Part shown: in pieces, positions 1-64,000 of the stretch | Layout: each line of letters opens with the position of its first letter | Numbering within the stretch: position 1 is the stretch's first letter | Assembly (NCBI GenBank): GCA_944329355.1 | Contig: CALVID010000002.1 | Coordinates: 2,928-66,927, forward strand | DNA: 64,000 nt | From: an uncultured Bacilli bacterium | GTDB lineage: Bacteria > Bacillota_I > Bacilli_A > RF39 > UBA660 | Direction: 5' to 3' | Translations under genes and position numbers: made by a program | Notes under the pieces: model-generated | The model's database searches: none | What the model was told of the DNA's origin: nothing | The model's input: the letters and a program-made list of their open reading frames with translations, nothing else

Positions 1-275
1 AAATATTTGGCATATTTATAAACCCAATTATCACTTTGACGATACAAATCCGAAATTACATTATAATCATTTTTATGATATATATGTAATGTTGTTCTTT
101 GCCCCCAACTTTTAATTAAATTGCTACTAGTAAAAATATTACATTTATACTTTGTTCTGTTATATATAGATATTAATGCATAAGTTTGATATTGGCATTG
201 TATTCCAATTAATGATTCAACACACATATCAGCACTTTCAAATTTATCTATTAATCCATTATTATATAACCTCAT
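1..275 (-). CDS. hypothetical protein (3' end lies beyond window start)
   Basis: Minus-strand frame is open from ATG 275-273 (MRLYNNGLIDKFESADMCVESLIG...) to base 1 with no stop. It follows the 301..996 gene on the same strand after a 25-nt gap. No motif recognised. Confidence 0.3.
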   Translation of the reverse strand, partial: MRLYNNGLIDKFESADMCVESLIGIQCQYQTYALISIYNRTKYKCNIFTSSNLIKSWGQRTTLHIYHKNDYNVISDLYRQSDNWVYKYAKY

Positions 276-300
276 TTTTAGTAAATCTAAATTCGTATAG

Positions 301-996
301 TTACTCATGTTTTATCGCATATATAAGTGCAGAATCATAATTTGGGTCGTTTACGATTGGAACTTTTTTCACATATAAGATTTTACAATTTTGTTTTTCA
401 CCAAAATCTCGCACTATTTTTTCTGATAAATAATTATTATTAAACCCCATCTTTTTACTATATGATGTGGAAAAGCACCAATTAGCGCCTAATAATATCC
501 CACCTTTTTTTAACAAATTATAAAGCTTTTCTAAATTACTTATATATTCCTTTTCACTTTTACATAATCCTAGTAATCCGAACTGTGATACATTGTTATA
601 TTTAATGGTACTATTAATAGATGAATATAGAACATCATAAATTAAATAGTTTACTTCAGTCTTAAGAACTTCATCAAATTCTTTATTATATTTTTTTAAT
701 GCATATTCACAACTTTTAGGATATAATTCTTTTTTTCTAATCTGTTCGTTAATGAAAAAAGCTTCTTTAGAAATATCTACACATAATACCTCTTCAATAT
801 GTCTGAATGCAATCAACCAAAAATATATATTACTACCACTACCAAAATCAATTAATGTTCCATTACATGCATACTTATTTATTAATTCTAAAATTGCTTC
901 TGTTCCTTGGCCTTCTCTAAATGACGCGCCATAATAGTCATTAAAATATTTTAATTGTTTATTATATTCTTCTTTGTCTATTTTATCCAACTCCAT
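301..996 (-). CDS. class I SAM-dependent methyltransferase-like protein (NNMT/PNMT/TEMT-like)
   Basis: 231-aa ORF. GTLIDFGSGSNIYFW resembles the glycine-rich SAM-binding motif I of NNMT/PNMT-type methyltransferases. Part of a tightly packed minus-strand operon. Confidence 0.5.
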   Translation of the reverse strand: MELDKIDKEEYNKQLKYFNDYYGASFREGQGTEAILELINKYACNGTLIDFGSGSNIYFWLIAFRHIEEVLCVDISKEAFFINEQIRKKELYPKSCEYALKKYNKEFDEVLKTEVNYLIYDVLYSSINSTIKYNNVSQFGLLGLCKSEKEYISNLEKLYNLLKKGGILLGANWCFSTSYSKKMGFNNNYLSEKIVRDFGEKQNCKILYVKKVPIVNDPNYDSALIYAIKHE

Positions 997-1015
997 AATC
1001 AGTCACATAATTAAT

Positions 1016-1777
1016 CTATTCCGATATTCTCCTTTCTTTTTTATCAATAATACGTTTTAAAACAATAATATATGTCCCATCTTTATATTCAATCTTTTCT
1101 TGTATTGAAAACTTCTTACTTCTTTCTATGATTTTTTTTACCCAATTATATTCATAATTGTATAATCTAAAATTTGTTTCGTAAAGCAAATGGTCTTTAT
1201 TAAAGTAACGATACCAAAGCATTATATGATTTCTATGATGTATATGTTTGTTATATCTTTGAACATCTAATTCTTTAAATGTAAACTTTTTAGAAAAATA
1301 GAATTTATTATCTTCAATTTCTGAATCATAATACGTTAATTTTTTACCTGAATTAAAATCGAATAAATCTAAAACAATATATTCTGATACTAAATAACTA
1401 TTATCTAAAAAAGTTTTAAATTCAGAATAATTTAAATATTGCATTCCTTGGTCTAAGACAAAAATACAGTCACACTTAATTTTTAATTTATTAATATCTT
1501 TCATATCACAAATATGTGTCTTTATATTTTTTACGTGCTTTGCTTTGTTTTGTTCATCAATAAAGTCTATCATATTTTTTTCAATATCTATAAAATATGA
1601 ATGTTTAAATAACTTTGAAAATTCTTCAAAATATAAACCACTAGCACAAGGGCAAAGAACTGCATAATTAATATTATACTTATTTTTGATTGTATTTAAT
1701 AATTTAATATTTTTCTGACTTTTCTTTACCTCTTGTGTATAAAACATAGCTCTTTCTTTATACGTTATTTGTTTCAT
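1016..1777 (-). CDS. putative class I methyltransferase-fold protein
   Basis: 253-aa ORF. VLCPCASG (motif I-like), YFIDIEKNM (acidic end of beta2), ICDMKDI and CDCIFVLDQGMQYL follow the order of Rossmann-fold MTase motifs I-IV. Its start overlaps the end of the upstream gene. Confidence 0.45.
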   Translation of the reverse strand: MKQITYKERAMFYTQEVKKSQKNIKLLNTIKNKYNINYAVLCPCASGLYFEEFSKLFKHSYFIDIEKNMIDFIDEQNKAKHVKNIKTHICDMKDINKLKIKCDCIFVLDQGMQYLNYSEFKTFLDNSYLVSEYIVLDLFDFNSGKKLTYYDSEIEDNKFYFSKKFTFKELDVQRYNKHIHHRNHIMLWYRYFNKDHLLYETNFRLYNYEYNWVKKIIERSKKFSIQEKIEYKDGTYIIVLKRIIDKKERRISE

Positions 1778-2861
1778 AATATTCCCAATGTTCTTTTATG
1801 ACTGGATGACTTATTTTCCCTTTATCAAATATTTTGCCCCTTTTAACCTCAGCACTTTCTTTACCTTGTAATTCGTTATCTAATATTCTTATTATCCATT
1901 CTTTTGCATTTGATGAGTATGCTTCTGTTGTTGATTTAGGATATGCCGATGGTAAATTATCAATTTTGCAGCATACTATTCCATTATCTGTTATATAAAC
2001 TGGATTATTTAACGTAGTATATTTATCTATACTTGGAATGTAACCACTACCGTATCCGCAAGTTACATCAATTACCACTGTACCAGACTTTAAAAAATTA
2101 AATATCTCTTTTGTTATAATTGGTTCAGTATCATATGTTGAGATAAGAATTGCTCCAATGATAGCATCCATTTCTGGCAAAGTTTTTTTCAAGTTTTCTT
2201 CGGTTGACTCTATACAGTGAATGCTTTCATCCATATAAACACTATTTTTCTTTAATTTATTAATATTACTTCCAAAAACATATACTTCATTGCCTAGCTT
2301 TGAAGCAAGCTTTATAGCTGCTCCACCGACATTTCCATAGCCAATTACTGCAATTTTTGATTTTGAAGAACCGCGAATCTGAAATAAGGCTTTACCAGCT
2401 CCACCATATTGCTTTTGTTGATAAAAATTAGCATACATTACAGCCATTTTTCCCGCGATTTCTCCGCCGGGATATGCCATTGGAAAATACCCATCATCTG
2501 TTTCTATAAATTCATATGTATATGCTGTTACTTTCTTTTTTTGTAATTCTTTTAATAGTTCATAATCTCCTTCAGCATGAAATATTGCAGCCATTTTGGT
2601 ATTTTCATTCAAATATTTATACTCGTCTTTCGTTGGCCCTTTATATTTTAAAATAAAATCACTGTTATTCCAACAATATTCTTTGTCCTTAATTATTGCC
2701 CCGTGCTTTTTGTAATCACCATCTGAGAATCCTAGTGCTTGGCCTGCCCCAGTTTCTACATATACTTCATATTTCTTTGTTAATTCATCAATATCATTCG
2801 GTAATAGAATAACTCTATTTTCTCCATTAATTGTTTCTTTTAATATTGCTACTTTTTTCAT
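1758..2861 (-). CDS. alanine dehydrogenase/PNT-family NAD(P)-dependent dehydrogenase (AlaDH / carboxyethyl-ornithine synthase-like)
   Basis: N-terminus KVAILKETINGENRVILLP...VYVETGAGQALGFSDGDY is typical of the AlaDH/PNT family. Dinucleotide fold IAVIGYGNVGGAAIKLA is present. Start chosen at ATG 2861 (RBS AGGAGAG; ATGA overlap with the upstream stop) rather than 2882. Confidence 0.7.
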   Translation of the reverse strand: MKKVAILKETINGENRVILLPNDIDELTKKYEVYVETGAGQALGFSDGDYKKHGAIIKDKEYCWNNSDFILKYKGPTKDEYKYLNENTKMAAIFHAEGDYELLKELQKKKVTAYTYEFIETDDGYFPMAYPGGEIAGKMAVMYANFYQQKQYGGAGKALFQIRGSSKSKIAVIGYGNVGGAAIKLASKLGNEVYVFGSNINKLKKNSVYMDESIHCIESTEENLKKTLPEMDAIIGAILISTYDTEPIITKEIFNFLKSGTVVIDVTCGYGSGYIPSIDKYTTLNNPVYITDNGIVCCKIDNLPSAYPKSTTEAYSSNAKEWIIRILDNELQGKESAEVKRGKIFDKGKISHPVIKEHWEYYETNNV

Positions 2862-3664
2862 ACTTTCTCTCCTACTATACAAATATATTTCCCCCGATTA
2901 TACAGTCTTTTATCTCGTATATATTGCATTTCTATATTAAATATATAATCATAATTGTCCGTTAGAATTTTACTTATTGTATTTTTGTCTGATGTTAGTG
3001 CTTCTTCTACACCAATTAATGAAACAACAGGATATCCACATTTAAAAATTGGTATAATGTCATATTTCTTATGAATTTTTACTAACTCAATCATTTTATT
3101 GAAATTTAACTTAGGAACATATTGCGATAGTGATCCAACTTTCTTCTCTATAACATTTTTCACATCGTTAATATTTCCTTTTAATATATTGAGAGCTAAG
3201 CCATTATAGAAGTTTTCACCTACAGAAATTGATATACCACCACTTTTCAAATGTGAAGAGACAATTTCAATTAACTTATCAGTATTCTTAAAAAATGGTA
3301 ATACATATATATTTAAAACAATATCAAATTGTTCTGTTAATTTTAAGTCATTGATATCTGAATTAATAATTTTAACACGATTTTTAAATTCTTTAAGTTT
3401 TTCTTTTGCTTGATTTAACATATTATTGGAAAAATCGACTAATACACAATTTATATTATTAAATTCTTTTAAAATTTTGCATGCCCATTCTCCTGTACCA
3501 GCACCTAATTCTAATAATGTAACCTGTCTATCTTTAGGAATATATTTTTTTATAATTGTCCACAATAAATCATCGGCTAATTTCCAATATAATTTTTTGT
3601 TATTCTCATCATATGTTGTTGATATACTATCAAAATGTTCTAATACTATATCTTTTTCTCGCAT
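2858..3664 (-). CDS. class I SAM-dependent methyltransferase
   Basis: 268-aa ORF with a clear motif I, LLELGAGTGEWA, followed by VLVDFSNNML and FDIVLNIYVL (motifs II/IV). Confidence 0.8.
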   Translation of the reverse strand: MREKDIVLEHFDSISTTYDENNKKLYWKLADDLLWTIIKKYIPKDRQVTLLELGAGTGEWACKILKEFNNINCVLVDFSNNMLNQAKEKLKEFKNRVKIINSDINDLKLTEQFDIVLNIYVLPFFKNTDKLIEIVSSHLKSGGISISVGENFYNGLALNILKGNINDVKNVIEKKVGSLSQYVPKLNFNKMIELVKIHKKYDIIPIFKCGYPVVSLIGVEEALTSDKNTISKILTDNYDYIFNIEMQYIRDKRLYNRGKYICIVGEKV

Positions 3665-4119
3665 GATTTAATTCTTTCTTTTGATTTTAAAAACGATAAT
3701 AGTTCAGGTTTTTTATCTAAGATATAATAAGACTGTGGAACCACAAAATTTGGAAAATTATGCTTTAATTCACTTAGCGGTACTTCCTCTATTGGAGTTA
3801 TTTCCTCTATTGGAATTGCATACCCAATATTATTATATAAATAATCCATCATCCCATTATAACTTCCTGGTTCTTCTTGCTCAGATATTGTGGCTATTGT
3901 TTGCGCATCACCAATTATAGGCTCACCGAATTTAATTTTAGCTACTATACTTTTTTTAGTTTTTGAAATGTAAATGTATGCATTACTTGCTTCTTTTAAA
4001 TACCTTGTTCTATATTCATAATGTTTTCTACCATCTAGCATAGCATTATAGTATTCTTCTCTTAAGCTCATTAAAACATATTTTGGTTCCTCTTCAATAA
4101 ATGATAATTGTCCTTTCAT
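3646..4119 (-). CDS. ASCH/PUA-like domain protein (tentative)
   Basis: 157-aa ORF. LDGRKHYEYRTRY resembles the G-x-K-x2-E-x-R signature of ASCH domains. Assignment rests on this motif only. Confidence 0.3.
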   Translation of the reverse strand: MKGQLSFIEEEPKYVLMSLREEYYNAMLDGRKHYEYRTRYLKEASNAYIYISKTKKSIVAKIKFGEPIIGDAQTIATISEQEEPGSYNGMMDYLYNNIGYAIPIEEITPIEEVPLSELKHNFPNFVVPQSYYILDKKPELLSFLKSKERIKSCEKKI

Positions 4120-4123
4120 TTTC

Positions 4124-4726
4124 TTACTTCCTTTCTTTCACTAGTTTTTTAGAGTTCATTAATTCTATATTTTGCATTACAATGTCAGCTTCTTTTTCTG
4201 GAGACAAATATTCTGTATCAATTACTATATAATTAAAATCAAAACTTTGTAAAAATTTCTCCATCTTATCATAACCATCATCATACATTGCACAATTAGC
4301 TAAATCTTTATCTTGATGATTACGAGTATAAATTCTATTCATTCTTGTAGATACACTTGCTTTTAGTAAAACAGTCAAGTCTGGTTTGCCACATAATCTT
4401 ATTAATTCTTTGTGCAGTGGCGTTGTCTCTTCATCTCCGTGCCAATAATAATTTGACACAAAATGTCTATCATAAATAATATCTTGTTCAGAATTACACC
4501 TTGTTCCATACAATAATCCCAAACCATAAAACAATGTCAAAAGTGCCTCGTCTTCAGTTTCATAAAGTTTCCATTCTAAGGCCTTCAACTGTGACTCATT
4601 GATATTTAGCTTTTCAAACAAAAACTTAAATGGCTTATCAACATATTGATAACCTAACCTTTCAACCAAAATTTTTGAAACGGTTGTTTTTCCACATCCG
4701 TCCATTCCTTCAATTGCTATTCTCAT
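4124..4726 (-). CDS. thymidylate kinase / deoxynucleoside kinase-like P-loop kinase
   Basis: N-terminus MRIAIEGMDGCGKTT matches the IxxEGxDGxGKTT P-loop of the dTMP kinase family. 200 aa. Confidence 0.55.
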   Translation of the reverse strand: MRIAIEGMDGCGKTTVSKILVERLGYQYVDKPFKFLFEKLNINESQLKALEWKLYETEDEALLTLFYGLGLLYGTRCNSEQDIIYDRHFVSNYYWHGDEETTPLHKELIRLCGKPDLTVLLKASVSTRMNRIYTRNHQDKDLANCAMYDDGYDKMEKFLQSFDFNYIVIDTEYLSPEKEADIVMQNIELMNSKKLVKERK

Positions 4727-4746
4727 AAACTCCCCCTAGTCTATTT

Positions 4747-5214
4747 TCAATATAATTTTAAATCCCATCTTAATTTTTCATCTTTATTCTTGTTATCTTC
4801 ATATACCATTTCGTTAATTTTTTCGTTTTCAAAAACTTCTAACAATCTGTCAAAATCATCAGCTAGTTTTGTTTTTTTCAACTCTGTCTCTGCCATCCAG
4901 TATACTTTTCCTTCTGAAGTTTCTGGAATAATATCACCACTATAGTCATCTGAGGTAAACAAAATTATTAATTGTCTTTCTTTCTCTTTTCTGTCATACC
5001 AATCTTTTACTCCACATATTTTAACAGAATTTAACTTTAAACCTGTTTCTTCATATACTTCTCTTTTGACTGAAGGAACAATGCTTTCACCTATCTCGAT
5101 TTTTCCTCCTGGAAAAGCTATTCCTTGCCAACTTTTCACTCTTTCTTGTACCAATACTTTTTTTGTATTAGGGTCGACTATTCTGCACATGTTCATTAAT
5201 TTTACATTTTCCAT
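4747..5214 (-). CDS. NUDIX hydrolase
   Basis: Nudix box GGKIEIGESIVPSVKREVYEETGL (GX5EX7REUXEEXGU). Strong RBS AGAGGAGGAG upstream. First gene of the operon. Confidence 0.85.
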   Translation of the reverse strand: MENVKLMNMCRIVDPNTKKVLVQERVKSWQGIAFPGGKIEIGESIVPSVKREVYEETGLKLNSVKICGVKDWYDRKEKERQLIILFTSDDYSGDIIPETSEGKVYWMAETELKKTKLADDFDRLLEVFENEKINEMVYEDNKNKDEKLRWDLKLY

Positions 5215-5242
5215 ATTTTCACTCCTCCTCTATTTTAATATC

Positions 5243-5271
5243 AAAAAAGGAGGCCTTAAAAACGGGCCTCC
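5243..5271 (-). terminator. intrinsic terminator-like hairpin in the leader of the NUDIX operon
   Basis: Minus-sense GGAGGCC-cgtttttaa-GGCCTCC followed by TTTTTT. It ends about 28 nt upstream of the NUDIX start codon. Confidence 0.6.
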
Positions 5272-5318
5272 TCCTCCACAATTAAAATAAAATTACATAA
5301 TATAATAAATTGTGCTTT

Positions 5319-5347
5319 ATTTTAGCATTCTTAATTAATAATGTCAA
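5319..5347 (-). promoter_or_regulatory. candidate sigma-A promoter for the NUDIX/methyltransferase operon
   Basis: Minus-sense TTGACA (5347-5342), 17-bp spacer, TAAAAT (5324-5319). Chance matches are possible in DNA this AT-rich. Confidence 0.3.
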
Positions 5348-5475
5348 CATTATTAATTATATTTATTATACCATATAAATCACGGTATTTAACTTATTCT
5401 ACTTATATTTAATTATTTTAATAAATCTACTTCTTGAATATTTCGTTACTTTGCGAGTATGCAATTATAGTAAAT

Positions 5476-5506
5476 AAAAAGCTAGCAAATGAATGCTAAC
5501 TTTTTT
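5476..5506 (-). terminator. bidirectional intrinsic terminator downstream of secA
   Basis: Stem GCTAGCA/TGCTAAC (one wobble) with a 6-nt loop, flanked by an A-run and a T-run. Confidence 0.55.
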
Positions 5507-5657
5507 GTTTTCGAAATTGTTTCCAAATTATTTTCTCTTATTTTATAAGGTTTTCCAGAGGTTTTGGTAACATCTTTTTAAATTTTGGAAACAAAATGGA
5601 AACAAATCGACTATTTTTGTAATTTTTTAATTTTTGAAGCCCTTGCAAATCCTTATT

Positions 5658-8156
5658 TTACGCATTTTTTCCACAGCATTGTTTGTACTTCTTACCAGAA
5701 CCACATGGACATGGATCGTTTCTACCTATTTTTTTTACTCTTTTAGGACTTTGTTTTTTTACTTTGCTTTTATCTTCATTTGGTGTTCCTTTGATTACTT
5801 GCTCTCTTTCAGTGTTTTGTCTGATTTCAGCATTTAGTAAATATCTACTGATGTCCATGTCTATTGTTGCAAGTAAATTATCAAACATTTCATATCCTTC
5901 AGCTGTATATGCTTGCAATGGATTTTCTTGTGCATATTGTCTTAGATATATACCTTCTCTAAGTAAGCTCATTGCATTTATGTGATCCATCCAATGAGTA
6001 TCAATAACTCTTAAAGATATAGCTTTTTCAAATTCATTTTTTAATTCATCTGGAAAACCTTTTATTTTATTTTCATATTCTTCAACAATATGTTCATAAA
6101 TAGTTTCTATTAGACTATCAGGGTCTAACTCTGCTAATTCATCAACAGATAAATCATTTTTTAACAAATTTTCATTAACTGTTTCTAATATTTCGCTAAT
6201 ATCTAATCCAGTTAATTTATTACTGTCTATTAGATGGCTATTAACTATATTAGTAATGTGATTTTTAAAATGTTCTAGTGTAATACTGTGAATAGAATCA
6301 CTATCCAATATTTGATTTCTTCTACCATAAATAATCATACGTTGATTATTTATAACATCATCATATTCCAACAAATGTTTACGAGTATCAAAGTTATTGC
6401 CTTCAACTCTTTTTTGAGCAGATTCAATTGATCGTGATAAAGCTTTACTTCTAATTGAAAGTTCTCCATCAAAACCAACTTTTTGAAGTAAATTTTTAGC
6501 ACTATCAGTACCAAATCTAACCATTAAATCATCTTCAAACGATACACAGAATTGAGTCATTCCCGGATCTCCTTGTCTTCCTGAACGACCTCTTAATTGA
6601 TTATCAATACGTCTAGATTCATGTCTTTCAGTTCCTAAGACACATAATCCACCCAATTCTTTAACACCTTTACCTAATTTGATATCGGTTCCACGCCCTG
6701 CCATATTGGTGGCAATTGTTACTGCACCTTTTTCACCAGCTTTAGCAATAATCTCTGCTTCACGTGCATTGTTCTTAGCATTTAAAACCTCATGAGGGAT
6801 TTTTTCTTTTTGTAACATTTTACTTAATTTTTCACTGTTTTCAACAGCTACTGTACCAACTAAAACAGGTTGCCCTTTAGTATGTCTTTCTTTAATTTCT
6901 TTAACAATAGCGTTATATTTTCCTTCAGCTGTTGCAAAAATTAAGTCGCTATAATCTTTACGAATAATTGGTTTATTTGTTGGTATTTGAATAACATACA
7001 TGTTATAAATGTCTCTAAATTCTTCTTCCTCAGTTTTTGCGGTACCAGTCATACCAGCTATCTTTTTATACATTCTAAATAAGTTTTGGAATGTTATTGT
7101 AGCTAAAGTTTTTGTTTCTTCATTAATTTGAACTCCTTCTTTAGCTTCTATAGCTTGATGTAACCCTTCTGAGAATGCTCTACCTGGCATTAGACGACCT
7201 GTAAATTGGTCAACTATAACAATTTTGCCATCTTGAATAACATAGTCAAAGTCTTTTTTCATACTGTAATTAGCATGTAAAGCTTGGTTAATAAAATGAA
7301 CTAATGTGGCATGTTCAATATCATATAAATTTTTAACGTTAAAATATTTTTCGGCTTTTTTAATACCTTCTGTATCTAATGAAGTTGCTTTAGTTTTTTC
7401 ATCATATATATATCCGTTATCTTCTTTTAGTGTTTTAACAAATTTATCAGCTTGCATATATAAATTTGCAGATTGCATTTTACCACCAGAAATTATAAGT
7501 GGAGTTCTAGCTTCATCAATTAATACTGAATCCACTTCATCAATGATAACAAAGTTTAATGGTCTTTGTACTCTATCTTCGGCACGAACTACCATATTAT
7601 CTCTTAGATAGTCAAAACCTATTTCATTATTAGTAGAATACATGATATCGCAATTATATGCTTCTCTTTTTTGCTCTTGATTATATTCTCTGTAATTGAT
7701 ACCAACTGTTAAACCTAAAAATTCATAGATTTTCCCCATCCAAACAGCATCACGTCCAGCTAAATATTCATTAACTGTAATAATATGAACTCCATTGCCA
7801 GTTAAAGCATTCAAATATGCTGGTAAAATAGAAGTTAAGGTTTTTCCTTCTCCAGTTTTCATTTCTGCAATATTACCATAATGAATTGCCAAACCACCCA
7901 ATAATTGTACATAATATGGTTTTTCACCAATAACACGATAAGCGGCTTCCCTAGCTACTGCAAAAGCTTCTACTTTAATATCTTCTAAAGTTTCTCCGTT
8001 TTGTAATCTTTCTTTGAATTCTTTAGTTTTTGCTTTTAATTCTTTATCGGTCAATTTAGTCATTGATTCATCTAATGCATCAATTTCATCAGCTATTTTT
8101 TGAAATCTTTCTAGTTCTTTATATTCATGGTCAAATATTTTTTTAAAAAAATTCAT
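5658..8156 (-). CDS. secA: preprotein translocase ATPase SecA
   Basis: Full-length SecA-like sequence: MKTGEGKTL Walker A, DEVDSVLIDEARTPLIISG, and the C-terminal zinc motif CPCGSGKKYKQCCG. Start set at ATG 8156 (MNFFKKIF; RBS AAAGGA 8 nt upstream) rather than 8210. Confidence 0.97.
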   Translation of the reverse strand: MNFFKKIFDHEYKELERFQKIADEIDALDESMTKLTDKELKAKTKEFKERLQNGETLEDIKVEAFAVAREAAYRVIGEKPYYVQLLGGLAIHYGNIAEMKTGEGKTLTSILPAYLNALTGNGVHIITVNEYLAGRDAVWMGKIYEFLGLTVGINYREYNQEQKREAYNCDIMYSTNNEIGFDYLRDNMVVRAEDRVQRPLNFVIIDEVDSVLIDEARTPLIISGGKMQSANLYMQADKFVKTLKEDNGYIYDEKTKATSLDTEGIKKAEKYFNVKNLYDIEHATLVHFINQALHANYSMKKDFDYVIQDGKIVIVDQFTGRLMPGRAFSEGLHQAIEAKEGVQINEETKTLATITFQNLFRMYKKIAGMTGTAKTEEEEFRDIYNMYVIQIPTNKPIIRKDYSDLIFATAEGKYNAIVKEIKERHTKGQPVLVGTVAVENSEKLSKMLQKEKIPHEVLNAKNNAREAEIIAKAGEKGAVTIATNMAGRGTDIKLGKGVKELGGLCVLGTERHESRRIDNQLRGRSGRQGDPGMTQFCVSFEDDLMVRFGTDSAKNLLQKVGFDGELSIRSKALSRSIESAQKRVEGNNFDTRKHLLEYDDVINNQRMIIYGRRNQILDSDSIHSITLEHFKNHITNIVNSHLIDSNKLTGLDISEILETVNENLLKNDLSVDELAELDPDSLIETIYEHIVEEYENKIKGFPDELKNEFEKAISLRVIDTHWMDHINAMSLLREGIYLRQYAQENPLQAYTAEGYEMFDNLLATIDMDISRYLLNAEIRQNTEREQVIKGTPNEDKSKVKKQSPKRVKKIGRNDPCPCGSGKKYKQCCGKNA

Positions 8157-8303
8157 ATTGTTCATCCTTTCGTCTATATAGTATTTTACCAAAAAATAAG
8201 TATATTGCATAGAAAAACAAGGTAAAAAGTCAAAAAAGCTCTAAATTTACCCTGTTTTATTCTTTATTGATGATATTACATGAGAAAAATCGCTTTGTGG
8301 CGA

Positions 8304-8837
8304 TTATTTCTCTTTAATTAAGCCGTAGTTCCCATCTTCACGTTTATAAATCACTTCAATATCTCCGGTTTTTGAATTCCTAAAAATAAAGAATGTATGA
8401 TCAATCAAATTCATTTGTAAAATTGCTTCTTCTTCGCTCATTGGCTTAAGTTCAACGCTCTTTCTTTTAACAATTTTACTTTTATCATTCTCTGCTTTTT
8501 CTATTTTAAAGTCTGTAACAAAACCTGGAAATTTATCTTTAATAACTTTTTTACTCATTCTAGTTTTATTTTTTCTAATTTGTCTTTCTAATTTATCAAT
8601 GATCAAATCAATAGCAGCAAAAGGATCTTTATGTGTTTCTTCTGCACGTAAAATTACCTTTTTGACAGGAATGGTTACTTCAACTTTATAATTAGGCTCA
8701 ACTGTCCTAACTAATACAGTTGCGGTGAATTCATCACCCTCATTAAAGTACTTATCTAACTTTGAGAGTTTCTTTTCTGTATGCTCCTTCAAATCTGTTG
8801 TGATTTTAACTTTTTTACCACGAATTATATATTTCAT
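8304..8837 (-). CDS. hpf: ribosome hibernation promoting factor (long HPF)
   Basis: MKYIIRGKKVKITTDLKEHTEKKLSKLDKYF is a typical RaiA/HPF N-terminus, with the long-HPF C-terminal dimerisation domain (PMSEEEAILQMNLIDHTFFIFRN). Start at ATG 8837 with RBS GAAGGTG. Confidence 0.9.
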   Translation of the reverse strand: MKYIIRGKKVKITTDLKEHTEKKLSKLDKYFNEGDEFTATVLVRTVEPNYKVEVTIPVKKVILRAEETHKDPFAAIDLIIDKLERQIRKNKTRMSKKVIKDKFPGFVTDFKIEKAENDKSKIVKRKSVELKPMSEEEAILQMNLIDHTFFIFRNSKTGDIEVIYKREDGNYGLIKEK

Positions 8838-8937
8838 ATCATCACCTTCCAATTACATTATACCATAAATATCATATAAATTATATGATATTATAAGGAA
8901 ATTATGCTTTTTTGATACAAAAAACTACACCATGTTA

Positions 8938-9150
8938 TTAAACAAGTGTAGTTTTGATCTCGACAACGTTTTTTGCTTGCAAACCTTTATCAGTTCTGAC
9001 TAAATCGAATTCAACATACTGACCTTCAACTAGCGTTTTGTAGCCAGGTGTAAGAATAGCTGAATAGTGGACGAATATATCTTCTTTATCATTATACTCG
9101 ATAAAACCAAAACCTTTTTCGTTGTTGAACCACTTAACTTTGCCCTTCAT
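8938..9150 (-). CDS. cold-shock protein (CspA family)
   Basis: 70 aa. [18 protein letters not shown] contains the RNP1 motif KGFGFI, and DIFVHYS is RNP2-like. Confidence 0.95.
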
Positions 9151-9407
9151 GTCTTACATCTCCCTTCTAATAATTAGCAATTATTTTACAATACTAGTAT
9201 AAATTAATAAGGCCTTTGCTTTCAATGAAAACTGTAATACTTATTCCGACAATATTTTCACCTACTATTTACTTCTACTTATAAAAAATTTTATGTGCAC
9301 AGGTACTGCATCGACATGATTGATTTTACACGTACTAGCGACATTATTACATTATTTTGATTGAATGTATGTTTATTTTGTCTGAATGCTAACTAGGTGT
9401 GCCGAGT

Positions 9408-9435
9408 AGTATACCACTTTCTATAATGATGTCAA
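9408..9435 (-). promoter_or_regulatory. candidate promoter of csp, implying a ~250-nt 5' UTR
   Basis: Minus-sense TTGACA (9435-9430), 16-bp spacer, extended -10 TGgTATACT (-10 hexamer 9413-9408). A long leader is typical of cold-shock genes. Confidence 0.45.
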
Positions 9436-9512
9436 TTTTTGATTATATTAAACTAATTATGTAATTTTTTTTGCTTTTTGGGTTAACATTGGTTAATGGA
9501 GAGAAGTTTTTT

Positions 9513-10112
9513 ATGAAAGATGTATTTATAAGTAATTCTATGAATTTAATTAAAAAGTATTATCCCAATTATTCAGAAGAAAAGTTAGAAGAAGTAAAAT
9601 ATGGATTATTAGGATTTTATTTAATGATTACAAAATCAATAATTATATTTGGTATTGCACTATATTTAAATATATTTAAAGAATTGTTAATTTTTACTAT
9701 TATTTATAATATCTTAAGAGCGACTTCTTTCGGTATGCATGCTTCAAAAAGCTGGATATGTTTAGTAAGTTCAACGCTTATTTTTATAACAGCTACATAT
9801 TTAAGTAATGAGATGATTTTGCCTATTAATATAAAAATTATACTCGGAGTTATTGGTATCATTTTAATTTATAAAAATGCTCCAGCTGATACTGCAAAAA
9901 AGCCTATAATAAATTTACAAAGAAGAAAAACATATAAATTAATTTCTACAGTAATTGCTTTTATTTTTGTGATTTTGTCTATATCGATTAATAATAATTT
10001 TTTATCTAATACATTTGTTTTGTCATTGTTAATACAGTGTGTATTTACTTCTCCAACAATGTATAAACTTTGTGGAGAAACCTTTGATAATTATAAGTAT
10101 TATCAAAATTAA
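9513..10112 (+). CDS. agrB: accessory gene regulator B (AgrD-processing membrane peptidase)
   Basis: Polytopic membrane protein with AgrB-like features (EEVKYGLLGFYL..., RATSFGMHAS). It lies directly upstream of an AgrD-like peptide gene. Start taken at ATG 9513 (RBS GGAGAG) rather than TTG 9471. Confidence 0.8.
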   Translation: MKDVFISNSMNLIKKYYPNYSEEKLEEVKYGLLGFYLMITKSIIIFGIALYLNIFKELLIFTIIYNILRATSFGMHASKSWICLVSSTLIFITATYLSNEMILPINIKIILGVIGIILIYKNAPADTAKKPIINLQRRKTYKLISTVIAFIFVILSISINNNFLSNTFVLSLLIQCVFTSPTMYKLCGETFDNYKYYQN

Positions 10113-10167
10113 ATATTGGTTTAAATTTTATGATTTAAACATATATTTATAGAAAGGAGTATGTTGT

Positions 10168-10287
10168 ATGAACTTTATCGCATCATTATTATCTTCACTT
10201 GGCAGTATGTTTGCAGGTGCGGGTAGTGTGGCTTGCCCTTTATGGTGGTTAGACGAGCCAGAATGTCCTAAAAGTTTAATTAAATAA
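10168..10287 (+). CDS. agrD: autoinducing peptide precursor AgrD
   Basis: 39-codon ORF missing from the supplied track: MNFIASLLSSLGSMFAGAGSVACPLWWLDEPECPKSLIK. It has an amphipathic N-terminus, a Cys followed by 4 residues, and an acidic DEPExPK-x-L tail like known AgrD recognition tails. RBS AAAGGAG lies 8 nt upstream. Confidence 0.8.
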   Translation: MNFIASLLSSLGSMFAGAGSVACPLWWLDEPECPKSLIK

Positions 10288-10296
10288 ATGTCAATC

Positions 10297-10325
10297 AAAA
10301 AACACTCATTTCAAAGTGTTTTTTT
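10297..10325. terminator. bidirectional terminator between convergent agrBD and agrCA
   Basis: Stem AACACT/AGTGTT with an 8-nt loop, flanked by an A-run and a T-run. Confidence 0.6.
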
Positions 10326-11640
10326 AATTCTTTATTTTTAAAGTTTGCGTAAACATATCTTTAACTATACTCTTTTCATTTTCTAATTTTCCTTTTTCTT
10401 CATTTAATAATTTATTAACTAACGTCAAGCCATAGCCATGACCTGTTCCTTTAGTACTATATTTAGTTTCCGTGATTTTTTTAATGTCTAAATTCCCTTT
10501 AAAGTTATTTGTGATATCTACACATAAATAATTATCAATAGTATATATTTCAATAGATATTGTTTTTTTCTTTAAATCTTTTACCGCCTCAATGGCATTA
10601 TCTAAAAATACACCTAATATTTTACATACTTTTAAAATTAATTCTTCATCTAAATTAATTAAATCAGTAGTTCTAACTTCTCTCGAAATATTTAGTTTAT
10701 ATTTAATTTTTAATTTGTCCATCAAACACAACTTAGAATAAATCGTAGCTCTTAAACCACCTGATGGAATTTTAGCAGTTTGTTTCATAATTTTATCATT
10801 ATCTTTTATTTTGTTATCTACTAATTTATCTATATATTTAATGATTAAGTCATGATCATTACTGTCTTTAATCATATTTCTAATCGTTAAAAATTCATTT
10901 TTATTTTCATGTGTATCCACTCTAAATTTATCAATCATTACTTCATATTCTTTTAAACTATTAATACTAGTTTCATATTTACTATTTATTTTTTCATAAT
11001 TCTCTTTTAATTTTTTTGATGCAATAATAATTCCAATAAAGAAAGCTGCCATAATCGTATTTGTAATTACGACAACTGTAAATGGTAAATTCATATATGT
11101 TTCTATGGTTGCTACAATCATTATTGTAACTATAATGAAAGAGTATATAAGTGGATCTTTGTCTTTGTTTGTACTTTTTTGAGGAGTAAACCAATCATAC
11201 AATAATTTAGCAAAACCAAGTTTGCTCAATACAAAAGATAATATCATGATATATATATTTAGTCCTATAAAAACTAATGATTGTTGTGTTAACTGTTGTA
11301 TATCTCCTTTATATAATAATGAAGATATTATAGCAAATGAAAATTCTGATATAAATATTATTAATTGTGATATTAATACCAAAATTATAGTTTTTTTTAT
11401 TTGTCTATATATTATAAAATAACTAAATGAGATTAAAACTATAAAACTAATTATGGTTTTATATGGATTTAAAAATAAACTATTAACTATGGTGATTATA
11501 ATTGATAAAATAAGCCATAATAAGAAAACTTGTTTTTTGTTTTTATAAAATGGTTCTAGTTTGTTCCAACAAAAAAGCGAAAAAACAATTAAAAGTCCTG
11601 TACAGATAAAACATATAATTACTTGCTCTATTTCCATCAT
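10324..11640 (-). CDS. agrC: AgrC-like sensor histidine kinase (HPK10 / GHKL ATPase)
   Basis: The N-terminal ~200 aa are polytopic membrane. The C-terminus has LDNAIEA (N box) and STKGTGHGYGLTLV (G box), as in AgrC/LytS-type kinases. It abuts the LytTR regulator gene. Confidence 0.8.
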   Translation of the reverse strand: MMEIEQVIICFICTGLLIVFSLFCWNKLEPFYKNKKQVFLLWLILSIIITIVNSLFLNPYKTIISFIVLISFSYFIIYRQIKKTIILVLISQLIIFISEFSFAIISSLLYKGDIQQLTQQSLVFIGLNIYIMILSFVLSKLGFAKLLYDWFTPQKSTNKDKDPLIYSFIIVTIMIVATIETYMNLPFTVVVITNTIMAAFFIGIIIASKKLKENYEKINSKYETSINSLKEYEVMIDKFRVDTHENKNEFLTIRNMIKDSNDHDLIIKYIDKLVDNKIKDNDKIMKQTAKIPSGGLRATIYSKLCLMDKLKIKYKLNISREVRTTDLINLDEELILKVCKILGVFLDNAIEAVKDLKKKTISIEIYTIDNYLCVDITNNFKGNLDIKKITETKYSTKGTGHGYGLTLVNKLLNEEKGKLENEKSIVKDMFTQTLKIKN

Positions 11641-12342
11641 TTATATCAGCTCCTTATTAAATCTTGTTGAGATCAAATCTGATGTCATTCCGTTATCAAA
11701 CACAACTTTTCTTTGCGATTTGCTAAAACTTAATATGCGTTTTGTATTCATCAGACAAGCTCTATGGGTTTTAATAAAATTATCATTTGCCATTTCTTCT
11801 AATTCCATTAAACTTTTATTAACTTTAAATTCATTATAATCTGTTACAATGATACATTTTCTATCTATACTATCTCTTGTAATGTATAATATGTCATCTT
11901 GTGGTATTGTATAAACTACACCATTATCTTTGAAACGAATTATGCTTTTGATTTTAAACATTTTTAAAGCTTTATCCAAAGCTTGGAATAATCTATTTTC
12001 ACAATCATCAAATTTATTGATATATGACAAAAATAAAAAATCATTCTTCATTACAACATGTCCTAATTCTTGATGTCCTGTAAGAAAAATTAATACACTA
12101 TCTACATCTTTATTTCTGATTATTCTAGCAATGTCAATTCCAGATCTTGTTGGTGTTTCAATATCTAAAATATATACTTTAAAAGATAATTTTGATTCGA
12201 CAATTTTTAAAAAGTCATTGTCATAATCTGAAAATACGTGGGTTTTATATTCTAATTTGTTTTTCATCATGTAAGAATCTACTATATGTTCTACTTTTTC
12301 TTGATACTGCTTTACATCATCACAAATTATAAAATTGATCAT
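11641..12342 (-). CDS. agrA: LytTR-family response regulator (AgrA-like)
   Basis: Receiver domain (MINFIICDD..., ILDIETP) plus a C-terminal LytTR DNA-binding domain (ILYITRDS...FIKTHRACLMN). Confidence 0.8.
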   Translation of the reverse strand: MINFIICDDVKQYQEKVEHIVDSYMMKNKLEYKTHVFSDYDNDFLKIVESKLSFKVYILDIETPTRSGIDIARIIRNKDVDSVLIFLTGHQELGHVVMKNDFLFLSYINKFDDCENRLFQALDKALKMFKIKSIIRFKDNGVVYTIPQDDILYITRDSIDRKCIIVTDYNEFKVNKSLMELEEMANDNFIKTHRACLMNTKRILSFSKSQRKVVFDNGMTSDLISTRFNKELI

Positions 12343-12473
12343 AAAATCTTACCTTTCTCTCCCAAATTTTGCGACTATACAATATTCTTATGTAAATATA
12401 CCATAATTTGACAAATATTACAATAAAAAAAGGTAATTTTCTTAAACATTACCTTTTGCTATTGATAAATATA

Positions 12474-13055
12474 TTATCTTGAGTTTCTTCTTGATTGGAT
12501 CTCATCCCACCATGCACGACCTTCATCTCTTAATTCACTAAGGGCATCTAAGCCATCAGCGGCTGTGTCTGTGAGCCAATCTTTGAATCTTTCTTTATAA
12601 TCAGGAATTAAATAGTTTAAAGTATCATCTAAAGTGTTTAATGCGTTAAGTGCGGCTTGTTTACCTTCATCACTCAATTCTGAAAATGTTACACCATTTA
12701 TTTCACTACCATTAAATATAAAGTCTGATAAATCTTTAAAATTTTGTAAAGCTCTTGCTAATTCTTCTTGAACTGCTTCACTATTTGCTGATTCAGAAGC
12801 TGATTCTTTTAAGTTGTTAGCCCCATCTATCATAATACTTATTGCGGCTTCAGCTGCTGAATCTTTTTGCATTTGTTCTGTTAAAACATCATTCTCTACT
12901 GAATCATTTTGTGTTTCGGTAAGTGGTTGATTATTTATTTCATTGTTTTCTTGAGTAGCTACATTATTACCACAACTTGTTAAAGTTATTATAAATCCAG
13001 CACTACAAAGGGCAGTTAAAATTGGTTTAGTATATAATTTAAATTTTTTATTCAT
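12474..13055 (-). CDS. lipoprotein, function unknown
   Basis: Signal peptide with lipobox LTSC (ITLTSCGNN), then an acidic helical mature region. Confidence 0.6.
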   Translation of the reverse strand: MNKKFKLYTKPILTALCSAGFIITLTSCGNNVATQENNEINNQPLTETQNDSVENDVLTEQMQKDSAAEAAISIMIDGANNLKESASESANSEAVQEELARALQNFKDLSDFIFNGSEINGVTFSELSDEGKQAALNALNTLDDTLNYLIPDYKERFKDWLTDTAADGLDALSELRDEGRAWWDEIQSRRNSR

Positions 13056-13107
13056 ATTTTTCCCTTCTTTCGACTATATTATAATCAAAAAAAAGCAAAA
13101 AAGCAAA

Positions 13108-15690
13108 TTATACTCCACCTTTTTCACCTTGTTTTCTCAAATATAATTTTCTAATCCAGTCTATTGGTACAACTATTGATGCAAGTAAAATCATCACTTC
13201 AAATTCAAAAGGATTTAACCCATAAGCTCTAAATAAATCCCCTCCATAATATATGAGATAAATTTGAACAATTATAATAAATGAAATAATTATTAAAAAC
13301 ACTTTGTTTTTTGAAAGGTTAGCAAGAAGATTTAAACGATATGTTCTGGCATTAAAACAATTAAAAATTCCCATAAAAATAAATAATCCAAAAAAAGCTG
13401 TCATTAAATATCTATCATCTGTTGCGTCTCTGAAAATACTGTGGATAAATGGTGATTTTAAGAAAAATACACACATGAGTGCTGAAAACGTTCCTGTAAA
13501 AATTATTTCATCTTTCATATATCTATTAATAATATTTTCATTTTTCTTCTTGGGTTTTTCATACATATATTCTTTAAGGGGTGGTTCAAAGGAAAAGGCA
13601 ATTCCTGCTAAAGTATCCATAACCATATTAATCCACAGCATTTGAATTACAGTAACAGGGACATCCACACCTATAAATGGACCAATAATCGAGATACTTA
13701 CTGCACATATATTCATAGTTAATTGAAAAATAATAAACTTCCTAATACTTTTGAAAATTGTTCTACCATATAAAACAGCATTAGAAATCGATAATAAATT
13801 GTCGTCTAATATAACAATATCGCTCGCTTCTTTTGCTACTTCAGTACCTGAACCCATGGCAAAACCAACATCTGCTTTTTTTAAAGCTGGTGCATCATTG
13901 ACACCATCACCTGTCATCCCAACCACAAGACCAGAAGATCTAGCAATTTTTACTAATCTACTTTTATCTTGAGGTAAAGAACGGGCAAGTATTTTTAAGT
14001 TTGGCAAAATCTTTTTGATTTCTTCATCACTTTTTTGATTAAATTCTGTACTGGTTAAAATAATATCCGTAGGACTTTTGATTAAACCTACTTCTTTGCC
14101 AATAGCTTGGGCCGTATCAATATTATCTCCGGTAATCATAACAGTATTTATATGGGCATTTTGTATTAATTTTAAACCTTCAATGGCTTCTGGTCTTACT
14201 TCATCTTTAATATATACTAAACCGATTAAAGTTATTCTTTCAATATTTCTTTTGGAAGGCGTTGTTCCAAAAGCTAAAACCCTAATTCCTTTATCGGTAG
14301 CTTTTTTTATTTGATCATATACTTTGTTTTTATTAGTCAGTAATCTTTTTTGTTCATTATCATAATAGTGGGTACATTTTTTTATAATAACTTCAGGAGC
14401 TCCTTTAATAAAATTGATTATTTTTCCACCATATTCTACCTCGGTTAAAGAATATTTGTTTTCACTAGAAAAAGGTATTTTATCGATTTCTTTATAATTT
14501 AAAGAACTTTTTTCAAAGAATTTTAGTAGTGCTCGATCAGTTATATTTCCGCCGACTGGTTTATCATTTTCACCATAGCTACTCTCATTATTGGCGATTA
14601 AAGAAAGTTTTACTCTAGTATAATATGAGCCTCTTTTTTTTAAATCAACTTCACTTTTCATAATATTTCCCTCAGCGTCGCTGATAGCAATCACATCTAA
14701 TTTTCCTTTAGTAATGGTTCCAGTTTTATCAGTAAAAAGCATATTGATATTTCCAGCGGTTTCTATTCCTGTAAGTTTTCTTACTAAAACATTGCTTTTA
14801 AGCATTCTTTTCATATTTGAAGATAAGACTAAGGTAACCATAAGGGGTAATCCTTCTGGAACAGCAACAACTATAATGGTTACCGATAAAGTTAACGCAT
14901 GTAGTATGTGTCCAAACATCAGTGGACAATTAGTAACAGTTTTAATTATAAGATCACTATCAAAATTATTTTCAATAACAACTACAGAAAATAAATAAGA
15001 TATACTAACTAGTAAAGCTCCAAGATAGCCAATTTTACTAATTAATTCAGCAAGTTTCACTAATCTTAATTTTAATGGGCTAGTGGGAGCTTTTTCACTA
15101 ACTTCTTTAGCGAGTTTACCATAAAATGTCTGTGGTCCTACTTTTGTTACTTCCATGGTAGCTAATCCAGAATAAACAACAGATGAGCGGTAGATGTCCT
15201 GCCCTATTTTCTTTTCTTTTTCTTTCATTTCACCATTTAAACTAGATTCATTGACGAGGATTTTACCTTTAATTATTTTTCCATCAGCGGGAACGGCATC
15301 ACCTGTTTCTAAATATACAATATCACCAACAACGACTTCACCGATTTCAATTTCTTTTATTTGTTTATTTCTTAAAACTTTTGTTTTGATTTTAGATGCG
15401 TCTTCTTGTAATTCTTCAAAGGCTTTTTCACTACCATATTCTGATACTGTAGATATGAAAGATGCAAGAAAAATAGCAATGACAATGCCAATGGTTTCAT
15501 ACCAATCAAAATCTTGAAATAAAAATAGTGTTTTGACAGCTAAAGCAATTAATAATATTTTAATAATTGGATCACCTAATGTAGCAATTAATTTATGAAT
15601 GAATGTTTCTTTATGACTAGCTTTGATTTCGTTACTACCATGATTTTTACGACTTTTAATTACTTCTTCGTTTGTTAGTCCTTTTATCAT
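13108..15690 (-). CDS. P-type cation (Ca2+)-transporting ATPase, type IIA/IIB-like
   Basis: Phosphorylation motif DKTGTIT, TGES-region equivalent, hinge motif MTGDGVNDAPALKKADVG and PEGLP in TM4. 860 aa. Confidence 0.92.
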   Translation of the reverse strand: MIKGLTNEEVIKSRKNHGSNEIKASHKETFIHKLIATLGDPIIKILLIALAVKTLFLFQDFDWYETIGIVIAIFLASFISTVSEYGSEKAFEELQEDASKIKTKVLRNKQIKEIEIGEVVVGDIVYLETGDAVPADGKIIKGKILVNESSLNGEMKEKEKKIGQDIYRSSVVYSGLATMEVTKVGPQTFYGKLAKEVSEKAPTSPLKLRLVKLAELISKIGYLGALLVSISYLFSVVVIENNFDSDLIIKTVTNCPLMFGHILHALTLSVTIIVVAVPEGLPLMVTLVLSSNMKRMLKSNVLVRKLTGIETAGNINMLFTDKTGTITKGKLDVIAISDAEGNIMKSEVDLKKRGSYYTRVKLSLIANNESSYGENDKPVGGNITDRALLKFFEKSSLNYKEIDKIPFSSENKYSLTEVEYGGKIINFIKGAPEVIIKKCTHYYDNEQKRLLTNKNKVYDQIKKATDKGIRVLAFGTTPSKRNIERITLIGLVYIKDEVRPEAIEGLKLIQNAHINTVMITGDNIDTAQAIGKEVGLIKSPTDIILTSTEFNQKSDEEIKKILPNLKILARSLPQDKSRLVKIARSSGLVVGMTGDGVNDAPALKKADVGFAMGSGTEVAKEASDIVILDDNLLSISNAVLYGRTIFKSIRKFIIFQLTMNICAVSISIIGPFIGVDVPVTVIQMLWINMVMDTLAGIAFSFEPPLKEYMYEKPKKKNENIINRYMKDEIIFTGTFSALMCVFFLKSPFIHSIFRDATDDRYLMTAFFGLFIFMGIFNCFNARTYRLNLLANLSKNKVFLIIISFIIIVQIYLIYYGGDLFRAYGLNPFEFEVMILLASIVVPIDWIRKLYLRKQGEKGGV

Positions 15691-15763
15691 AAACGCCTCC
15701 TATCAAAAGATATTAAGAGAGGGGTTTATTTATACAAATTACTATTCGACAAAAAAACTACCA

Positions 15764-16102
15764 TTATTTGGTAAGTTTAAGTAATCCTTCTGATTTTAAA
15801 AGGTTATATATACAAGAATAGCTACGACTATTATAAAATTTGCAAAATTTACGAATACTAACATTACTTTTTTTATAAAGTGAAATGATTTTTTGTCTCT
15901 CTTCTTCACTCATAACATTAGCTGGAACTCTATTTTTGTTTCCATGAACCAAACTAATAGTTCCGTTAATTATTTCTTTTTTTAATTTTAATATATATTT
16001 TGGGTGATAACCTGTTATATCAGCAATTTCTTTATAAGATAAAAATGTGTTTTTGTTCATTTTTTCTTTAATTAATTTTATAGCTTCTTCTTTTTTTGTC
16101 AT
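15764..16102 (-). pseudogene. N-terminal HTH fragment of an integrase-core (DDE) transposase; IS remnant
   Basis: 112 aa. The pattern ...KEIADITGYHPKYILKLKKE...LVHGNKNRVPANVMSEEERQKIISLYKK... matches the double-HTH N-terminus of ISNCY/IS481-like transposases. No catalytic domain follows. Family assignment is from memory. Confidence 0.45.
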
Positions 16103-16242
16103 TTTAACACCTTCTCATTATTATAAACGGTGCTTTTAAGTAATAACTTTACAGCATAACGTTTCAAAATTGTTTCTATTATATCATATATTTAATATTT
16201 TATAACAAAAAATGTCTTAAATTTTAGGCAATTTGTATGTTA

Positions 16243-17697
16243 TTAATGTATTTGGATATATTTGCTTGAGTTTTGCAATATCTCTTGAACAAATATTGAA
16301 GGATTATTCTTTTTTACTAATAATATTACGTCACTTTTAGTCCTAGTTAGTGCTACATAAAATAATCTTCTTTCTTCGCCAAAGGAAAATTCGTCTGCTT
16401 TGGAAATAACGTATTTTAGATATTCACTATTTTGAATTTTACTAGGTAAACTGTGTATTGTATTTTCTAAATTTATTATAATTATTTTATCAGCTTCTAG
16501 GCCTTTGGACTTATGAATTGTCATATATGTCATGTACTTATTTAAATAAGGTATCATTTCTCTATCTTTGTTGTTTCGTCCAAGAACGAATGTTTTTTCA
16601 GCTATTTGGCTGACAATTATATTCCATATTTCTTTTATATTATTTTCATAATAATATATATGCACAGGTTTTTTTATGTGTGTGTTTGACTTGATTGTTT
16701 TTTTTATCTGATATGGGTTTTTTAGAATAAAGTCTTTTGTGATTTTAACTAGTTCATTACATATTCTGTAAGTGTTCTTTAATTTCAATATTTTACAATG
16801 TACAAAATATTTTTTTATATTAGTGAATATTTCTAAATTACTACCTGTAAATTGATAAATGGATTGCCAATCATCACCAACAGCAATTAAAGATGCATTG
16901 GTTTTATCTTGAATATTTTTAATTAAAAGGCATTTATTCAATGAAGTATCTTGATATTCATCAATAATTATATATTTATAAGGATATATACCTTCTTTTT
17001 TGACAATATTACTACTTTTATTTATCATATCATGGAAATCAATTTGTTTTGTTGATTCTAGATAATCTTCATACTCTAAATAAATGTTTTTTACTAGATT
17101 TAAAAATAATTTATGTCTTATTTGTTTTTTTATGAAGTGTTTTTTTTTATTATAATTTAAAAATTTTTTAAAAGATGATAGATTATAATTATTACTTTTA
17201 AATAAATTAAGAAAAGCTTTAATTGTGTCTTTTAAATAAAGAATGTAATTACTATTTTTTAAAATATTGTTTTTTAATTTTGTACTATTACCTTGCCCAA
17301 ATTCCATAAAAGGGGCATTTATTATTTTATATAGTTTAGCAGTATTATATAAATGTTTTATTATAATTGTATCTAACATATCATCTTTAACCAATTTTAC
17401 TTTTTCTGTTTGTGTAATTATTTGATAGCCTAGGCTATGAAAAGTTTTTACTTCTAGACTAATATTTTCTTTTAATAATTTTTGGTGTAAACTTTTGGCG
17501 GCAGTTTTGGTAAAAGTTATACACAATATTTTTTGAGGATCTATTCCTTTTTCTATTAAATTTTTTATTTTATATACTATGGTTAAGGTTTTTCCACTAC
17601 CAGCTCCAGCAATTATTAATAAATTTTTTGATTTGTTTTTTATTATTTTTCTTTGATATTTATCTAAAATAATTTTTGAAATGAAAAACACCTCCAT
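16243..17697 (-). CDS. UvrD/Rep-family SF1 helicase, unusually short (484 aa)
   Basis: Motif I IIAGAGSGKTLT, motif II IIIDEYQDTS, motif III GDDWQSIYQFTG, and the C-terminal YVALTRTK. Confidence 0.75.
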   Translation of the reverse strand: MEVFFISKIILDKYQRKIIKNKSKNLLIIAGAGSGKTLTIVYKIKNLIEKGIDPQKILCITFTKTAAKSLHQKLLKENISLEVKTFHSLGYQIITQTEKVKLVKDDMLDTIIIKHLYNTAKLYKIINAPFMEFGQGNSTKLKNNILKNSNYILYLKDTIKAFLNLFKSNNYNLSSFKKFLNYNKKKHFIKKQIRHKLFLNLVKNIYLEYEDYLESTKQIDFHDMINKSSNIVKKEGIYPYKYIIIDEYQDTSLNKCLLIKNIQDKTNASLIAVGDDWQSIYQFTGSNLEIFTNIKKYFVHCKILKLKNTYRICNELVKITKDFILKNPYQIKKTIKSNTHIKKPVHIYYYENNIKEIWNIIVSQIAEKTFVLGRNNKDREMIPYLNKYMTYMTIHKSKGLEADKIIIINLENTIHSLPSKIQNSEYLKYVISKADEFSFGEERRLFYVALTRTKSDVILLVKKNNPSIFVQEILQNSSKYIQIH

Positions 17698-17729
17698 ATA
17701 TAAAATACGAGATGTTTTTTGGTTTTCCT

Positions 17730-18524
17730 TTAAAGATTTCCCTGATTAGCACTTGCAACAATAGTATATAAATCTTCACGTTCTGTTTCAGTGATAGCAC
17801 CATTTGTTTTAGCGATTGAAACAACAAATACACCATTATCGGTTTCAGCATAAGCGATATCTAAATCAGTAGTACCTTGAGCAATACCTCTTGTGATTAA
17901 AAACCTAGTTCCATCATATGTTTTTTCTTCAGTTTTGGCATTTGTAAAGTCATAATTTTGGTCTTGACTTGTATCTTGTGATTGTAATATACCAATAATC
18001 TGATCTTTAACTGAGGCTAATGTATCATATCCTGTACCACTTTGAAAAATAACTGCTTCGGCTAAAGTATTATCATTATTAATAATTAATAATTGACTGG
18101 TTGATGCAGTTGCAGAGTATTCACTTGGAACACTAAAAGTATAATCTTCATAAGTTACTTTTTCAAATTCTTCTTTTTTTGGTGTTTCTTCCTTCTTTTC
18201 AACTTCTGAATTATTATTTTCTTTTTCTTTGGTATTATCTTCTTTCTCCATTCCAATAAATAAAATGCCAGCAATAATAATAATTACCAGTATGATGATG
18301 CCTACAATTAATCCAACAGGTGTTTTCTTTTGATTATTCATTCCATTAATATTGGATGGCTGGATTGTCTGATTAATAGATTGACCATTTTGATTATTCA
18401 TATTGTCTATTTGGGGATTATTATTTGATATAGATGAATCGGATGTATTCATAACTGGCATTCCACAAGCACTGCAGAATGATGCCCCTTCCTTAATTTC
18501 AGAACCACATTTTGTACACTTCAT
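17730..18524 (-). CDS. zinc-ribbon / single-pass membrane protein
   Basis: N-terminal CxxC...CxxC (MKCTKCGSEIKEGASFCSACG), a Q/N-rich linker, one TM helix and an extracellular domain. Confidence 0.55.
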   Translation of the reverse strand: MKCTKCGSEIKEGASFCSACGMPVMNTSDSSISNNNPQIDNMNNQNGQSINQTIQPSNINGMNNQKKTPVGLIVGIIILVIIIIAGILFIGMEKEDNTKEKENNNSEVEKKEETPKKEEFEKVTYEDYTFSVPSEYSATASTSQLLIINNDNTLAEAVIFQSGTGYDTLASVKDQIIGILQSQDTSQDQNYDFTNAKTEEKTYDGTRFLITRGIAQGTTDLDIAYAETDNGVFVVSIAKTNGAITETEREDLYTIVASANQGNL

Positions 18525-18622
18525 ACCTCTTCCTCCTTTATTATAATAATATCATATTGATTATTTTGTTACAATAACTTTTTCTTAATTATGAAATTTT
18601 TTTGAAAAAAGTTATGAAAATT

Positions 18623-19954
18623 TTATTTTATTATTTTCATAACTTCATCATGATCTTTAAAGGGAAATTTGTCATTACCAATTATTTGATAGTTTTCATG
18701 TCCTTTACCTAATATTAATAAAATATCTTTATTTTCTAGCATATTTATGCCTTTTTTTATCGCTTCTTTACGATCAATAATTGAAATAAAATTGTCTTTT
18801 TCAATGTTTTTGGTTATTTCATTGATAATTTGTTCTTCATTTTCATTCCGTGGATTATCTGTAGTAAAAATGACAAAATCACTATTGTCAGAAACTAAGG
18901 TACCAATTAATGGCCTTTTTTCTATTCTTCTTTCACCACCACAGCCAATGATAGTAATAATTTTTCCTTGAACAATATTTTTTACTTCTTTTATAGTATT
19001 ATTAATTTCTGTCAAATCATAGGCATAATCAATAATAATTAAATTGTCTTTATATGGTATTGCTTCAAATCTGCCGTCGATTTGATGAAGTGATAAAGTT
19101 GCTGAAATAATTTCTTCAGAATCAAAGCCTAATATTTTTGCTGTAATGTATGCTGGGGTGTAATTATACATATTATATAGGCCGATTAACGGTAATTTTA
19201 TTTTATTATTATCTAATGTAAATTCAGAAAATGTATATGTATTATTGATTCTTCTTAATGGATAATCACTATCTGCACTACCATATAATATATTGTTGTT
19301 TTGTGGTAAAGTCATATATTTATAATATGGATCTTTTTTATTAATAATAGCTACACCATCTTTTTTTAACATTTTAAATATTTCGATTTTAGTATCTAAG
19401 TATACTTCTTTATCTTTTCTTTTATGTGCCACAAAATTAGTAAATATGGCTATATCAAAATTTAATCCTTCGAGGTGTCTTTGTTGTATGGCTTTTGATG
19501 AGGCTTCGATAATTACTACTTTACAATTATTATCAATTGCTTGATTTATTAGATTATATATCTCATATATATCAGGCGTGCTGGCAGATATTTCATTTAC
19601 TTGCCCATCTAAATAAAAACCATTAGTCCCTATATATGCTGTTTTTACGTTTAAATTATTTAATAATTGATATATTAAATTCCCTGTGGCCGTTTTACCA
19701 CTTGTTCCAGCAATTCCTATTAATTTAATGTTTTGCATTTTAGCTAAATTTAATTCTTTTAAGTAATTACACAAATAAGTTTTGGTATCTTCTACAATGA
19801 TGGTTTTAACAGGATATTCTCCATGGTTCGCTATTATGCAAACGGCCCCCCGATCAATTGCGTCATTAATATAATCATGTCCATCTGTATAAGAGCTTGT
19901 TAAGGCTAAAAAAGTATCACCTGGTTTTACTTTTCTCGAATCTACTCTTAGCAT
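18623..19954 (-). CDS. murE: UDP-N-acetylmuramoyl-tripeptide synthetase MurE (meso-DAP type)
   Basis: Mur ligase P-loop GIAGTSGKTAT. The DNPRNE motif (DNPR) is characteristic of DAP-adding MurE. Confidence 0.8.
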   Translation of the reverse strand: MLRVDSRKVKPGDTFLALTSSYTDGHDYINDAIDRGAVCIIANHGEYPVKTIIVEDTKTYLCNYLKELNLAKMQNIKLIGIAGTSGKTATGNLIYQLLNNLNVKTAYIGTNGFYLDGQVNEISASTPDIYEIYNLINQAIDNNCKVVIIEASSKAIQQRHLEGLNFDIAIFTNFVAHKRKDKEVYLDTKIEIFKMLKKDGVAIINKKDPYYKYMTLPQNNNILYGSADSDYPLRRINNTYTFSEFTLDNNKIKLPLIGLYNMYNYTPAYITAKILGFDSEEIISATLSLHQIDGRFEAIPYKDNLIIIDYAYDLTEINNTIKEVKNIVQGKIITIIGCGGERRIEKRPLIGTLVSDNSDFVIFTTDNPRNENEEQIINEITKNIEKDNFISIIDRKEAIKKGINMLENKDILLILGKGHENYQIIGNDKFPFKDHDEVMKIIK

Positions 19955-19956
19955 AT

Positions 19957-20466
19957 TTACCTCCTATTTTTTAATAATTTATCAAAAGGTCTAATAATTA
20001 TATTAGCAATAGCGGTGATAATATACGCAAAGTAACTCATTAATATTAAAATTATATAATAAAATGCTGTGTTATCGAAGATTATATCAGCATAATGGTA
20101 GCTTATATAGTCTAAAACAAACCAAATGTTAACACCTAAATAAATTAAAGTGATTGCGATCATTCTTAATACCATTTGCTTATTTATTTTTAATTTGTTT
20201 TTCTTTTTAAAATCAAGTAAAAACATTAGTGTATAAAATATTACTGTACACGAACCAACTATTTTCAAATTAAAATTAACAGCAATTATGATTAAAATAA
20301 TTGATAATAATTCTTTGTTTAAAAAGGTTTGTCTATAGTTTGTGAATATCCATGACCAATATTTTTTAATATCATATTTGTTTTTTTGTAAATTAAACAA
20401 GGTTTGTTTATACTTTATTATATTAAAACATATATATGTAGAAAGTGATATATAAAAGAATATCAT
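19957..20466 (-). CDS. integral membrane protein
   Basis: 169 aa with about 4 predicted TM helices. Overlaps asnB-like (ATGA-type overlap) and abuts murE. Confidence 0.5.
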   Translation of the reverse strand: MIFFYISLSTYICFNIIKYKQTLFNLQKNKYDIKKYWSWIFTNYRQTFLNKELLSIILIIIAVNFNLKIVGSCTVIFYTLMFLLDFKKKNKLKINKQMVLRMIAITLIYLGVNIWFVLDYISYHYADIIFDNTAFYYIILILMSYFAYIITAIANIIIRPFDKLLKNRR

Positions 20467-22226
20467 TTTGCACCTCCAAAGAAAATCTCATACCAAAGTA
20501 AGAAAATATATATTGTCCAAATTTTACGGCTATTATCTACCTTACCGTTTTTATGATTATCTAGTAGTTTTATTATTTTTTTTGTATTAAAGAATTGTTG
20601 ATCTTTTACAAATAAAGCTTTTATTTGTTTATAGATATCTTCTTCTTTAATCCATTCACGAATTGGAACTGGAAATCCTAATTTTTTCTTATTTGATACT
20701 TTATCTTCTAACACTTCGCCAGCAATATCTCTAAAGATTTTTTTTGTTTTAAATTTATCAGTTTTAAATTCAGTAGGTAAACCTAAGGCATAATCAATAA
20801 GTGGTCTATCTAAAAATGGTACACGCACTTCTAAGGAATTAGCCATACTCATTTTGTCAGCTTTCAATAAAATATCTCCTATTAACCAAAAATTAAAATC
20901 AATATATTGCATCTTAGTAACTTCATCTTTATCTTTTACTTTTTCATAATATATTTTTGTTAAATCTTGAAAACCTTTGGTTTGGCGTTTATGTTTTATT
21001 ATTTTACTAACTTCTTTATTATTAAATATGAATGCGTTGCCGACAAATCTATCTTCAAGTTTTTTTCCTCTCCTTATTAGAAAATTAATACCTCTTTTAT
21101 GTGGAAATACACTAGCTATTTTACCTATAGTAAATCTAATTGGATAAGGAATTTTATAATACCAACTATCAGTTAGTGGTTCTTGATATATATTATATCC
21201 TCCAAATATTTCATCAGCACCTTCACCAGACAAAGATACTTTGACGTTTTCACTAGCTATTTTTGTTACAAAATATAGAGCAATTGCGGATGGATCTGCT
21301 AATGGTTCATCCATATAATATAAGATGTTAGGCAGATTTTTGAAGTATTCTTCTTTAGTTATTGTTTTGTTTAAATTTTGTGTGTTAATTTTACCTGACA
21401 AGTCTTTGGCGTAACTAATTTCACTATATTTTTCATTATTAAAACCAACTGTAAATGTTTTATCTACATCACTGCTAGCAGCAATAAAAGATGAATCTAC
21501 TCCACTTGATAAAAATGACCCAACTTCAACATCACTAATTTTATGAGCTTTTATAGAATCTGATAAACGTTCTTTTATACCATCTTTCCATTCTTCATAA
21601 GTTTTGGTGGTATCTTCTTCAAACTTTATTTCATAATATTTTTTTATTTCTAGTTTGCCGTTTTTGTATTTCATATAATGACCCGGCATTAATTTATATA
21701 CGTTTTTAAAAAATGTTTCTTCTCCTGGTGAATATTGAAAGGTTAAGTAATATTCCAGCATTTTTGTATTTAATTCTTTTTTAAAATGTGGATGAATCAA
21801 AAAACTTTTTATTTCAGAGCCAAATATTAAGGTGTTATCCATTTTGGCATAGTAAAATGGTTTTATACCATAAAAATCTCTAGCGGCAAACATTTCTTCT
21901 GTTTTTATATCATATATAACAAAAGCAAACATTCCTCTTAATTTATCTAGTAATTTTTCTTGCCATTGTTCATAGCCGTGAAGCAATACTTCAGTGTCTG
22001 TTTTAGTAGAAAATGTATGACCGCATTGAATTAATTCTTCTTTTAAAGATTCAAAGTTATAAATCTCTCCATTAAATATAATTACTTTTGTTTTATCCTC
22101 ATTATATATTGGCTGTGAGCCACTTTTTAAGTCAATAATACTTAATCGTCTAAAACCTAAGGCAATGTTTTGATCTGTATAATAACCTTCAGAATCTGGT
22201 CCTCGGTGAGCTATTAAATCTGCCAT
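20463..22226 (-). CDS. asnB: asparagine synthetase B-family amidotransferase lacking the N-terminal Cys nucleophile
   Basis: HRGPDSEGYY, FNGEIYN, LRGMFAF and the PP-loop SFLSGGVDSS match AsnB. The ORF starts about 30 residues later than canonical MCG... proteins (see finding). Confidence 0.8.
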   Translation of the reverse strand: MADLIAHRGPDSEGYYTDQNIALGFRRLSIIDLKSGSQPIYNEDKTKVIIFNGEIYNFESLKEELIQCGHTFSTKTDTEVLLHGYEQWQEKLLDKLRGMFAFVIYDIKTEEMFAARDFYGIKPFYYAKMDNTLIFGSEIKSFLIHPHFKKELNTKMLEYYLTFQYSPGEETFFKNVYKLMPGHYMKYKNGKLEIKKYYEIKFEEDTTKTYEEWKDGIKERLSDSIKAHKISDVEVGSFLSSGVDSSFIAASSDVDKTFTVGFNNEKYSEISYAKDLSGKINTQNLNKTITKEEYFKNLPNILYYMDEPLADPSAIALYFVTKIASENVKVSLSGEGADEIFGGYNIYQEPLTDSWYYKIPYPIRFTIGKIASVFPHKRGINFLIRRGKKLEDRFVGNAFIFNNKEVSKIIKHKRQTKGFQDLTKIYYEKVKDKDEVTKMQYIDFNFWLIGDILLKADKMSMANSLEVRVPFLDRPLIDYALGLPTEFKTDKFKTKKIFRDIAGEVLEDKVSNKKKLGFPVPIREWIKEEDIYKQIKALFVKDQQFFNTKKIIKLLDNHKNGKVDNSRKIWTIYIFLLWYEIFFGGAK

Positions 22227-22375
22227 TTTTTTTATGTTTTCTGTTTTATCTTTTTCGTTGTTAATTTATCCTTCAAATTCTTTTATTTTTCTTTCTCCTT
22301 TAGTATATTGGTCATATTCATTTTATCATATATTTGTTTTTTTTTAAAGAAAAAGCTCAAAGTTGTCTTTGGCTT

Positions 22376-23344
22376 TTATCTATCAATTATAACAGTTCTT
22401 GTTAGTATATCTTTTATCGTTTGCTTTTTTGGAGTTATAAGGGCTAATAAGAATCCTAAAGTAATAATATCTAAAAACATTATTAATTCTCTAGCAAACG
22501 CAGTAATAAACCCAATAACTTCACCTTTTAAATTTACTAATTTTATATGCATAAAACTTTTACCAAAGGTTGAGCCTGATTTACTTTCAGAAAATGGAAA
22601 ATAAAACAAAATAACAACAAGGCATACAATATATTTGGCATAATAAATGGTATCAATGATTTGATCTGAAAATTTTTGGGATTGTATTATATCGAATAAA
22701 GCCAAAATACCATAACAAAGTATCCCTATAATAAATACATCTAATACAAAAGCTACTAATCTTTTCAACGGACTAGCATATATTAATTTATCGTCTTCTT
22801 TCATAAGCAATTTGTTTGCTACAAAGGTATGGGCTATTTTATCATTTAACGCTTGTTTCGTTGGAGGAAATGCAGCTAAAAGAAAACCAATTCCCAATGT
22901 CAATATATTTAAAATTTTAGTGATATTTCTAATTATGGCTTTTGGAAATGTTATAGGGTTTTCATATTCATCAGTAACTTCTATATTTAAGATATACTTA
23001 CCTAAAGAACCATGCCATGATGTTCTTTCACATGTGCTATTATATAAAATATAAAGGGGAATATATATAAATATTCCATAGTATAAATTTTGTAATGTAA
23101 TTGGCATAAAAAAATGATCAATGGCAATTAAAATAAAATAAGTAAATATGATAAGAACAAAATTATCAAAAAGACCAGCTACTAATCTTTTAACAAAGCC
23201 TGCATATTTTTCATTTTCAAGATAATTTTCTTTGTTTACTTTTGTAAAAAAGCTATTAATTTCGTTAAAATTATAGTTACAATAAGGACATGTTTGAGCG
23301 TTTTCTTCAACCATTCTACCACATTTAGGACAACCTTTATTCAT
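22376..23344 (-). CDS. zinc-ribbon + double RDD-domain membrane protein
   Basis: N-terminal CPKCGRMVEENAQTCPYCN, then two repeats of the RDD-family pattern (AGFVKRLVAGLFD... and ASPLKRLVAFVLD...). Confidence 0.6.
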   Translation of the reverse strand: MNKGCPKCGRMVEENAQTCPYCNYNFNEINSFFTKVNKENYLENEKYAGFVKRLVAGLFDNFVLIIFTYFILIAIDHFFMPITLQNLYYGIFIYIPLYILYNSTCERTSWHGSLGKYILNIEVTDEYENPITFPKAIIRNITKILNILTLGIGFLLAAFPPTKQALNDKIAHTFVANKLLMKEDDKLIYASPLKRLVAFVLDVFIIGILCYGILALFDIIQSQKFSDQIIDTIYYAKYIVCLVVILFYFPFSESKSGSTFGKSFMHIKLVNLKGEVIGFITAFARELIMFLDIITLGFLLALITPKKQTIKDILTRTVIIDR

Positions 23345-23418
23345 TGTTTCACCCCTTTATTATGATTATATCATTGTTTACATAGTATTAAAACAGAAAA
23401 AGTAGATTTTATTCTACT

Positions 23419-24114
23419 TTAATTTGATTTTATTTTTTTGATATAAGAATGTATTTTCCCAGCCCATGCTGTACTAGCAGCATATTTTTTGTTCATTTGT
23501 TCTGGGGTAGTTAAACCTTTATCGTAATAATTAGTTTTTAAGTTAAGCATAAAACCATATATTCCTTCATCTAAACTGTTAAATTTTTTATAAGATGTTC
23601 CATTACAACTTGGTCCACCTTTCATACCACCAACATTATAACATTGTCTTACTTGAGTACTACATTTATAATTACAACCTGTTTCGTGTAAAACTATAGC
23701 AACAGCTAAATATGGATCTATGCCCATATCTACAGCATATTTGGCAAAACTCATACCAGTTCCAGATATAGTTGATTTTAAAGAACGATTTAATTTTTCG
23801 GCCAATTCATTTAAAGTCATTCCGTCATATACAATTGGTTCAGCTTGAGGCTGTGGCTGGGGTTGTTCAACTACTGGTTCTACTTGTTTTACTGGTTCTT
23901 CAGTAGGTGTCGGTTCGACTGGAGTACCCGATTCATCTTTTGGATGTACTACGGCAACTTCATTATTATTTGCAACTGTGGTTTCTGTTTGTGTTTCTCT
24001 TTTTGTTTCTGTTTCTAAACTTTTGGTCGTATTAGCACTCATTAAATAAGGTAAAACAAAAGATAATAATACTCCAAAAACTACAATTCCTGTTACTTTT
24101 GTGGTCGAATTCAT
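23419..24114 (-). CDS. secreted GH73-like (glucosaminidase-family) cell-wall hydrolase
   Basis: Signal/TM segment, a Pro/Glu-rich linker, and a C-terminal domain VLHETGC...NVGGMKG...FNSLDEGIYGF. This resembles the E-[TS]-G ... N-x-F-G-x-K ... S-x-E-x-S-I pattern of GH73 enzymes. Confidence 0.55.
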   Translation of the reverse strand: MNSTTKVTGIVVFGVLLSFVLPYLMSANTTKSLETETKRETQTETTVANNNEVAVVHPKDESGTPVEPTPTEEPVKQVEPVVEQPQPQPQAEPIVYDGMTLNELAEKLNRSLKSTISGTGMSFAKYAVDMGIDPYLAVAIVLHETGCNYKCSTQVRQCYNVGGMKGGPSCNGTSYKKFNSLDEGIYGFMLNLKTNYYDKGLTTPEQMNKKYAASTAWAGKIHSYIKKIKSN

Positions 24115-24239
24115 TTACATCTCTCCTACTGTTCTGATAATAATTTTATCACAATATGTTTTTAGCGTCAAATTCATGTATAATTGTTAATTTTTTATAA
24201 TTATGACTTGACGAATAGTACAAAAAAAGAAGCAAAAAA

Positions 24240-25070
24240 TCATTTTGCTTCAATTTCATTCATATAAGATCTAACTTGAGATGCCCAAGTACTACTAGCA
24301 GCGTATTTTGGACCTATAGTTTCAGGGGTAGTTAACCCTTGAACATAATAGTTTTTATATAAATTAGTCATAAAAGCTTTGATACCTTCATCTAGACTAG
24401 AGAAAGCTTTATATGATCCACCATTACAACCTGGTGATCCTTTCATACCACCAACATTATTACACTGTTTTAATAATGTGGAGCAATTCCATTTACAACC
24501 TGTTTCGTGTAAAACTATAGCAACGGCTAAATATGGATCTATACCAAGTTCTGTAGCATATTTAGCAAAGCTTTCACCTTTTCCTGATAAAGTTGAATTT
24601 AATGATCGATTTAGTTTTGCAACTAATTCATCATATGAAATACTATTTCCATAATTCGCGGTTAATTCTTTGGCTTTAGCATCATTTTCAGCTTTTTCTT
24701 GGGCCAACCTAGCTTCTTCAGCTTTACGTCGGGCTTCTTCAGCTTTTTTCTTTTCTAATTCCAAAGCTTTTTTACGAGCTATATTTATTTGTCTTAATTC
24801 TTCAATGTCAATTTCAATTTTTAATGAACTTACATTTGAATGTAATTGTTCATTCATTGGTTCAATTTCTAATTTTTTTATATTCAAAGGTGTTTCTTGT
24901 TCATCACTGACAATAGTGCTTTTTAAAAGATTATTTTCAGTCATGAATGATAATTTTAATGATTTTAGGGTCTCTGCCCTTACAATAGTAGGCTTTAAAA
25001 AAGCTGATACTATCATTAATATGATTATGGCCAAATTGGCCTTAATCGATTGGTTTGTTTTCATTTTCAC
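24240..25070 (-). CDS. secreted GH73-like cell-wall hydrolase (paralog of 23419..24114)
   Basis: The C-terminal ~140 aa are nearly colinear with the neighbouring gene (DPYLAVAIVLHETGC...NVGGMKG...SLDEGI...GLTTPE). The N-terminal part is a charged coiled coil. Confidence 0.55.
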   Translation of the reverse strand: MKMKTNQSIKANLAIIILMIVSAFLKPTIVRAETLKSLKLSFMTENNLLKSTIVSDEQETPLNIKKLEIEPMNEQLHSNVSSLKIEIDIEELRQINIARKKALELEKKKAEEARRKAEEARLAQEKAENDAKAKELTANYGNSISYDELVAKLNRSLNSTLSGKGESFAKYATELGIDPYLAVAIVLHETGCKWNCSTLLKQCNNVGGMKGSPGCNGGSYKAFSSLDEGIKAFMTNLYKNYYVQGLTTPETIGPKYAASSTWASQVRSYMNEIEAK

Positions 25071-25107
25071 CCTCTCCTGTTACTTCCAAAATCAGAAAAC
25101 AGGCCTT

Positions 25108-25136
25108 ATTCTAACACATTTCAGCATATGCGTCAA
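25108..25136 (-). promoter_or_regulatory. candidate promoter of the 24240..25070 gene
   Basis: Minus-sense TTGACG (25136-25131), 17-bp spacer, TAGAAT (25113-25108). Confidence 0.4.
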
Positions 25137-25247
25137 ATTGAGTCGATTTTTGTCGTAGTTGGTTTTTGGCGATTACCCTTTAATTATAAGGTTAAAACCT
25201 CCTCACTATTATTATATGGCTGAGAAGATGAATTTTATACATTTTAA

Positions 25248-25324
25248 TGGTCGGGAAGACAAGATTTGAACTTGCGATCTCTACGTCCCGAACGTAGCGC
25301 TTTACCAAACTAAGCTACTTCCCG
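25248..25324 (-). tRNA. tRNA-Pro (anticodon CGG)
   Basis: 77 nt, CGGGAAGTAGCTTAGTTTGGTAAAGCGCTACGTTCGGGACGTAGAGATCGCAAGTTCAAATCTTGTCTTCCCGACCA. It folds into a cloverleaf with a 7-bp acceptor stem, anticodon loop TTCGGGA, T-loop TTCAAAT and an encoded CCA. Confidence 0.93.
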
Positions 25325-25334
25325 AGAAAGAAAT

Positions 25335-26789
25335 TTATTCTTTAATATCGATAAATTTCTTTAATTCTTCTTTTTTATATGGTTTATCATAGTTACTAAT
25401 CCATATTTCTATACTACTTTTATTATTGATGGGATAATACATTTTAGCTGTATAACTATAATTTAATGCAGTGTCTTTACAACTTTCCTCTATGCTAAAT
25501 GATTTAACTGTTTTACTCTTTATTATTAATTCAAACTCTTCATAATTATATTTGCAATTTTCTTTTTCAGTTTCTTTATCAAATTCTATATCATTTTTAT
25601 AATGTTCATCTATATTATTGTAACTATTATCTAAATATCTATAGTGAATGTAATCTTCATTTTCCAAATCAGCAGACATTGAATCGCTATCTTTGGTTAA
25701 TTTATAATTTCTTGGAATATTAAAAGTAACGCTATTGTTACCTTCACCTAAAGTAAATCCTTTAGCCTTTAAATTATAATCAATATTATCTATATAATAC
25801 ATTATTTGATCGCCCAATTTTGATTTTGGCAGCCATAATATTAGCATATTTACAAATATTATTATAACGATAGCTATAGTAGAAACTGCAATAATTATTG
25901 TTCCATTGTTTAAGCCCGTTTTCTCATACTCAAAAGTTTCTTCACTTAGCCATTTACGATATAAATTGACTAATGAACTAGCCAAGTATGGTATAAAGAT
26001 AATGTATATTAGTACTAGGACAAATAAACTTATTATAAGTCCATAAATATTCATACTAATAATTGAAATAAGTAATATGATTAAGGCGGATAAATATAGA
26101 ATTATATATGGAGCAAAGCTTAATAATAGTCCATAATACTCTATTCTATGGCCCTTTATCAAGTATATTGCTTCATTCCATAATCTTATTACTTTTTTGT
26201 CTTCTGTTGGTATGTTGCTATCCATTAATTGAATTATAGTGGTTGTAAAAATTGGTAATACTAAAATAAAGCAAATTATTAAAGCTATATTAAATATTAT
26301 TAAAAACGGAAGAATATATAGTGCTATAAGTGCTATTCTCAATATTATATATATAGCGATTAATATTACTATTAAAATTTTAAATGATGCCTTGAATGAT
26401 TTTATATATATATTTAAAATATTTAATTGTTTTTTTCTTGAAATATCTAAAGCAACGGCAAATATACCAATATTTCCAAAAACATATAACAAAAAGGTTA
26501 GTATAATAGTTATAAATGTGAGAAAAGAAGACATAGTGTCTATATTAAGTTTGTATATTAATATAAAGTCTATTATATATATTAAAAATATAGACAAAAT
26601 TATAAATAGATTGACTCCCACTAGCTTTTTTAAAGTATTTTTTTTCACAAATGATTTTATACCTTTTCTTTGTTTCGAATCTTTCCAAGCGTTTTTTACT
26701 TGATTTCTTAATGGTCGTATTTCTTCTCCACAGTGTGGGCAATAAGTATCTTTTTTATTTGTTTCAAAATTACAATTAGGACATCTCAT
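25335..26789 (-). CDS. zinc-ribbon polytopic membrane protein
   Basis: MRCPNCNFETNKKDTYCPHCG, followed by multiple TM helices and a C-terminal soluble domain. Function unknown. Confidence 0.5.
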   Translation of the reverse strand: MRCPNCNFETNKKDTYCPHCGEEIRPLRNQVKNAWKDSKQRKGIKSFVKKNTLKKLVGVNLFIILSIFLIYIIDFILIYKLNIDTMSSFLTFITIILTFLLYVFGNIGIFAVALDISRKKQLNILNIYIKSFKASFKILIVILIAIYIILRIALIALYILPFLIIFNIALIICFILVLPIFTTTIIQLMDSNIPTEDKKVIRLWNEAIYLIKGHRIEYYGLLLSFAPYIILYLSALIILLISIISMNIYGLIISLFVLVLIYIIFIPYLASSLVNLYRKWLSEETFEYEKTGLNNGTIIIAVSTIAIVIIIFVNMLILWLPKSKLGDQIMYYIDNIDYNLKAKGFTLGEGNNSVTFNIPRNYKLTKDSDSMSADLENEDYIHYRYLDNSYNNIDEHYKNDIEFDKETEKENCKYNYEEFELIIKSKTVKSFSIEESCKDTALNYSYTAKMYYPINNKSSIEIWISNYDKPYKKEELKKFIDIKE

Positions 26790-27376
26790 TTTATCAACTC
26801 CAAATGATTTTCAACTTGGTTTTCTAAGTTATTAGTGTTTGTTGATGTAATACTTTCTAAGGAGACTATATAAGCTGTATCCTCTTTTATAGTGGTATAC
26901 ATACTAGCTTTTTCCTTTTCGTTTGCACATTGATATTTTACCCATCTGGTATTTTTTATGTTTTTATCGAACTCTTTTTCACAATTAGTTTTAGCAGTTG
27001 ATTTTAATGTAAGTTCTAAAGCTTTCAAGTAATCATTAAAATTTAAATGTGTATTTTTTTGTATGATTACACCTATCATAATATCTTCTTTTTTAGAAAT
27101 ATAGGCTTTATCATAATTTGCTTTTATTTTTTCTTCATAATCGTTTGGAATATATACTTTTACCCCTTTCATATTGACTAGTTGACCTGTATTTTTAAAT
27201 ATTATGTAGCATATGATCGCAAAAATCAACAGTAATACTACTAATATAATAATTATATTATGGTTTTTTACTGTTTCTATTTTTTTGTTTTCTACCATAC
27301 TTCCTATTATATTTCCACAATTTGAACAAAATAAAGCTTTTTCTTTTATTTCTTTTCCACAAGTATTACATTTCAT
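26786..27376 (-). CDS. zinc-ribbon single-pass membrane protein
   Basis: MKCNTCGKEIKEKALFCSNCG, one TM helix and an extracellular domain. Overlaps the downstream gene by 4 nt. Confidence 0.5.
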   Translation of the reverse strand: MKCNTCGKEIKEKALFCSNCGNIIGSMVENKKIETVKNHNIIIILVVLLLIFAIICYIIFKNTGQLVNMKGVKVYIPNDYEEKIKANYDKAYISKKEDIMIGVIIQKNTHLNFNDYLKALELTLKSTAKTNCEKEFDKNIKNTRWVKYQCANEKEKASMYTTIKEDTAYIVSLESITSTNTNNLENQVENHLELIK

Positions 27377-27401
27377 TATTACACCTTCTTATAATAAAAG
27401 C

Positions 27402-28019
27402 TTATTTAACACTTTCTAAATAAGCTATATATACTGTTTGTTTTGTATTATCATTTTTTGTACATGTAATCATTGTCAAAGTTTGTTTTGTCGTATCCCT
27501 ATAAATTGTAACATTACCATCTTTTGTTTCATTATATATGTTATCTATTTTATATGTATATAAGTGTCCTTTATATTCTACTTTAGCAATATCTCCCACT
27601 TTTAATTGATATAAATTTTTAAAATAGGCTATTCTAGTAACTCCGGAATGGGCGACTAAAATAACATTACCGTTTTTTTCGTCCGGATAGTTGGATGGAG
27701 CTAAAAAAGTTAAATTTTCACTTACATTATTGTGCTGGTTATTTTTGTCATAAAAACCTTGTTGTAAGTTTATCTTATCAATAGTTAATATTCCTAAATA
27801 TCCATTAGGATTAGGGGTTGGAATATATGGGTCTTCTTCGGATGTACTTTCGAGATTTTGAGGAGTATTATCGTGAGCCTCATTATATAATGATATACTT
27901 ATTTTTTGATAGGCTCTATCTTTTTTACCTTTTAAATAATCTGCAGAGATAATTAGTAGGCCACCAATAATTGCAATAAAAGCAAGAATTACTATTGCTC
28001 TATTACTAAGTTTTGACAT
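27402..28019 (-). CDS. sortase-family transpeptidase
   Basis: N-terminal membrane anchor, catalytic His context ILVAHSG, and TLTMITCT matching the sortase TLxTC Cys motif. Start at ATG 28019 (RBS GAGGAGG). Confidence 0.75.
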   Translation of the reverse strand: MSKLSNRAIVILAFIAIIGGLLIISADYLKGKKDRAYQKISISLYNEAHDNTPQNLESTSEEDPYIPTPNPNGYLGILTIDKINLQQGFYDKNNQHNNVSENLTFLAPSNYPDEKNGNVILVAHSGVTRIAYFKNLYQLKVGDIAKVEYKGHLYTYKIDNIYNETKDGNVTIYRDTTKQTLTMITCTKNDNTKQTVYIAYLESVK

Positions 28020-28079
28020 ATCTTTTACCTCCTCTTTGATACTATTAAAGTATAACATAAATATATTTTTATGTCTATT

Positions 28080-28106
28080 TTAGCACTCTCACTTGACAAG
28101 TGCTAA
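28080..28106 (+). promoter_or_regulatory. CIRCE operator (HrcA binding site)
   Basis: TTAGCACTC-N9-AAGTGCTAA matches 17 of 18 positions of the consensus TTAGCACTC-N9-GAGTGCTAA. It overlaps the clpB promoter. Confidence 0.85.
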
Positions 28107-28121
28107 AAGAGGTGATATAGT
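28093..28121 (+). promoter_or_regulatory. sigma-A promoter of clpB
   Basis: TTGACA (28093-28098), 17-bp spacer, TATAGT (28116-28121). The -35 element lies inside the CIRCE spacer. Confidence 0.55.
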
Positions 28122-28175
28122 TATAATGTATCTTTTTTATAAAGATTAATTTTGAATGTAAAGGAGGTTATATAT

Positions 28176-30296
28176 ATGAATCAAGAACAGGCTTATCAAG
28201 AAAATTTACAAAATGTTTTAGAAAAATATGGTAGAGATATTACGGAGGCTGTGCGTGATGGGAAAATAGATCCTGTTATTGGTAGAGATGATGAAATTCG
28301 CTCTATTACACGTATTTTATCTCGTAAAACTAAAAATAATCCGGTTTTAATTGGTGAACCTGGTGTTGGTAAAACGGCTATTGTGGAAGGCTTAGCTCAA
28401 AGAATTGTTAAGGGTGATGTCCCTAATAGTTTGAAGGATAAACATATTTGGGAACTTGATATGGGATCTTTGATTGCTGGGGCCAAATATAGAGGTGAAT
28501 TTGAAGATAGATTAAAAGCTGTTTTAAAAGAAGTCAAAGATTCTGATGGTGAAATTATCATGTTTATCGACGAGATTCACATGATAGTTGGTGCGGGTGC
28601 TTTGGAAGGTGCTATGGATGCTGGTAATATGCTTAAGCCTATGCTTGCCCGTGGGGAAATTCACTGTATTGGTGCAACTACTTTAAATGAATACCGTAAA
28701 TATATTGAAAAAGATGGCGCTTTGGAAAGAAGATTTCAAAAAGTATTAGTTTCTGAACCTACTGTCCTTGATACAATTACTATTCTTCGTGGATTAAAAT
28801 CTCGTTTTGAGGTTTATCATGGTGTTACTATTAAGGATAAGGCTTTGGTGGCGGCTGCTACTTTATCTGATAGATATATTACTGATAGATTTTTACCTGA
28901 TAAAGCTATTGATTTAGTGGATGAAGCTTGTGCGACTATTAAGGTGCAGTTGGAATCTGTTCCTACGTCTTTGGATACTTTGACTAGAAAAATTATGCAA
29001 TTAGAGGTTGAAAAACAGGCTCTTAAAAAAGAAAAAGATGAGTTTTCTAAAAATAGAATTAAAGAAATTGACGATAAACTTACTGAACTTAAAGCTAAAG
29101 AAAAGGATTTAAGGGATGCTTGGGAACATGAAAAAGAAATTAATTCTTCTATTAATCATAAAAAGGAAGAAATTGAGAAAGCTAATCATGATTTGGAGTA
29201 TGCTGAATCTAAATATGATTTAGAATCAGCGGCTAGACTTCGTCATGGGGTTATTCCTTCATTAGAAAAAGAACTTGAGTCTTTAAAGAAGAATAATAAG
29301 AATTCTATTTTAAGTGATGTAGTTGATGATGAATCTATTGCAGCTATTATTTCTAAATGGACTAATATTCCTATTAGTAAACTTGTGGGAACTGAAAGAG
29401 AAAAACTTCTTCATTTGGAAGATAATTTGAAGAAAAGGGTTAAGGGTCAAGATAAGGCTATTCATTTAGTTAGTGAGGCTATTATTAGAGCACGTGCTGG
29501 AATTAAAGATCCTAATAGACCTATTGGTTCATTTATCTTTTTGGGTCCTACTGGTGTTGGTAAAACTGAAGTGGCTAAATCTTTAGCATATGAACTTTTT
29601 GATGATGAAAGACATATGGTTAGAATAGATATGAGCGAATATATGGAACCTCATTCTGTTGCTAGATTAATTGGTTCTCCTCCTGGATATGTTGGTTATG
29701 ATGATGGTGGACAGTTAACTGAGGCTGTTAGAAGAAATCCATATAGTATTATTTTATTTGATGAAATAGAAAAGGCTCATAGAGATGTATTCAATATTTT
29801 ACTTCAAATTTTGGATGATGGTAGAATTACTGATTCACAGGGTAGAACTGTTGATTTTAAAAATACAATTATAATTATGACCTCTAATTTGGGTAGTGAT
29901 TATATATTGGAAGGTCATAAGGATAGTAGTGATATGGTTATGAGTGAACTTAGAAGAACGTTTAAACCTGAATTTATTAACCGTATTGATGAGATTATTA
30001 TATTTAATTCTCTTTCTAAAGATGTTGTTTATGAGATTTTGGATAAAATTATCTCTGAAATTGAATATAGACTTCGTGATAAGAAATTAACTTTGAATGT
30101 TACTGAAAAAGCTAAAAAATATATTATTGAAAATTCTTATGATGAAAAATATGGGGCAAGACCTATTAAAAGATATGTCAGCAGAAATATCGAAACTTTG
30201 ATAGCTAAAGCTATAATTAATGAGGATGTTAAGTTTAACTCTACTGTTACTATTGATATTGATAACGATAAATTCATAATAAAAGGAAGCGATTAA
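28176..30296 (+). CDS. clpB: ClpB-type AAA+ disaggregase lacking the Clp N-terminal domain
   Basis: Two AAA modules (GEPGVGKTA... and GPTGVGKTE...) with a long coiled-coil M-domain between them. The protein begins immediately before [28 protein letters not shown], which is the start of NBD1. RBS AAGGAGG lies before ATG 28176. Confidence 0.9.
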
Positions 30297-30307
30297 TTTT
30301 GCTTCCT

Positions 30308-31165
30308 TTATTTATATCTTTGTGATAATACTTGTTTTTTAGCTAAAACCCAGTCATAGTTTTCACTTATAATTACTGAATCGCAATATGGACACTTGCT
30401 TGAATTAACATTTTCTAATGGTGCATTACAGTTTGGACATTTATTTGGTTTTTCACTTATTCCTTTGTTAAATGTCATAGCATAGTTATAGATAACTTTT
30501 CTTTTATCTGTTCCTCTTACTACTTTGTTATTTTTATCTACTATGTAATCATAACATTCTACTTGCATGATTACTGTTAAAGATATTATGTTATCTTTTA
30601 TTTCCATACCTCTTATGTTAAAGCCTAGCAAGTTAAAGTCTTTCATAATGTTTGTCTGTTTTTTGACTGATAATGTTGTTAACTGTGATTTATACATATT
30701 ATACATTTCATCAGTTACTGACTTTCTCATGTTATCATAGTCAAAATTCATCCATGCAATTTGAACTTTTTGATATATGTTATATGCTTCTTGTTTAAAC
30801 TCTTTTTCAGTAAAATTTGGTAATATTTCTTTTAATTTATTTATGTCATATGGTTTTAAATTATTTAAGAATGTTCTTGGCATTGTGTTTCCTTGCTTTT
30901 TAGAATTTATAATTGCAATAGCGACAAGTATAAGCATAACTGTTAATGGCACAAAAACTACTATTGGGCTTGATGATCCACTGGAATAACTTCCTCCATA
31001 ATATGATCCACCAGAGCTACTCCAGCTTGAACCTGAAAATCCTCCTGATGATCCGCCAGAATAACTACCATCAAATCCTGAATCAGCACCTGGGTGATAA
31101 AATGGCATTAGGGTTATAAAGGCAATTACAAATATAATTAGAATGTTTTTTAACTTTTTATTCAT
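30308..31165 (-). CDS. Tim44-like domain membrane protein with C-terminal zinc ribbon (YdjG/H-like)
   Basis: Signal/TM segment, a Gly/Ser-rich region, a second TM helix, a Tim44-like region (FTEKEFKQEAYNIYQKVQIAWMNFDYDNMRK) and CPNCNAPLENVNSSKCPYC. Confidence 0.5.
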   Translation of the reverse strand: MNKKLKNILIIFVIAFITLMPFYHPGADSGFDGSYSGGSSGGFSGSSWSSSGGSYYGGSYSSGSSSPIVVFVPLTVMLILVAIAIINSKKQGNTMPRTFLNNLKPYDINKLKEILPNFTEKEFKQEAYNIYQKVQIAWMNFDYDNMRKSVTDEMYNMYKSQLTTLSVKKQTNIMKDFNLLGFNIRGMEIKDNIISLTVIMQVECYDYIVDKNNKVVRGTDKRKVIYNYAMTFNKGISEKPNKCPNCNAPLENVNSSKCPYCDSVIISENYDWVLAKKQVLSQRYK

Positions 31166-31168
31166 ATA

Positions 31169-31705
31169 TTACTCCTTTATATCAATGGATTTTAAAACCC
31201 AGTCTTTGTCTTCTAGATTATAAATTGTTCCGCAGTATTCACATTTACCATTTGCATTTACGTCAATTGAAGCTCCGCATCCTGGACATTTTCTAACTGT
31301 TTTTGATTTTTCATAATTTATTTTTTTAGTGAATACTAGGTGGTTGTTTTTTTCTGTTCTAATATCTGTATCTCCACTAACATAGTTACCATCTTCATCC
31401 ATTAAATAATCTAAATATCTAGATAATATATTTACTTCTATTATCATGTTTTCGTTATCTACTTTATAACTTAAAATATCTGTCTGGGCAACATTTATCT
31501 CATCATACATTTGAATTAAATGTTTTTTATTTAACTCATCTAATTTGTCTTGATATTTATTATAGACTTCATCTGATACAAAATGTTTTATGTTTTCTAA
31601 CTCTTTAGTTACTAGGGCTAGATGAAGTTGGATAAAAACATTATCGGCATATGTTTTGAATTTTGCTTCGGTAAATTCTGGTTCATATTTTAATATTTCA
31701 TCCAT
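31169..31705 (-). CDS. Tim44-like domain protein with C-terminal zinc ribbon
   Basis: FTEAKFKTYADNVFIQLHLALVTKELENIKHFVSDEVYNKY is similar to the neighbouring gene's domain, plus CPGCGASIDVNANGKCEYCG. Confidence 0.45.
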   Translation of the reverse strand: MDEILKYEPEFTEAKFKTYADNVFIQLHLALVTKELENIKHFVSDEVYNKYQDKLDELNKKHLIQMYDEINVAQTDILSYKVDNENMIIEVNILSRYLDYLMDEDGNYVSGDTDIRTEKNNHLVFTKKINYEKSKTVRKCPGCGASIDVNANGKCEYCGTIYNLEDKDWVLKSIDIKE

Positions 31706-32847
31706 TATTTAGCTTCCTTACCGCAATTACTGCAAAATTTACCTGTTAATTTAGCTCCGCAATTACTACAGAATTTAGGGGCTGTTTCGGTATTTTGATT
31801 TGTTGATACTGCTCCTACTGTAGGCTGATTTGCTGGCTGATTTACGTTTTGGGCTTGCATGTTTTGATTAACGGCATTAATCATTGTAGCTCCTGCTTGA
31901 TTGGCCATTCCCATTCCCATAAATCCCATCATAGATCCGCCTTCATTTGCTGCGGCATTTTCCATAGCTTCAGCTGAAGCGCTGGCCATTAAACCTGACT
32001 GCAAAGTTGGATCTGAAAATATTTTAGCATCATCAATTCTAGATACTCTTTTCATTGATTCATCTGTTAGGTTGATGTCTCCCATGGCAACGTCGGTAAT
32101 TTCTAAACCATATTGTTTTTTCCATGAATCATCTAGGCATTTGTTCATTTCATCAGAAATATCACTACCATAAAGTCCCATATCTCCAAATGAAACTTTT
32201 TTATTTCTCATGACATTTGAAATTGCTAGTGTTACTTTTTCTACGAATTTTGCTTTTAATTGACTTCCTACTACTTCATCAAAAGTAATTGTATCTTTTG
32301 GATTTGTACCGATTACTTCGGCTACTAAAAGTGCTGGATCTACTACTCTAACAGCATATTCTCCAAAAAATGTTACTTCTAGTGTTCCGTATTTTTCATC
32401 AGTTATTTTTTTGGGTTGTGGACTACCAAATTTATTTCCCATGATTATTTTTGTGTTAACGTAATATACTCTTTGATCGTGGGCAGGCTGTCCACCATAT
32501 GTGATACGTCTTCCAATTGTTTTTATAGTATCTTTTATTCCTTTAAAAAATCCTCCATCAAATACTGTTGGTTCTGTACTTTGTTCATAGGTGTAAATTC
32601 CTGGCTCTGCTGAAAAATCTGCGATAGCACCATTATCTACTATCATCATAGCCATTCCTTCTGGAACTACTATTTGACTTCCTTTTGTTATTATTCCTTC
32701 ACTTGGATTTTTATTTCCTTCTCCATGTTTTATAATACCTCTTTGTATTAAAACATTATCGCCTGTTTCTGGGCATTCTATAAACTCTTTAAATTGATCT
32801 CCAAATCCAGATGAAACTGAACTTGTTACGGCTTTTATTAATCCCAT
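31705..32847 (-). CDS. SPFH/band-7-like protein with C-terminal double zinc ribbon (YdjI-like)
   Basis: The N-terminus MGLIKAVTSSVSSGFGDQFKEFIECPE and overall layout resemble Bacillus YdjI (COG4260). The C-terminus has FCSNCGAKLTGKFCSNCG. Assignment is from memory of the family. Confidence 0.55.
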   Translation of the reverse strand: MGLIKAVTSSVSSGFGDQFKEFIECPETGDNVLIQRGIIKHGEGNKNPSEGIITKGSQIVVPEGMAMMIVDNGAIADFSAEPGIYTYEQSTEPTVFDGGFFKGIKDTIKTIGRRITYGGQPAHDQRVYYVNTKIIMGNKFGSPQPKKITDEKYGTLEVTFFGEYAVRVVDPALLVAEVIGTNPKDTITFDEVVGSQLKAKFVEKVTLAISNVMRNKKVSFGDMGLYGSDISDEMNKCLDDSWKKQYGLEITDVAMGDINLTDESMKRVSRIDDAKIFSDPTLQSGLMASASAEAMENAAANEGGSMMGFMGMGMANQAGATMINAVNQNMQAQNVNQPANQPTVGAVSTNQNTETAPKFCSNCGAKLTGKFCSNCGKEAK

Positions 32848-32907
32848 TTATTTCACTCTCCTTTATTTTAATTATATACTATTAGATATTTTATAGCAAG
32901 AAAAAAA

Positions 32908-33422
32908 TCAATGGCTATGTTGATTGATTCTTTTCTTTTGCTTAATAATTTGCTTTCTTCGGTGATTATAAAAATCATATTGTTTTTTATTTTCTTCTTC
33001 TTTTTCTTCGACATATTTTTGATATATTTGATTCATTTTTTCTAAATCATCTTCGCTTCTAGGTGGGAGTTTTTGAAATAAATGGTCTTGGTAACAAGCA
33101 TTTATAATGTCAAGAGAGATACTGCCGATAAAAGATTTAACAAATTCTTTTAAATCGGATCAAGGATATAATATAAAATATTCATCATATGCACCATCTT
33201 CTTTATATACTTCAACTGGATATCCATAATTATCATAATCATAAGCTCGGTCCCATATTTTTGTGGCTTCGATATTTTGTTTTGCTAAATTTTCTTTAAG
33301 GGTTTTCCAAAACCTATTAATATCAATATAATCTATTATATATCTGTTTTCATTTTCTATTATAAGTGATAGTGTTAAGTGAACGAGAGTATCCGCATAT
33401 ATATTAAAAGGTTTTTCTCCAT
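32908..33422 (-). pseudogene. disrupted ORF (5' frameshift plus in-frame TGA), function unknown
   Basis: RBS AAGGAAG and ATG 33422 open a frame that stops after 15 codons. The adjacent frame runs about 170 codons (GEKPFNIYADTLVHL...ILYP*SDLKEFVKSF...) with a single in-frame TGA at 33160-33162. Confidence 0.5.
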
Positions 33423-33469
33423 AATCTCAACTTCCTTGTATAAAAATTTACCATTTATATATATTTATT

Positions 33470-34000
33470 TCAACTGTTTTCATCTTCGGTTATAGCTTTA
33501 TCTAAAATATTTAGTAATCTATTTTGATTATTGATTAATATTTCTACTTTATGGTGTAAGTCCTCTAGTAATAATTCGCTTTTTAAATCTATTTTATAAT
33601 CATTTTGATTTCTTAAACTATCTTTTTTTGATGCCCTATTTTGACTCATCATGATTATTGGTGCTTGCAGGGCAGAGATACATGATAGAATTAAATTTAA
33701 TAAGATATAAGGATAAGGGTCTATTTCATTTTCTTTTAATATAAAAGAATTTATAAACATCCAGCCTATTAAAAATATGATAGAAATAAAAATAAATGAC
33801 CAGCTTCCTGCTATTTCTGATATTTTGTCTGCTGCTTTTTCGGCTTTTGTTAGATTTTTTTCTTCTTCTTTATCAACATCTATTGCTATAGAAGTGTCGG
33901 CTAATAAATCCATAATATCATCTTTCTCTTCTTTTTCTAGATTTTGATTTAGTATCATTCTAACTATTTTTCTTTTATCTTTTTTTGTCATAATGTTCAC
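33470..34000 (-). CDS. DUF1003-family membrane protein
   Basis: GSWSFIFISIIFLIGWMFINS...DPYPYILLNLILSCISALQAPIIMMSQNR matches the conserved DUF1003 core. Confidence 0.7.
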   Translation of the reverse strand: MNIMTKKDKRKIVRMILNQNLEKEEKDDIMDLLADTSIAIDVDKEEEKNLTKAEKAADKISEIAGSWSFIFISIIFLIGWMFINSFILKENEIDPYPYILLNLILSCISALQAPIIMMSQNRASKKDSLRNQNDYKIDLKSELLLEDLHHKVEILINNQNRLLNILDKAITEDENS

Positions 34001-34028
34001 CTTGGTTTTATTATGGTGATTTTTATTG

Positions 34029-37000
34029 TTAATTAATCAGAGTTTCATTTAAATCTATTAATTTTTCATCTAATATAGAATATAAATATATTTTGGTTTG
34101 TTTATTTGTGATATTTTCAATATATTTTTTGTAACCGTTTAACTGTTTTAAATATGCTTCATCTTTTGTATGCTTTAATTTATAATCCACAATAATATTT
34201 TCTTTTTCTTTGATTAAGAGTAAATCGATTATACCGTGCTTCTCTTCTTTTTCTTCTTCATATATGAATTCATATTCTTTATAAATTTCTTTTGAACCTT
34301 CTAATATACCTGCACTTATAAATGACAAAATTTTTCTTTTTTCAAAGTCGGTTAAGTTATTTAAATTTGGATTTTTAAAATCTATATTTTCTAAAATACT
34401 GTGCATTTTTAAACCTAATTCTATATTTTGTTTTTCTTCTTTGGTATATATTTCATGGGTATTTTTTGAAAAATGTGTTTTCTTTATTTCTTCTTTTTCA
34501 ATATTTAATTCGTCTACTTTTAATGGTTTTACTGTGGAAAAAGTGCTTTTTAACATTTCTTTTTTTGATAAATTATATTCTTTAGTTAGATTTAATGTGG
34601 ATAAGTCTATATTTATTATATATTTTTTTAAACTTAAATAGACTGAATTTAATATATCTATAAAGGATGAATATTTTAATCTTATGCTGTCATCTACTAT
34701 ACCACTATCTTTTATAATTGGCTTTTCTTCTAAATTTGTTACTAATATTATTTTTTCTCTAGCTCTTGTTAGGGCGACATAAAATAATCTTATTTTTTCG
34801 GATATTTCTTCTTTTAAATAATTATATTTTAATAGTGTTTTTAATATTGTGGATTTTGGACCATTATCATAATATGGCAATATTAATCCATATTTTTCTT
34901 CAAAGTAAAAGAGATTTTTTAAATCGTCAAGGTTGAATTTTTTACTTAAGGAGCTAAAATAACATATTGGAAATTCTAATCCTTTTGAAGCGTGGATGGT
35001 CATTATTTTAACGGAATTTGAATTTTCTTTATTAATGGCTAAAGTTATATTTAATTTTTCTTCTAATACTTCATTTAAATATTCGTAAAAGTCTTCTATT
35101 TTGTAACCTAATTTATCACAGTTTTGGGCAACTTTTATTAAGGAGTCTATAATAGTTATTCTATTATTTATATCGCCTATTTTAATCATTTTTTGATATA
35201 TGTCAAAAACATCTATTATTTCTCTTATTAATATTTCATTTGTTTTTTGGTTTATGTCTTGTTTTAATGTATTAATGTTTTTTATTATTTCTGTATTTTG
35301 ATAGTCATTTTTTGTAATGTGATTTAATATTTCATCATCTTTATATTCAAATATATAACTTCTGGCTAGTGAGGTGAAAGAGTATTTGAATCTTTCATCT
35401 ATTTTATTTGATAAAATTAAATTATATATGTGTTTGATGATTATTATTTCATCTGAAGTATTTATGGCTTTGTCTTTATATATGGTTATTGGAATGTTTA
35501 AATATTCAAATATTTTTTTATATAAATCAAATTTAGATGATCTATCTATTAGTATGGCACAGTCTTTATATTCTAAATTTTTCTTTTTATTTGTTTCTTT
35601 ATCCATTATTTGAAATTTATTTTCTATTTTTTGTTTTATGTCTTTTGCTATAGTGAATATTTCTATTTCATCTGCACTATAGGTTTTGTCTTCTTTGTTT
35701 TGATAGTTTAATACTTCTATGTTATAGTTTTCTTTATTTATTTCATTATAGGCTATATTTCCATATACCATTTGGTGAGAGTCTATATAATCTGCTCCTC
35801 CTATGTCTGAATCCATTATTTGATTAAACATTTCGTTTATGTTGTCTAATACTTCTTTTCTTGAACGGAAGTTTTTGTTTAAATCTATTTTATATCCGCC
35901 TTTATTTTTACTATATGATTCGTATTTTGTTTTGAATAACTTTGGATTTGTATGTCTAAAACGGTAAATGGACTGTTTAATATCTCCTACCATATATACA
36001 TTGTTATTTTCAATATAGGAAATGAATGTTTCTTGTATATCATTTGTATCTTGATATTCGTCTATTAATATTTCTTTATATTTTTCTTTTAAGTTTTTTC
36101 TGATATCTTCGTTTTCTTTTAATAAATTGATGGCCATACGGGCTATATCGATAAATTCGTAGACGTTTTTTTCTTTTTTATATTCATTTAATTTTTTATC
36201 TAACTTTAATATTATGTCTATAATTACTTCTGCATAATCTTTTGTTTTATTTATACTTTCTTTTATTTCATAAATAGTTTCATATTTTGTTAATTCTTTT
36301 AATTCATTTATGAGATTTGATATTTCTTTTTTTGTGTTTTTGGCTTCTTCTTCCATTCCTTTTGGTAGATTAGGAAGTCTTTCTGGAAATCTTGTTTTTA
36401 TTTCTTCATAGGTTTTGGCATTTAATAAATTACTTAATGTACTTTCTAATTTTTCTATATAATTTCCATCTACATAATAACTTAATGTTTTAATGGTATT
36501 TTTAATGCTTTTTTGTTTTTCTCTTATTAGATTTTGATATTCTTCTAGATATTCTTTTATTTTGTTTTCGTTATAGTAATTTTCTATGTAGGAATTTAAA
36601 TATTCTTTTTTGTTATAAAGATTATCTAGACTTTCATTTAGTTTTAAAATGTTTTTTATTATTTTTTTATCGTCTTTTAAAGTAAAATCGGTGATTAATT
36701 TTAAAAACTTGCGGTTTTTAGTTCTATAGTTTTCTTCAAATATTTTATTAATTATATGTTTTTTTTCTAATGATATTATGCTGGAATCTACTATTGATAG
36801 TTTGCTTGATATGTTTAGTTTATGACTATATGTTTTTATTAATTTTAGGGCATAGGCATCAAAGGTGGTGATGTCTGCTGTATCTACTTTGTTTATTTCT
36901 TTGGTTATATTTTCTTTTATTATTTTTTTTCTTATTCTATCTTTCATCTCGGCAGCGGCGGCATTTGTGAATGTTAAGATTAATAAATTATCTAAACTAA

Positions 37001-37142
37001 TGTCTTCTTTTAATTTTGTTATTACTCTTTCTGATAAAACGGCGGTTTTCCCTGATCCTGCTCCGGCTGATACTATGATATTTTCTCCTGTTTTATTTAT
37101 GGCAAGGGTTTGTTCTTTTGTCCAGTTAGGCATTTTCTTCAC
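34029..37142 (-). CDS. addA: ATP-dependent helicase/nuclease subunit A (AddA/RexA)
   Basis: WTKEQTLAINKTGENIIVSAGAGSGKTAVL (UvrD motif I), ILIDEYQDTN, GDIKQSIYRFR, YVALTRAREK, and a C-terminal RecB-type nuclease region (GIIDLL...VDYK). Overlaps addB. Confidence 0.9.
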   Translation of the reverse strand: MKKMPNWTKEQTLAINKTGENIIVSAGAGSGKTAVLSERVITKLKEDISLDNLLILTFTNAAAAEMKDRIRKKIIKENITKEINKVDTADITTFDAYALKLIKTYSHKLNISSKLSIVDSSIISLEKKHIINKIFEENYRTKNRKFLKLITDFTLKDDKKIIKNILKLNESLDNLYNKKEYLNSYIENYYNENKIKEYLEEYQNLIREKQKSIKNTIKTLSYYVDGNYIEKLESTLSNLLNAKTYEEIKTRFPERLPNLPKGMEEEAKNTKKEISNLINELKELTKYETIYEIKESINKTKDYAEVIIDIILKLDKKLNEYKKEKNVYEFIDIARMAINLLKENEDIRKNLKEKYKEILIDEYQDTNDIQETFISYIENNNVYMVGDIKQSIYRFRHTNPKLFKTKYESYSKNKGGYKIDLNKNFRSRKEVLDNINEMFNQIMDSDIGGADYIDSHQMVYGNIAYNEINKENYNIEVLNYQNKEDKTYSADEIEIFTIAKDIKQKIENKFQIMDKETNKKKNLEYKDCAILIDRSSKFDLYKKIFEYLNIPITIYKDKAINTSDEIIIIKHIYNLILSNKIDERFKYSFTSLARSYIFEYKDDEILNHITKNDYQNTEIIKNINTLKQDINQKTNEILIREIIDVFDIYQKMIKIGDINNRITIIDSLIKVAQNCDKLGYKIEDFYEYLNEVLEEKLNITLAINKENSNSVKIMTIHASKGLEFPICYFSSLSKKFNLDDLKNLFYFEEKYGLILPYYDNGPKSTILKTLLKYNYLKEEISEKIRLFYVALTRAREKIILVTNLEEKPIIKDSGIVDDSIRLKYSSFIDILNSVYLSLKKYIINIDLSTLNLTKEYNLSKKEMLKSTFSTVKPLKVDELNIEKEEIKKTHFSKNTHEIYTKEEKQNIELGLKMHSILENIDFKNPNLNNLTDFEKRKILSFISAGILEGSKEIYKEYEFIYEEEKEEKHGIIDLLLIKEKENIIVDYKLKHTKDEAYLKQLNGYKKYIENITNKQTKIYLYSILDEKLIDLNETLIN

Positions 37143-39429
37143 CTCCTATGATGTCTTTAAATTTGGTGTTTTTTAAATCTTTAATGTCTTCTTCTTTGTA
37201 ATAACATATATCTTTGAATGGGCAAAATTCACAGCTTATGTTTTTGTTATCTATTCTTTTTGGGGTTACATTGAAATTTGTATTTAATATGTTATCTATT
37301 GTTTTATTTATGTTATCTTCGGTTATTTCTTCTAGTTTTTTTATTTCTTCTTTATCTATTATTTTTGAATATGCGTAGAATCCTTTTTGGGTGGTTTTTA
37401 GCGCATTGATAATAAGACTATTTTGATATGTTTCATCTATTTTTTCTATAATACTTTCATCATTTACTGTATAACCTTTTAATTTTAAACTATCTTTTGT
37501 ATCTTTTTTGCTGTCTTTGCTATCTAACTGGTTTTCTGTTAATATTTGCTGAAGATAAAAACCGTTTACTTGATAGTTTTTGCCTAAACCTTTTTGAACT
37601 AGATATATGTATGTGGGTAGTTGCATATTTAATCCGTAGTTTATGTTATCTAGTGTGGCGGAAACGTTTCCTGTTTTGTAATCTATTATGATAACATTTA
37701 TTTGATTTTCTTCATGATAATTTATTTTATCTATTATTCCTTTGAATGTTATTTTGATGTCTTTTGATTTATCTATTTCTATTTGTTTTTCTGTTAGATG
37801 TTTATTATATTGGCTTTTGCTTTCTTGCCATTTTATTATGTTAATATCTTCTTTTAGTGTTTCATATAGTTTTTCTATGTAAAATTCTTCTTTGGGTGTT
37901 AGTGACTTATCTTTTAAATAGCCATAATACTCTTTTTCTAAATTAAATTTTTCATCATATATCTGCGATAATACATGGTGAAATAAATTACCTATTAATA
38001 GTGGAAATGTATCTTCGTATGGTTCTAGTTTTAGTATATGTTTAATGTAAAATTTAAATGGACATAATGCATAATTGTTTAAACTTGTATATGATAAGGT
38101 TAAATTATTATTTATGTATTCTTTTAAATTTTGAGGGCTTATTTTTGTATATTTATTTGAATATTCATTATATGGTATATTTGGATATGTACTATATAAT
38201 GAATTTAATAAATCACTTTTTTCGTTATAATTATAATAATTATCTAACATTATTCCTAATTTTAATTTATTATAATCATTTGAGTAATTATACGTTATTT
38301 GGTTTTCTTTTTCTATTTTTAGATTTAACTTTTCTATGATTGATGATGGATAATATGTATTAAATGTGTCTTTTTGTTTATATGATAGGGTTAAATTGGG
38401 AAATGTTTTGATTATATATTTGAGGTTTTCTTTTTCTATTTCGTTTTTTTGAAGTGATGTTAATAGTCCTAGTGGCTCTTTTTCTTTGTCTAAAATTATA
38501 TCGTCATCTTTATATATATGTGGAATAACTGTTTGATTTAATCCTAATATGTAATAGTGTTTTGTTTTATCGGTTATTTCGTTTATATCTATTATTTTTA
38601 TAACGTTTTTTATTTCTGCATTACTTACAGTTATATTTTTTAAGCTGTTTTCTATTATTTCTAGGGAAATATTATCTATTTGGGGAAATGAAAGTGTATT
38701 GATAATATCTATAATTTGGTTTTTTAATTCTGCACTTGGAATATGCTCTAATGATTTATTTATGTCTTTGGTCTTTTTTATGTTTTTTATAAATGTTTGC
38801 ACTAAGGGAGTGCTATAAAGGGAATTTTTTTTATTAAAGGAGAAAGGCACTTTGAATAGATTAAATATTCTTATTAATTCACTTTTATATTCTTCGGTAA
38901 TTCCTGATATATATATATCGTTGATGTTTACTTTTTCTTCTTTTATTTTTTTTATTATATCTATGGCTACATAGGTGATTTCGTCTGTTTGAGATACAAA
39001 TTCATGAACTATGGGTTCTAGTGTGCCTGAGTTTTGATTTATTATTTGTAAATTGTATTTGTTTAGATCTTTTAAAATATATGGATCTATATCACTATAA
39101 CCTATAACTTTTATATTTTTTAAATTGTTTTTAAAATATGGATTTGTTTCTATTAAGTTTTCTTTTTTTAAAACATCAAAATATGGTTTTATAGTTTTAC
39201 TATTTATAAATATGTTATCTAGATAGTTTTTAGCAACTTCATAGTTTAGGTTATATTTTTGCATAATAAAATAAAGAGCTTCTTTTTTGCTTTTTCCATA
39301 GTAGTTTTGTATAAACTCTTTTTTATTCATTATTTTTATATTTATTAGTTTTTTTTCTTTGGATAATTTTTTTAGTATTTCTTTTTTTATATAATTAGGA
39401 GCAATTATTAATCCTTCTTTTATTTGCAT
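37126..39429 (-). CDS. addB: ATP-dependent helicase/nuclease subunit B (AddB/RexB)
   Basis: Lies upstream of and overlaps addA. The C-terminal nuclease/Fe-S region has ALCPFKFYIKHIL...IIDYKTG...CEFCPFKDICY. The N-terminal helicase-like domain is degenerate. Confidence 0.8.
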   Translation of the reverse strand: MQIKEGLIIAPNYIKKEILKKLSKEKKLINIKIMNKKEFIQNYYGKSKKEALYFIMQKYNLNYEVAKNYLDNIFINSKTIKPYFDVLKKENLIETNPYFKNNLKNIKVIGYSDIDPYILKDLNKYNLQIINQNSGTLEPIVHEFVSQTDEITYVAIDIIKKIKEEKVNINDIYISGITEEYKSELIRIFNLFKVPFSFNKKNSLYSTPLVQTFIKNIKKTKDINKSLEHIPSAELKNQIIDIINTLSFPQIDNISLEIIENSLKNITVSNAEIKNVIKIIDINEITDKTKHYYILGLNQTVIPHIYKDDDIILDKEKEPLGLLTSLQKNEIEKENLKYIIKTFPNLTLSYKQKDTFNTYYPSSIIEKLNLKIEKENQITYNYSNDYNKLKLGIMLDNYYNYNEKSDLLNSLYSTYPNIPYNEYSNKYTKISPQNLKEYINNNLTLSYTSLNNYALCPFKFYIKHILKLEPYEDTFPLLIGNLFHHVLSQIYDEKFNLEKEYYGYLKDKSLTPKEEFYIEKLYETLKEDINIIKWQESKSQYNKHLTEKQIEIDKSKDIKITFKGIIDKINYHEENQINVIIIDYKTGNVSATLDNINYGLNMQLPTYIYLVQKGLGKNYQVNGFYLQQILTENQLDSKDSKKDTKDSLKLKGYTVNDESIIEKIDETYQNSLIINALKTTQKGFYAYSKIIDKEEIKKLEEITEDNINKTIDNILNTNFNVTPKRIDNKNISCEFCPFKDICYYKEEDIKDLKNTKFKDIIGGEENA

Positions 39430-39479
39430 ATCATCACTTCCTAATTAATTATAACATCTATTTTTCTTATTTTGGACAT

Positions 39480-39656
39480 TTATAATAGTTTTTTATCTAA
39501 AACAATTTCTAACTCTTTAATTCTTTTTTTAATATATTGAGAAAGTTCTTTATGAAATTTATCACCATATTTATAGCTTTCATTTTCATTTTTAAATTTT
39601 ATTTTTCTAACTTTATCAAAATGTTCCTTGTGTTTTTTCATTATATCTTCCATCAT
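39480..39656 (-). CDS. small hypothetical protein (58 aa)
   Basis: MMEDIMKKHKEHFDKVRKIKFKNENESYKYGDKFHKELSQYIKKRIKELEIVLDKKLL. RBS GAGGA lies upstream. Located between addB and the distal end of the CRISPR array, and below the size cut-off of the ORF track. Confidence 0.3.
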   Translation of the reverse strand: MMEDIMKKHKEHFDKVRKIKFKNENESYKYGDKFHKELSQYIKKRIKELEIVLDKKLL

Positions 39657-39799
39657 ATTTTTCCTCTGTTTAAATAATAATACATTTTTATAAATTTTCT
39701 TTCAATATAATTAGAGGGATTAAATAAAATTGACTAATTTATTTAAACTGTGCATATTATTGTGAGTGAATGTGGTCATTCCAAATTACTGGCGTGGTC

Positions 39800-40299
39800 A
39801 TATTCCCTATTTTAAAAATAACATAGATCTAAAACAAAGAAAAGCATTTCTGAAGTAAAATCAAAGTTTTAGTACTATTTAAGATGACATAGATCTAAAA
39901 CTATTAACAGGATGAAACCTTTTTCCGTAGTCGTTTTAGTACTATTTAAGATGACATAGATCTAAAACAAAGAAGATAATAATGAATTATTATTTGGATG
40001 TTTTAGTACTATTTAAGATGACATAGATCTAAAACTCTAGGTAGTTAATTACTACCATGAGAGAAGTTTTAGTACTATTTAAGATGACATAGATCTAAAA
40101 CTAAGTACCACATTAATACTTAAATCATTTAGTTTTAGTACTATTTAAGATGACATAGATCTAAAACAGTAAATGAATGGCAATTACAGAGATTAAAGTT
40201 TTAGTACTATTTAAGATGACATAGATCTAAAACTGTTGATGGAGTTACTACATCATTTACTTTGTTTTAGTACTATTTAAGATGACATAGATCTAAAAC
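39800..40299 (-). CRISPR. CRISPR array, leader-distal block: 1 degenerate terminal repeat + 7 perfect 36-bp repeats, 7 spacers of 30-31 bp
   Basis: Repeat on the + strand is GTTTTAGTACTATTTAAGATGACATAGATCTAAAAC, starting at 39866, 39933, 40000, 40066, 40132, 40198 and 40264. The degenerate copy at about 39800-39835 keeps only ACATAGATCTAAAAC intact. On the transcribed (minus) strand the repeat reads GTTTTAGATCTATGTCATCTTAAATAGTACTAAAAC, the typical II-A form. Confidence 0.97.
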
Positions 40300-40300
40300 T

Positions 40301-40669
40301 GCTGATGAATATACTTTAATACATGAATTAGGGCATAAATTATCAAGTACATTTACAAAAGAAGAAAGAAAAGAGTATAATAAACTTATTAAAGACAAAT
40401 TTTCTAGTTATAAAAAAAGCGATTTTAAAAAAGTTAAAGGAACATCTGGAAAATATTGGGTTCTTAAAGATACTTCTAAATTTGTTAGTGCATATCAAAC
40501 AAGAATATATGATAGTAAATTTTCTTTTATATTTGACAATGTAAATACCCATTTAGCTTTAGAATATATTAGCGAAGGTTTAAAATATTATTATAAAAAT
40601 CCATCATTGTTAAAAAGAAAAGATAAAAAATTATATGAATTTATTGATAAGGTGGTAAGAGATGAATAA
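40301..40669 (+). pseudogene. 5'-truncated HExxH zinc-metallopeptidase-like gene fragment
   Basis: The frame is open from the first base after the repeat, with no Met anywhere in its 122 codons: ADEYTLIHELGHKLSSTFTKEERKEY...HLALEYISEGLKYYYKNPSLLKRKDKKLYEFIDKVVRDE. HELGH plus a downstream E(Y)xxE...YYxxP pattern is reminiscent of M34/ATLF-like peptidase domains common on Firmicute phages and plasmids (from memory, not searched). Confidence 0.6.
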
Positions 40670-40874
40670 AGAACTTGTTAAAAAAATATTAAATACAAAA
40701 AACAAAGAAGATTTTTTGAAAATTTTAACTTCACAAGATGAAGAATATGAACTACACCAAGACTTGTGGGACAAAAAAGTCATACAACATTTTTTGAAAC
40801 TATTTGATATGACTAAAGAAGATTTTGATAAGCAATTTATCCAATATCCCCCAATCGATGATTTTGATGATTAG
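40662..40874 (+). CDS. small acidic protein (70 aa), function unknown; anti-CRISPR candidate
   Basis: SD AAGGTGG lies 6 nt before the ATG. The start overlaps the end of the truncated ORF by 8 nt. By hand count there are 17 D/E versus 11 K. Followed directly by a terminator. Confidence 0.6.
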   Translation: MNKELVKKILNTKNKEDFLKILTSQDEEYELHQDLWDKKVIQHFLKLFDMTKEDFDKQFIQYPPIDDFDD

Positions 40875-40895
40875 CACCAAACAAGGTGCTTTTTA
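40873..40895 (+). terminator. intrinsic terminator of the cassette
   Basis: AGCACC-aaacaa-GGTGCT followed by TTTT. In the opposite (pre-crRNA) direction there is no T-tract. Confidence 0.6.
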
Positions 40896-40910
40896 TATGC
40901 CTTAATAGTT

Positions 40911-43900
40911 GTTTTAGTACTATTTAAGATGACATAGATCTAAAACTAGTAATGCCTTCCTTACTTATAAATCTAAGTTTTAGTACTATTTAAGATGACA
41001 TAGATCTAAAACTAGTAGGAGTTATGCGTATGTTTAGTATGTGTTTTAGTACTATTTAAGATGACATAGATCTAAAACCAACTTTAGCAGCAGCTCGAAG
41101 GGCAGACTGTTTTAGTACTATTTAAGATGACATAGATCTAAAACGGCTATGAGCAAGTATTTCCAATTTGGGGAGTTTTAGTACTATTTAAGATGACATA
41201 GATCTAAAACTAGTGGTCCATTAAGTCAGCTAAACGGCGAGTTTTAGTACTATTTAAGATGACATAGATCTAAAACTCGTGAATGTTATTATCAGGAATG
41301 CCCAAAGTTTTAGTACTATTTAAGATGACATAGATCTAAAACTGTTGATATGAATTACCAGTTAAAAGAGTTAGTTTTAGTACTATTTAAGATGACATAG
41401 ATCTAAAACCTAACCTTGTATGACAACATACTTGTCTTAGTTTTAGTACTATTTAAGATGACATAGATCTAAAACTATATGTTAATGTAGTAGCTGATAT
41501 GGATGGTTTTAGTACTATTTAAGATGACATAGATCTAAAACTAGGTACTACAACAGCATAAACATATTCATGTTTTAGTACTATTTAAGATGACATAGAT
41601 CTAAAACAGAATATCGAGTAGTAGATACTGATGTTTTGTTTTAGTACTATTTAAGATGACATAGATCTAAAACTACTAGCACCTTTAATGACTTTACGTA
41701 GTAGTTTTAGTACTATTTAAGATGACATAGATCTAAAACATATGCATAGGTTTGATACGAAGAGAAAATGTTTTAGTACTATTTAAGATGACATAGATCT
41801 AAAACCTATTGCGTAAATGGTGCATTTAATGGTGCGTTTTAGTACTATTTAAGATGACATAGATCTAAAACGGTGGAGTTTCGTGGGTTGTGTGGAGTGC
41901 GGTTTTAGTACTATTTAAGATGACATAGATCTAAAACATGATGTTACTGGTTTATCACCTGCTGATAGTTTTAGTACTATTTAAGATGACATAGATCTAA
42001 AACCAATACATAGCCAGTGATAGGATTTGTTCGGTTTTAGTACTATTTAAGATGACATAGATCTAAAACACATAACAACCGTGATTGCCATGCATTTCGG
42101 TTTTAGTACTATTTAAGATGACATAGATCTAAAACCTATTGTAGTAAGGTTCTTCGCCAATAAATGTTTTAGTACTATTTAAGATGACATAGATCTAAAA
42201 CTTATAAATCTGCTTTCAAGCTTCCATGCTCGTTTTAGTACTATTTAAGATGACATAGATCTAAAACCATAGATGAACTTATCATGTATAATTATTTGTT
42301 TTAGTACTATTTAAGATGACATAGATCTAAAACGTGGAATAGTTAATAAAATAAGAAATGCAGGTTTTAGTACTATTTAAGATGACATAGATCTAAAACC
42401 TTTCATACCGTCACAAATCTTACGATCCAGTTTTAGTACTATTTAAGATGACATAGATCTAAAACTCATTGCTTTAGTATTTGGGTCTAAATTTTGTTTT
42501 AGTACTATTTAAGATGACATAGATCTAAAACTAATCTATGAACTAGATAATCGCGAGGAATGTTTTAGTACTATTTAAGATGACATAGATCTAAAACGTA
42601 TGGAGTATGTTTATACTAAGTTTTTCGGTTTTAGTACTATTTAAGATGACATAGATCTAAAACAAAATGTATAATTGGTATAGTCGATATGATGTTTTAG
42701 TACTATTTAAGATGACATAGATCTAAAACGTAAATCTAATCCTAATTTTTCAAAATTCAGTTTTAGTACTATTTAAGATGACATAGATCTAAAACTTGTA
42801 GCCGAAGGTATGGAAGGAATTGTTAGTTTTAGTACTATTTAAGATGACATAGATCTAAAACTTAATATAGCGTTAATCATAGATCTAACACGTTTTAGTA
42901 CTATTTAAGATGACATAGATCTAAAACAATGAAGAAATAGCAGATATCTGTTTTAAAGTTTTAGTACTATTTAAGATGACATAGATCTAAAACTTAAAAT
43001 TGAAAGTCCTCGTGGAATGTATCGTTTTAGTACTATTTAAGATGACATAGATCTAAAACGATGGATAGAGAGTGCATTTTATATTGGAGGTTTTAGTACT
43101 ATTTAAGATGACATAGATCTAAAACTAATTCAAATATTCTTGCACTAAGCCTTGTGTTTTAGTACTATTTAAGATGACATAGATCTAAAACTATTTCATG
43201 CATCTTATTATTAAGATATTGGTTTTAGTACTATTTAAGATGACATAGATCTAAAACCTTCGGCAGTTGATCTCTGCATAGAGGCAGTGTTTTAGTACTA
43301 TTTAAGATGACATAGATCTAAAACAATTAACCACCTCTTTAAACTTTTGTTTTGGTTTTAGTACTATTTAAGATGACATAGATCTAAAACAAGTCATATT
43401 AAAGACATTACTTTATTTCAGTTTTAGTACTATTTAAGATGACATAGATCTAAAACGTATTTTCATTGAGTGGCTATTCAGGTTATGTTTTAGTACTATT
43501 TAAGATGACATAGATCTAAAACATTGGTAGCTTACTGGTGGTATAGGAAATGGTTTTAGTACTATTTAAGATGACATAGATCTAAAACTTGAAATCATAG
43601 TTGATAAATCGCCTAATAGTTTTAGTACTATTTAAGATGACATAGATCTAAAACATACAATTTTAGATGATGATAGAAGTAGAAGTTTTAGTACTATTTA
43701 AGATGACATAGATCTAAAACATTTTTATCTAGGAGCTTATAATTACTTATGTTTTAGTACTATTTAAGATGACATAGATCTAAAACGGTTAGACCATTTC
43801 ATATTCTCGGCATCATGTTTTAGTACTATTTAAGATGACATAGATCTAAAACACATAAAATTAGGTATTGATTATTATACATGTTTTAGTACTATTTAAG

Positions 43901-43918
43901 ATGACATAGATCTAAAAC
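40911..43918 (-). CRISPR. CRISPR array, leader-proximal block: 46 identical 36-bp repeats, 45 spacers (30-31 bp)
   Basis: Repeat starts were counted one by one from 40911 to 43883. All copies are identical to the consensus. Spacers are unique by eye. Confidence 0.98.
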
Positions 43919-43993
43919 CTCAAATTGATTTAATCTATGTAATGACTAACGCATAGAAAATTAGTTTCTTAAATAGTAACTATGTCACTTCAA
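43919..43993 (-). promoter_or_regulatory. CRISPR leader (75 bp between the csn2 stop and the first repeat)
   Basis: AT-rich non-coding segment adjacent to the cas-proximal repeat. The degenerate repeat is at the opposite end of the array. Contains an inverted partial repeat (43967-43987). Confidence 0.7.
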
Positions 43994-44671
43994 TTATAAC
44001 ATAAATTCATCTAAATCAGCATCTATAATTAATTTTTGCTCATTTTCTGTTGGTATTTGATGACTCATATTTTCTATTAATAAGATACTTATCTTATTAT
44101 AAATGCAATATTTATAAAATTCTTCTAATTCTTCCTTATCTAAATATTGTTTTAGATTTATAAAAATTAATAAAAAATTAAATTTAAATGTTTTTTCTAA
44201 ATCAATTATTAAATATAAATTATCTATTATATTATCTTTTAAAGTTATATTTGGCTTTAATAATTTTAGCAATTGTTCAATATTAAAATCATTGTTATAT
44301 TCTATTTTAAAATCAATATTTTCTAATGGTATTTCCATTTTTTTAATGACTTTTTTGTAAAGCATAGTGATATCATTGATTATTTTTTCATCAGTATTTT
44401 CTATAATTAGTTTTTGTAAATGTGATGAATATTTTTTCATAATTATTTCAAAATTAAAATAGTCTGAAATTACCATGATTTTATTTGCTAATGTTAATTC
44501 TTCTTTATTTTCATCAAAAAAGTATATTTCCTCGATTAATTCACCATCACTTATTTTAATAAAATTAGTAGTTGTTCTATAAAAGTAACCTTTATTTTCT
44601 ATTTCAACGGAAGTTATTTTTGTATCTGTTATTGGTAATATATTATCTAAATAATTAAATTTAATATTCAT
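43994..44671 (-). CDS. csn2: type II-A CRISPR-associated protein Csn2
   Basis: 225-aa ORF immediately after cas2 (ATGA overlap) and before the array. Size, position and N-terminus (MNIKFNYLDNILPI...) are as in the short Csn2 family. Confidence 0.85.
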   Translation of the reverse strand: MNIKFNYLDNILPITDTKITSVEIENKGYFYRTTTNFIKISDGELIEEIYFFDENKEELTLANKIMVISDYFNFEIIMKKYSSHLQKLIIENTDEKIINDITMLYKKVIKKMEIPLENIDFKIEYNNDFNIEQLLKLLKPNITLKDNIIDNLYLIIDLEKTFKFNFLLIFINLKQYLDKEELEEFYKYCIYNKISILLIENMSHQIPTENEQKLIIDADLDEFML

Positions 44672-44988
44672 AATACAATTAATTTATCTTCATTATTTAT
44701 AATTTTAGTTTTAGAATTACCAATAACATATTCAATACTTGCATATTGTTTTTCTGTAACTGTAAGCATTTGAATTATTCCTTTTGATGGTGCATTTTTT
44801 CTGACTCTATCTTCTAGAAAATTACTTTGTACATTGTTTAATGTTAATTTAGAATATACTGATTCTTGCATCATAATAAAACCTTCATTTATTAAAAATT
44901 TTCTAAACCTATTATAGTTTCTTTTGTCTTTTGAATATACATTTGGCAAATCAAAGAAAACAATTGTCCTCATTACTCTATCCCTCAT
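44668..44988 (-). CDS. cas2: CRISPR-associated endoribonuclease Cas2
   Basis: 106 aa. MRTIVFFDLP...RNYNRFRKFLINEGFIMMQESVYSK is a typical Cas2 ferredoxin-fold N-terminus. Confidence 0.92.
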   Translation of the reverse strand: MRDRVMRTIVFFDLPNVYSKDKRNYNRFRKFLINEGFIMMQESVYSKLTLNNVQSNFLEDRVRKNAPSKGIIQMLTVTEKQYASIEYVIGNSKTKIINNEDKLIVL

Positions 44989-45850
44989 AAAATATAAATT
45001 CCTTATATTCGTTATTTTCTTCTAAATATTGTAATGTATTTTTGGTATAAAAACTAATTATATCTTTTAATGAATAATTTTTATTACCATATTTAAATTT
45101 ATTGTTAAAAAGATTTACCAAGTTTAATTTATATTCAGTATTAAATGGTTTTTCTTTAGTATAATACACAAAATTATCTATAACCACTCTGAACGGCTCC
45201 ATCAAATCACACGCAAGATTAAATTTATTATATTCACTTTTATGATTTATTCCTATTTGTGTTAAATAACCATTAGCTACTATTTCTTTATTGAAATTTG
45301 AAAGCAAAATTGCATAACCATAATTTAGTTTAGCATTAATTTCATCATCAGCATTTCTAACAAATTTTTTAGTAAATAAAGAGTTAAAATATACTTTTGA
45401 GGCATGAGCTTCTCTATTTGTTTTGTCATTTTCTGTTACTTCATCAATGTATTTCATTAATAAATCTGAATTTTTAGAATGAATTTTTTTTAATAAAATC
45501 ATTTGATTCATAATTTTATTTTTTATAATTAATTGCCATAATTTACTTATTTTATCTTTATTCCACTTTGTTTGCTTTGATATTTTTTTGCTTGAATTAT
45601 AGCAAATTCCATATGGACTTAATTCAGCAAATGGATTATGTTTTTCATCACAAAATATAATATTGATTTTATTGGTTACCAATTCTTTTAAAAGATAGGT
45701 AGAGATAGATACTGAAATTGAATCTACTATTAAAGTATCTATCTCTGACAAGTGAATATAATTTTCGTCCATGTCATCTTTTACTACTAAAAATCTATTT
45801 TTATAGCTTATTTTATTTGCTTTACTTATTACTACTGTTCTAAAACTCAT
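44978..45850 (-). CDS. cas1: CRISPR-associated integrase Cas1 (type II)
   Basis: 290 aa. SFRTVVISKANKISYKNRFLVVK..., NYGYAILLSNFNKEIVANGYLTQIGINHKSEYNKFNLACDLMEPFR contains the conserved Cas1 H and E/D residues. Overlaps cas9 and cas2. Confidence 0.93.
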   Translation of the reverse strand: MSFRTVVISKANKISYKNRFLVVKDDMDENYIHLSEIDTLIVDSISVSISTYLLKELVTNKINIIFCDEKHNPFAELSPYGICYNSSKKISKQTKWNKDKISKLWQLIIKNKIMNQMILLKKIHSKNSDLLMKYIDEVTENDKTNREAHASKVYFNSLFTKKFVRNADDEINAKLNYGYAILLSNFNKEIVANGYLTQIGINHKSEYNKFNLACDLMEPFRVVIDNFVYYTKEKPFNTEYKLNLVNLFNNKFKYGNKNYSLKDIISFYTKNTLQYLEENNEYKEFIFYEG

Positions 45851-48800
45851 TTTCTACCTCATAAATTCCAGTTACTGATTTATTAATAATTATAGTATGG
45901 TTTATTGTTTTATTTTTTTTTCTTCCAAAAGCCATAGAATATTTAGAATTTAACTGTTTTAAATTAGCAGTTAAACTATTTGGTTTTAATAAATTAAACA
46001 TCTGCTTAATAATTATTTCTTTTTCGCTAGTTTCTAATGTATTTATATGATTTGTTTTAAACATTTCTTCCATATTTGGAATTAAATTTTCATATAATTT
46101 ATATTCTTTTTTTACTTTTTCCACAATATATAAAATTATTTCTGATAAGTTTTCACTATATTTGTTATCTATTTCATTTTCACTAATATTTAGTTTTTGT
46201 GCGAGTGCATCTGAATAAAATTTTTGATTATTTAATAGTTTGCTTAATGTATATTTCCATTTGTTTAGATGTTTAGCATCAATAATAAATTCTTTGGCAT
46301 TACATACTTCTACTTTATCGGTTGCTCCAACTAGATAACATATTTGTCCTTCCCAATTTAATAAGGCATTAAATGGTATTTTATCTTTAATTATTTCTAT
46401 TTTTGAATTTTTATCTAATTTTAATAAATCTTTTATGTAATCTATTTTTATTTGATTATCTTTTTTAGATTCTTTATCTATATAAATAGGAATACCGATC
46501 ATTTTTTGCTCTTCTTTTTCTTTTTTTGTATATTTTACTAATGCGGCATAACTTGGATTTTTACCACTATAAGAGCCATACATATTATAATCTAGTCCTT
46601 TATGAAGACTTGCACCTTTAGTACCTTTTTTAGACATATTTTGCTCAAAAAACTCACCAGTTCTGATTTCTACCTTTTTACTAATTAATCCATCAAAGTG
46701 GTATAGATTTTTGATGACTGTATTTACGAACTTACTACCTTCAACAAGAACTTCTCCTGTGTTTTTATCGTATAAGGTTATTGTTTCATCAACGTTATTA
46801 ATAACATATCCATATTTTTTATTATATTTATATGTTCCATTTTGATAATTTTTATAATTTTCCTCTTTTAACTGTGTGAAATCAATTTTATTTTTCTTTA
46901 AAAAGTAGGTTACATAATATCCTAAAGCAACAGCTAAATAAGCATCATGCATATGATGATAATCATTAATGTCACGGAATTTAAATATATCATATTTTTT
47001 TCTAAATTCACTTGATAGATTAGCTTTTAAATATATTACCTTACTATTTTTATAATAATTTTTTAATATATTAGCAACATGTTTTACTATTTGACTGGTT
47101 TCAACAATTTGTCTATTGATAAATCCTTCAATATCTTCATCACTATAACTAGATCTTTTTAGTCTGTTTATTTTTTTATCTGTCATTAATCCACATTTTT
47201 TTAAATGATTCCACCAAACAAAATTGATTTCATTGCGAAACTGCTTTGGCAAGACAAAATTAGCAGCTTTTATTTGATTTTCTTCTTTTAATACTAGGGC
47301 TTTGTTATCAATAGAATCATCTTTAATTAATGTTCTAGGTATAATATGATCTACTTCGTAAAAGCTTAAATTATTAATGTCTAATGTTTTTCCAGAATAG
47401 AGACTTTTACCTTCTTGTAAGAAATACAAATATAATTTTTCATCATTAAATTCTTTTTCTTCTGCTTTTTCTGCTTGTTTAATTAAATAGTCATAGTTAT
47501 TTAAAGATGTTTTTTGTGTTTTATACCAATTTAATATTTTTTCTTTCCTACTTACTTTTCTTCCATCTTTTCTATTTTCTCTTGTCATTTCTATCATAAT
47601 ATTTTCTGGTTCATATCCTATATATTTTACTATTTCATCTACTACTTTTAATGCTTGATAAATACCTCTTTTATTGGCTGGTGAGGTTGCTAGTTCTGAT
47701 ACTACTAAATAATCTAATTTACTATTATCTTGCACTTTATTATAATCATCTATCATTTTTTGGAAGTTATATTTATCATTATTAATAATTTGCATAAAAT
47801 TCTCTTGAGTTGTTTCTAATAAATCCATTATTGATTTATTTTGCATCTCTTCTTTGTCTATATAATATTTGGTTGTTAGTAATTCTTTGGAAAGTCTACT
47901 CCATCCTTTATATTTTTTAGATAAAATTTTCTTTATTTGTTCATCTGATAATTCTTGATAATTTTGTCTTATTTTTCTTTCTAATATTTTATTATCTTCA
48001 AAAATGGTACGCCATTCTATAAGCGTTTCTGCTTGGTTAAGGTTATAGTTTGTGTTTTCAAATATTCCGTTTGGTCCAAAGAAATCGTAATATGATTTCA
48101 TGTTATTGGCAAACTTTTTATCGGCACTATATCCACTAATTTCTGGTGTATCTGAAGAAATAAATAATTCTGAAGCTTTAATATAGTTTTTAAATTTTTT
48201 ATCTGTTATGTTTTCGTTTGTTTTTAAAAATAAGTTTTTGTATATATCTTGAATTTGCTCTGTTATTAATCTATGACCATTTATTTTTATTTGTTTTAGT
48301 TCATTCAATACTTTAAACTTTGAATATAATATTGAATTTGCTGGTATGGCTGGTTTGCCTATTAAATATGTGCATGTTGAAATCATCCTTTTTATAAAGG
48401 CTTCAGCTGATTTATCTAAATCTACTACTTTTTCAAAATTATATGGAGTTATTCTTTCATTACTTTTTCTTACTAACCAATAATTAGGATTTTGAATTTC
48501 TTTATTATTTGTTGTTTGTCCAAGTGGACCTACATAATATGGAATTCTAAATGTTAATAGCTTTTCTATTTTGTATACATTACCCACATTTTCTTTTATA
48601 AATGGATAATATTTTCCTTGATTTTCAATTATTTGTAATAGTTCTGATTTGTGTAATTGATATGGATATTTTCCATTATCGGCATCTGTTATTCTAGGCA
48701 TAAAATCATCATTGGATATTCTTTTTAATGTTTCTGAATATTTATTACTTTCATTTGGATCTATACTGTTTTCTATTGCTTTTTGTATTATATTCATGAA

Positions 48801-49895
48801 TTCGTGCTGGGAAAGTTTGTTTTTTAAATATTGGTCATATAGACAAGTATATTTATCTTTTGTTCTAAAAATTTTATTATATTCTTTTCTATTATTTCTT
48901 AATATTTCTTTTAGTATTTTTAGATCATTTTCGTGTGCTTTATATTTTGATACCATTAGTTTTGATATTGATGTATGCTCTTCTCCTTTAAATAGTTCTT
49001 TTAAGAAAACCATATCATATAACTCTTTGATACTTTCTAAAATTTCTATATTTTCACTTAAATTTTCTGAAAGTTTGTCAAAATTATCTTCGTAATTACT
49101 ACCTTTAAAGGTTACAGATAATTTTTCTTCTGACTCTATTTGAAATAACTTGTTTAAATCTGCTTTATTTCCAATCATTAATTTGGTGAATTCGTTTGTA
49201 AATTCTTTTGATGTATGATTTTTTAATAATTCTTTTATTTTTAATTCTTTATCTTTTTTTGAGACTTCTAAAAAAGAGTGTGCTAGTGAACTATAGTCTA
49301 TCCTATTTATATTGTCTATATCTAAACCTAAATTTCCTTGCGTAGCTATGTTTTCGAATATTTCTTTTAATTTTTTTTCAATATTTAAATCATTTACATT
49401 GAAATCTCCTGTGTATAAAAAATTACCACGATTTTTTAAGATATGATGAATACCTAAATATAATAATCTAATATCCATTTTTTCTTTATTTTCCATGAGC
49501 GCTACTCTTAAATGATAGATGGTTGGATATTTTTCATTATATTTTTTTATTAGTTCTTTTTCTTCTTTGGTGATTTTAATAGTTTTATTTTTTAAATCCT
49601 TTTCATTATAAAATGTTTCTTGCATCTTTTTGAAAAAATTTGGATCTACTTTGTTTATTTCATTATTAAATATTTCTCTTAATAATTTAATGCGTTCTCT
49701 TCTTCTATCTAATCTTCTTCTATTACTTCTGAATAGTCTTCTATCGGCAGCAGTTTTGGCTTCTTCAAATAGACGAACACCCCATAGCTTTTTGCCTCCT
49801 TTTCTAATTATATTAAAATTATCTGAACGAACTACGGCCCATCCTACTGAATTTGTTCCAATATCTAATCCGATATTATATTTTGTTTCTTGCAT
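45840..49895 (-). CDS. cas9: Cas9 endonuclease (type II-A, 1351 aa)
   Basis: RuvC-I YNIGLDIGTNSVGWAVV, arginine-rich bridge helix RRLFRSNRRRLDRRRERI, HNH YEVDHIIPRTLIKDDSIDNKALV, RuvC-III DYHHMHDAYLAVALG. RBS AAAGGAG is present. Confidence 0.98.
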   Translation of the reverse strand: MQETKYNIGLDIGTNSVGWAVVRSDNFNIIRKGGKKLWGVRLFEEAKTAADRRLFRSNRRRLDRRRERIKLLREIFNNEINKVDPNFFKKMQETFYNEKDLKNKTIKITKEEKELIKKYNEKYPTIYHLRVALMENKEKMDIRLLYLGIHHILKNRGNFLYTGDFNVNDLNIEKKLKEIFENIATQGNLGLDIDNINRIDYSSLAHSFLEVSKKDKELKIKELLKNHTSKEFTNEFTKLMIGNKADLNKLFQIESEEKLSVTFKGSNYEDNFDKLSENLSENIEILESIKELYDMVFLKELFKGEEHTSISKLMVSKYKAHENDLKILKEILRNNRKEYNKIFRTKDKYTCLYDQYLKNKLSQHEFMNIIQKAIENSIDPNESNKYSETLKRISNDDFMPRITDADNGKYPYQLHKSELLQIIENQGKYYPFIKENVGNVYKIEKLLTFRIPYYVGPLGQTTNNKEIQNPNYWLVRKSNERITPYNFEKVVDLDKSAEAFIKRMISTCTYLIGKPAIPANSILYSKFKVLNELKQIKINGHRLITEQIQDIYKNLFLKTNENITDKKFKNYIKASELFISSDTPEISGYSADKKFANNMKSYYDFFGPNGIFENTNYNLNQAETLIEWRTIFEDNKILERKIRQNYQELSDEQIKKILSKKYKGWSRLSKELLTTKYYIDKEEMQNKSIMDLLETTQENFMQIINNDKYNFQKMIDDYNKVQDNSKLDYLVVSELATSPANKRGIYQALKVVDEIVKYIGYEPENIMIEMTRENRKDGRKVSRKEKILNWYKTQKTSLNNYDYLIKQAEKAEEKEFNDEKLYLYFLQEGKSLYSGKTLDINNLSFYEVDHIIPRTLIKDDSIDNKALVLKEENQIKAANFVLPKQFRNEINFVWWNHLKKCGLMTDKKINRLKRSSYSDEDIEGFINRQIVETSQIVKHVANILKNYYKNSKVIYLKANLSSEFRKKYDIFKFRDINDYHHMHDAYLAVALGYYVTYFLKKNKIDFTQLKEENYKNYQNGTYKYNKKYGYVINNVDETITLYDKNTGEVLVEGSKFVNTVIKNLYHFDGLISKKVEIRTGEFFEQNMSKKGTKGASLHKGLDYNMYGSYSGKNPSYAALVKYTKKEKEEQKMIGIPIYIDKESKKDNQIKIDYIKDLLKLDKNSKIEIIKDKIPFNALLNWEGQICYLVGATDKVEVCNAKEFIIDAKHLNKWKYTLSKLLNNQKFYSDALAQKLNISENEIDNKYSENLSEIILYIVEKVKKEYKLYENLIPNMEEMFKTNHINTLETSEKEIIIKQMFNLLKPNSLTANLKQLNSKYSMAFGRKKNKTINHTIIINKSVTGIYEVENEF

Positions 49896-49914
49896 AAATC
49901 TTACTCCTTTACTA

Positions 49915-49943
49915 TTGACAAGATAATTTAATTTTGTTATATT
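49915..49943 (+). promoter_or_regulatory. tracrRNA promoter
   Basis: TTGACA (49915-49920), 17-bp spacer, TATATT (49938-49943). The predicted start is at about 49950. The -35 element is only 20 bp from the cas9 start codon on the other strand. Confidence 0.6.
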
Positions 49944-49950
49944 TAAATTG

Positions 49951-50042
49951 TCTTAGTGCTATTTAAGATGACATAGAGAGTTAAAATAAAGGTTTAACCC
50001 TAAATACTTATTTAATTAAGATGATGCGTTGGCATCTTTTTT
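49951..50042 (+). ncRNA. tracrRNA
   Basis: The anti-repeat TTAGTGCTATTTAAGATGACATAGA (49953-49977) matches 24 of 25 nt of the + strand repeat, so it is complementary to the minus-strand crRNA repeat; the single difference gives a G-U pair. It is followed by GAGTTAAAATAAAGG (nexus-like, compare Spy AAGTTAAAATAAGG). It ends in the hairpin GATGC-gttg-GCATC plus TTTTTT. Confidence 0.88.
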
Positions 50043-50161
50043 AATATAATTTAAATTTGTGTTAAAAATTAATGTCATTAATCTTAAAATAGCTTTCTTT
50101 AATATATTATTTGGTTAGCTCTTACATATCACCTCTTTACTTTTTGTTATGATGTTTTTTT

Positions 50162-50198
50162 AAAAAAAGCAGTACAAAAACTATAAAGTCTGTACTAG
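50162..50198 (-). terminator. intrinsic terminator downstream of the 50238..51104 gene
   Basis: Minus-sense AGTACA...(15-nt loop)...TGTACT GC followed by TTTTTTT. It separates the surface-protein gene from the cas locus. Confidence 0.45.
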
Positions 50199-50237
50199 CC
50201 CTTTATTAATTTGATTATATCATAGTTTAAATTAATT

Positions 50238-51104
50238 TTAATACTTTTTAAATAAAGATTTTTTTGTTTTGTAATAATGACTATTATTTATGTATCTTTT
50301 TCTATTTTTAAAATAAATTATTATTAAAATTAGAATGATTGGTGATGCTAAAATTAATATACCTATTATTAAACCTAATATATCGGATAATACTAATGTT
50401 TTATGATAATTAATGTAATATTCCTGTACATTTCCATTTTCAGCTTTTACTATAATTGTTACTTTATTATCTCCTGATTTTAATTTGTTATTTTTTATGT
50501 TTACTTTGGCTGTTTTGTCTTCGGTTTCTATTTTTATATCTAATGATTTTTGATTAGAGGTTACAAATATATCATCTATGTTATTTTCTTTAAATTTGTA
50601 TTCTTTGCCATCTATGGTTATTTTTTTTATGTTATTGTTTGTACTTAATATTTTTTTTCTAATAATATTTAATTCATATGTTTTTGATAGACCACTTGCT
50701 CCTGTTATTTTTATTGTTATTAAATTATTTCCTATCTCTAATTTTTTATTTTGTTCATATTCTATTTGTGCTCCTGCATATGTTGGAGTGGCTAAAATAT
50801 TGGCTGTTTCATCATATGTTTCAAATTCCATTTTATCTTGTACGTTTATATTAGTATTATTTACGGTTATAGACTTTAATGTTGGATCATTTGATGGGGT
50901 GCATGGATAGGTATTTATTGGATCACCTACTGCTATCCAGTCATTGCCTTTTTGAAGTGCTTCGTGCCAGTGGTTATTATGTATTCCGTATGTTTTGCCA
51001 AAGCATGATCTCGTGCTATAGACTATTCCTTCATCTGCTTTCACATTATTTATATTAATTAATGAAATAAATAAAATTAAAAATATGTAATAAATTTTTT
51101 TCAT
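50238..51104 (-). CDS. cell-surface protein with cadherin-like beta-sandwich repeats and a C-terminal TM anchor
   Basis: Signal peptide, a Cys/His-rich module (SCFGKTYGIHNNHWHEA...), repeats of the type LKSITVNNTNINVQ...YELNIIRK, and a C-terminal TM helix plus basic tail. Start at ATG 51104 (RBS GGGTGA). Confidence 0.55.
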   Translation of the reverse strand: MKKIYYIFLILFISLININNVKADEGIVYSTRSCFGKTYGIHNNHWHEALQKGNDWIAVGDPINTYPCTPSNDPTLKSITVNNTNINVQDKMEFETYDETANILATPTYAGAQIEYEQNKKLEIGNNLITIKITGASGLSKTYELNIIRKKILSTNNNIKKITIDGKEYKFKENNIDDIFVTSNQKSLDIKIETEDKTAKVNIKNNKLKSGDNKVTIIVKAENGNVQEYYINYHKTLVLSDILGLIIGILILASPIILILIIIYFKNRKRYINNSHYYKTKKSLFKKY

Positions 51105-51189
51105 GTAATCACCCACTTCATTAATTTTCTACTTTATAGTATACAACACATTAACTTTAATATGAAGAAAAAAAGCTTAATTTTATCAT

Positions 51190-52212
51190 TTAATTTGTAA
51201 AATGACCAAATTTTGCTTTTTCTTCATAACATGTATTATATAAGTTTAAATCTTTTATTATATTTTTTGGTGTGCATTCATCATATAAATTTTCTTTAAC
51301 TTCTATATTTCCTTTATCACTATCTATATATATTGCAAGTGGCTTATCTAGCCCAATAGCATAACTTATTTGAACTTGACACCATTTTAAGTTATATTTC
51401 TTTAAATATTCTTTTGCTATTTCTCTGGCTTTATAAGCTCCTGATCTATCTACTTTGCTTGGATCTTTACCGCTGAATGCTCCTCCACCTACTTTAGCAA
51501 ATGAATGATAACTATCAACAATTATTTTTCTTCCGGTTAATCCTGCATCACCATCAAATCCACCTATTAAAAATTTACCTGTTGGATTAATCAAGAACTT
51601 TTCTATTTCTATGTTATATCTTTTACATATTTCTATACATTTTTCTTTAATTAAATTATCAGTATAATCTCTATGTTTTTCATCATTTTGATATGATACT
51701 GTGAAGTATTTTATTTTCTTTAATTTCATATTTTCATCATAATAACCCGTTATTTGTGCTTTACCATCTGGAAGTAAATATGGACATTTTTGTCTTTCTT
51801 CGTCATACCATTTACTTAATTTTTGTAAAATTACTTGGGCAAGTGGTAACATTTCTTCTGTATCATCACATGCATAACCAAACATCATTCCTTGATCCCC
51901 AGCTCCGCCTACTTTATCATTTGTGCCAAGGGCAATATCTGGACTTTGTTTTCCTAAATTATTTATTATTTCGTAGTTTGCTGTATAGCCTATATCTTTT
52001 AAGACTCTATCGACTATATTATTTGTGTTAATATGGGCAGATGTGGTTACTTCTCCTGTAATAAATATTTTTCCTTTTCCTCCCATAACTTCGATACCAC
52101 ATCTAGAGTGTTTATCTTCTTTTAAGTATGCATCTAACAGTGCATCACTTATTTGGTCACAGACTTTATCTGGGTGACCACGAAATACGATTTCGTTTGA
52201 ATATAATTTCAT
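51190..52212 (-). CDS. metK: S-adenosylmethionine synthetase (compact, 340 aa)
   Basis: GHPDKVCDQISDA, GAGDQGMMFGYA, DGKAQIT, INPTGKFLIGGFDGDAGLTGRKIIVDSY and GGGAFSGKDPSKVDRSGAY are all canonical MetK motifs. Confidence 0.93.
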   Translation of the reverse strand: MKLYSNEIVFRGHPDKVCDQISDALLDAYLKEDKHSRCGIEVMGGKGKIFITGEVTTSAHINTNNIVDRVLKDIGYTANYEIINNLGKQSPDIALGTNDKVGGAGDQGMMFGYACDDTEEMLPLAQVILQKLSKWYDEERQKCPYLLPDGKAQITGYYDENMKLKKIKYFTVSYQNDEKHRDYTDNLIKEKCIEICKRYNIEIEKFLINPTGKFLIGGFDGDAGLTGRKIIVDSYHSFAKVGGGAFSGKDPSKVDRSGAYKAREIAKEYLKKYNLKWCQVQISYAIGLDKPLAIYIDSDKGNIEVKENLYDECTPKNIIKDLNLYNTCYEEKAKFGHFTN

Positions 52213-52235
52213 AAATTCCTCCTTCTACCTTTATA

Positions 52236-52352
52236 AAGAAAAAAACAAGTGAGGAACTTGCTTATAGTTCCTTATCGTCCGGCTTTAGCACCTAACTTAA
52301 ATAGGTTGCTGTGATTTCATAGGGCCAGTCCCTCCATCACTCTTTATAAGGT
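52236..52352 (-). promoter_or_regulatory. SAM-I (S-box) riboswitch with expression-platform terminator
   Basis: Minus-sense CCTTATAAAGAGTGATGGAGGGACTGGCCCTATGAAATCACAGCAACC...GGTGCTAAAGCCGGACGATAAGG matches the S-box core. It is followed by the hairpin AAGCAAGT-tcctc-ACTTGTTT and a T-run, directly upstream of metK. Confidence 0.9.
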
Positions 52353-52721
52353 TCATTTATATTATATCATTTACTTTTATTTTTGTAACTGTTTTTGATC
52401 TAAATTTTTTAAATTGATTATTTTATATATATTTGACTTATTGGTAGTGTATTTTCAACAAGCGTTTTTACTAGCTTTACTTTCTTTTCTGTTTAGACAA
52501 CATAAAAACTAGGTAGTAATAAACGTAGTAATTCTAATAGTCCAATAACATATAGAAAAACTGAAGCAATATAAGAAAGGTTGCTTTCATTTTTTAATCC
52601 TAATAATTTTATCAAATAAGCTTACAACTAGCCAATTCCTACTATTTTAATTAATTATAACTTATTTTCTATTTTTATTAATTTACTTAAACATTTTTAC
52701 ACTATCATTGCCTTATTCAAT

Positions 52722-52749
52722 TTGACATATTTTTTTTATACATTATAAT
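52722..52749 (+). promoter_or_regulatory. candidate promoter of the amidoligase gene
   Basis: TTGACA (52722-52727), 16-bp spacer, TATAAT (52744-52749). Confidence 0.5.
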
Positions 52750-52761
52750 AACTTTCATGAA

Positions 52762-53748
52762 ATGGGTGGTATTATGTTCAAGCTAGATAAAAATGAGCAG
52801 TTTAATCAAATGAATATACATGATCAAAAAGATCTTTTAAATTTTCTAGAGTCTTATTTTATTAAATATAGGGATAATATTAGTTTAAATGATAATATGT
52901 CTTTCGGTGTAGAAATTGAATGTTTTATACCGGAAATGAGACTTTATAATACCAGACACAAAAAATATACCGATTTTAATTTAGTGGAAGATATCTCTGT
53001 GGATCATTGTGGTTGGGAATTTCAAAGCCCTATTTTAAAAAACAATTTAGAAAGTTGGCATGCTTTAAAAGCAACTTGTAACTATTTAAAAAAATCTTGT
53101 CTAATCAATGATTGTTGTGGTGGACATATTCATTTTGGGGCACATGTGTTTGATGATAATTTAGAATACATATATAATTTGGTTTTCTTATGGACTGTTT
53201 ATGAAGATATTATTTATAGATTTGGAAATGGTGAATTTATAAATTCCAGAGAAATTATTAATGATTATGCTAGACCTGTTTTATATAAATATAAAGAACT
53301 ATTTCATGACAATGGATTACCAAAAACTACTGAGGAGTTTTTAAAAGTATTCAAATTATCTGAACAAAATTTAGGTCTAAATTTTTTTCATTATTATCTG
53401 TTTTTTAATAATTTAACTACTACCAAAAATACCATTGAATTTAGATCACCTAATGGCACTTTAGAAGAAGTAATTTGGCAAAACAATATTAATTTTTTTG
53501 GAAAGTTGATTGAAGCGGCATTAAATAACAATTTAGATACAGAAAAATTACTATATTACATTAATAACAAAGACACAAACAATTTAATCTATGAATATTC
53601 TAAAATCAATTTAAACAAGGCATTAGAATTAGCCGATATTATTTTTGACAATAATCTCGATAAGTTAAATTTTTTAAAGCAATATATTAAAGATGGCAAA
53701 GAAAGTCGCTCAAATACGCTTGTTAAAGCCTCAAAATTTTGGATTTAA
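52762..53748 (+). CDS. amidoligase-family (glutamine synthetase-like COOH-NH2 ligase) protein
   Basis: FGVEIECFIP, GWEFQSPIL, CGGHIHFG and IEFRSPNGT match, in order, the conserved E-x-E, E, H-x-H and E-F-R elements of the Amidoligase_2 family as I recall it. An alternative start is ATG 52774. Confidence 0.65.
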   Translation: MGGIMFKLDKNEQFNQMNIHDQKDLLNFLESYFIKYRDNISLNDNMSFGVEIECFIPEMRLYNTRHKKYTDFNLVEDISVDHCGWEFQSPILKNNLESWHALKATCNYLKKSCLINDCCGGHIHFGAHVFDDNLEYIYNLVFLWTVYEDIIYRFGNGEFINSREIINDYARPVLYKYKELFHDNGLPKTTEEFLKVFKLSEQNLGLNFFHYYLFFNNLTTTKNTIEFRSPNGTLEEVIWQNNINFFGKLIEAALNNNLDTEKLLYYINNKDTNNLIYEYSKINLNKALELADIIFDNNLDKLNFLKQYIKDGKESRSNTLVKASKFWI

Positions 53749-53897
53749 AAAAACAAGAAAAAATATAGATATAACTTTTATTTACAAATTCTTAAATAAG
53801 CATAATACCAAAGATATTTTTTACTGTTTAAAATCTCTATAACATATCTTTCTGTTTTTTCAATAGTTATTTTTCTCTATTTTACTATGATTATAAT

Positions 53898-54869
53898 TTA
53901 GGTATTGATTTTAAAGCTGTTTTTAGAGTTTTTGCGATTTTTGAAATAGTGTACAATTATAATTATAATTACTATAAACATAATAAAACCAATTATTTCT
54001 TCAGCTTTGCTAGTTTTTGTTACAAATAATTTATAATTTTGTTCTTTTCCATTCTCAGCTATTACTTTTATTATAATTTCATTTTCTCCTACTTTTAAGT
54101 TTTTATTACCATTTATTTCCACTTTAGCGTTCTTATCTTCTAATTCATAGGTAATATTTATTTCTTTTGTATATGATGAAACAATTAAATCATCATTTTC
54201 ATAATTTATAAAAGTTATTTCAGTTTCATTTACTTTTACTACAATATTTGTATTATCACTTAATTCTCGTTCTCTAGTTATATTTATTTGATATTCTTTT
54301 TGATTGCCATTTTCAGATATCACTATAATAGTAACTATATTTTCTCCCATCAACAAATCAATTTGTTTATCATATTCTAAGGTTGCTTTGTCATCATTAG
54401 CTACTGCCTCTATATTTACAGATTTCTGATTTGTTTTATATGATATTGTTTCACTTATATTTATATTTTCATTATCTATTTTTAATGACTTTAATGTATT
54501 ATCACCGCTTTTATTTATAACTTTGCTTGTTTGTTTGCTCTGTGAATCAGATGCACTGGTAGATACATTGTTTTGACTGTTTTCAACATTATTTATATCA
54601 GTACATGGATTAGAAGCAATAGGACTTCCTGAAGCATTGTATCTTCCATCTATGGTTTTCACAGCGACATGCCAATGTCCATCACCATGTTGTCCATATG
54701 TAATTCCATTACAAGTAACAATACTATTTTTTCTTAAAAAAACAGATGTTGCTTTTACACTTGTCCCATTAATCATGAAAATTATCATAATTAAGATTAA
54801 AGATAACGTTTTTTTCATGATTTTAATTTTACATTTTTTCAAATTAAAACTTCTATCTGCTATTCTCAT
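53898..54869 (-). CDS. cell-surface protein with cadherin-like beta-sandwich repeats and a C-terminal TM anchor (paralog of 50238..51104)
   Basis: Same architecture as its paralog: signal peptide, VTCNGITYGQHGDGHWHVA module, LKSLKIDNENINI...YQINITRE repeats, and a TM helix plus basic tail. The start could be 54818 (MKKTLSL). Confidence 0.55.
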   Translation of the reverse strand: MRIADRSFNLKKCKIKIMKKTLSLILIMIIFMINGTSVKATSVFLRKNSIVTCNGITYGQHGDGHWHVAVKTIDGRYNASGSPIASNPCTDINNVENSQNNVSTSASDSQSKQTSKVINKSGDNTLKSLKIDNENINISETISYKTNQKSVNIEAVANDDKATLEYDKQIDLLMGENIVTIIVISENGNQKEYQINITRERELSDNTNIVVKVNETEITFINYENDDLIVSSYTKEINITYELEDKNAKVEINGNKNLKVGENEIIIKVIAENGKEQNYKLFVTKTSKAEEIIGFIMFIVIIIIIVHYFKNRKNSKNSFKINT

Positions 54870-55052
54870 ATAAATTACCTGCCTTTTTGCTTTTTGATCC
54901 TATATAAAACATAAAAAAACAAACTGTCTTAATGACGTTTGCTAAAATTCAATCTGGGGCGATTGATGTCATCTTTTAAAATAGTTAGATAAAAATCGAT
55001 TCCTTGTAGTGTATGTTAGCTCTGATTGAGGGAAATTGCAAGTTATTTGCAA

Positions 55053-57776
55053 TCAAATATTCAATTTTCTTTTTAAAATAGATATATCTCTAGAATTCTT
55101 TCGCTTTTTAATTTGTTCAAATATTCTTTGTTGACTTTCAGGGCTCCAAAATATTTGTAAATATTTCTTTGCCCTAGTAATAGCTGTATATAATATATTT
55201 TTTGTAATTTTATCTTCAACATTAGAAGTGATTATAATCTTTACTGACTCGTATTCTAATCCTTGTGCCTTATGAATTGAAACTGCATATGCTAAATTGA
55301 ATGGAATAATATGATCATATTCACTCTCGTCATCATTTGTATCTTTAAAATTATTTACAAAAAATTTTATTAAAGTTTTATTGTCGGTAATTTCAATCAC
55401 TTCATAATTAATAGGAGTATCCAGCAAGACTTCATCTACTAAAATAGTAAACCATACTCTATCATTTTCGTTATCTATTTCTATATTTTTTATCTTACCC
55501 TTTAAATTGTTATATAAATTTTTAAATCTAGGACAATCATTAAAAACTATAGGATCATCCACTTTAAACAAATCAACTCCAACATTATATTCTTTATTTA
55601 AGTTTTTTTCTTGTAGTATTCTATTTATATTATTAATTCCATATAATCCATCATAATTTAAACATAAAATTATTTCATCATCACTTATTCTTTTAAAAAT
55701 ATTCTCATCTATAGGTGATGAGTACTCTTTATTGCTTATTTTATTTATTGCATGATCATCATCATCTCTAACTAATTTCCATAATTCAAGCAAATCATGA
55801 TCTTCCGTTCTATTAGTTTCAATTAGTTCATATACAAACTCATCTTTAAATAAATTATATGTTAAAAACGTCCAATTTCCATATTTAATGGATTCTATCT
55901 GATATATGTCTCCAGATAGTATAATTAATTTATATTTTTGCTTATTTAATATTTTTTGCATTTCATCATCACTAATTGTACTACATTCGTCTATTATTAA
56001 AATATCGTAAATATTATCATCGTTTTTATTATAATGTGTAGTTGTTTCAAAGATTGAATTTTCATTATCATAATTTATAATTCTTCTTCGCAAGTTTTCT
56101 ACTGCAGTATTTGTATTTGATAAAAAAATTTTACTATAATCTTTAAAAACAGTGGCAACAACTTCAAGCATTTTAGTTTTACCGGTTCCAGCTGGTCCAT
56201 GAATAAAAGCAATTGAATTTTCTCTAAATATTACGTCAAAAATTTTTATCTTATCTTCGGTTAAATCAGAAATAGGATAATTCAATATATTGTTTTTAAT
56301 ACTTTCAATCATATCATCGGATGGTTTTATCATGTATTTCTTTATTTCTTTTATTATATTAATAGAATTAGTTTCATAAGAATTAATATATAATAAACCG
56401 TGTTCTATTTTAATTGAATTTCTTCCTATTTTATCTATTCCGTAGTTTAATAAATCCAAATTATATTGTTTAACCAACTTGTCTACATTTCCAAATTTTT
56501 CAACCTCCGCTACATCAGTATAAAGGATATTATTATTTTCTGAATTATCTTTTATATATTTTCCTAACATTTCATGCTCTCTACCACTACTATCTATTGA
56601 ATTTACCAAGTGAATCCAGCTAGTATTATGCTTATATAAAGCCATAGCATACGGCATCGAATCAAATGGAATACTTTGATTTTTTAAATATAAATTTCCG
56701 AATTTTTCATTTGAAGTATAATCAAGTTGATCTTTTATAATATTATTTTCCATTTTAACTAATAAATATTTTAAAATATTATTACCCGGCAAATTAGCCC
56801 CTAACCTTTTATGTAACAATTCTAATATATTTGAAACATTGTTATTCTTAGCATTTAATCTAATTTCTTTTAAATACCCCTCATATTTTTTATCATCATT
56901 CGTTAATAATTCTAATAAATTTAGCTCATTTTCTTTTAAAATTCTCATTAAATTAGTATATTCCATATATTCATCAGTAATATTGCAAGTCATACCAAAA
57001 ATTTTACCTATATTTTTTATCTCACATGGTCTTATAGAAATAACATAATTATCTATTACCTTAACTTTAGACTTATAAGAAAATAATTCAACTTCTTTTT
57101 CAATATATGATAATTTAATTGAATAATTGTCTGGGATATAATACTTCGAATACATTAAAATATGTTCGAACTTATTAACATAATTAGTTGCTTTAGACAA
57201 AGTTAATTCATAGTACAATTTCCCGAATGCATAAATAGGTCTACATTTATTAACATAAAATCTGCCACGCTTTAAAGATTTATTAGTTTTATCTTGAACT
57301 TCTTCTATTTTTTTACATATTTTTTGGTAATGCTCTTTTGTCATATTATCTTCATAAATTGGAAAATCCTCTAATTTATGAAGAACTTTTAATGAACACT
57401 CACCTTCTAAAGTTTCTTTAAGCATACATAAATATCCAAAATAATATAACATAAGTCTTTCTGCATCATTTTCACTAGGAGTATAATGTGATACTGTTGA
57501 CTGCAAAAAATGATGAAATTTTTGAATATACTTATATTTTTTAATACCCATGATATAATCCATCGAAGGCTTGACGTTATCATAATGACAATCTAATTCT
57601 AGTCCATTTTCTTTATTATTAATTAAAATAGCAATATCTTCTGTTAAATTTCTTAGTTGTGCTAAAATATTTTCAGATAATAACCCTCTATCGTTTAATA
57701 CTTTATGAGCTACTATATTTTTATCTATAACATTACATATATATTTAATTTCCACTTCTGGTTTTATTCTACCCAT
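55053..57776 (-). CDS. 907-aa fusion: unknown ~520-aa N-terminal region + RecD/Pif1-like SF1 helicase
   Basis: The C-terminal ~384 aa carry FIHGPAGTGKTKM (Walker A), ILIIDECSTISD (Walker B), ILSGDIYQIESI, an SH3-like VDDPIVFNDC...NNLKGKI, AYAVSIHKAQGLEYESV and LYTAITRAKKYLQIF. The N-terminal region has no motif I recognise. It is its own transcription unit, with a terminator upstream at 57910-57936. Confidence 0.75.
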   Translation of the reverse strand: MGRIKPEVEIKYICNVIDKNIVAHKVLNDRGLLSENILAQLRNLTEDIAILINNKENGLELDCHYDNVKPSMDYIMGIKKYKYIQKFHHFLQSTVSHYTPSENDAERLMLYYFGYLCMLKETLEGECSLKVLHKLEDFPIYEDNMTKEHYQKICKKIEEVQDKTNKSLKRGRFYVNKCRPIYAFGKLYYELTLSKATNYVNKFEHILMYSKYYIPDNYSIKLSYIEKEVELFSYKSKVKVIDNYVISIRPCEIKNIGKIFGMTCNITDEYMEYTNLMRILKENELNLLELLTNDDKKYEGYLKEIRLNAKNNNVSNILELLHKRLGANLPGNNILKYLLVKMENNIIKDQLDYTSNEKFGNLYLKNQSIPFDSMPYAMALYKHNTSWIHLVNSIDSSGREHEMLGKYIKDNSENNNILYTDVAEVEKFGNVDKLVKQYNLDLLNYGIDKIGRNSIKIEHGLLYINSYETNSINIIKEIKKYMIKPSDDMIESIKNNILNYPISDLTEDKIKIFDVIFRENSIAFIHGPAGTGKTKMLEVVATVFKDYSKIFLSNTNTAVENLRRRIINYDNENSIFETTTHYNKNDDNIYDILIIDECSTISDDEMQKILNKQKYKLIILSGDIYQIESIKYGNWTFLTYNLFKDEFVYELIETNRTEDHDLLELWKLVRDDDDHAINKISNKEYSSPIDENIFKRISDDEIILCLNYDGLYGINNINRILQEKNLNKEYNVGVDLFKVDDPIVFNDCPRFKNLYNNLKGKIKNIEIDNENDRVWFTILVDEVLLDTPINYEVIEITDNKTLIKFFVNNFKDTNDDESEYDHIIPFNLAYAVSIHKAQGLEYESVKIIITSNVEDKITKNILYTAITRAKKYLQIFWSPESQQRIFEQIKKRKNSRDISILKRKLNI

Positions 57777-57909
57777 TAGATTTACATCTCCCCCAAAAAA
57801 TTCATATTAATTTTTTACACTTAAAAATTAGAAAATCTTTATTTAAAACACATAATTCATTTGCTTTTAAAAATAATAGATTATTACATTAGGTGTTGTT
57901 AGTATACCA

Positions 57910-57936
57910 CAAAAAAGAACTATAACAAATAGTTCT
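57910..57936 (-). terminator. intrinsic terminator downstream of res
   Basis: Minus-sense AGAACTAT-ttgtt-ATAGTTCT followed by TTTTTT. Confidence 0.65.
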
Positions 57937-58078
57937 GTACCTTTTAACTTGTTAATTATATGAAACTTTTCTTTGTACTTGTATATAATATAAAATTTTA
58001 ATTAATTTATTTATATTCTAGAAAAAGAGTTAGTATAATTTCATTTATAAAACTTTTTTAATGTAAATATTTCTACTT

Positions 58079-60376
58079 TTATTTGAATAAATTATCAAAA
58101 TTTTCCCACAACTCTGGAGCATCATTATAAGTTTTATATGTTGCTTGTTGATAGTATTTAAATGTATTATTATCTTTAATTACTAATCCTCCGATTAAGT
58201 TTTTGCCTTTAAATCTTTCCTCTGTTATATACTTATATAGTGCATTAGATTTAATCGTATCATCTGCAACAAATTGACCGCCTTTAGTATCAAATATACC
58301 AATACTTCCATCTTTAAACTTTATTATGAAATCTGGTTGAAATGTGCTTTTATCTTCTTTTTGAATACCAAAATTTGTTTTCATATGTTCTGCTCCATTT
58401 TTCCAAAACCATTCAATTTTATCTTCATGCTTATCTAAATAATTTATAAAATCTAATTCTAATTGGTCAACTTTTCCAGATTTTAATTCCATAAATAATG
58501 GTTGATATAGTGATAATTTTGAATCAATAATTGTATTAGTTTCTGGATTATAATTTTTAGTAGGTTCAATTTCCCAATTATCATTAAATTCTTCATCACT
58601 TTTTGCAGATACTTCAATTTCATGAATTGGTTTATATGAAGAAGTAGATTTATTTAATAAATCGCTAAAAATAGACTCGTTAGTTACTATCATATTCTGA
58701 ATATACATAATTCCACCACGAGCAGACTCCAAACCCAAATATTTTTTAAAAGTATATAGTATTGCTTGCTTTATAGTAGGTATAGATCTTTTTGGTGCAA
58801 AGCCATTTAAATTAGAACTAATTATTTTATTATATTTTGCACTCAAGTCTGATGGACTGATACCAACTTTTATTAACGAATCACTGGTATCAATCTTTAA
58901 ATCTTTATCAACATTTTCGCTTTTTATTGTTATATCATTTACTATATTATCAATTCTGTCATATTCAGTATTTATTCCAGCATTTCGTAATGCTTCCATA
59001 TTTGTGTAATAATCAGTTAATTCATTTTCATTTACTAATTGTTTGATTTTAAAATATTTACAAAATTCATGTTCAAAAACTTTATAAAAAGAAGTTGTAA
59101 CATCACCGAAATCAACTCTATTTTTGTAATATGATTTCAATGCTATTGGAGTATATATTTCTCTTCTTTTAGAACATAAAGATTTTATTATATTTGGATT
59201 ATATACTTCTTTTTTTATTGCAATGGATTGAATATTTGTATAGACATAAGATTTATTTAAAGTTTCATCTGAGTAATGCTTTGCTTCTGGCATTCGTAAA
59301 ATCCTACCAACTGTTTGGATTTCAAAAACTATACTATTAGATTCTCTAAACTTAATCAAAATTTGGGCTCTAGGACAATCCCAACCAGTATCTATTGCTT
59401 GTTTAAAAATTAAATACTGTACTATACCATTATTATCTAATAATTTATCTGATTCATTATTAATTTTTTCATCTGATAACCATACTGCTAATTTTCCATT
59501 TTCTTCTGTAATTCCTTTTTCATTTAAAAACTTAATAACCGATTCTTTTTTATCATCACCTGCAGTAGAGTTAGGTAATTGAATTAACACTAAAGGATTT
59601 ACCATTGTATTTTGTTCTTTATACTTTAATGCTAATTCGTTCCTTTTTTGAAATGCACTTTCTAAAATTAATTGTTCAGAGTCCATTTCATCATCAACAA
59701 TCTTTTCTATATCTTGATTTATAATTATTTCTTTTTTTATCATACCCTCATCTATAACTTTAATAGGATCAACAATAACTCTTGCTTGCATATCATCGAT
59801 TAAAACTGGTGTAGCACTCATTTCAATAGTTAAATCTGGAACTATTATTTCATCTCTAATTTCCTTAGCACGACTAGTAGTAGCACCAGCATGAGATTCA
59901 TCAATAATAAGAACTATTTGTCTTCCTATCTCATGAGTATTTTTTAGAACTTCTGGAAAATTTATCGTCTCTTTATCTTTCATTAAAGTGTTTTTGAACT
60001 CACCAGTTTTTTTATCCTTAGTTCTAATCTTTTCCCAATTAATAAATACAACTTCATTTTGATTAATTATAAATTTGCTTCCAAAAAATTCGCTTTCAAT
60101 CAATGTACAAGTTAAAGTTTCATCAATTTCTCTTTTTACACTTTTCATACTTTGCTTGTGTAAATCACCTTTGCCTATGCTAATCCATAAAAAACATAAA
60201 TCTCTTTCACTAGAATTAACCAATTCTAACATATAGCTTGCTATTGTAAAAGTTTTACCACTACCAGTAGGTGCTTGAAATACAATAGTTTCTTTCCCAT
60301 CTCTCTTAAAGTATAAATTAGAGTAAGTTAGTAATTCTTCTATTGCTAATTCTTGATATTTTTTTAATTGCTTCAT
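58079..60376 (-). CDS. res: type III restriction enzyme Res subunit (SF2 helicase + C-terminal PD-(D/E)xK)
   Basis: FQAPTGSGKTF (motif I), LIIDESHAG (motif II), QTVGRILR (motif VI), and the C-terminal FQPDFIIKF...GIFDTKGG, a PD...D-x-K nuclease motif. It starts 2 nt after the mod stop. Confidence 0.85.
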   Translation of the reverse strand: MKQLKKYQELAIEELLTYSNLYFKRDGKETIVFQAPTGSGKTFTIASYMLELVNSSERDLCFLWISIGKGDLHKQSMKSVKREIDETLTCTLIESEFFGSKFIINQNEVVFINWEKIRTKDKKTGEFKNTLMKDKETINFPEVLKNTHEIGRQIVLIIDESHAGATTSRAKEIRDEIIVPDLTIEMSATPVLIDDMQARVIVDPIKVIDEGMIKKEIIINQDIEKIVDDEMDSEQLILESAFQKRNELALKYKEQNTMVNPLVLIQLPNSTAGDDKKESVIKFLNEKGITEENGKLAVWLSDEKINNESDKLLDNNGIVQYLIFKQAIDTGWDCPRAQILIKFRESNSIVFEIQTVGRILRMPEAKHYSDETLNKSYVYTNIQSIAIKKEVYNPNIIKSLCSKRREIYTPIALKSYYKNRVDFGDVTTSFYKVFEHEFCKYFKIKQLVNENELTDYYTNMEALRNAGINTEYDRIDNIVNDITIKSENVDKDLKIDTSDSLIKVGISPSDLSAKYNKIISSNLNGFAPKRSIPTIKQAILYTFKKYLGLESARGGIMYIQNMIVTNESIFSDLLNKSTSSYKPIHEIEVSAKSDEEFNDNWEIEPTKNYNPETNTIIDSKLSLYQPLFMELKSGKVDQLELDFINYLDKHEDKIEWFWKNGAEHMKTNFGIQKEDKSTFQPDFIIKFKDGSIGIFDTKGGQFVADDTIKSNALYKYITEERFKGKNLIGGLVIKDNNTFKYYQQATYKTYNDAPELWENFDNLFK

Positions 60377-60378
60377 TA

Positions 60379-62163
60379 TTAATCCTCCTTACTCATTTTC
60401 ACAACTTTTTTATATAGTTCAACTATTTTATATGGGATGGACTCTATGGTATAATTACTGACATCCTTTAAGTTACTAGTATCTACATAATTACCAAGTG
60501 TGAATATATATAAAAGTTTTTCTTCCTTAATGTCTTTTATTGTATTTATAAAATCATTATATTTTAAACCAAATATATCAAAATAAACACAAGTGTATTT
60601 TGTTTTATTATGATTAGTAAATATAGCATATTCATTATTAGAAACTACTTTATCAAAAGTATTTCCTTTAACACACAACATTGGAATACATTTTTCAGTA
60701 AGATCATAATACAATTGATCTCTAGTACCTATATTTTTCACAAATTCAGTTTTATAATATCTTAATATTGCATTTCTTCCTTCAGAATATTTCGAACCAT
60801 CTTTTCTTTTCCCAGTAATAACTACTGCACACCTTGGATATGTAACTTTTTCACAAATTCCATTTTCGTTATTTGTACATAAAATAAAACTTCTATTTCC
60901 GCCATCCTCTTTATTCAAATCTAATATTGCTTGTGCAGTAGTACCAGATCCAGCAAAAAAATCCAAAATAATAGCATTTTTATTGTCTATTAAAGAAATT
61001 AATAATTTTAATAATCCAACATTTTTAGGATTATCAAAAGGAGTTGCCGATACTCCGAAAATATTTTTTAACTCTGTTCCTGCCGATGTTGTTTTAACAT
61101 CTATTTGATAATCTTTAACTACTTTATTATTAACTACTGCATCATATTTTCTGTTTGTAACCATGCTTTTAATTCTAATTGTTGTACTAAAATTTTTTTC
61201 ATATATTTTATTATTTTTAAAATCCAAAGCATTTTTTTTGTATAATTCATTTAATCTGTTTTGTGAATATGTATTTAATACAAAATCTTTTCCGTTATAT
61301 GAACAAAATCTTTCAAACCCCTCATCAATTAGTTTCTTATCAATATCATTAACAGATTGTTCCTTTTTAAATTTTATTTTATTATCACTTTTTCTATAAT
61401 ATACTGTATAATGTTTATCCGAATCAAAGTTTATTACTGGGTCATTAAAACTTTGCTCTCCCACTAATATTCTTCTTCCACCACTATGCACATAATTGCC
61501 ATTTTCATCTTGTATTAAGTCAGTGGTTGACTTTGGTATATTTTCTATAAAGTATGTAGAATTCTTATCCTTTGCATATATCAAACAATATTCATTGCTT
61601 ATTGAAACAAAATTTGAATTTTTCCTACCTTTAGGATTATTTTCAATAGATAACATTGCAATATAATTATTTTCGCCAAATATTTTATCACATAATAGTT
61701 TTAGTTGGGCAAATTCATTATCATCAATAGACACAAATATTACCCCAGTTTCTTTCAGTAGTTGTCTGGCTAATTTCAATCTCTTTTCCATGAAATTTAA
61801 CCATTTACTATGCCTATATCCATCTTCAAGATCTATAAATTTATCATTATATATAAAATCCTTTTTTCCAGTATTATATGGTGGGTCTATATAAATTATG
61901 TCAATTTTTTCTTTATGGGTATAATTTAGAACACTTAAAGAATGAAAATTATCTCCTTCAATTAAAATATTTTCTTGACCCCCGTTATTAATATTTTTAT
62001 CTTTGACTTCTCTTAAAACAGGAATATATTTATCACAATCAACAACAATTTGTTCTGGTTCTTTTTCTTTGTCCCAAACAAGTCCATATTTGCCATTTTC
62101 ATTTTCACTTAAATTTTTAATATATTCTATTAATTCTTCTTTTGACATTTTGTAAAAGTCCAT
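60379..62163 (-). CDS. mod: type III R-M Mod subunit (beta-class N6A/N4C DNA methyltransferase)
   Basis: IIYIDPPYNTGKK (motif IV) lies N-terminal to FFAGSGTTAQA (motif I), which is the beta-class order seen in type III Mod proteins. RBS GGGGAGGA is present. Confidence 0.88.
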   Translation of the reverse strand: MDFYKMSKEELIEYIKNLSENENGKYGLVWDKEKEPEQIVVDCDKYIPVLREVKDKNINNGGQENILIEGDNFHSLSVLNYTHKEKIDIIYIDPPYNTGKKDFIYNDKFIDLEDGYRHSKWLNFMEKRLKLARQLLKETGVIFVSIDDNEFAQLKLLCDKIFGENNYIAMLSIENNPKGRKNSNFVSISNEYCLIYAKDKNSTYFIENIPKSTTDLIQDENGNYVHSGGRRILVGEQSFNDPVINFDSDKHYTVYYRKSDNKIKFKKEQSVNDIDKKLIDEGFERFCSYNGKDFVLNTYSQNRLNELYKKNALDFKNNKIYEKNFSTTIRIKSMVTNRKYDAVVNNKVVKDYQIDVKTTSAGTELKNIFGVSATPFDNPKNVGLLKLLISLIDNKNAIILDFFAGSGTTAQAILDLNKEDGGNRSFILCTNNENGICEKVTYPRCAVVITGKRKDGSKYSEGRNAILRYYKTEFVKNIGTRDQLYYDLTEKCIPMLCVKGNTFDKVVSNNEYAIFTNHNKTKYTCVYFDIFGLKYNDFINTIKDIKEEKLLYIFTLGNYVDTSNLKDVSNYTIESIPYKIVELYKKVVKMSKED

Positions 62164-62285
62164 TATGTCATCCTCCCCGTAATCATGTAATATAGTTCTA
62201 TTTGATTATACTATATTTTTTAATAAAATCCCAGCACTTAGAACTATTTATACAATGAAAAGTGCAAATTTTATCTTATCATATC

Positions 62286-63569
62286 TTAAATTTGTATATT
62301 GATATATTTCTCAATTTCTTGTGCAAATTTAAAGAGCATACGATCATATTCTTTTTTGTAACTATTAGTGAAAAATATAGGTGATAATTCTAAGTATCTA
62401 TAAATTTCTCCAGAATTAATTTTATCTTTAAATTCTTTATAATACTGTATTAAAGATTGCTTTTCTAAATATTTATATTGTGAAATTAAAAGACATTTAT
62501 CTGTCCTTTCTCCATATTTCTTTTCGTAGTCAATTATTGAATTTAACAAAGAGATATTTAAAGGTAAGATATAGCGGTCATCATATTTTGATTTACTAGA
62601 GTTTACCATACCAATTTGTCTCAATATACAAGCTGTACAAATTCCACATTGACATATTCCAGAATTTTTTCTATTATGAAAAGCTTTTGATCCTGGCATT
62701 TTAGAGCAAGTTTTTGTATTGGATATTAAAGCATTCCATGATTTTGGTATTAAATCGATTACCTCAGCCTTAGTTAAAAAGTTAAATGGGTTCACTATTT
62801 TTATATTAATATCCAATTTTTTTAAAATTGTATTTATTATATATAAAGTTCTTGGATGTGTAGTATGTGTCACTCTTCTTCTAAATGAAAAAGTAGGATT
62901 TAAACTCATGATACCATTTTCATAAATCTTTACTTCACTAACTTTATAATAATCAGCATATAAAAAAGTTGAAGCAAGAAATATTAGTGATCGTGTCCTT
63001 TGGGTTGATTGTTTTTTTCTGTTAAATAAAAGTTTAGGAATACTTATATGATAAGAATTAGGATTAAGTTTTAAAATTTCTTTAAATGACTGTGTTGCTT
63101 TATTGCCTTCTACCTTATTTGTTTTAAATGTAACAAACAATACGTTATTGCCAAGTTCTTGAGAGGCTCCAGCCAAAGCATCCAACCCTCCAGATAGCAA
63201 CACTATACTGTTTATTTTTTTCTCAAAACTCACTTGGGCATTCGATATATTTATTCCTTGCTTATTTTTTTTATAAAAATTTATATTCCAGGTTTCTCCG
63301 TTTGTCATAAATGTAATCAGTCTTTCTAAATCTGGTTTTATTTTTTTAAATAGTTCTGGATTAGTTACTCCTATATTTAACTCAATTTGATTAAACTCAT
63401 CTTCATTTCTAGGAGAATAAAAATCACAATAACAAATAGATGCAAAAGTATCAAATAAATCTAAAATATTCATGTTTTTATAATTAAAAATATTGTCTAA
63501 AAGATTATCTTTATTATAATGTAATTCATAAGGATTTTTTGAAGATAGTAAATTAAAATTATTTATCAT
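62286..63569 (-). CDS. QueC-like PP-loop ATPase with N-terminal extension (QatC-like)
   Basis: PP-loop IVLLSGGLDALAG (SGGxD) and a C-terminal Cys cluster CSKMPG...CQCGICTACILRQ resembling the QueC zinc site CGxCxxC. 427 aa versus about 220 aa for housekeeping QueC. The start overlaps the upstream stop (TAATG). Confidence 0.7.
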   Translation of the reverse strand: MINNFNLLSSKNPYELHYNKDNLLDNIFNYKNMNILDLFDTFASICYCDFYSPRNEDEFNQIELNIGVTNPELFKKIKPDLERLITFMTNGETWNINFYKKNKQGINISNAQVSFEKKINSIVLLSGGLDALAGASQELGNNVLFVTFKTNKVEGNKATQSFKEILKLNPNSYHISIPKLLFNRKKQSTQRTRSLIFLASTFLYADYYKVSEVKIYENGIMSLNPTFSFRRRVTHTTHPRTLYIINTILKKLDINIKIVNPFNFLTKAEVIDLIPKSWNALISNTKTCSKMPGSKAFHNRKNSGICQCGICTACILRQIGMVNSSKSKYDDRYILPLNISLLNSIIDYEKKYGERTDKCLLISQYKYLEKQSLIQYYKEFKDKINSGEIYRYLELSPIFFTNSYKKEYDRMLFKFAQEIEKYINIQI

Positions 63570-64000
63570 TATATCACTACCCCTTCAAGGATTTCATTAA
63601 TTGCTGAATTAGACCAATTTGTAATAAATTCGTCATCATTATAATTGATAACTAATTGATTAACTTTTTCTGGTGTAATAATTTTATTTGTAGTAACCGA
63701 AATTATAGCTGACAATAATTCATAAAAATTCTTATCCGTGAATTCTTCATTCCTTTCAGCAAATTCTTCAACAAGGTTCCCTTGTATAGATCTTTCTAGA
63801 TGTTTTTTAAATATTTCTATAATAAGTGTTGTAGTATTATTGAATGTTCCATCTATACCATTAGCATATATAATATCTTTAATTGATTGCTTTAGTTCAG
63901 GATACTCTGATTTTACAATATGATCAGCAATTAAATCAACTTGTTCATCAAAAGAATAATTATTAAATCCAGGAATGGCAAACCCGACAACCCCAGAAGA
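63569..64000 (-). CDS. hypothetical protein (5' end beyond window); translationally coupled partner of the QueC-like gene
   Basis: Minus-strand frame is open from base 64000: SSGVVGFAIPGFNNYSFDEQVDLIADHIVKSEYPELKQ...NSAINEILEGVVI, with stop TAA 63571-63569 overlapping the downstream ATG. Not in the ORF track because no start lies in the window. No motif recognised. Confidence 0.6.
   Translation of the reverse strand, partial: SSGVVGFAIPGFNNYSFDEQVDLIADHIVKSEYPELKQSIKDIIYANGIDGTFNNTTTLIIEIFKKHLERSIQGNLVEEFAERNEEFTDKNFYELLSAIISVTTNKIITPEKVNQLVINYNDDEFITNWSNSAINEILEGVVI

What the first reader, a model, noticed from the sequence alone, without database searches (positions are those of the whole stretch)
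62286..64000. QueC-like (QatC-like) PP-loop protein coupled to an unknown partner and followed by type III R-M instead of TatD
The 427-aa protein has the QueC signatures: PP-loop LLSGGLDALAG and a C-terminal Cys cluster CQCGICTAC. It also carries a ~115-aa N-terminal extension, so it is not the housekeeping preQ0 enzyme. Its ATG overlaps the stop of an upstream ORF (TAATG) whose 5' end lies outside the window.

QueC-like proteins are known components of the Qat defence system (QatA ATPase, QatB, QatC QueC-like, QatD TatD nuclease) and of type IV CBASS. Here, however, the gene downstream of the QueC-like ORF is not a TatD-like nuclease. After a 122-bp gap come mod and res.

Three readings are possible. 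It may be a Qat variant lacking QatD. It may be a different QueC-based module. Or there may be a functional link between a deazaguanine-type modification enzyme and the adjacent restriction system.
Basis: partly seen in the sequence, partly recalled or inferred. Interest (0 to 1): 0.65.

Follow-up and report, generated by a model that had tools for sequence, protein, structure and literature searches.

The report
Minimal QatBC defence module with DUF4238
The gene is a diverged member of the QatC anti-phage family paired with a short QatB-like partner; the usual QatA and QatD genes are missing and a DUF4238 gene just outside the window always travels with the pair, while the neighbouring type III restriction system looks like an ordinary defence-island neighbour.

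Summary
A 427-aa ORF (62286-63569, minus strand) carries the PP-loop and Cys cluster. Its ATG overlaps the stop of a cut upstream ORF, and mod/res follow after 122 bp.

The protein is a diverged QatC. It scores PADLOC QatC 5e-38, but NCBIfam QatC 154.8 bits, below the 280-bit cutoff. Its model matches the QatC crystal structure over its full length (TM 0.68).

In identical contigs the cut partner is 219 aa and starts MGTSTR, the essential N-terminal motif of QatB. Its model finds QatB as the top PDB hit (TM 0.55), but no QatB sequence profile detects it.

There is no QatA or QatD in the window or in 10 kb beyond it. In every relative with at least 54% QatC identity whose upstream flank is on the contig, a divergently transcribed DUF4238 gene lies 74-82 bp upstream. 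It co-diverges with QatC (r=0.965). More distant clades carry an unknown ~205-aa gene or QatD in that role.

Downstream genes vary among lineages: three unrelated type III R-M alleles, a DpnII R-M, helicases, or nothing. A specific Qat/type III link is therefore not supported.

Verdict: an undescribed natural QatBC-core variant, probably a three-gene system with DUF4238, in a gut Bacilli defence island. Its chemistry and the role of DUF4238 are inferred, not shown.

The parts
62286..63569 (-). QatC-like protein (QatC'), 427 aa: N-terminal domain (~1-120), QueC-type PP-loop core (SGGLDA 126-131, RTRSLIF 191-197, ENG 217-219, THTTHP 234-239, PFNFLTK 261-267, Zn site C288/C308/C311/C314) and a helical C-terminal extension (~340-427)
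   Evidence: PADLOC QatC 5e-38. NCBIfam NF041925 QatC 3e-45, 154.8 bits, below the 280-bit cutoff. PDB QatC chains 9zee_B 7.7e-18 and 9vlk_A 2.9e-15. AlphaFold model pLDDT 90; best Foldseek hit is QatC 9y01_B, E 1.6e-15, TM 0.68 over 427 columns. Motifs mapped. dN/dS 0.09 against a 97%-identical copy.
63569..64000 (-). C-terminal 143 codons of the QatB-like partner (QatB'). The full gene is 219 aa. Its start (MGTSTRKK...) would lie at about window position 64228, outside the window
   Evidence: Four contigs with an identical QatC' give the full gene (translation). An MG[TS]S[TVK]R N-terminus with a Shine-Dalgarno sequence is present in all 17 loci inspected. Model pLDDT 82; the top two PDB hits are QatB chains 9y01_A and 9y02_A, prob 1.00, TM 0.55-0.57, while the next best TM is <=0.22. 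The stop overlaps the QatC' ATG by 1 nt.
62164..62285 (-). 122-bp spacer between the QatC' stop and the mod start. It contains a TATAAT about 40 nt before the mod ATG and a GGGGAGGA ribosome-binding site. No intrinsic terminator was detected
   Evidence: Sequence. The consensus scans found no terminator, and promoter-like hits were no more frequent than in shuffled sequence. Co-transcription with mod can therefore be neither shown nor excluded.
60379..62163 (-). Type III R-M methyltransferase (Mod), 594 aa. It is an adjacent gene and is judged NOT to be part of the Qat-like module
   Evidence: PADLOC MTase_III 4.7e-91; Pfam N6_N4_Mtase 3e-36. It is only 48-49% identical to the Mod in the otherwise 96-97%-identical islands L005/L023, and 35% identical to the Mod in L029.
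58079..60376 (-). Type III R-M restriction subunit (Res), 765 aa. It is an adjacent gene and is judged NOT to be part of the module
   Evidence: PADLOC REase_III 6e-19; Pfam ResIII 2.5e-17. It is 58% identical to the Res of L023.

Best explanation
The locus is a diverged, reduced member of the Qat anti-phage family. It has a translationally coupled QatB'-QatC' pair and no QatA (KAP NTPase) or QatD (TatD nuclease).

Inferred mechanism, by analogy with P. aeruginosa and E. coli QatBC. In those systems the pair alone protects against some phages, and both the QatB Gly2 and the QatC PP-loop are essential.
- QatC' binds QatB' in a 1:1 complex.
- QatC' binds ATP at its PP-loop.
- The flexible N-terminus of QatB' (Gly2, exposed after Met removal) enters the QatC' active site.
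- An ATP-dependent N-terminal modification follows, related to Cap9 deazaguanylation. The adduct has not been identified even in the model systems.

The third gene. In this clade the conserved third gene is a DUF4238 gene transcribed divergently from a 74-82-bp promoter region. It would lie at about window positions 64311-65321, outside the window. It most likely takes the accessory or effector role that QatD, or an unknown 205-aa protein, has in sister clades.

The neighbours. The type III R-M and the PDC-S53 helicase downstream are independent neighbours in a defence island that is bounded by recombinase and integrase genes.

What is shown and what is inferred.
- Shown here: homology, architecture, conservation, co-divergence and purifying selection.
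- Inferred: complex formation, the chemistry, anti-phage activity, and functional coupling to DUF4238 (my estimate for the coupling alone is about 0.6).
For: QatC identity: and a full-length structural match to QatC at TM 0.68. Seven of the published QatC-cluster motifs are present and the QueC catalytic motifs are absent (compared with PMC13329287).

QatB identity:
- N-terminus MGTSTR, matching the essential MGTS motif of QatB (PMC13279940).
- The motif is invariant in all 17 partners inspected.
- The best PDB fold matches are QatB.
- The same partner family sits in B'-C'-QatD operons, where the third gene scores PADLOC QatD 2e-42 and 4e-56.

Absence of QatA and QatD. Positive controls on canonical loci worked.

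The DUF4238 trio:
- Pfam PF14022, 90.8 bits.
- Present and divergent in every locus with >=54% QatC' identity whose upstream flank is on the contig.
- 6 of 6 loci retrieved with the DUF4238 query carry B'C' next door.
- Pairwise identities of DUF4238 and QatC' correlate at r=0.965, Mantel p=2e-4, as tightly as QatB' and QatC'.
- A conserved extended -10 element lies in the divergent spacer.
- dN/dS is 0.09-0.22 for all three genes.

Sufficiency of QatBC: experimentally shown for other members (PMC13279940, PMC13434339).

Independence of the R-M.
Against: - Nothing was tested experimentally for this clade.
- The PP-loop reads SGGLDA, whereas SGGxDS is reported as strictly conserved in QatC. Sister members of the same family do have Ser.
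- The NCBIfam QatC score is well below the equivalog cutoff.
- QatB' has no significant sequence-level link to canonical QatB. PADLOC and NCBIfam QatB models give no hit. hhalign probability is 10%. A profile search of 1.84 billion representatives found only 48 clusters, all about 205-227 aa.
- The predicted disordered N-terminal tail is much shorter than the 30-90 aa described for QatB.
- A DUF4238 protein is a stand-alone anti-T7 defence gene in E. coli (PMC9122126). The trio could therefore be two autonomous systems that travel together.
- No terminator was found between QatC' and mod.
Confidence: 0.75

Rival explanations
1. There are two independent defence systems side by side: an autonomous two-gene QatB'C' module, and an autonomous single-gene DUF4238 system of the Rst_DUF4238 type. 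They are co-inherited as a compact cassette and do not cooperate biochemically.
For: QatBC alone protects against lambda-vir and P1 in model systems (PMC13279940, PMC13434339). A lone DUF4238 protein protects E. coli against T7 (PMC9122126). The two units are transcribed divergently and are not in one operon.
Against: The adjacency persists while DUF4238 diverges to 28-38% identity and QatB' to 25-31%, and while all other neighbours turn over. Spacing is held at 74-82 bp. The third gene is mutually exclusive across clades: DUF4238, the 205-aa gene or QatD. All 6 DUF4238 relatives recovered independently had B'C' next door.
Confidence: 0.3
2. QatB'C' works together with the adjacent type III R-M. 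Examples would be a deazaguanine-type modification feeding into restriction, or the protein modification regulating Mod/Res.
For: A type III R-M lies directly downstream in the window, in L005/L023 and, after one extra gene, in L029. No terminator was detected in the 122-bp gap.
Against: The three type III cassettes are only 35-49% identical in Mod, and one was swapped inside an island that is otherwise 96-97% identical. Other lineages have DpnII R-M plus AIPR, a Sau3AI-like R-M on the opposite side, McrBC, helicases or non-defence genes. QatC-type active sites lack the CDG-recognition Tyr/Asp and do not complement queC (PMC13279940, PMC13329287), so a DNA-base precursor role is unlikely. No DpdA/TGT-type insertion enzyme is nearby.
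Confidence: 0.05
3. The module is a decaying remnant of a qatABCD system. It lost QatA and QatD, carries a PP-loop Ser-to-Ala change, and is no longer active in defence.
For: Two of four canonical genes are missing. SGGLDA replaces SGGxDS. A published survey found 98% of qat loci to be full qatABCD (PMC13434339).
Against: Strong purifying selection acts on all three genes: dN/dS 0.09-0.22, and 0.10-0.11 for a second pair. The intact architecture is kept across lineages down to 54% QatC' identity. All other catalytic and zinc motifs are invariant across the family. The family has 831 detectable homologues.
Confidence: 0.05

Closest known systems
qatABCD anti-phage system (Gao et al. 2020; QatBC structures 9Y01/9Y02, 9ZEE, 9VLK)
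   Same: - A QatC-type QueC-like protein with N- and C-terminal extensions, the TxTTHP loop and a Cys4 zinc site.
- An upstream, translationally coupled helical partner with an MG(T/S)S N-terminus.
- The QatBC pair is the experimentally defined minimal unit of the system.
   Different: - No QatA and no QatD.
- QatC' is only about 19-29% identical to canonical QatC and falls below the NCBIfam cutoff.
- QatB' is shorter (219 aa against about 250-300), has a short N-terminal tail, and is invisible to QatB sequence models.
- The PP-loop ends in Ala.
- A divergent DUF4238 gene is the conserved third component.
- The published survey of qat gene arrangements (PMC13434339) lists seven forms, and none includes DUF4238 or a bare BC pair.
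Type IV CBASS Cap9 (QueC-like) with Cap10 and a CD-NTase
   Same: A QueC-fold, ATP-dependent enzyme that takes the N-terminal glycine of a partner protein into its active site. The partner starts MGGS in CBASS and MGTS here.
   Different: - No CD-NTase, Cap10/TGT or effector is nearby.
- Cap9 is about 185 aa and keeps the canonical CDG-binding motifs, whereas QatC' is 427 aa and lacks them.
- The structural match covers the core only (9nto_B, TM 0.30 normalised to the query).
Rst_DUF4238 single-gene defence (Rousset et al. 2022)
   Same: A DUF4238 (PF14022) protein encoded in a defence hotspot.
   Different: Here the DUF4238 gene is strictly paired with QatB'C' and co-diverges with them. The P2-hotspot protein acts alone. 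Homology beyond the Pfam domain was not assessed.
Housekeeping QueC (preQ0 synthase)
   Same: PP-loop ATPase fold and a C-terminal Cys cluster (Pfam QueC, 28 bits, C-terminal part only).
   Different: The YxQxHxxE, VPxRN and YPDC motifs are absent. There is no TIGR00364 hit. The protein is twice the length. There are no que genes nearby.

Membership tests
QatC (QueC-like protein of Qat systems) | PP-loop SGGxDS ATP/pyrophosphate-binding motif (reported as strictly conserved; S156A/S161A abolishes defence in P. aeruginosa) | tested here: inconclusive
   Residues 126-131 read SGGLDA, so five of six positions are kept and the last Ser is Ala. Within the same family the position alternates between Ala and Ser. 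The effect of the single change is unknown.
QatC (QueC-like protein of Qat systems) | QatC-specific motifs: RxRxxxF/Y, ExG, invariant Thr pair plus HP, P(x)4TK, C(x)19CGxC zinc site, D(x)4R, D/ExWxxxF. Canonical QueC motifs absent. | tested here: met
   RTRSLIF 191, ENG 217, THTTHP 234-239, PFNFLTK 261, C288-x19-CGIC, DFYSPR 49 and ETWNINF 92 are all present. YxQxHxxE, VPxRN and YPDC are absent. The WxR part and the final RR of the published motifs are not present.
QatC (QueC-like protein of Qat systems) | N- and C-terminal extensions around the QueC core, with full-length similarity to solved QatC | tested here: met
   Foldseek against 9y01_B gives E 1.6e-15 and TM 0.68 over 427 columns. Cap9 matches the core only. 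phmmer against 9zee_B gives 7.7e-18 over residues 59-354.
QatC (QueC-like protein of Qat systems) | Score above the curated NCBIfam equivalog cutoff (NF041925, 280 bits) | tested here: not met
   154.8 bits. A canonical QatC control scores PADLOC 306 bits, against 129 bits here.
QatC (QueC-like protein of Qat systems) | ATP-dependent catalytic activity on the QatB N-terminus, required for defence | not testable with these tools
   This has not been reconstituted in vitro even for the model QatC proteins (PMC13279940, PMC13639016).
QatB | Extreme N-terminal MGTS motif with an essential Gly2 | tested here: met
   The N-terminus is MGTSTRKK in contigs with an identical QatC'. M1, G2, S4 and R6 are invariant in 15 aligned partners. 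The N-terminus itself lies outside the window.
QatB | All-helical globular domain of the QatB fold | tested here: met
   The model (pLDDT 82) has ten helices. The top two of 350,542 PDB chains are QatB 9y01_A and 9y02_A, prob 1.00, TM 0.55-0.57. The Foldseek E-values are only 0.017-0.05. The next best hit has TM <=0.22.
QatB | Detectable sequence homology to QatB profiles | tested here: not met
   PADLOC QatB and NCBIfam NF041924 give no hit, while a canonical control scores 89 and 98 bits. hhalign against four canonical QatB sequences gives probability 10%, E 0.003. The library-wide profile search did not reach canonical QatB.
QatB | Long disordered N-terminal tail (30-90 aa) | tested here: inconclusive
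   Only residues 1-10 have pLDDT below 50, and helices start at residues 12 and 29. The tail therefore appears shorter than in the model proteins.
qatABCD system | QatA KAP-family NTPase in the operon | tested here: not met
   A QatA HMM built from four canonical loci gives no hit in six-frame ORFs of the window or of L001. The canonical seed L052 scores PADLOC QatA 354 bits.
qatABCD system | QatD TatD-family nuclease in the operon | tested here: not met
   No TatD-like ORF occurs in the window or in L001. QatD is present only in relatives with <=40% QatC' identity.
qatABCD system | Adjacent, co-oriented qatB-qatC pair (the minimal functional unit) | tested here: met
   There is a 1-nt stop/start overlap. 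The pair is conserved in all loci examined.
Type IV CBASS (Cap9/Cap10) | Adjacent CD-NTase and TGT-like Cap10; a short Cap9 (about 185 aa) that retains the QueC motifs | tested here: not met
   The neighbours in L001 show no CD-NTase or TGT Pfam domains. The protein is 427 aa and lacks the motifs.
Housekeeping QueC | Catalytic motifs YxQxHxxE, VPxRN and YPDC; TIGR00364 equivalog; que-gene neighbourhood | tested here: not met
Rst_DUF4238-type defence gene (for the off-window third gene) | PF14022 DUF4238 domain covering the protein | tested here: met
   1.3e-25, 90.8 bits, profile positions 3-279 of 281. Autonomy and anti-phage activity cannot be tested here.

The most novel reading that the evidence does not exclude
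QatBC may be an exchangeable core whose role is to modify the partner's N-terminus, and evolution has wired it to alternative third components: QatD nuclease (with or without QatA), an unknown ~205-aa protein, or DUF4238. In the window's clade the DUF4238 protein would be the effector or sensor controlled by modified QatB'. That would give DUF4238 its first functional context and define a new three-gene Qat subtype that current detection tools do not recognise.
Probability: 0.4. Interest if true: 0.7.

Novelty: new variant of a known kind. Interest (0 to 1): 0.5.

Why it matters
How Qat systems work is an open question. [quoted passage not shown]

This clade and its sister clades are natural versions of the laboratory truncation: a QatBC core with no QatA, and with three mutually exclusive third genes. 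They offer compact alternative systems, with a short-tailed QatB and a small QatC, for reconstituting the chemistry.

The arrangement also suggests that the third gene is a swappable effector. It links DUF4238, whose mechanism is unknown, to a defined biochemical module.

Practically, the system probably escapes annotation. The partner and the DUF4238 gene gave no hit in the PADLOC library, and QatC' scores below the NCBIfam cutoff. Qat diversity in gut Firmicutes is therefore probably under-counted.

Tried and rejected
- Promoter and terminator scans of the QatC'-mod gap and of the divergent spacer were uninformative. Hits were no more frequent than in shuffles of this 25% GC DNA, and no terminator was found.
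- Sequence-level bridging of QatB' to canonical QatB failed:
  - phmmer and a profile search against the PDB gave only chance hits.
  - hhalign gave probability 10%.
  - The word-indexed profile search gave 100 hits, none named QatB.
  - The full HMMER scan of 1.84 billion representatives gave 48 clusters, all of the short form.
- DUF4238 has no solved-structure relative by sequence, no PADLOC or NCBIfam hit and only a marginal PHROG hit at E 0.0037. It has no relative on IMG/VR viral contigs. Its structure could not be predicted because the gene lies outside the window.
- The type IV CBASS and housekeeping QueC readings were rejected on neighbourhood and motifs.
The reverse association is therefore based on a small sample.
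Full report
**1. The observation**

The minus strand of 62286-63569 holds a 427-aa ORF. Its ATG shares one base with the TAA of an upstream ORF that runs off the window at 64000.

SGGLDA lies at residues 126-131 and CQCGICTAC at 306-314.

After a 122-bp gap come two genes:
- a 594-aa type III Mod (PADLOC MTase_III 4.7e-91; Pfam N6_N4_Mtase);
- a 765-aa type III Res (PADLOC REase_III 6e-19; Pfam ResIII).

A 907-aa PDC-S53 helicase follows (963 bits).

**2. The 427-aa protein**

It is a QatC-family protein and not housekeeping QueC.

Sequence evidence:
- PADLOC QatC 5e-38.
- NCBIfam QatC 3e-45, but 154.8 bits against a cutoff of 280.
- Pfam QueC only 28 bits, on the Cys-cluster region.
- The only solved relatives by sequence are QatC chains 9zee_B (7.7e-18) and 9vlk_A.

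Structure evidence. An AlphaFold model (pLDDT 90) matches the P. aeruginosa QatC crystal structure over its whole length: 9y01_B, E 1.6e-15, TM 0.68, 427 columns. Cap9 matches only the core. The '115-aa extension' is therefore the normal QatC N-terminal domain.

Motifs. Of the motifs that define the QatC cluster in PMC13329287, these are present: D(x)4R, ExWxxxF, RxRxxxF, ExG, the Thr pair plus HP (THTTHP), P(x)4TK and C(x)19CGxC. The QueC catalytic motifs are absent.

One deviation. The PP-loop ends in Ala rather than Ser. Within the family the position alternates between Ala and Ser.

**3. The partner**

The exact 427-aa protein occurs on eight public contigs, and four places were returned. 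There the upstream gene is 219 aa and begins MGTSTRKKIPRL. [quoted passage not shown]

Conservation of the pairing:
- In 19 loci from species-representative genomes, all gut Bacilli, Clostridia or other Bacillota MAGs, every inspectable QatC' is preceded by a 209-227-aa gene.
- That gene has a Shine-Dalgarno sequence and starts MG[TS]S[TVK]R.
- M1, G2, S4 and R6 are invariant.

Fold evidence. A model of the 94%-identical P0121 (pLDDT 82, ten helices) finds QatB chains 9y01_A and 9y02_A as the two best of 350,542 PDB chains. Probability is 1.00 and TM is 0.55-0.57. The next best hit has TM <=0.22. The Foldseek E-values are only 0.017-0.05.

Sequence evidence does not confirm the link:
- No PADLOC or NCBIfam QatB hit, although a canonical control scores.
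- hhalign probability 10%.
- A full HMMER scan of 1.84 billion representatives returns only 48 clusters, all short-form.

The same partner family also sits in B'-C'-QatD operons. I therefore call it a short, diverged QatB. That call rests on motif, fold, position and operon context, not on sequence statistics.

**4. What else belongs to the module**

No QatA-like or TatD-like ORF exists in any frame of the window or of L001.

Beyond the window, L001 shows in order: a divergently oriented 336-aa DUF4238 gene (PF14022, 90.8 bits), then a serine recombinase and a tyrosine integrase.

Tabulating all loci by identity to the window's QatC' gives a clean partition:

| QatC' identity to the window | Third gene |
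|---|---|
| >=54% | divergent DUF4238 upstream; nothing conserved downstream |
| 45-48%, plus one locus at 35% | unknown ~205-aa gene abutting the QatC' stop, with no hit in any library |
| <=40% | QatD downstream |
| <=29% | QatD downstream and QatA upstream |

The DUF4238 class:
- It covers at least eight lineages in different contexts.
- The spacer is held at 74-82 bp and contains a conserved TGnTAT(T/A)AT element.
- Six of six loci retrieved with the DUF4238 alignment carry B'C' next door.
- Pairwise identities of DUF4238 track those of QatC' (r=0.965, Mantel p=2e-4). This is as tight as QatB' against QatC' (r=0.927).
- All three genes are under purifying selection, with dN/dS 0.09-0.22.

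**5. The restriction system**

Downstream neighbours are not conserved:

| Locus | QatC' identity | Neighbours |
|---|---|---|
| L024 | 69% | DpnII-type R-M and AIPR |
| L034 | 65% | McrBC and NERD upstream, small genes downstream |
| L030 | 57% | convergent SLFN-like helicase |
| L006 | 57% | Sau3AI-like (MutH-domain) R-M on the DUF4238 side |
| L008 | 57% | AAA_21 ATPase |
| L029 | 66% | type III R-M after an extra gene |

The Mod of L029 is only 35% identical to the window's. In L005/L023, QatC' is 97% identical and PDC-S53 is 96% identical to the window's. Yet Mod is 48-49% identical and Res 58% identical, which is a cassette swap.

This is what defence islands look like. It gives no support to a specific Qat/type III coupling. 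Co-transcription in this particular locus cannot be excluded, because no terminator was found and the scans were uninformative.

The window is rich in defence genes generally. It also holds a type II-A CRISPR-Cas locus.

**6. Mechanism**

Established for other members:
- QatB and QatC form a 1:1 complex.
- The QatB N-terminus sits in the ATP-bound QatC active site.
- The PP-loop, the Thr pair, the zinc site and QatB Gly2 are essential.
- QatBC alone protects against some phages.
- The reaction product is still unknown (PMC13279940, PMC13639016, PMC13376578, PMC13434339).

Inferred here: QatC' and QatB' do the same, because the corresponding residues are conserved.

Further inferred, at about 0.6: DUF4238 occupies the accessory or effector slot that QatD holds in canonical systems. 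In those systems QatD is bound through QatB (PMC13639016). The main alternative is that DUF4238 is a co-travelling autonomous system, as a DUF4238 protein is in an E. coli P2 hotspot (PMC9122126).

**7. Comparison with what is known, and novelty**

The locus is filed as a diverged variant of the Qat family. It is not a qatABCD member, because the QatA and QatD features were tested and not met. It is not type IV CBASS or QueC.

What the held literature says:
- The survey of qat arrangements lists seven forms. 98% are full qatABCD and qatBCD is 0.32%. None includes a bare BC pair or DUF4238 (PMC13434339).
- PMC13329287 notes that only about 34% of QatC-cluster genes sit next to qatA or qatD. It does not describe what replaces them.
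- No paper in the library links DUF4238 with Qat.

I rate the finding a new variant of a known kind, of moderate interest. It is a natural minimal QatBC with swappable third genes, and it could help resolve the open Qat mechanism. Nothing here is experimentally shown for this clade.

Noticed in passing
window 39864-40307 and 40911-43918; 43994-49895 (-): Two CRISPR arrays share the 36-nt repeat GTTTTAGTACTATTTAAGATGACATAGATCTAAAAC, with period 66 and about 6.7 and 45.5 units. They lie next to Csn2 (43994-44671), Cas1 (44978-45850) and a 1351-aa Cas9 (45840-49895). This is a type II-A CRISPR-Cas locus about 12 kb from the Qat-like module.
   Followed up: partly
window 55053-57776 (-); L007, L023, L037, L043/L044: The 907-aa SF1 helicase matches PADLOC candidate PDC-S53 end to end (963 bits). 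Homologues at 41-96% identity recur within a few kb of QatB'C' modules in several other lineages, at varying distance and orientation. I did not test whether this reflects a shared island or a functional link.
   Followed up: partly
window 58079-62163 vs L005:3333-5126 and L023:814-4889: Two islands have 97%-identical QatC' and 96%-identical PDC-S53, but their type III mod and res genes are only 48-49% and 58% identical. A whole R-M cassette has been replaced at a fixed position.
   Followed up: partly
L050-L125 (IMG/VR viral contigs), e.g. L075:2946-3734 and 3724-5826: Many prophage-like contigs encode 600-730-aa proteins whose N-terminal half is QatC-like (NCBIfam QatC 209 bits, PADLOC 180 bits). 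Each is preceded by an overlapping ~262-aa gene that starts MGH[VI]RLGxLPR..W and has no family hit. This may be another QueC-family enzyme with an N-terminal-glycine partner.
   Followed up: partly
L012-L016, L018, L019, L037-L039 (e.g. L013:9280-9897): A conserved ~205-211-aa gene abuts the QatC' stop in the sister clade, where DUF4238 and QatD are absent. It has no hit in Pfam, PADLOC, PHROGs or NCBIfam.
   Followed up: partly
L001:9260-9341 and equivalents (would be about window 64229-64310, outside the window): The 74-82-bp spacer between the divergent DUF4238 and QatB' genes keeps a TGnTAT(T/A)AT extended -10 about 20-25 nt before the QatB' ribosome-binding site. A TATAnCAT element sits near the DUF4238 side. 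The same pattern holds in lineages that are only about 30% identical at protein level.
   Followed up: partly
window 52259-52352 (-) and 25251-25324 (-): A SAM riboswitch (70.8 bits) lies upstream of the 340-aa ORF at 51190-52212, and there is a single tRNA gene. G+C is about 25% throughout, with no compositional break at the defence island.
   Followed up: no
L001:3947-7869 (beyond the window end): A tyrosine integrase (468 aa) and a large serine recombinase (584 aa) lie just beyond the DUF4238 gene. The DUF4238-Qat-R-M-helicase block may therefore sit on an integrated mobile element. Its boundaries were not mapped.
   Followed up: no
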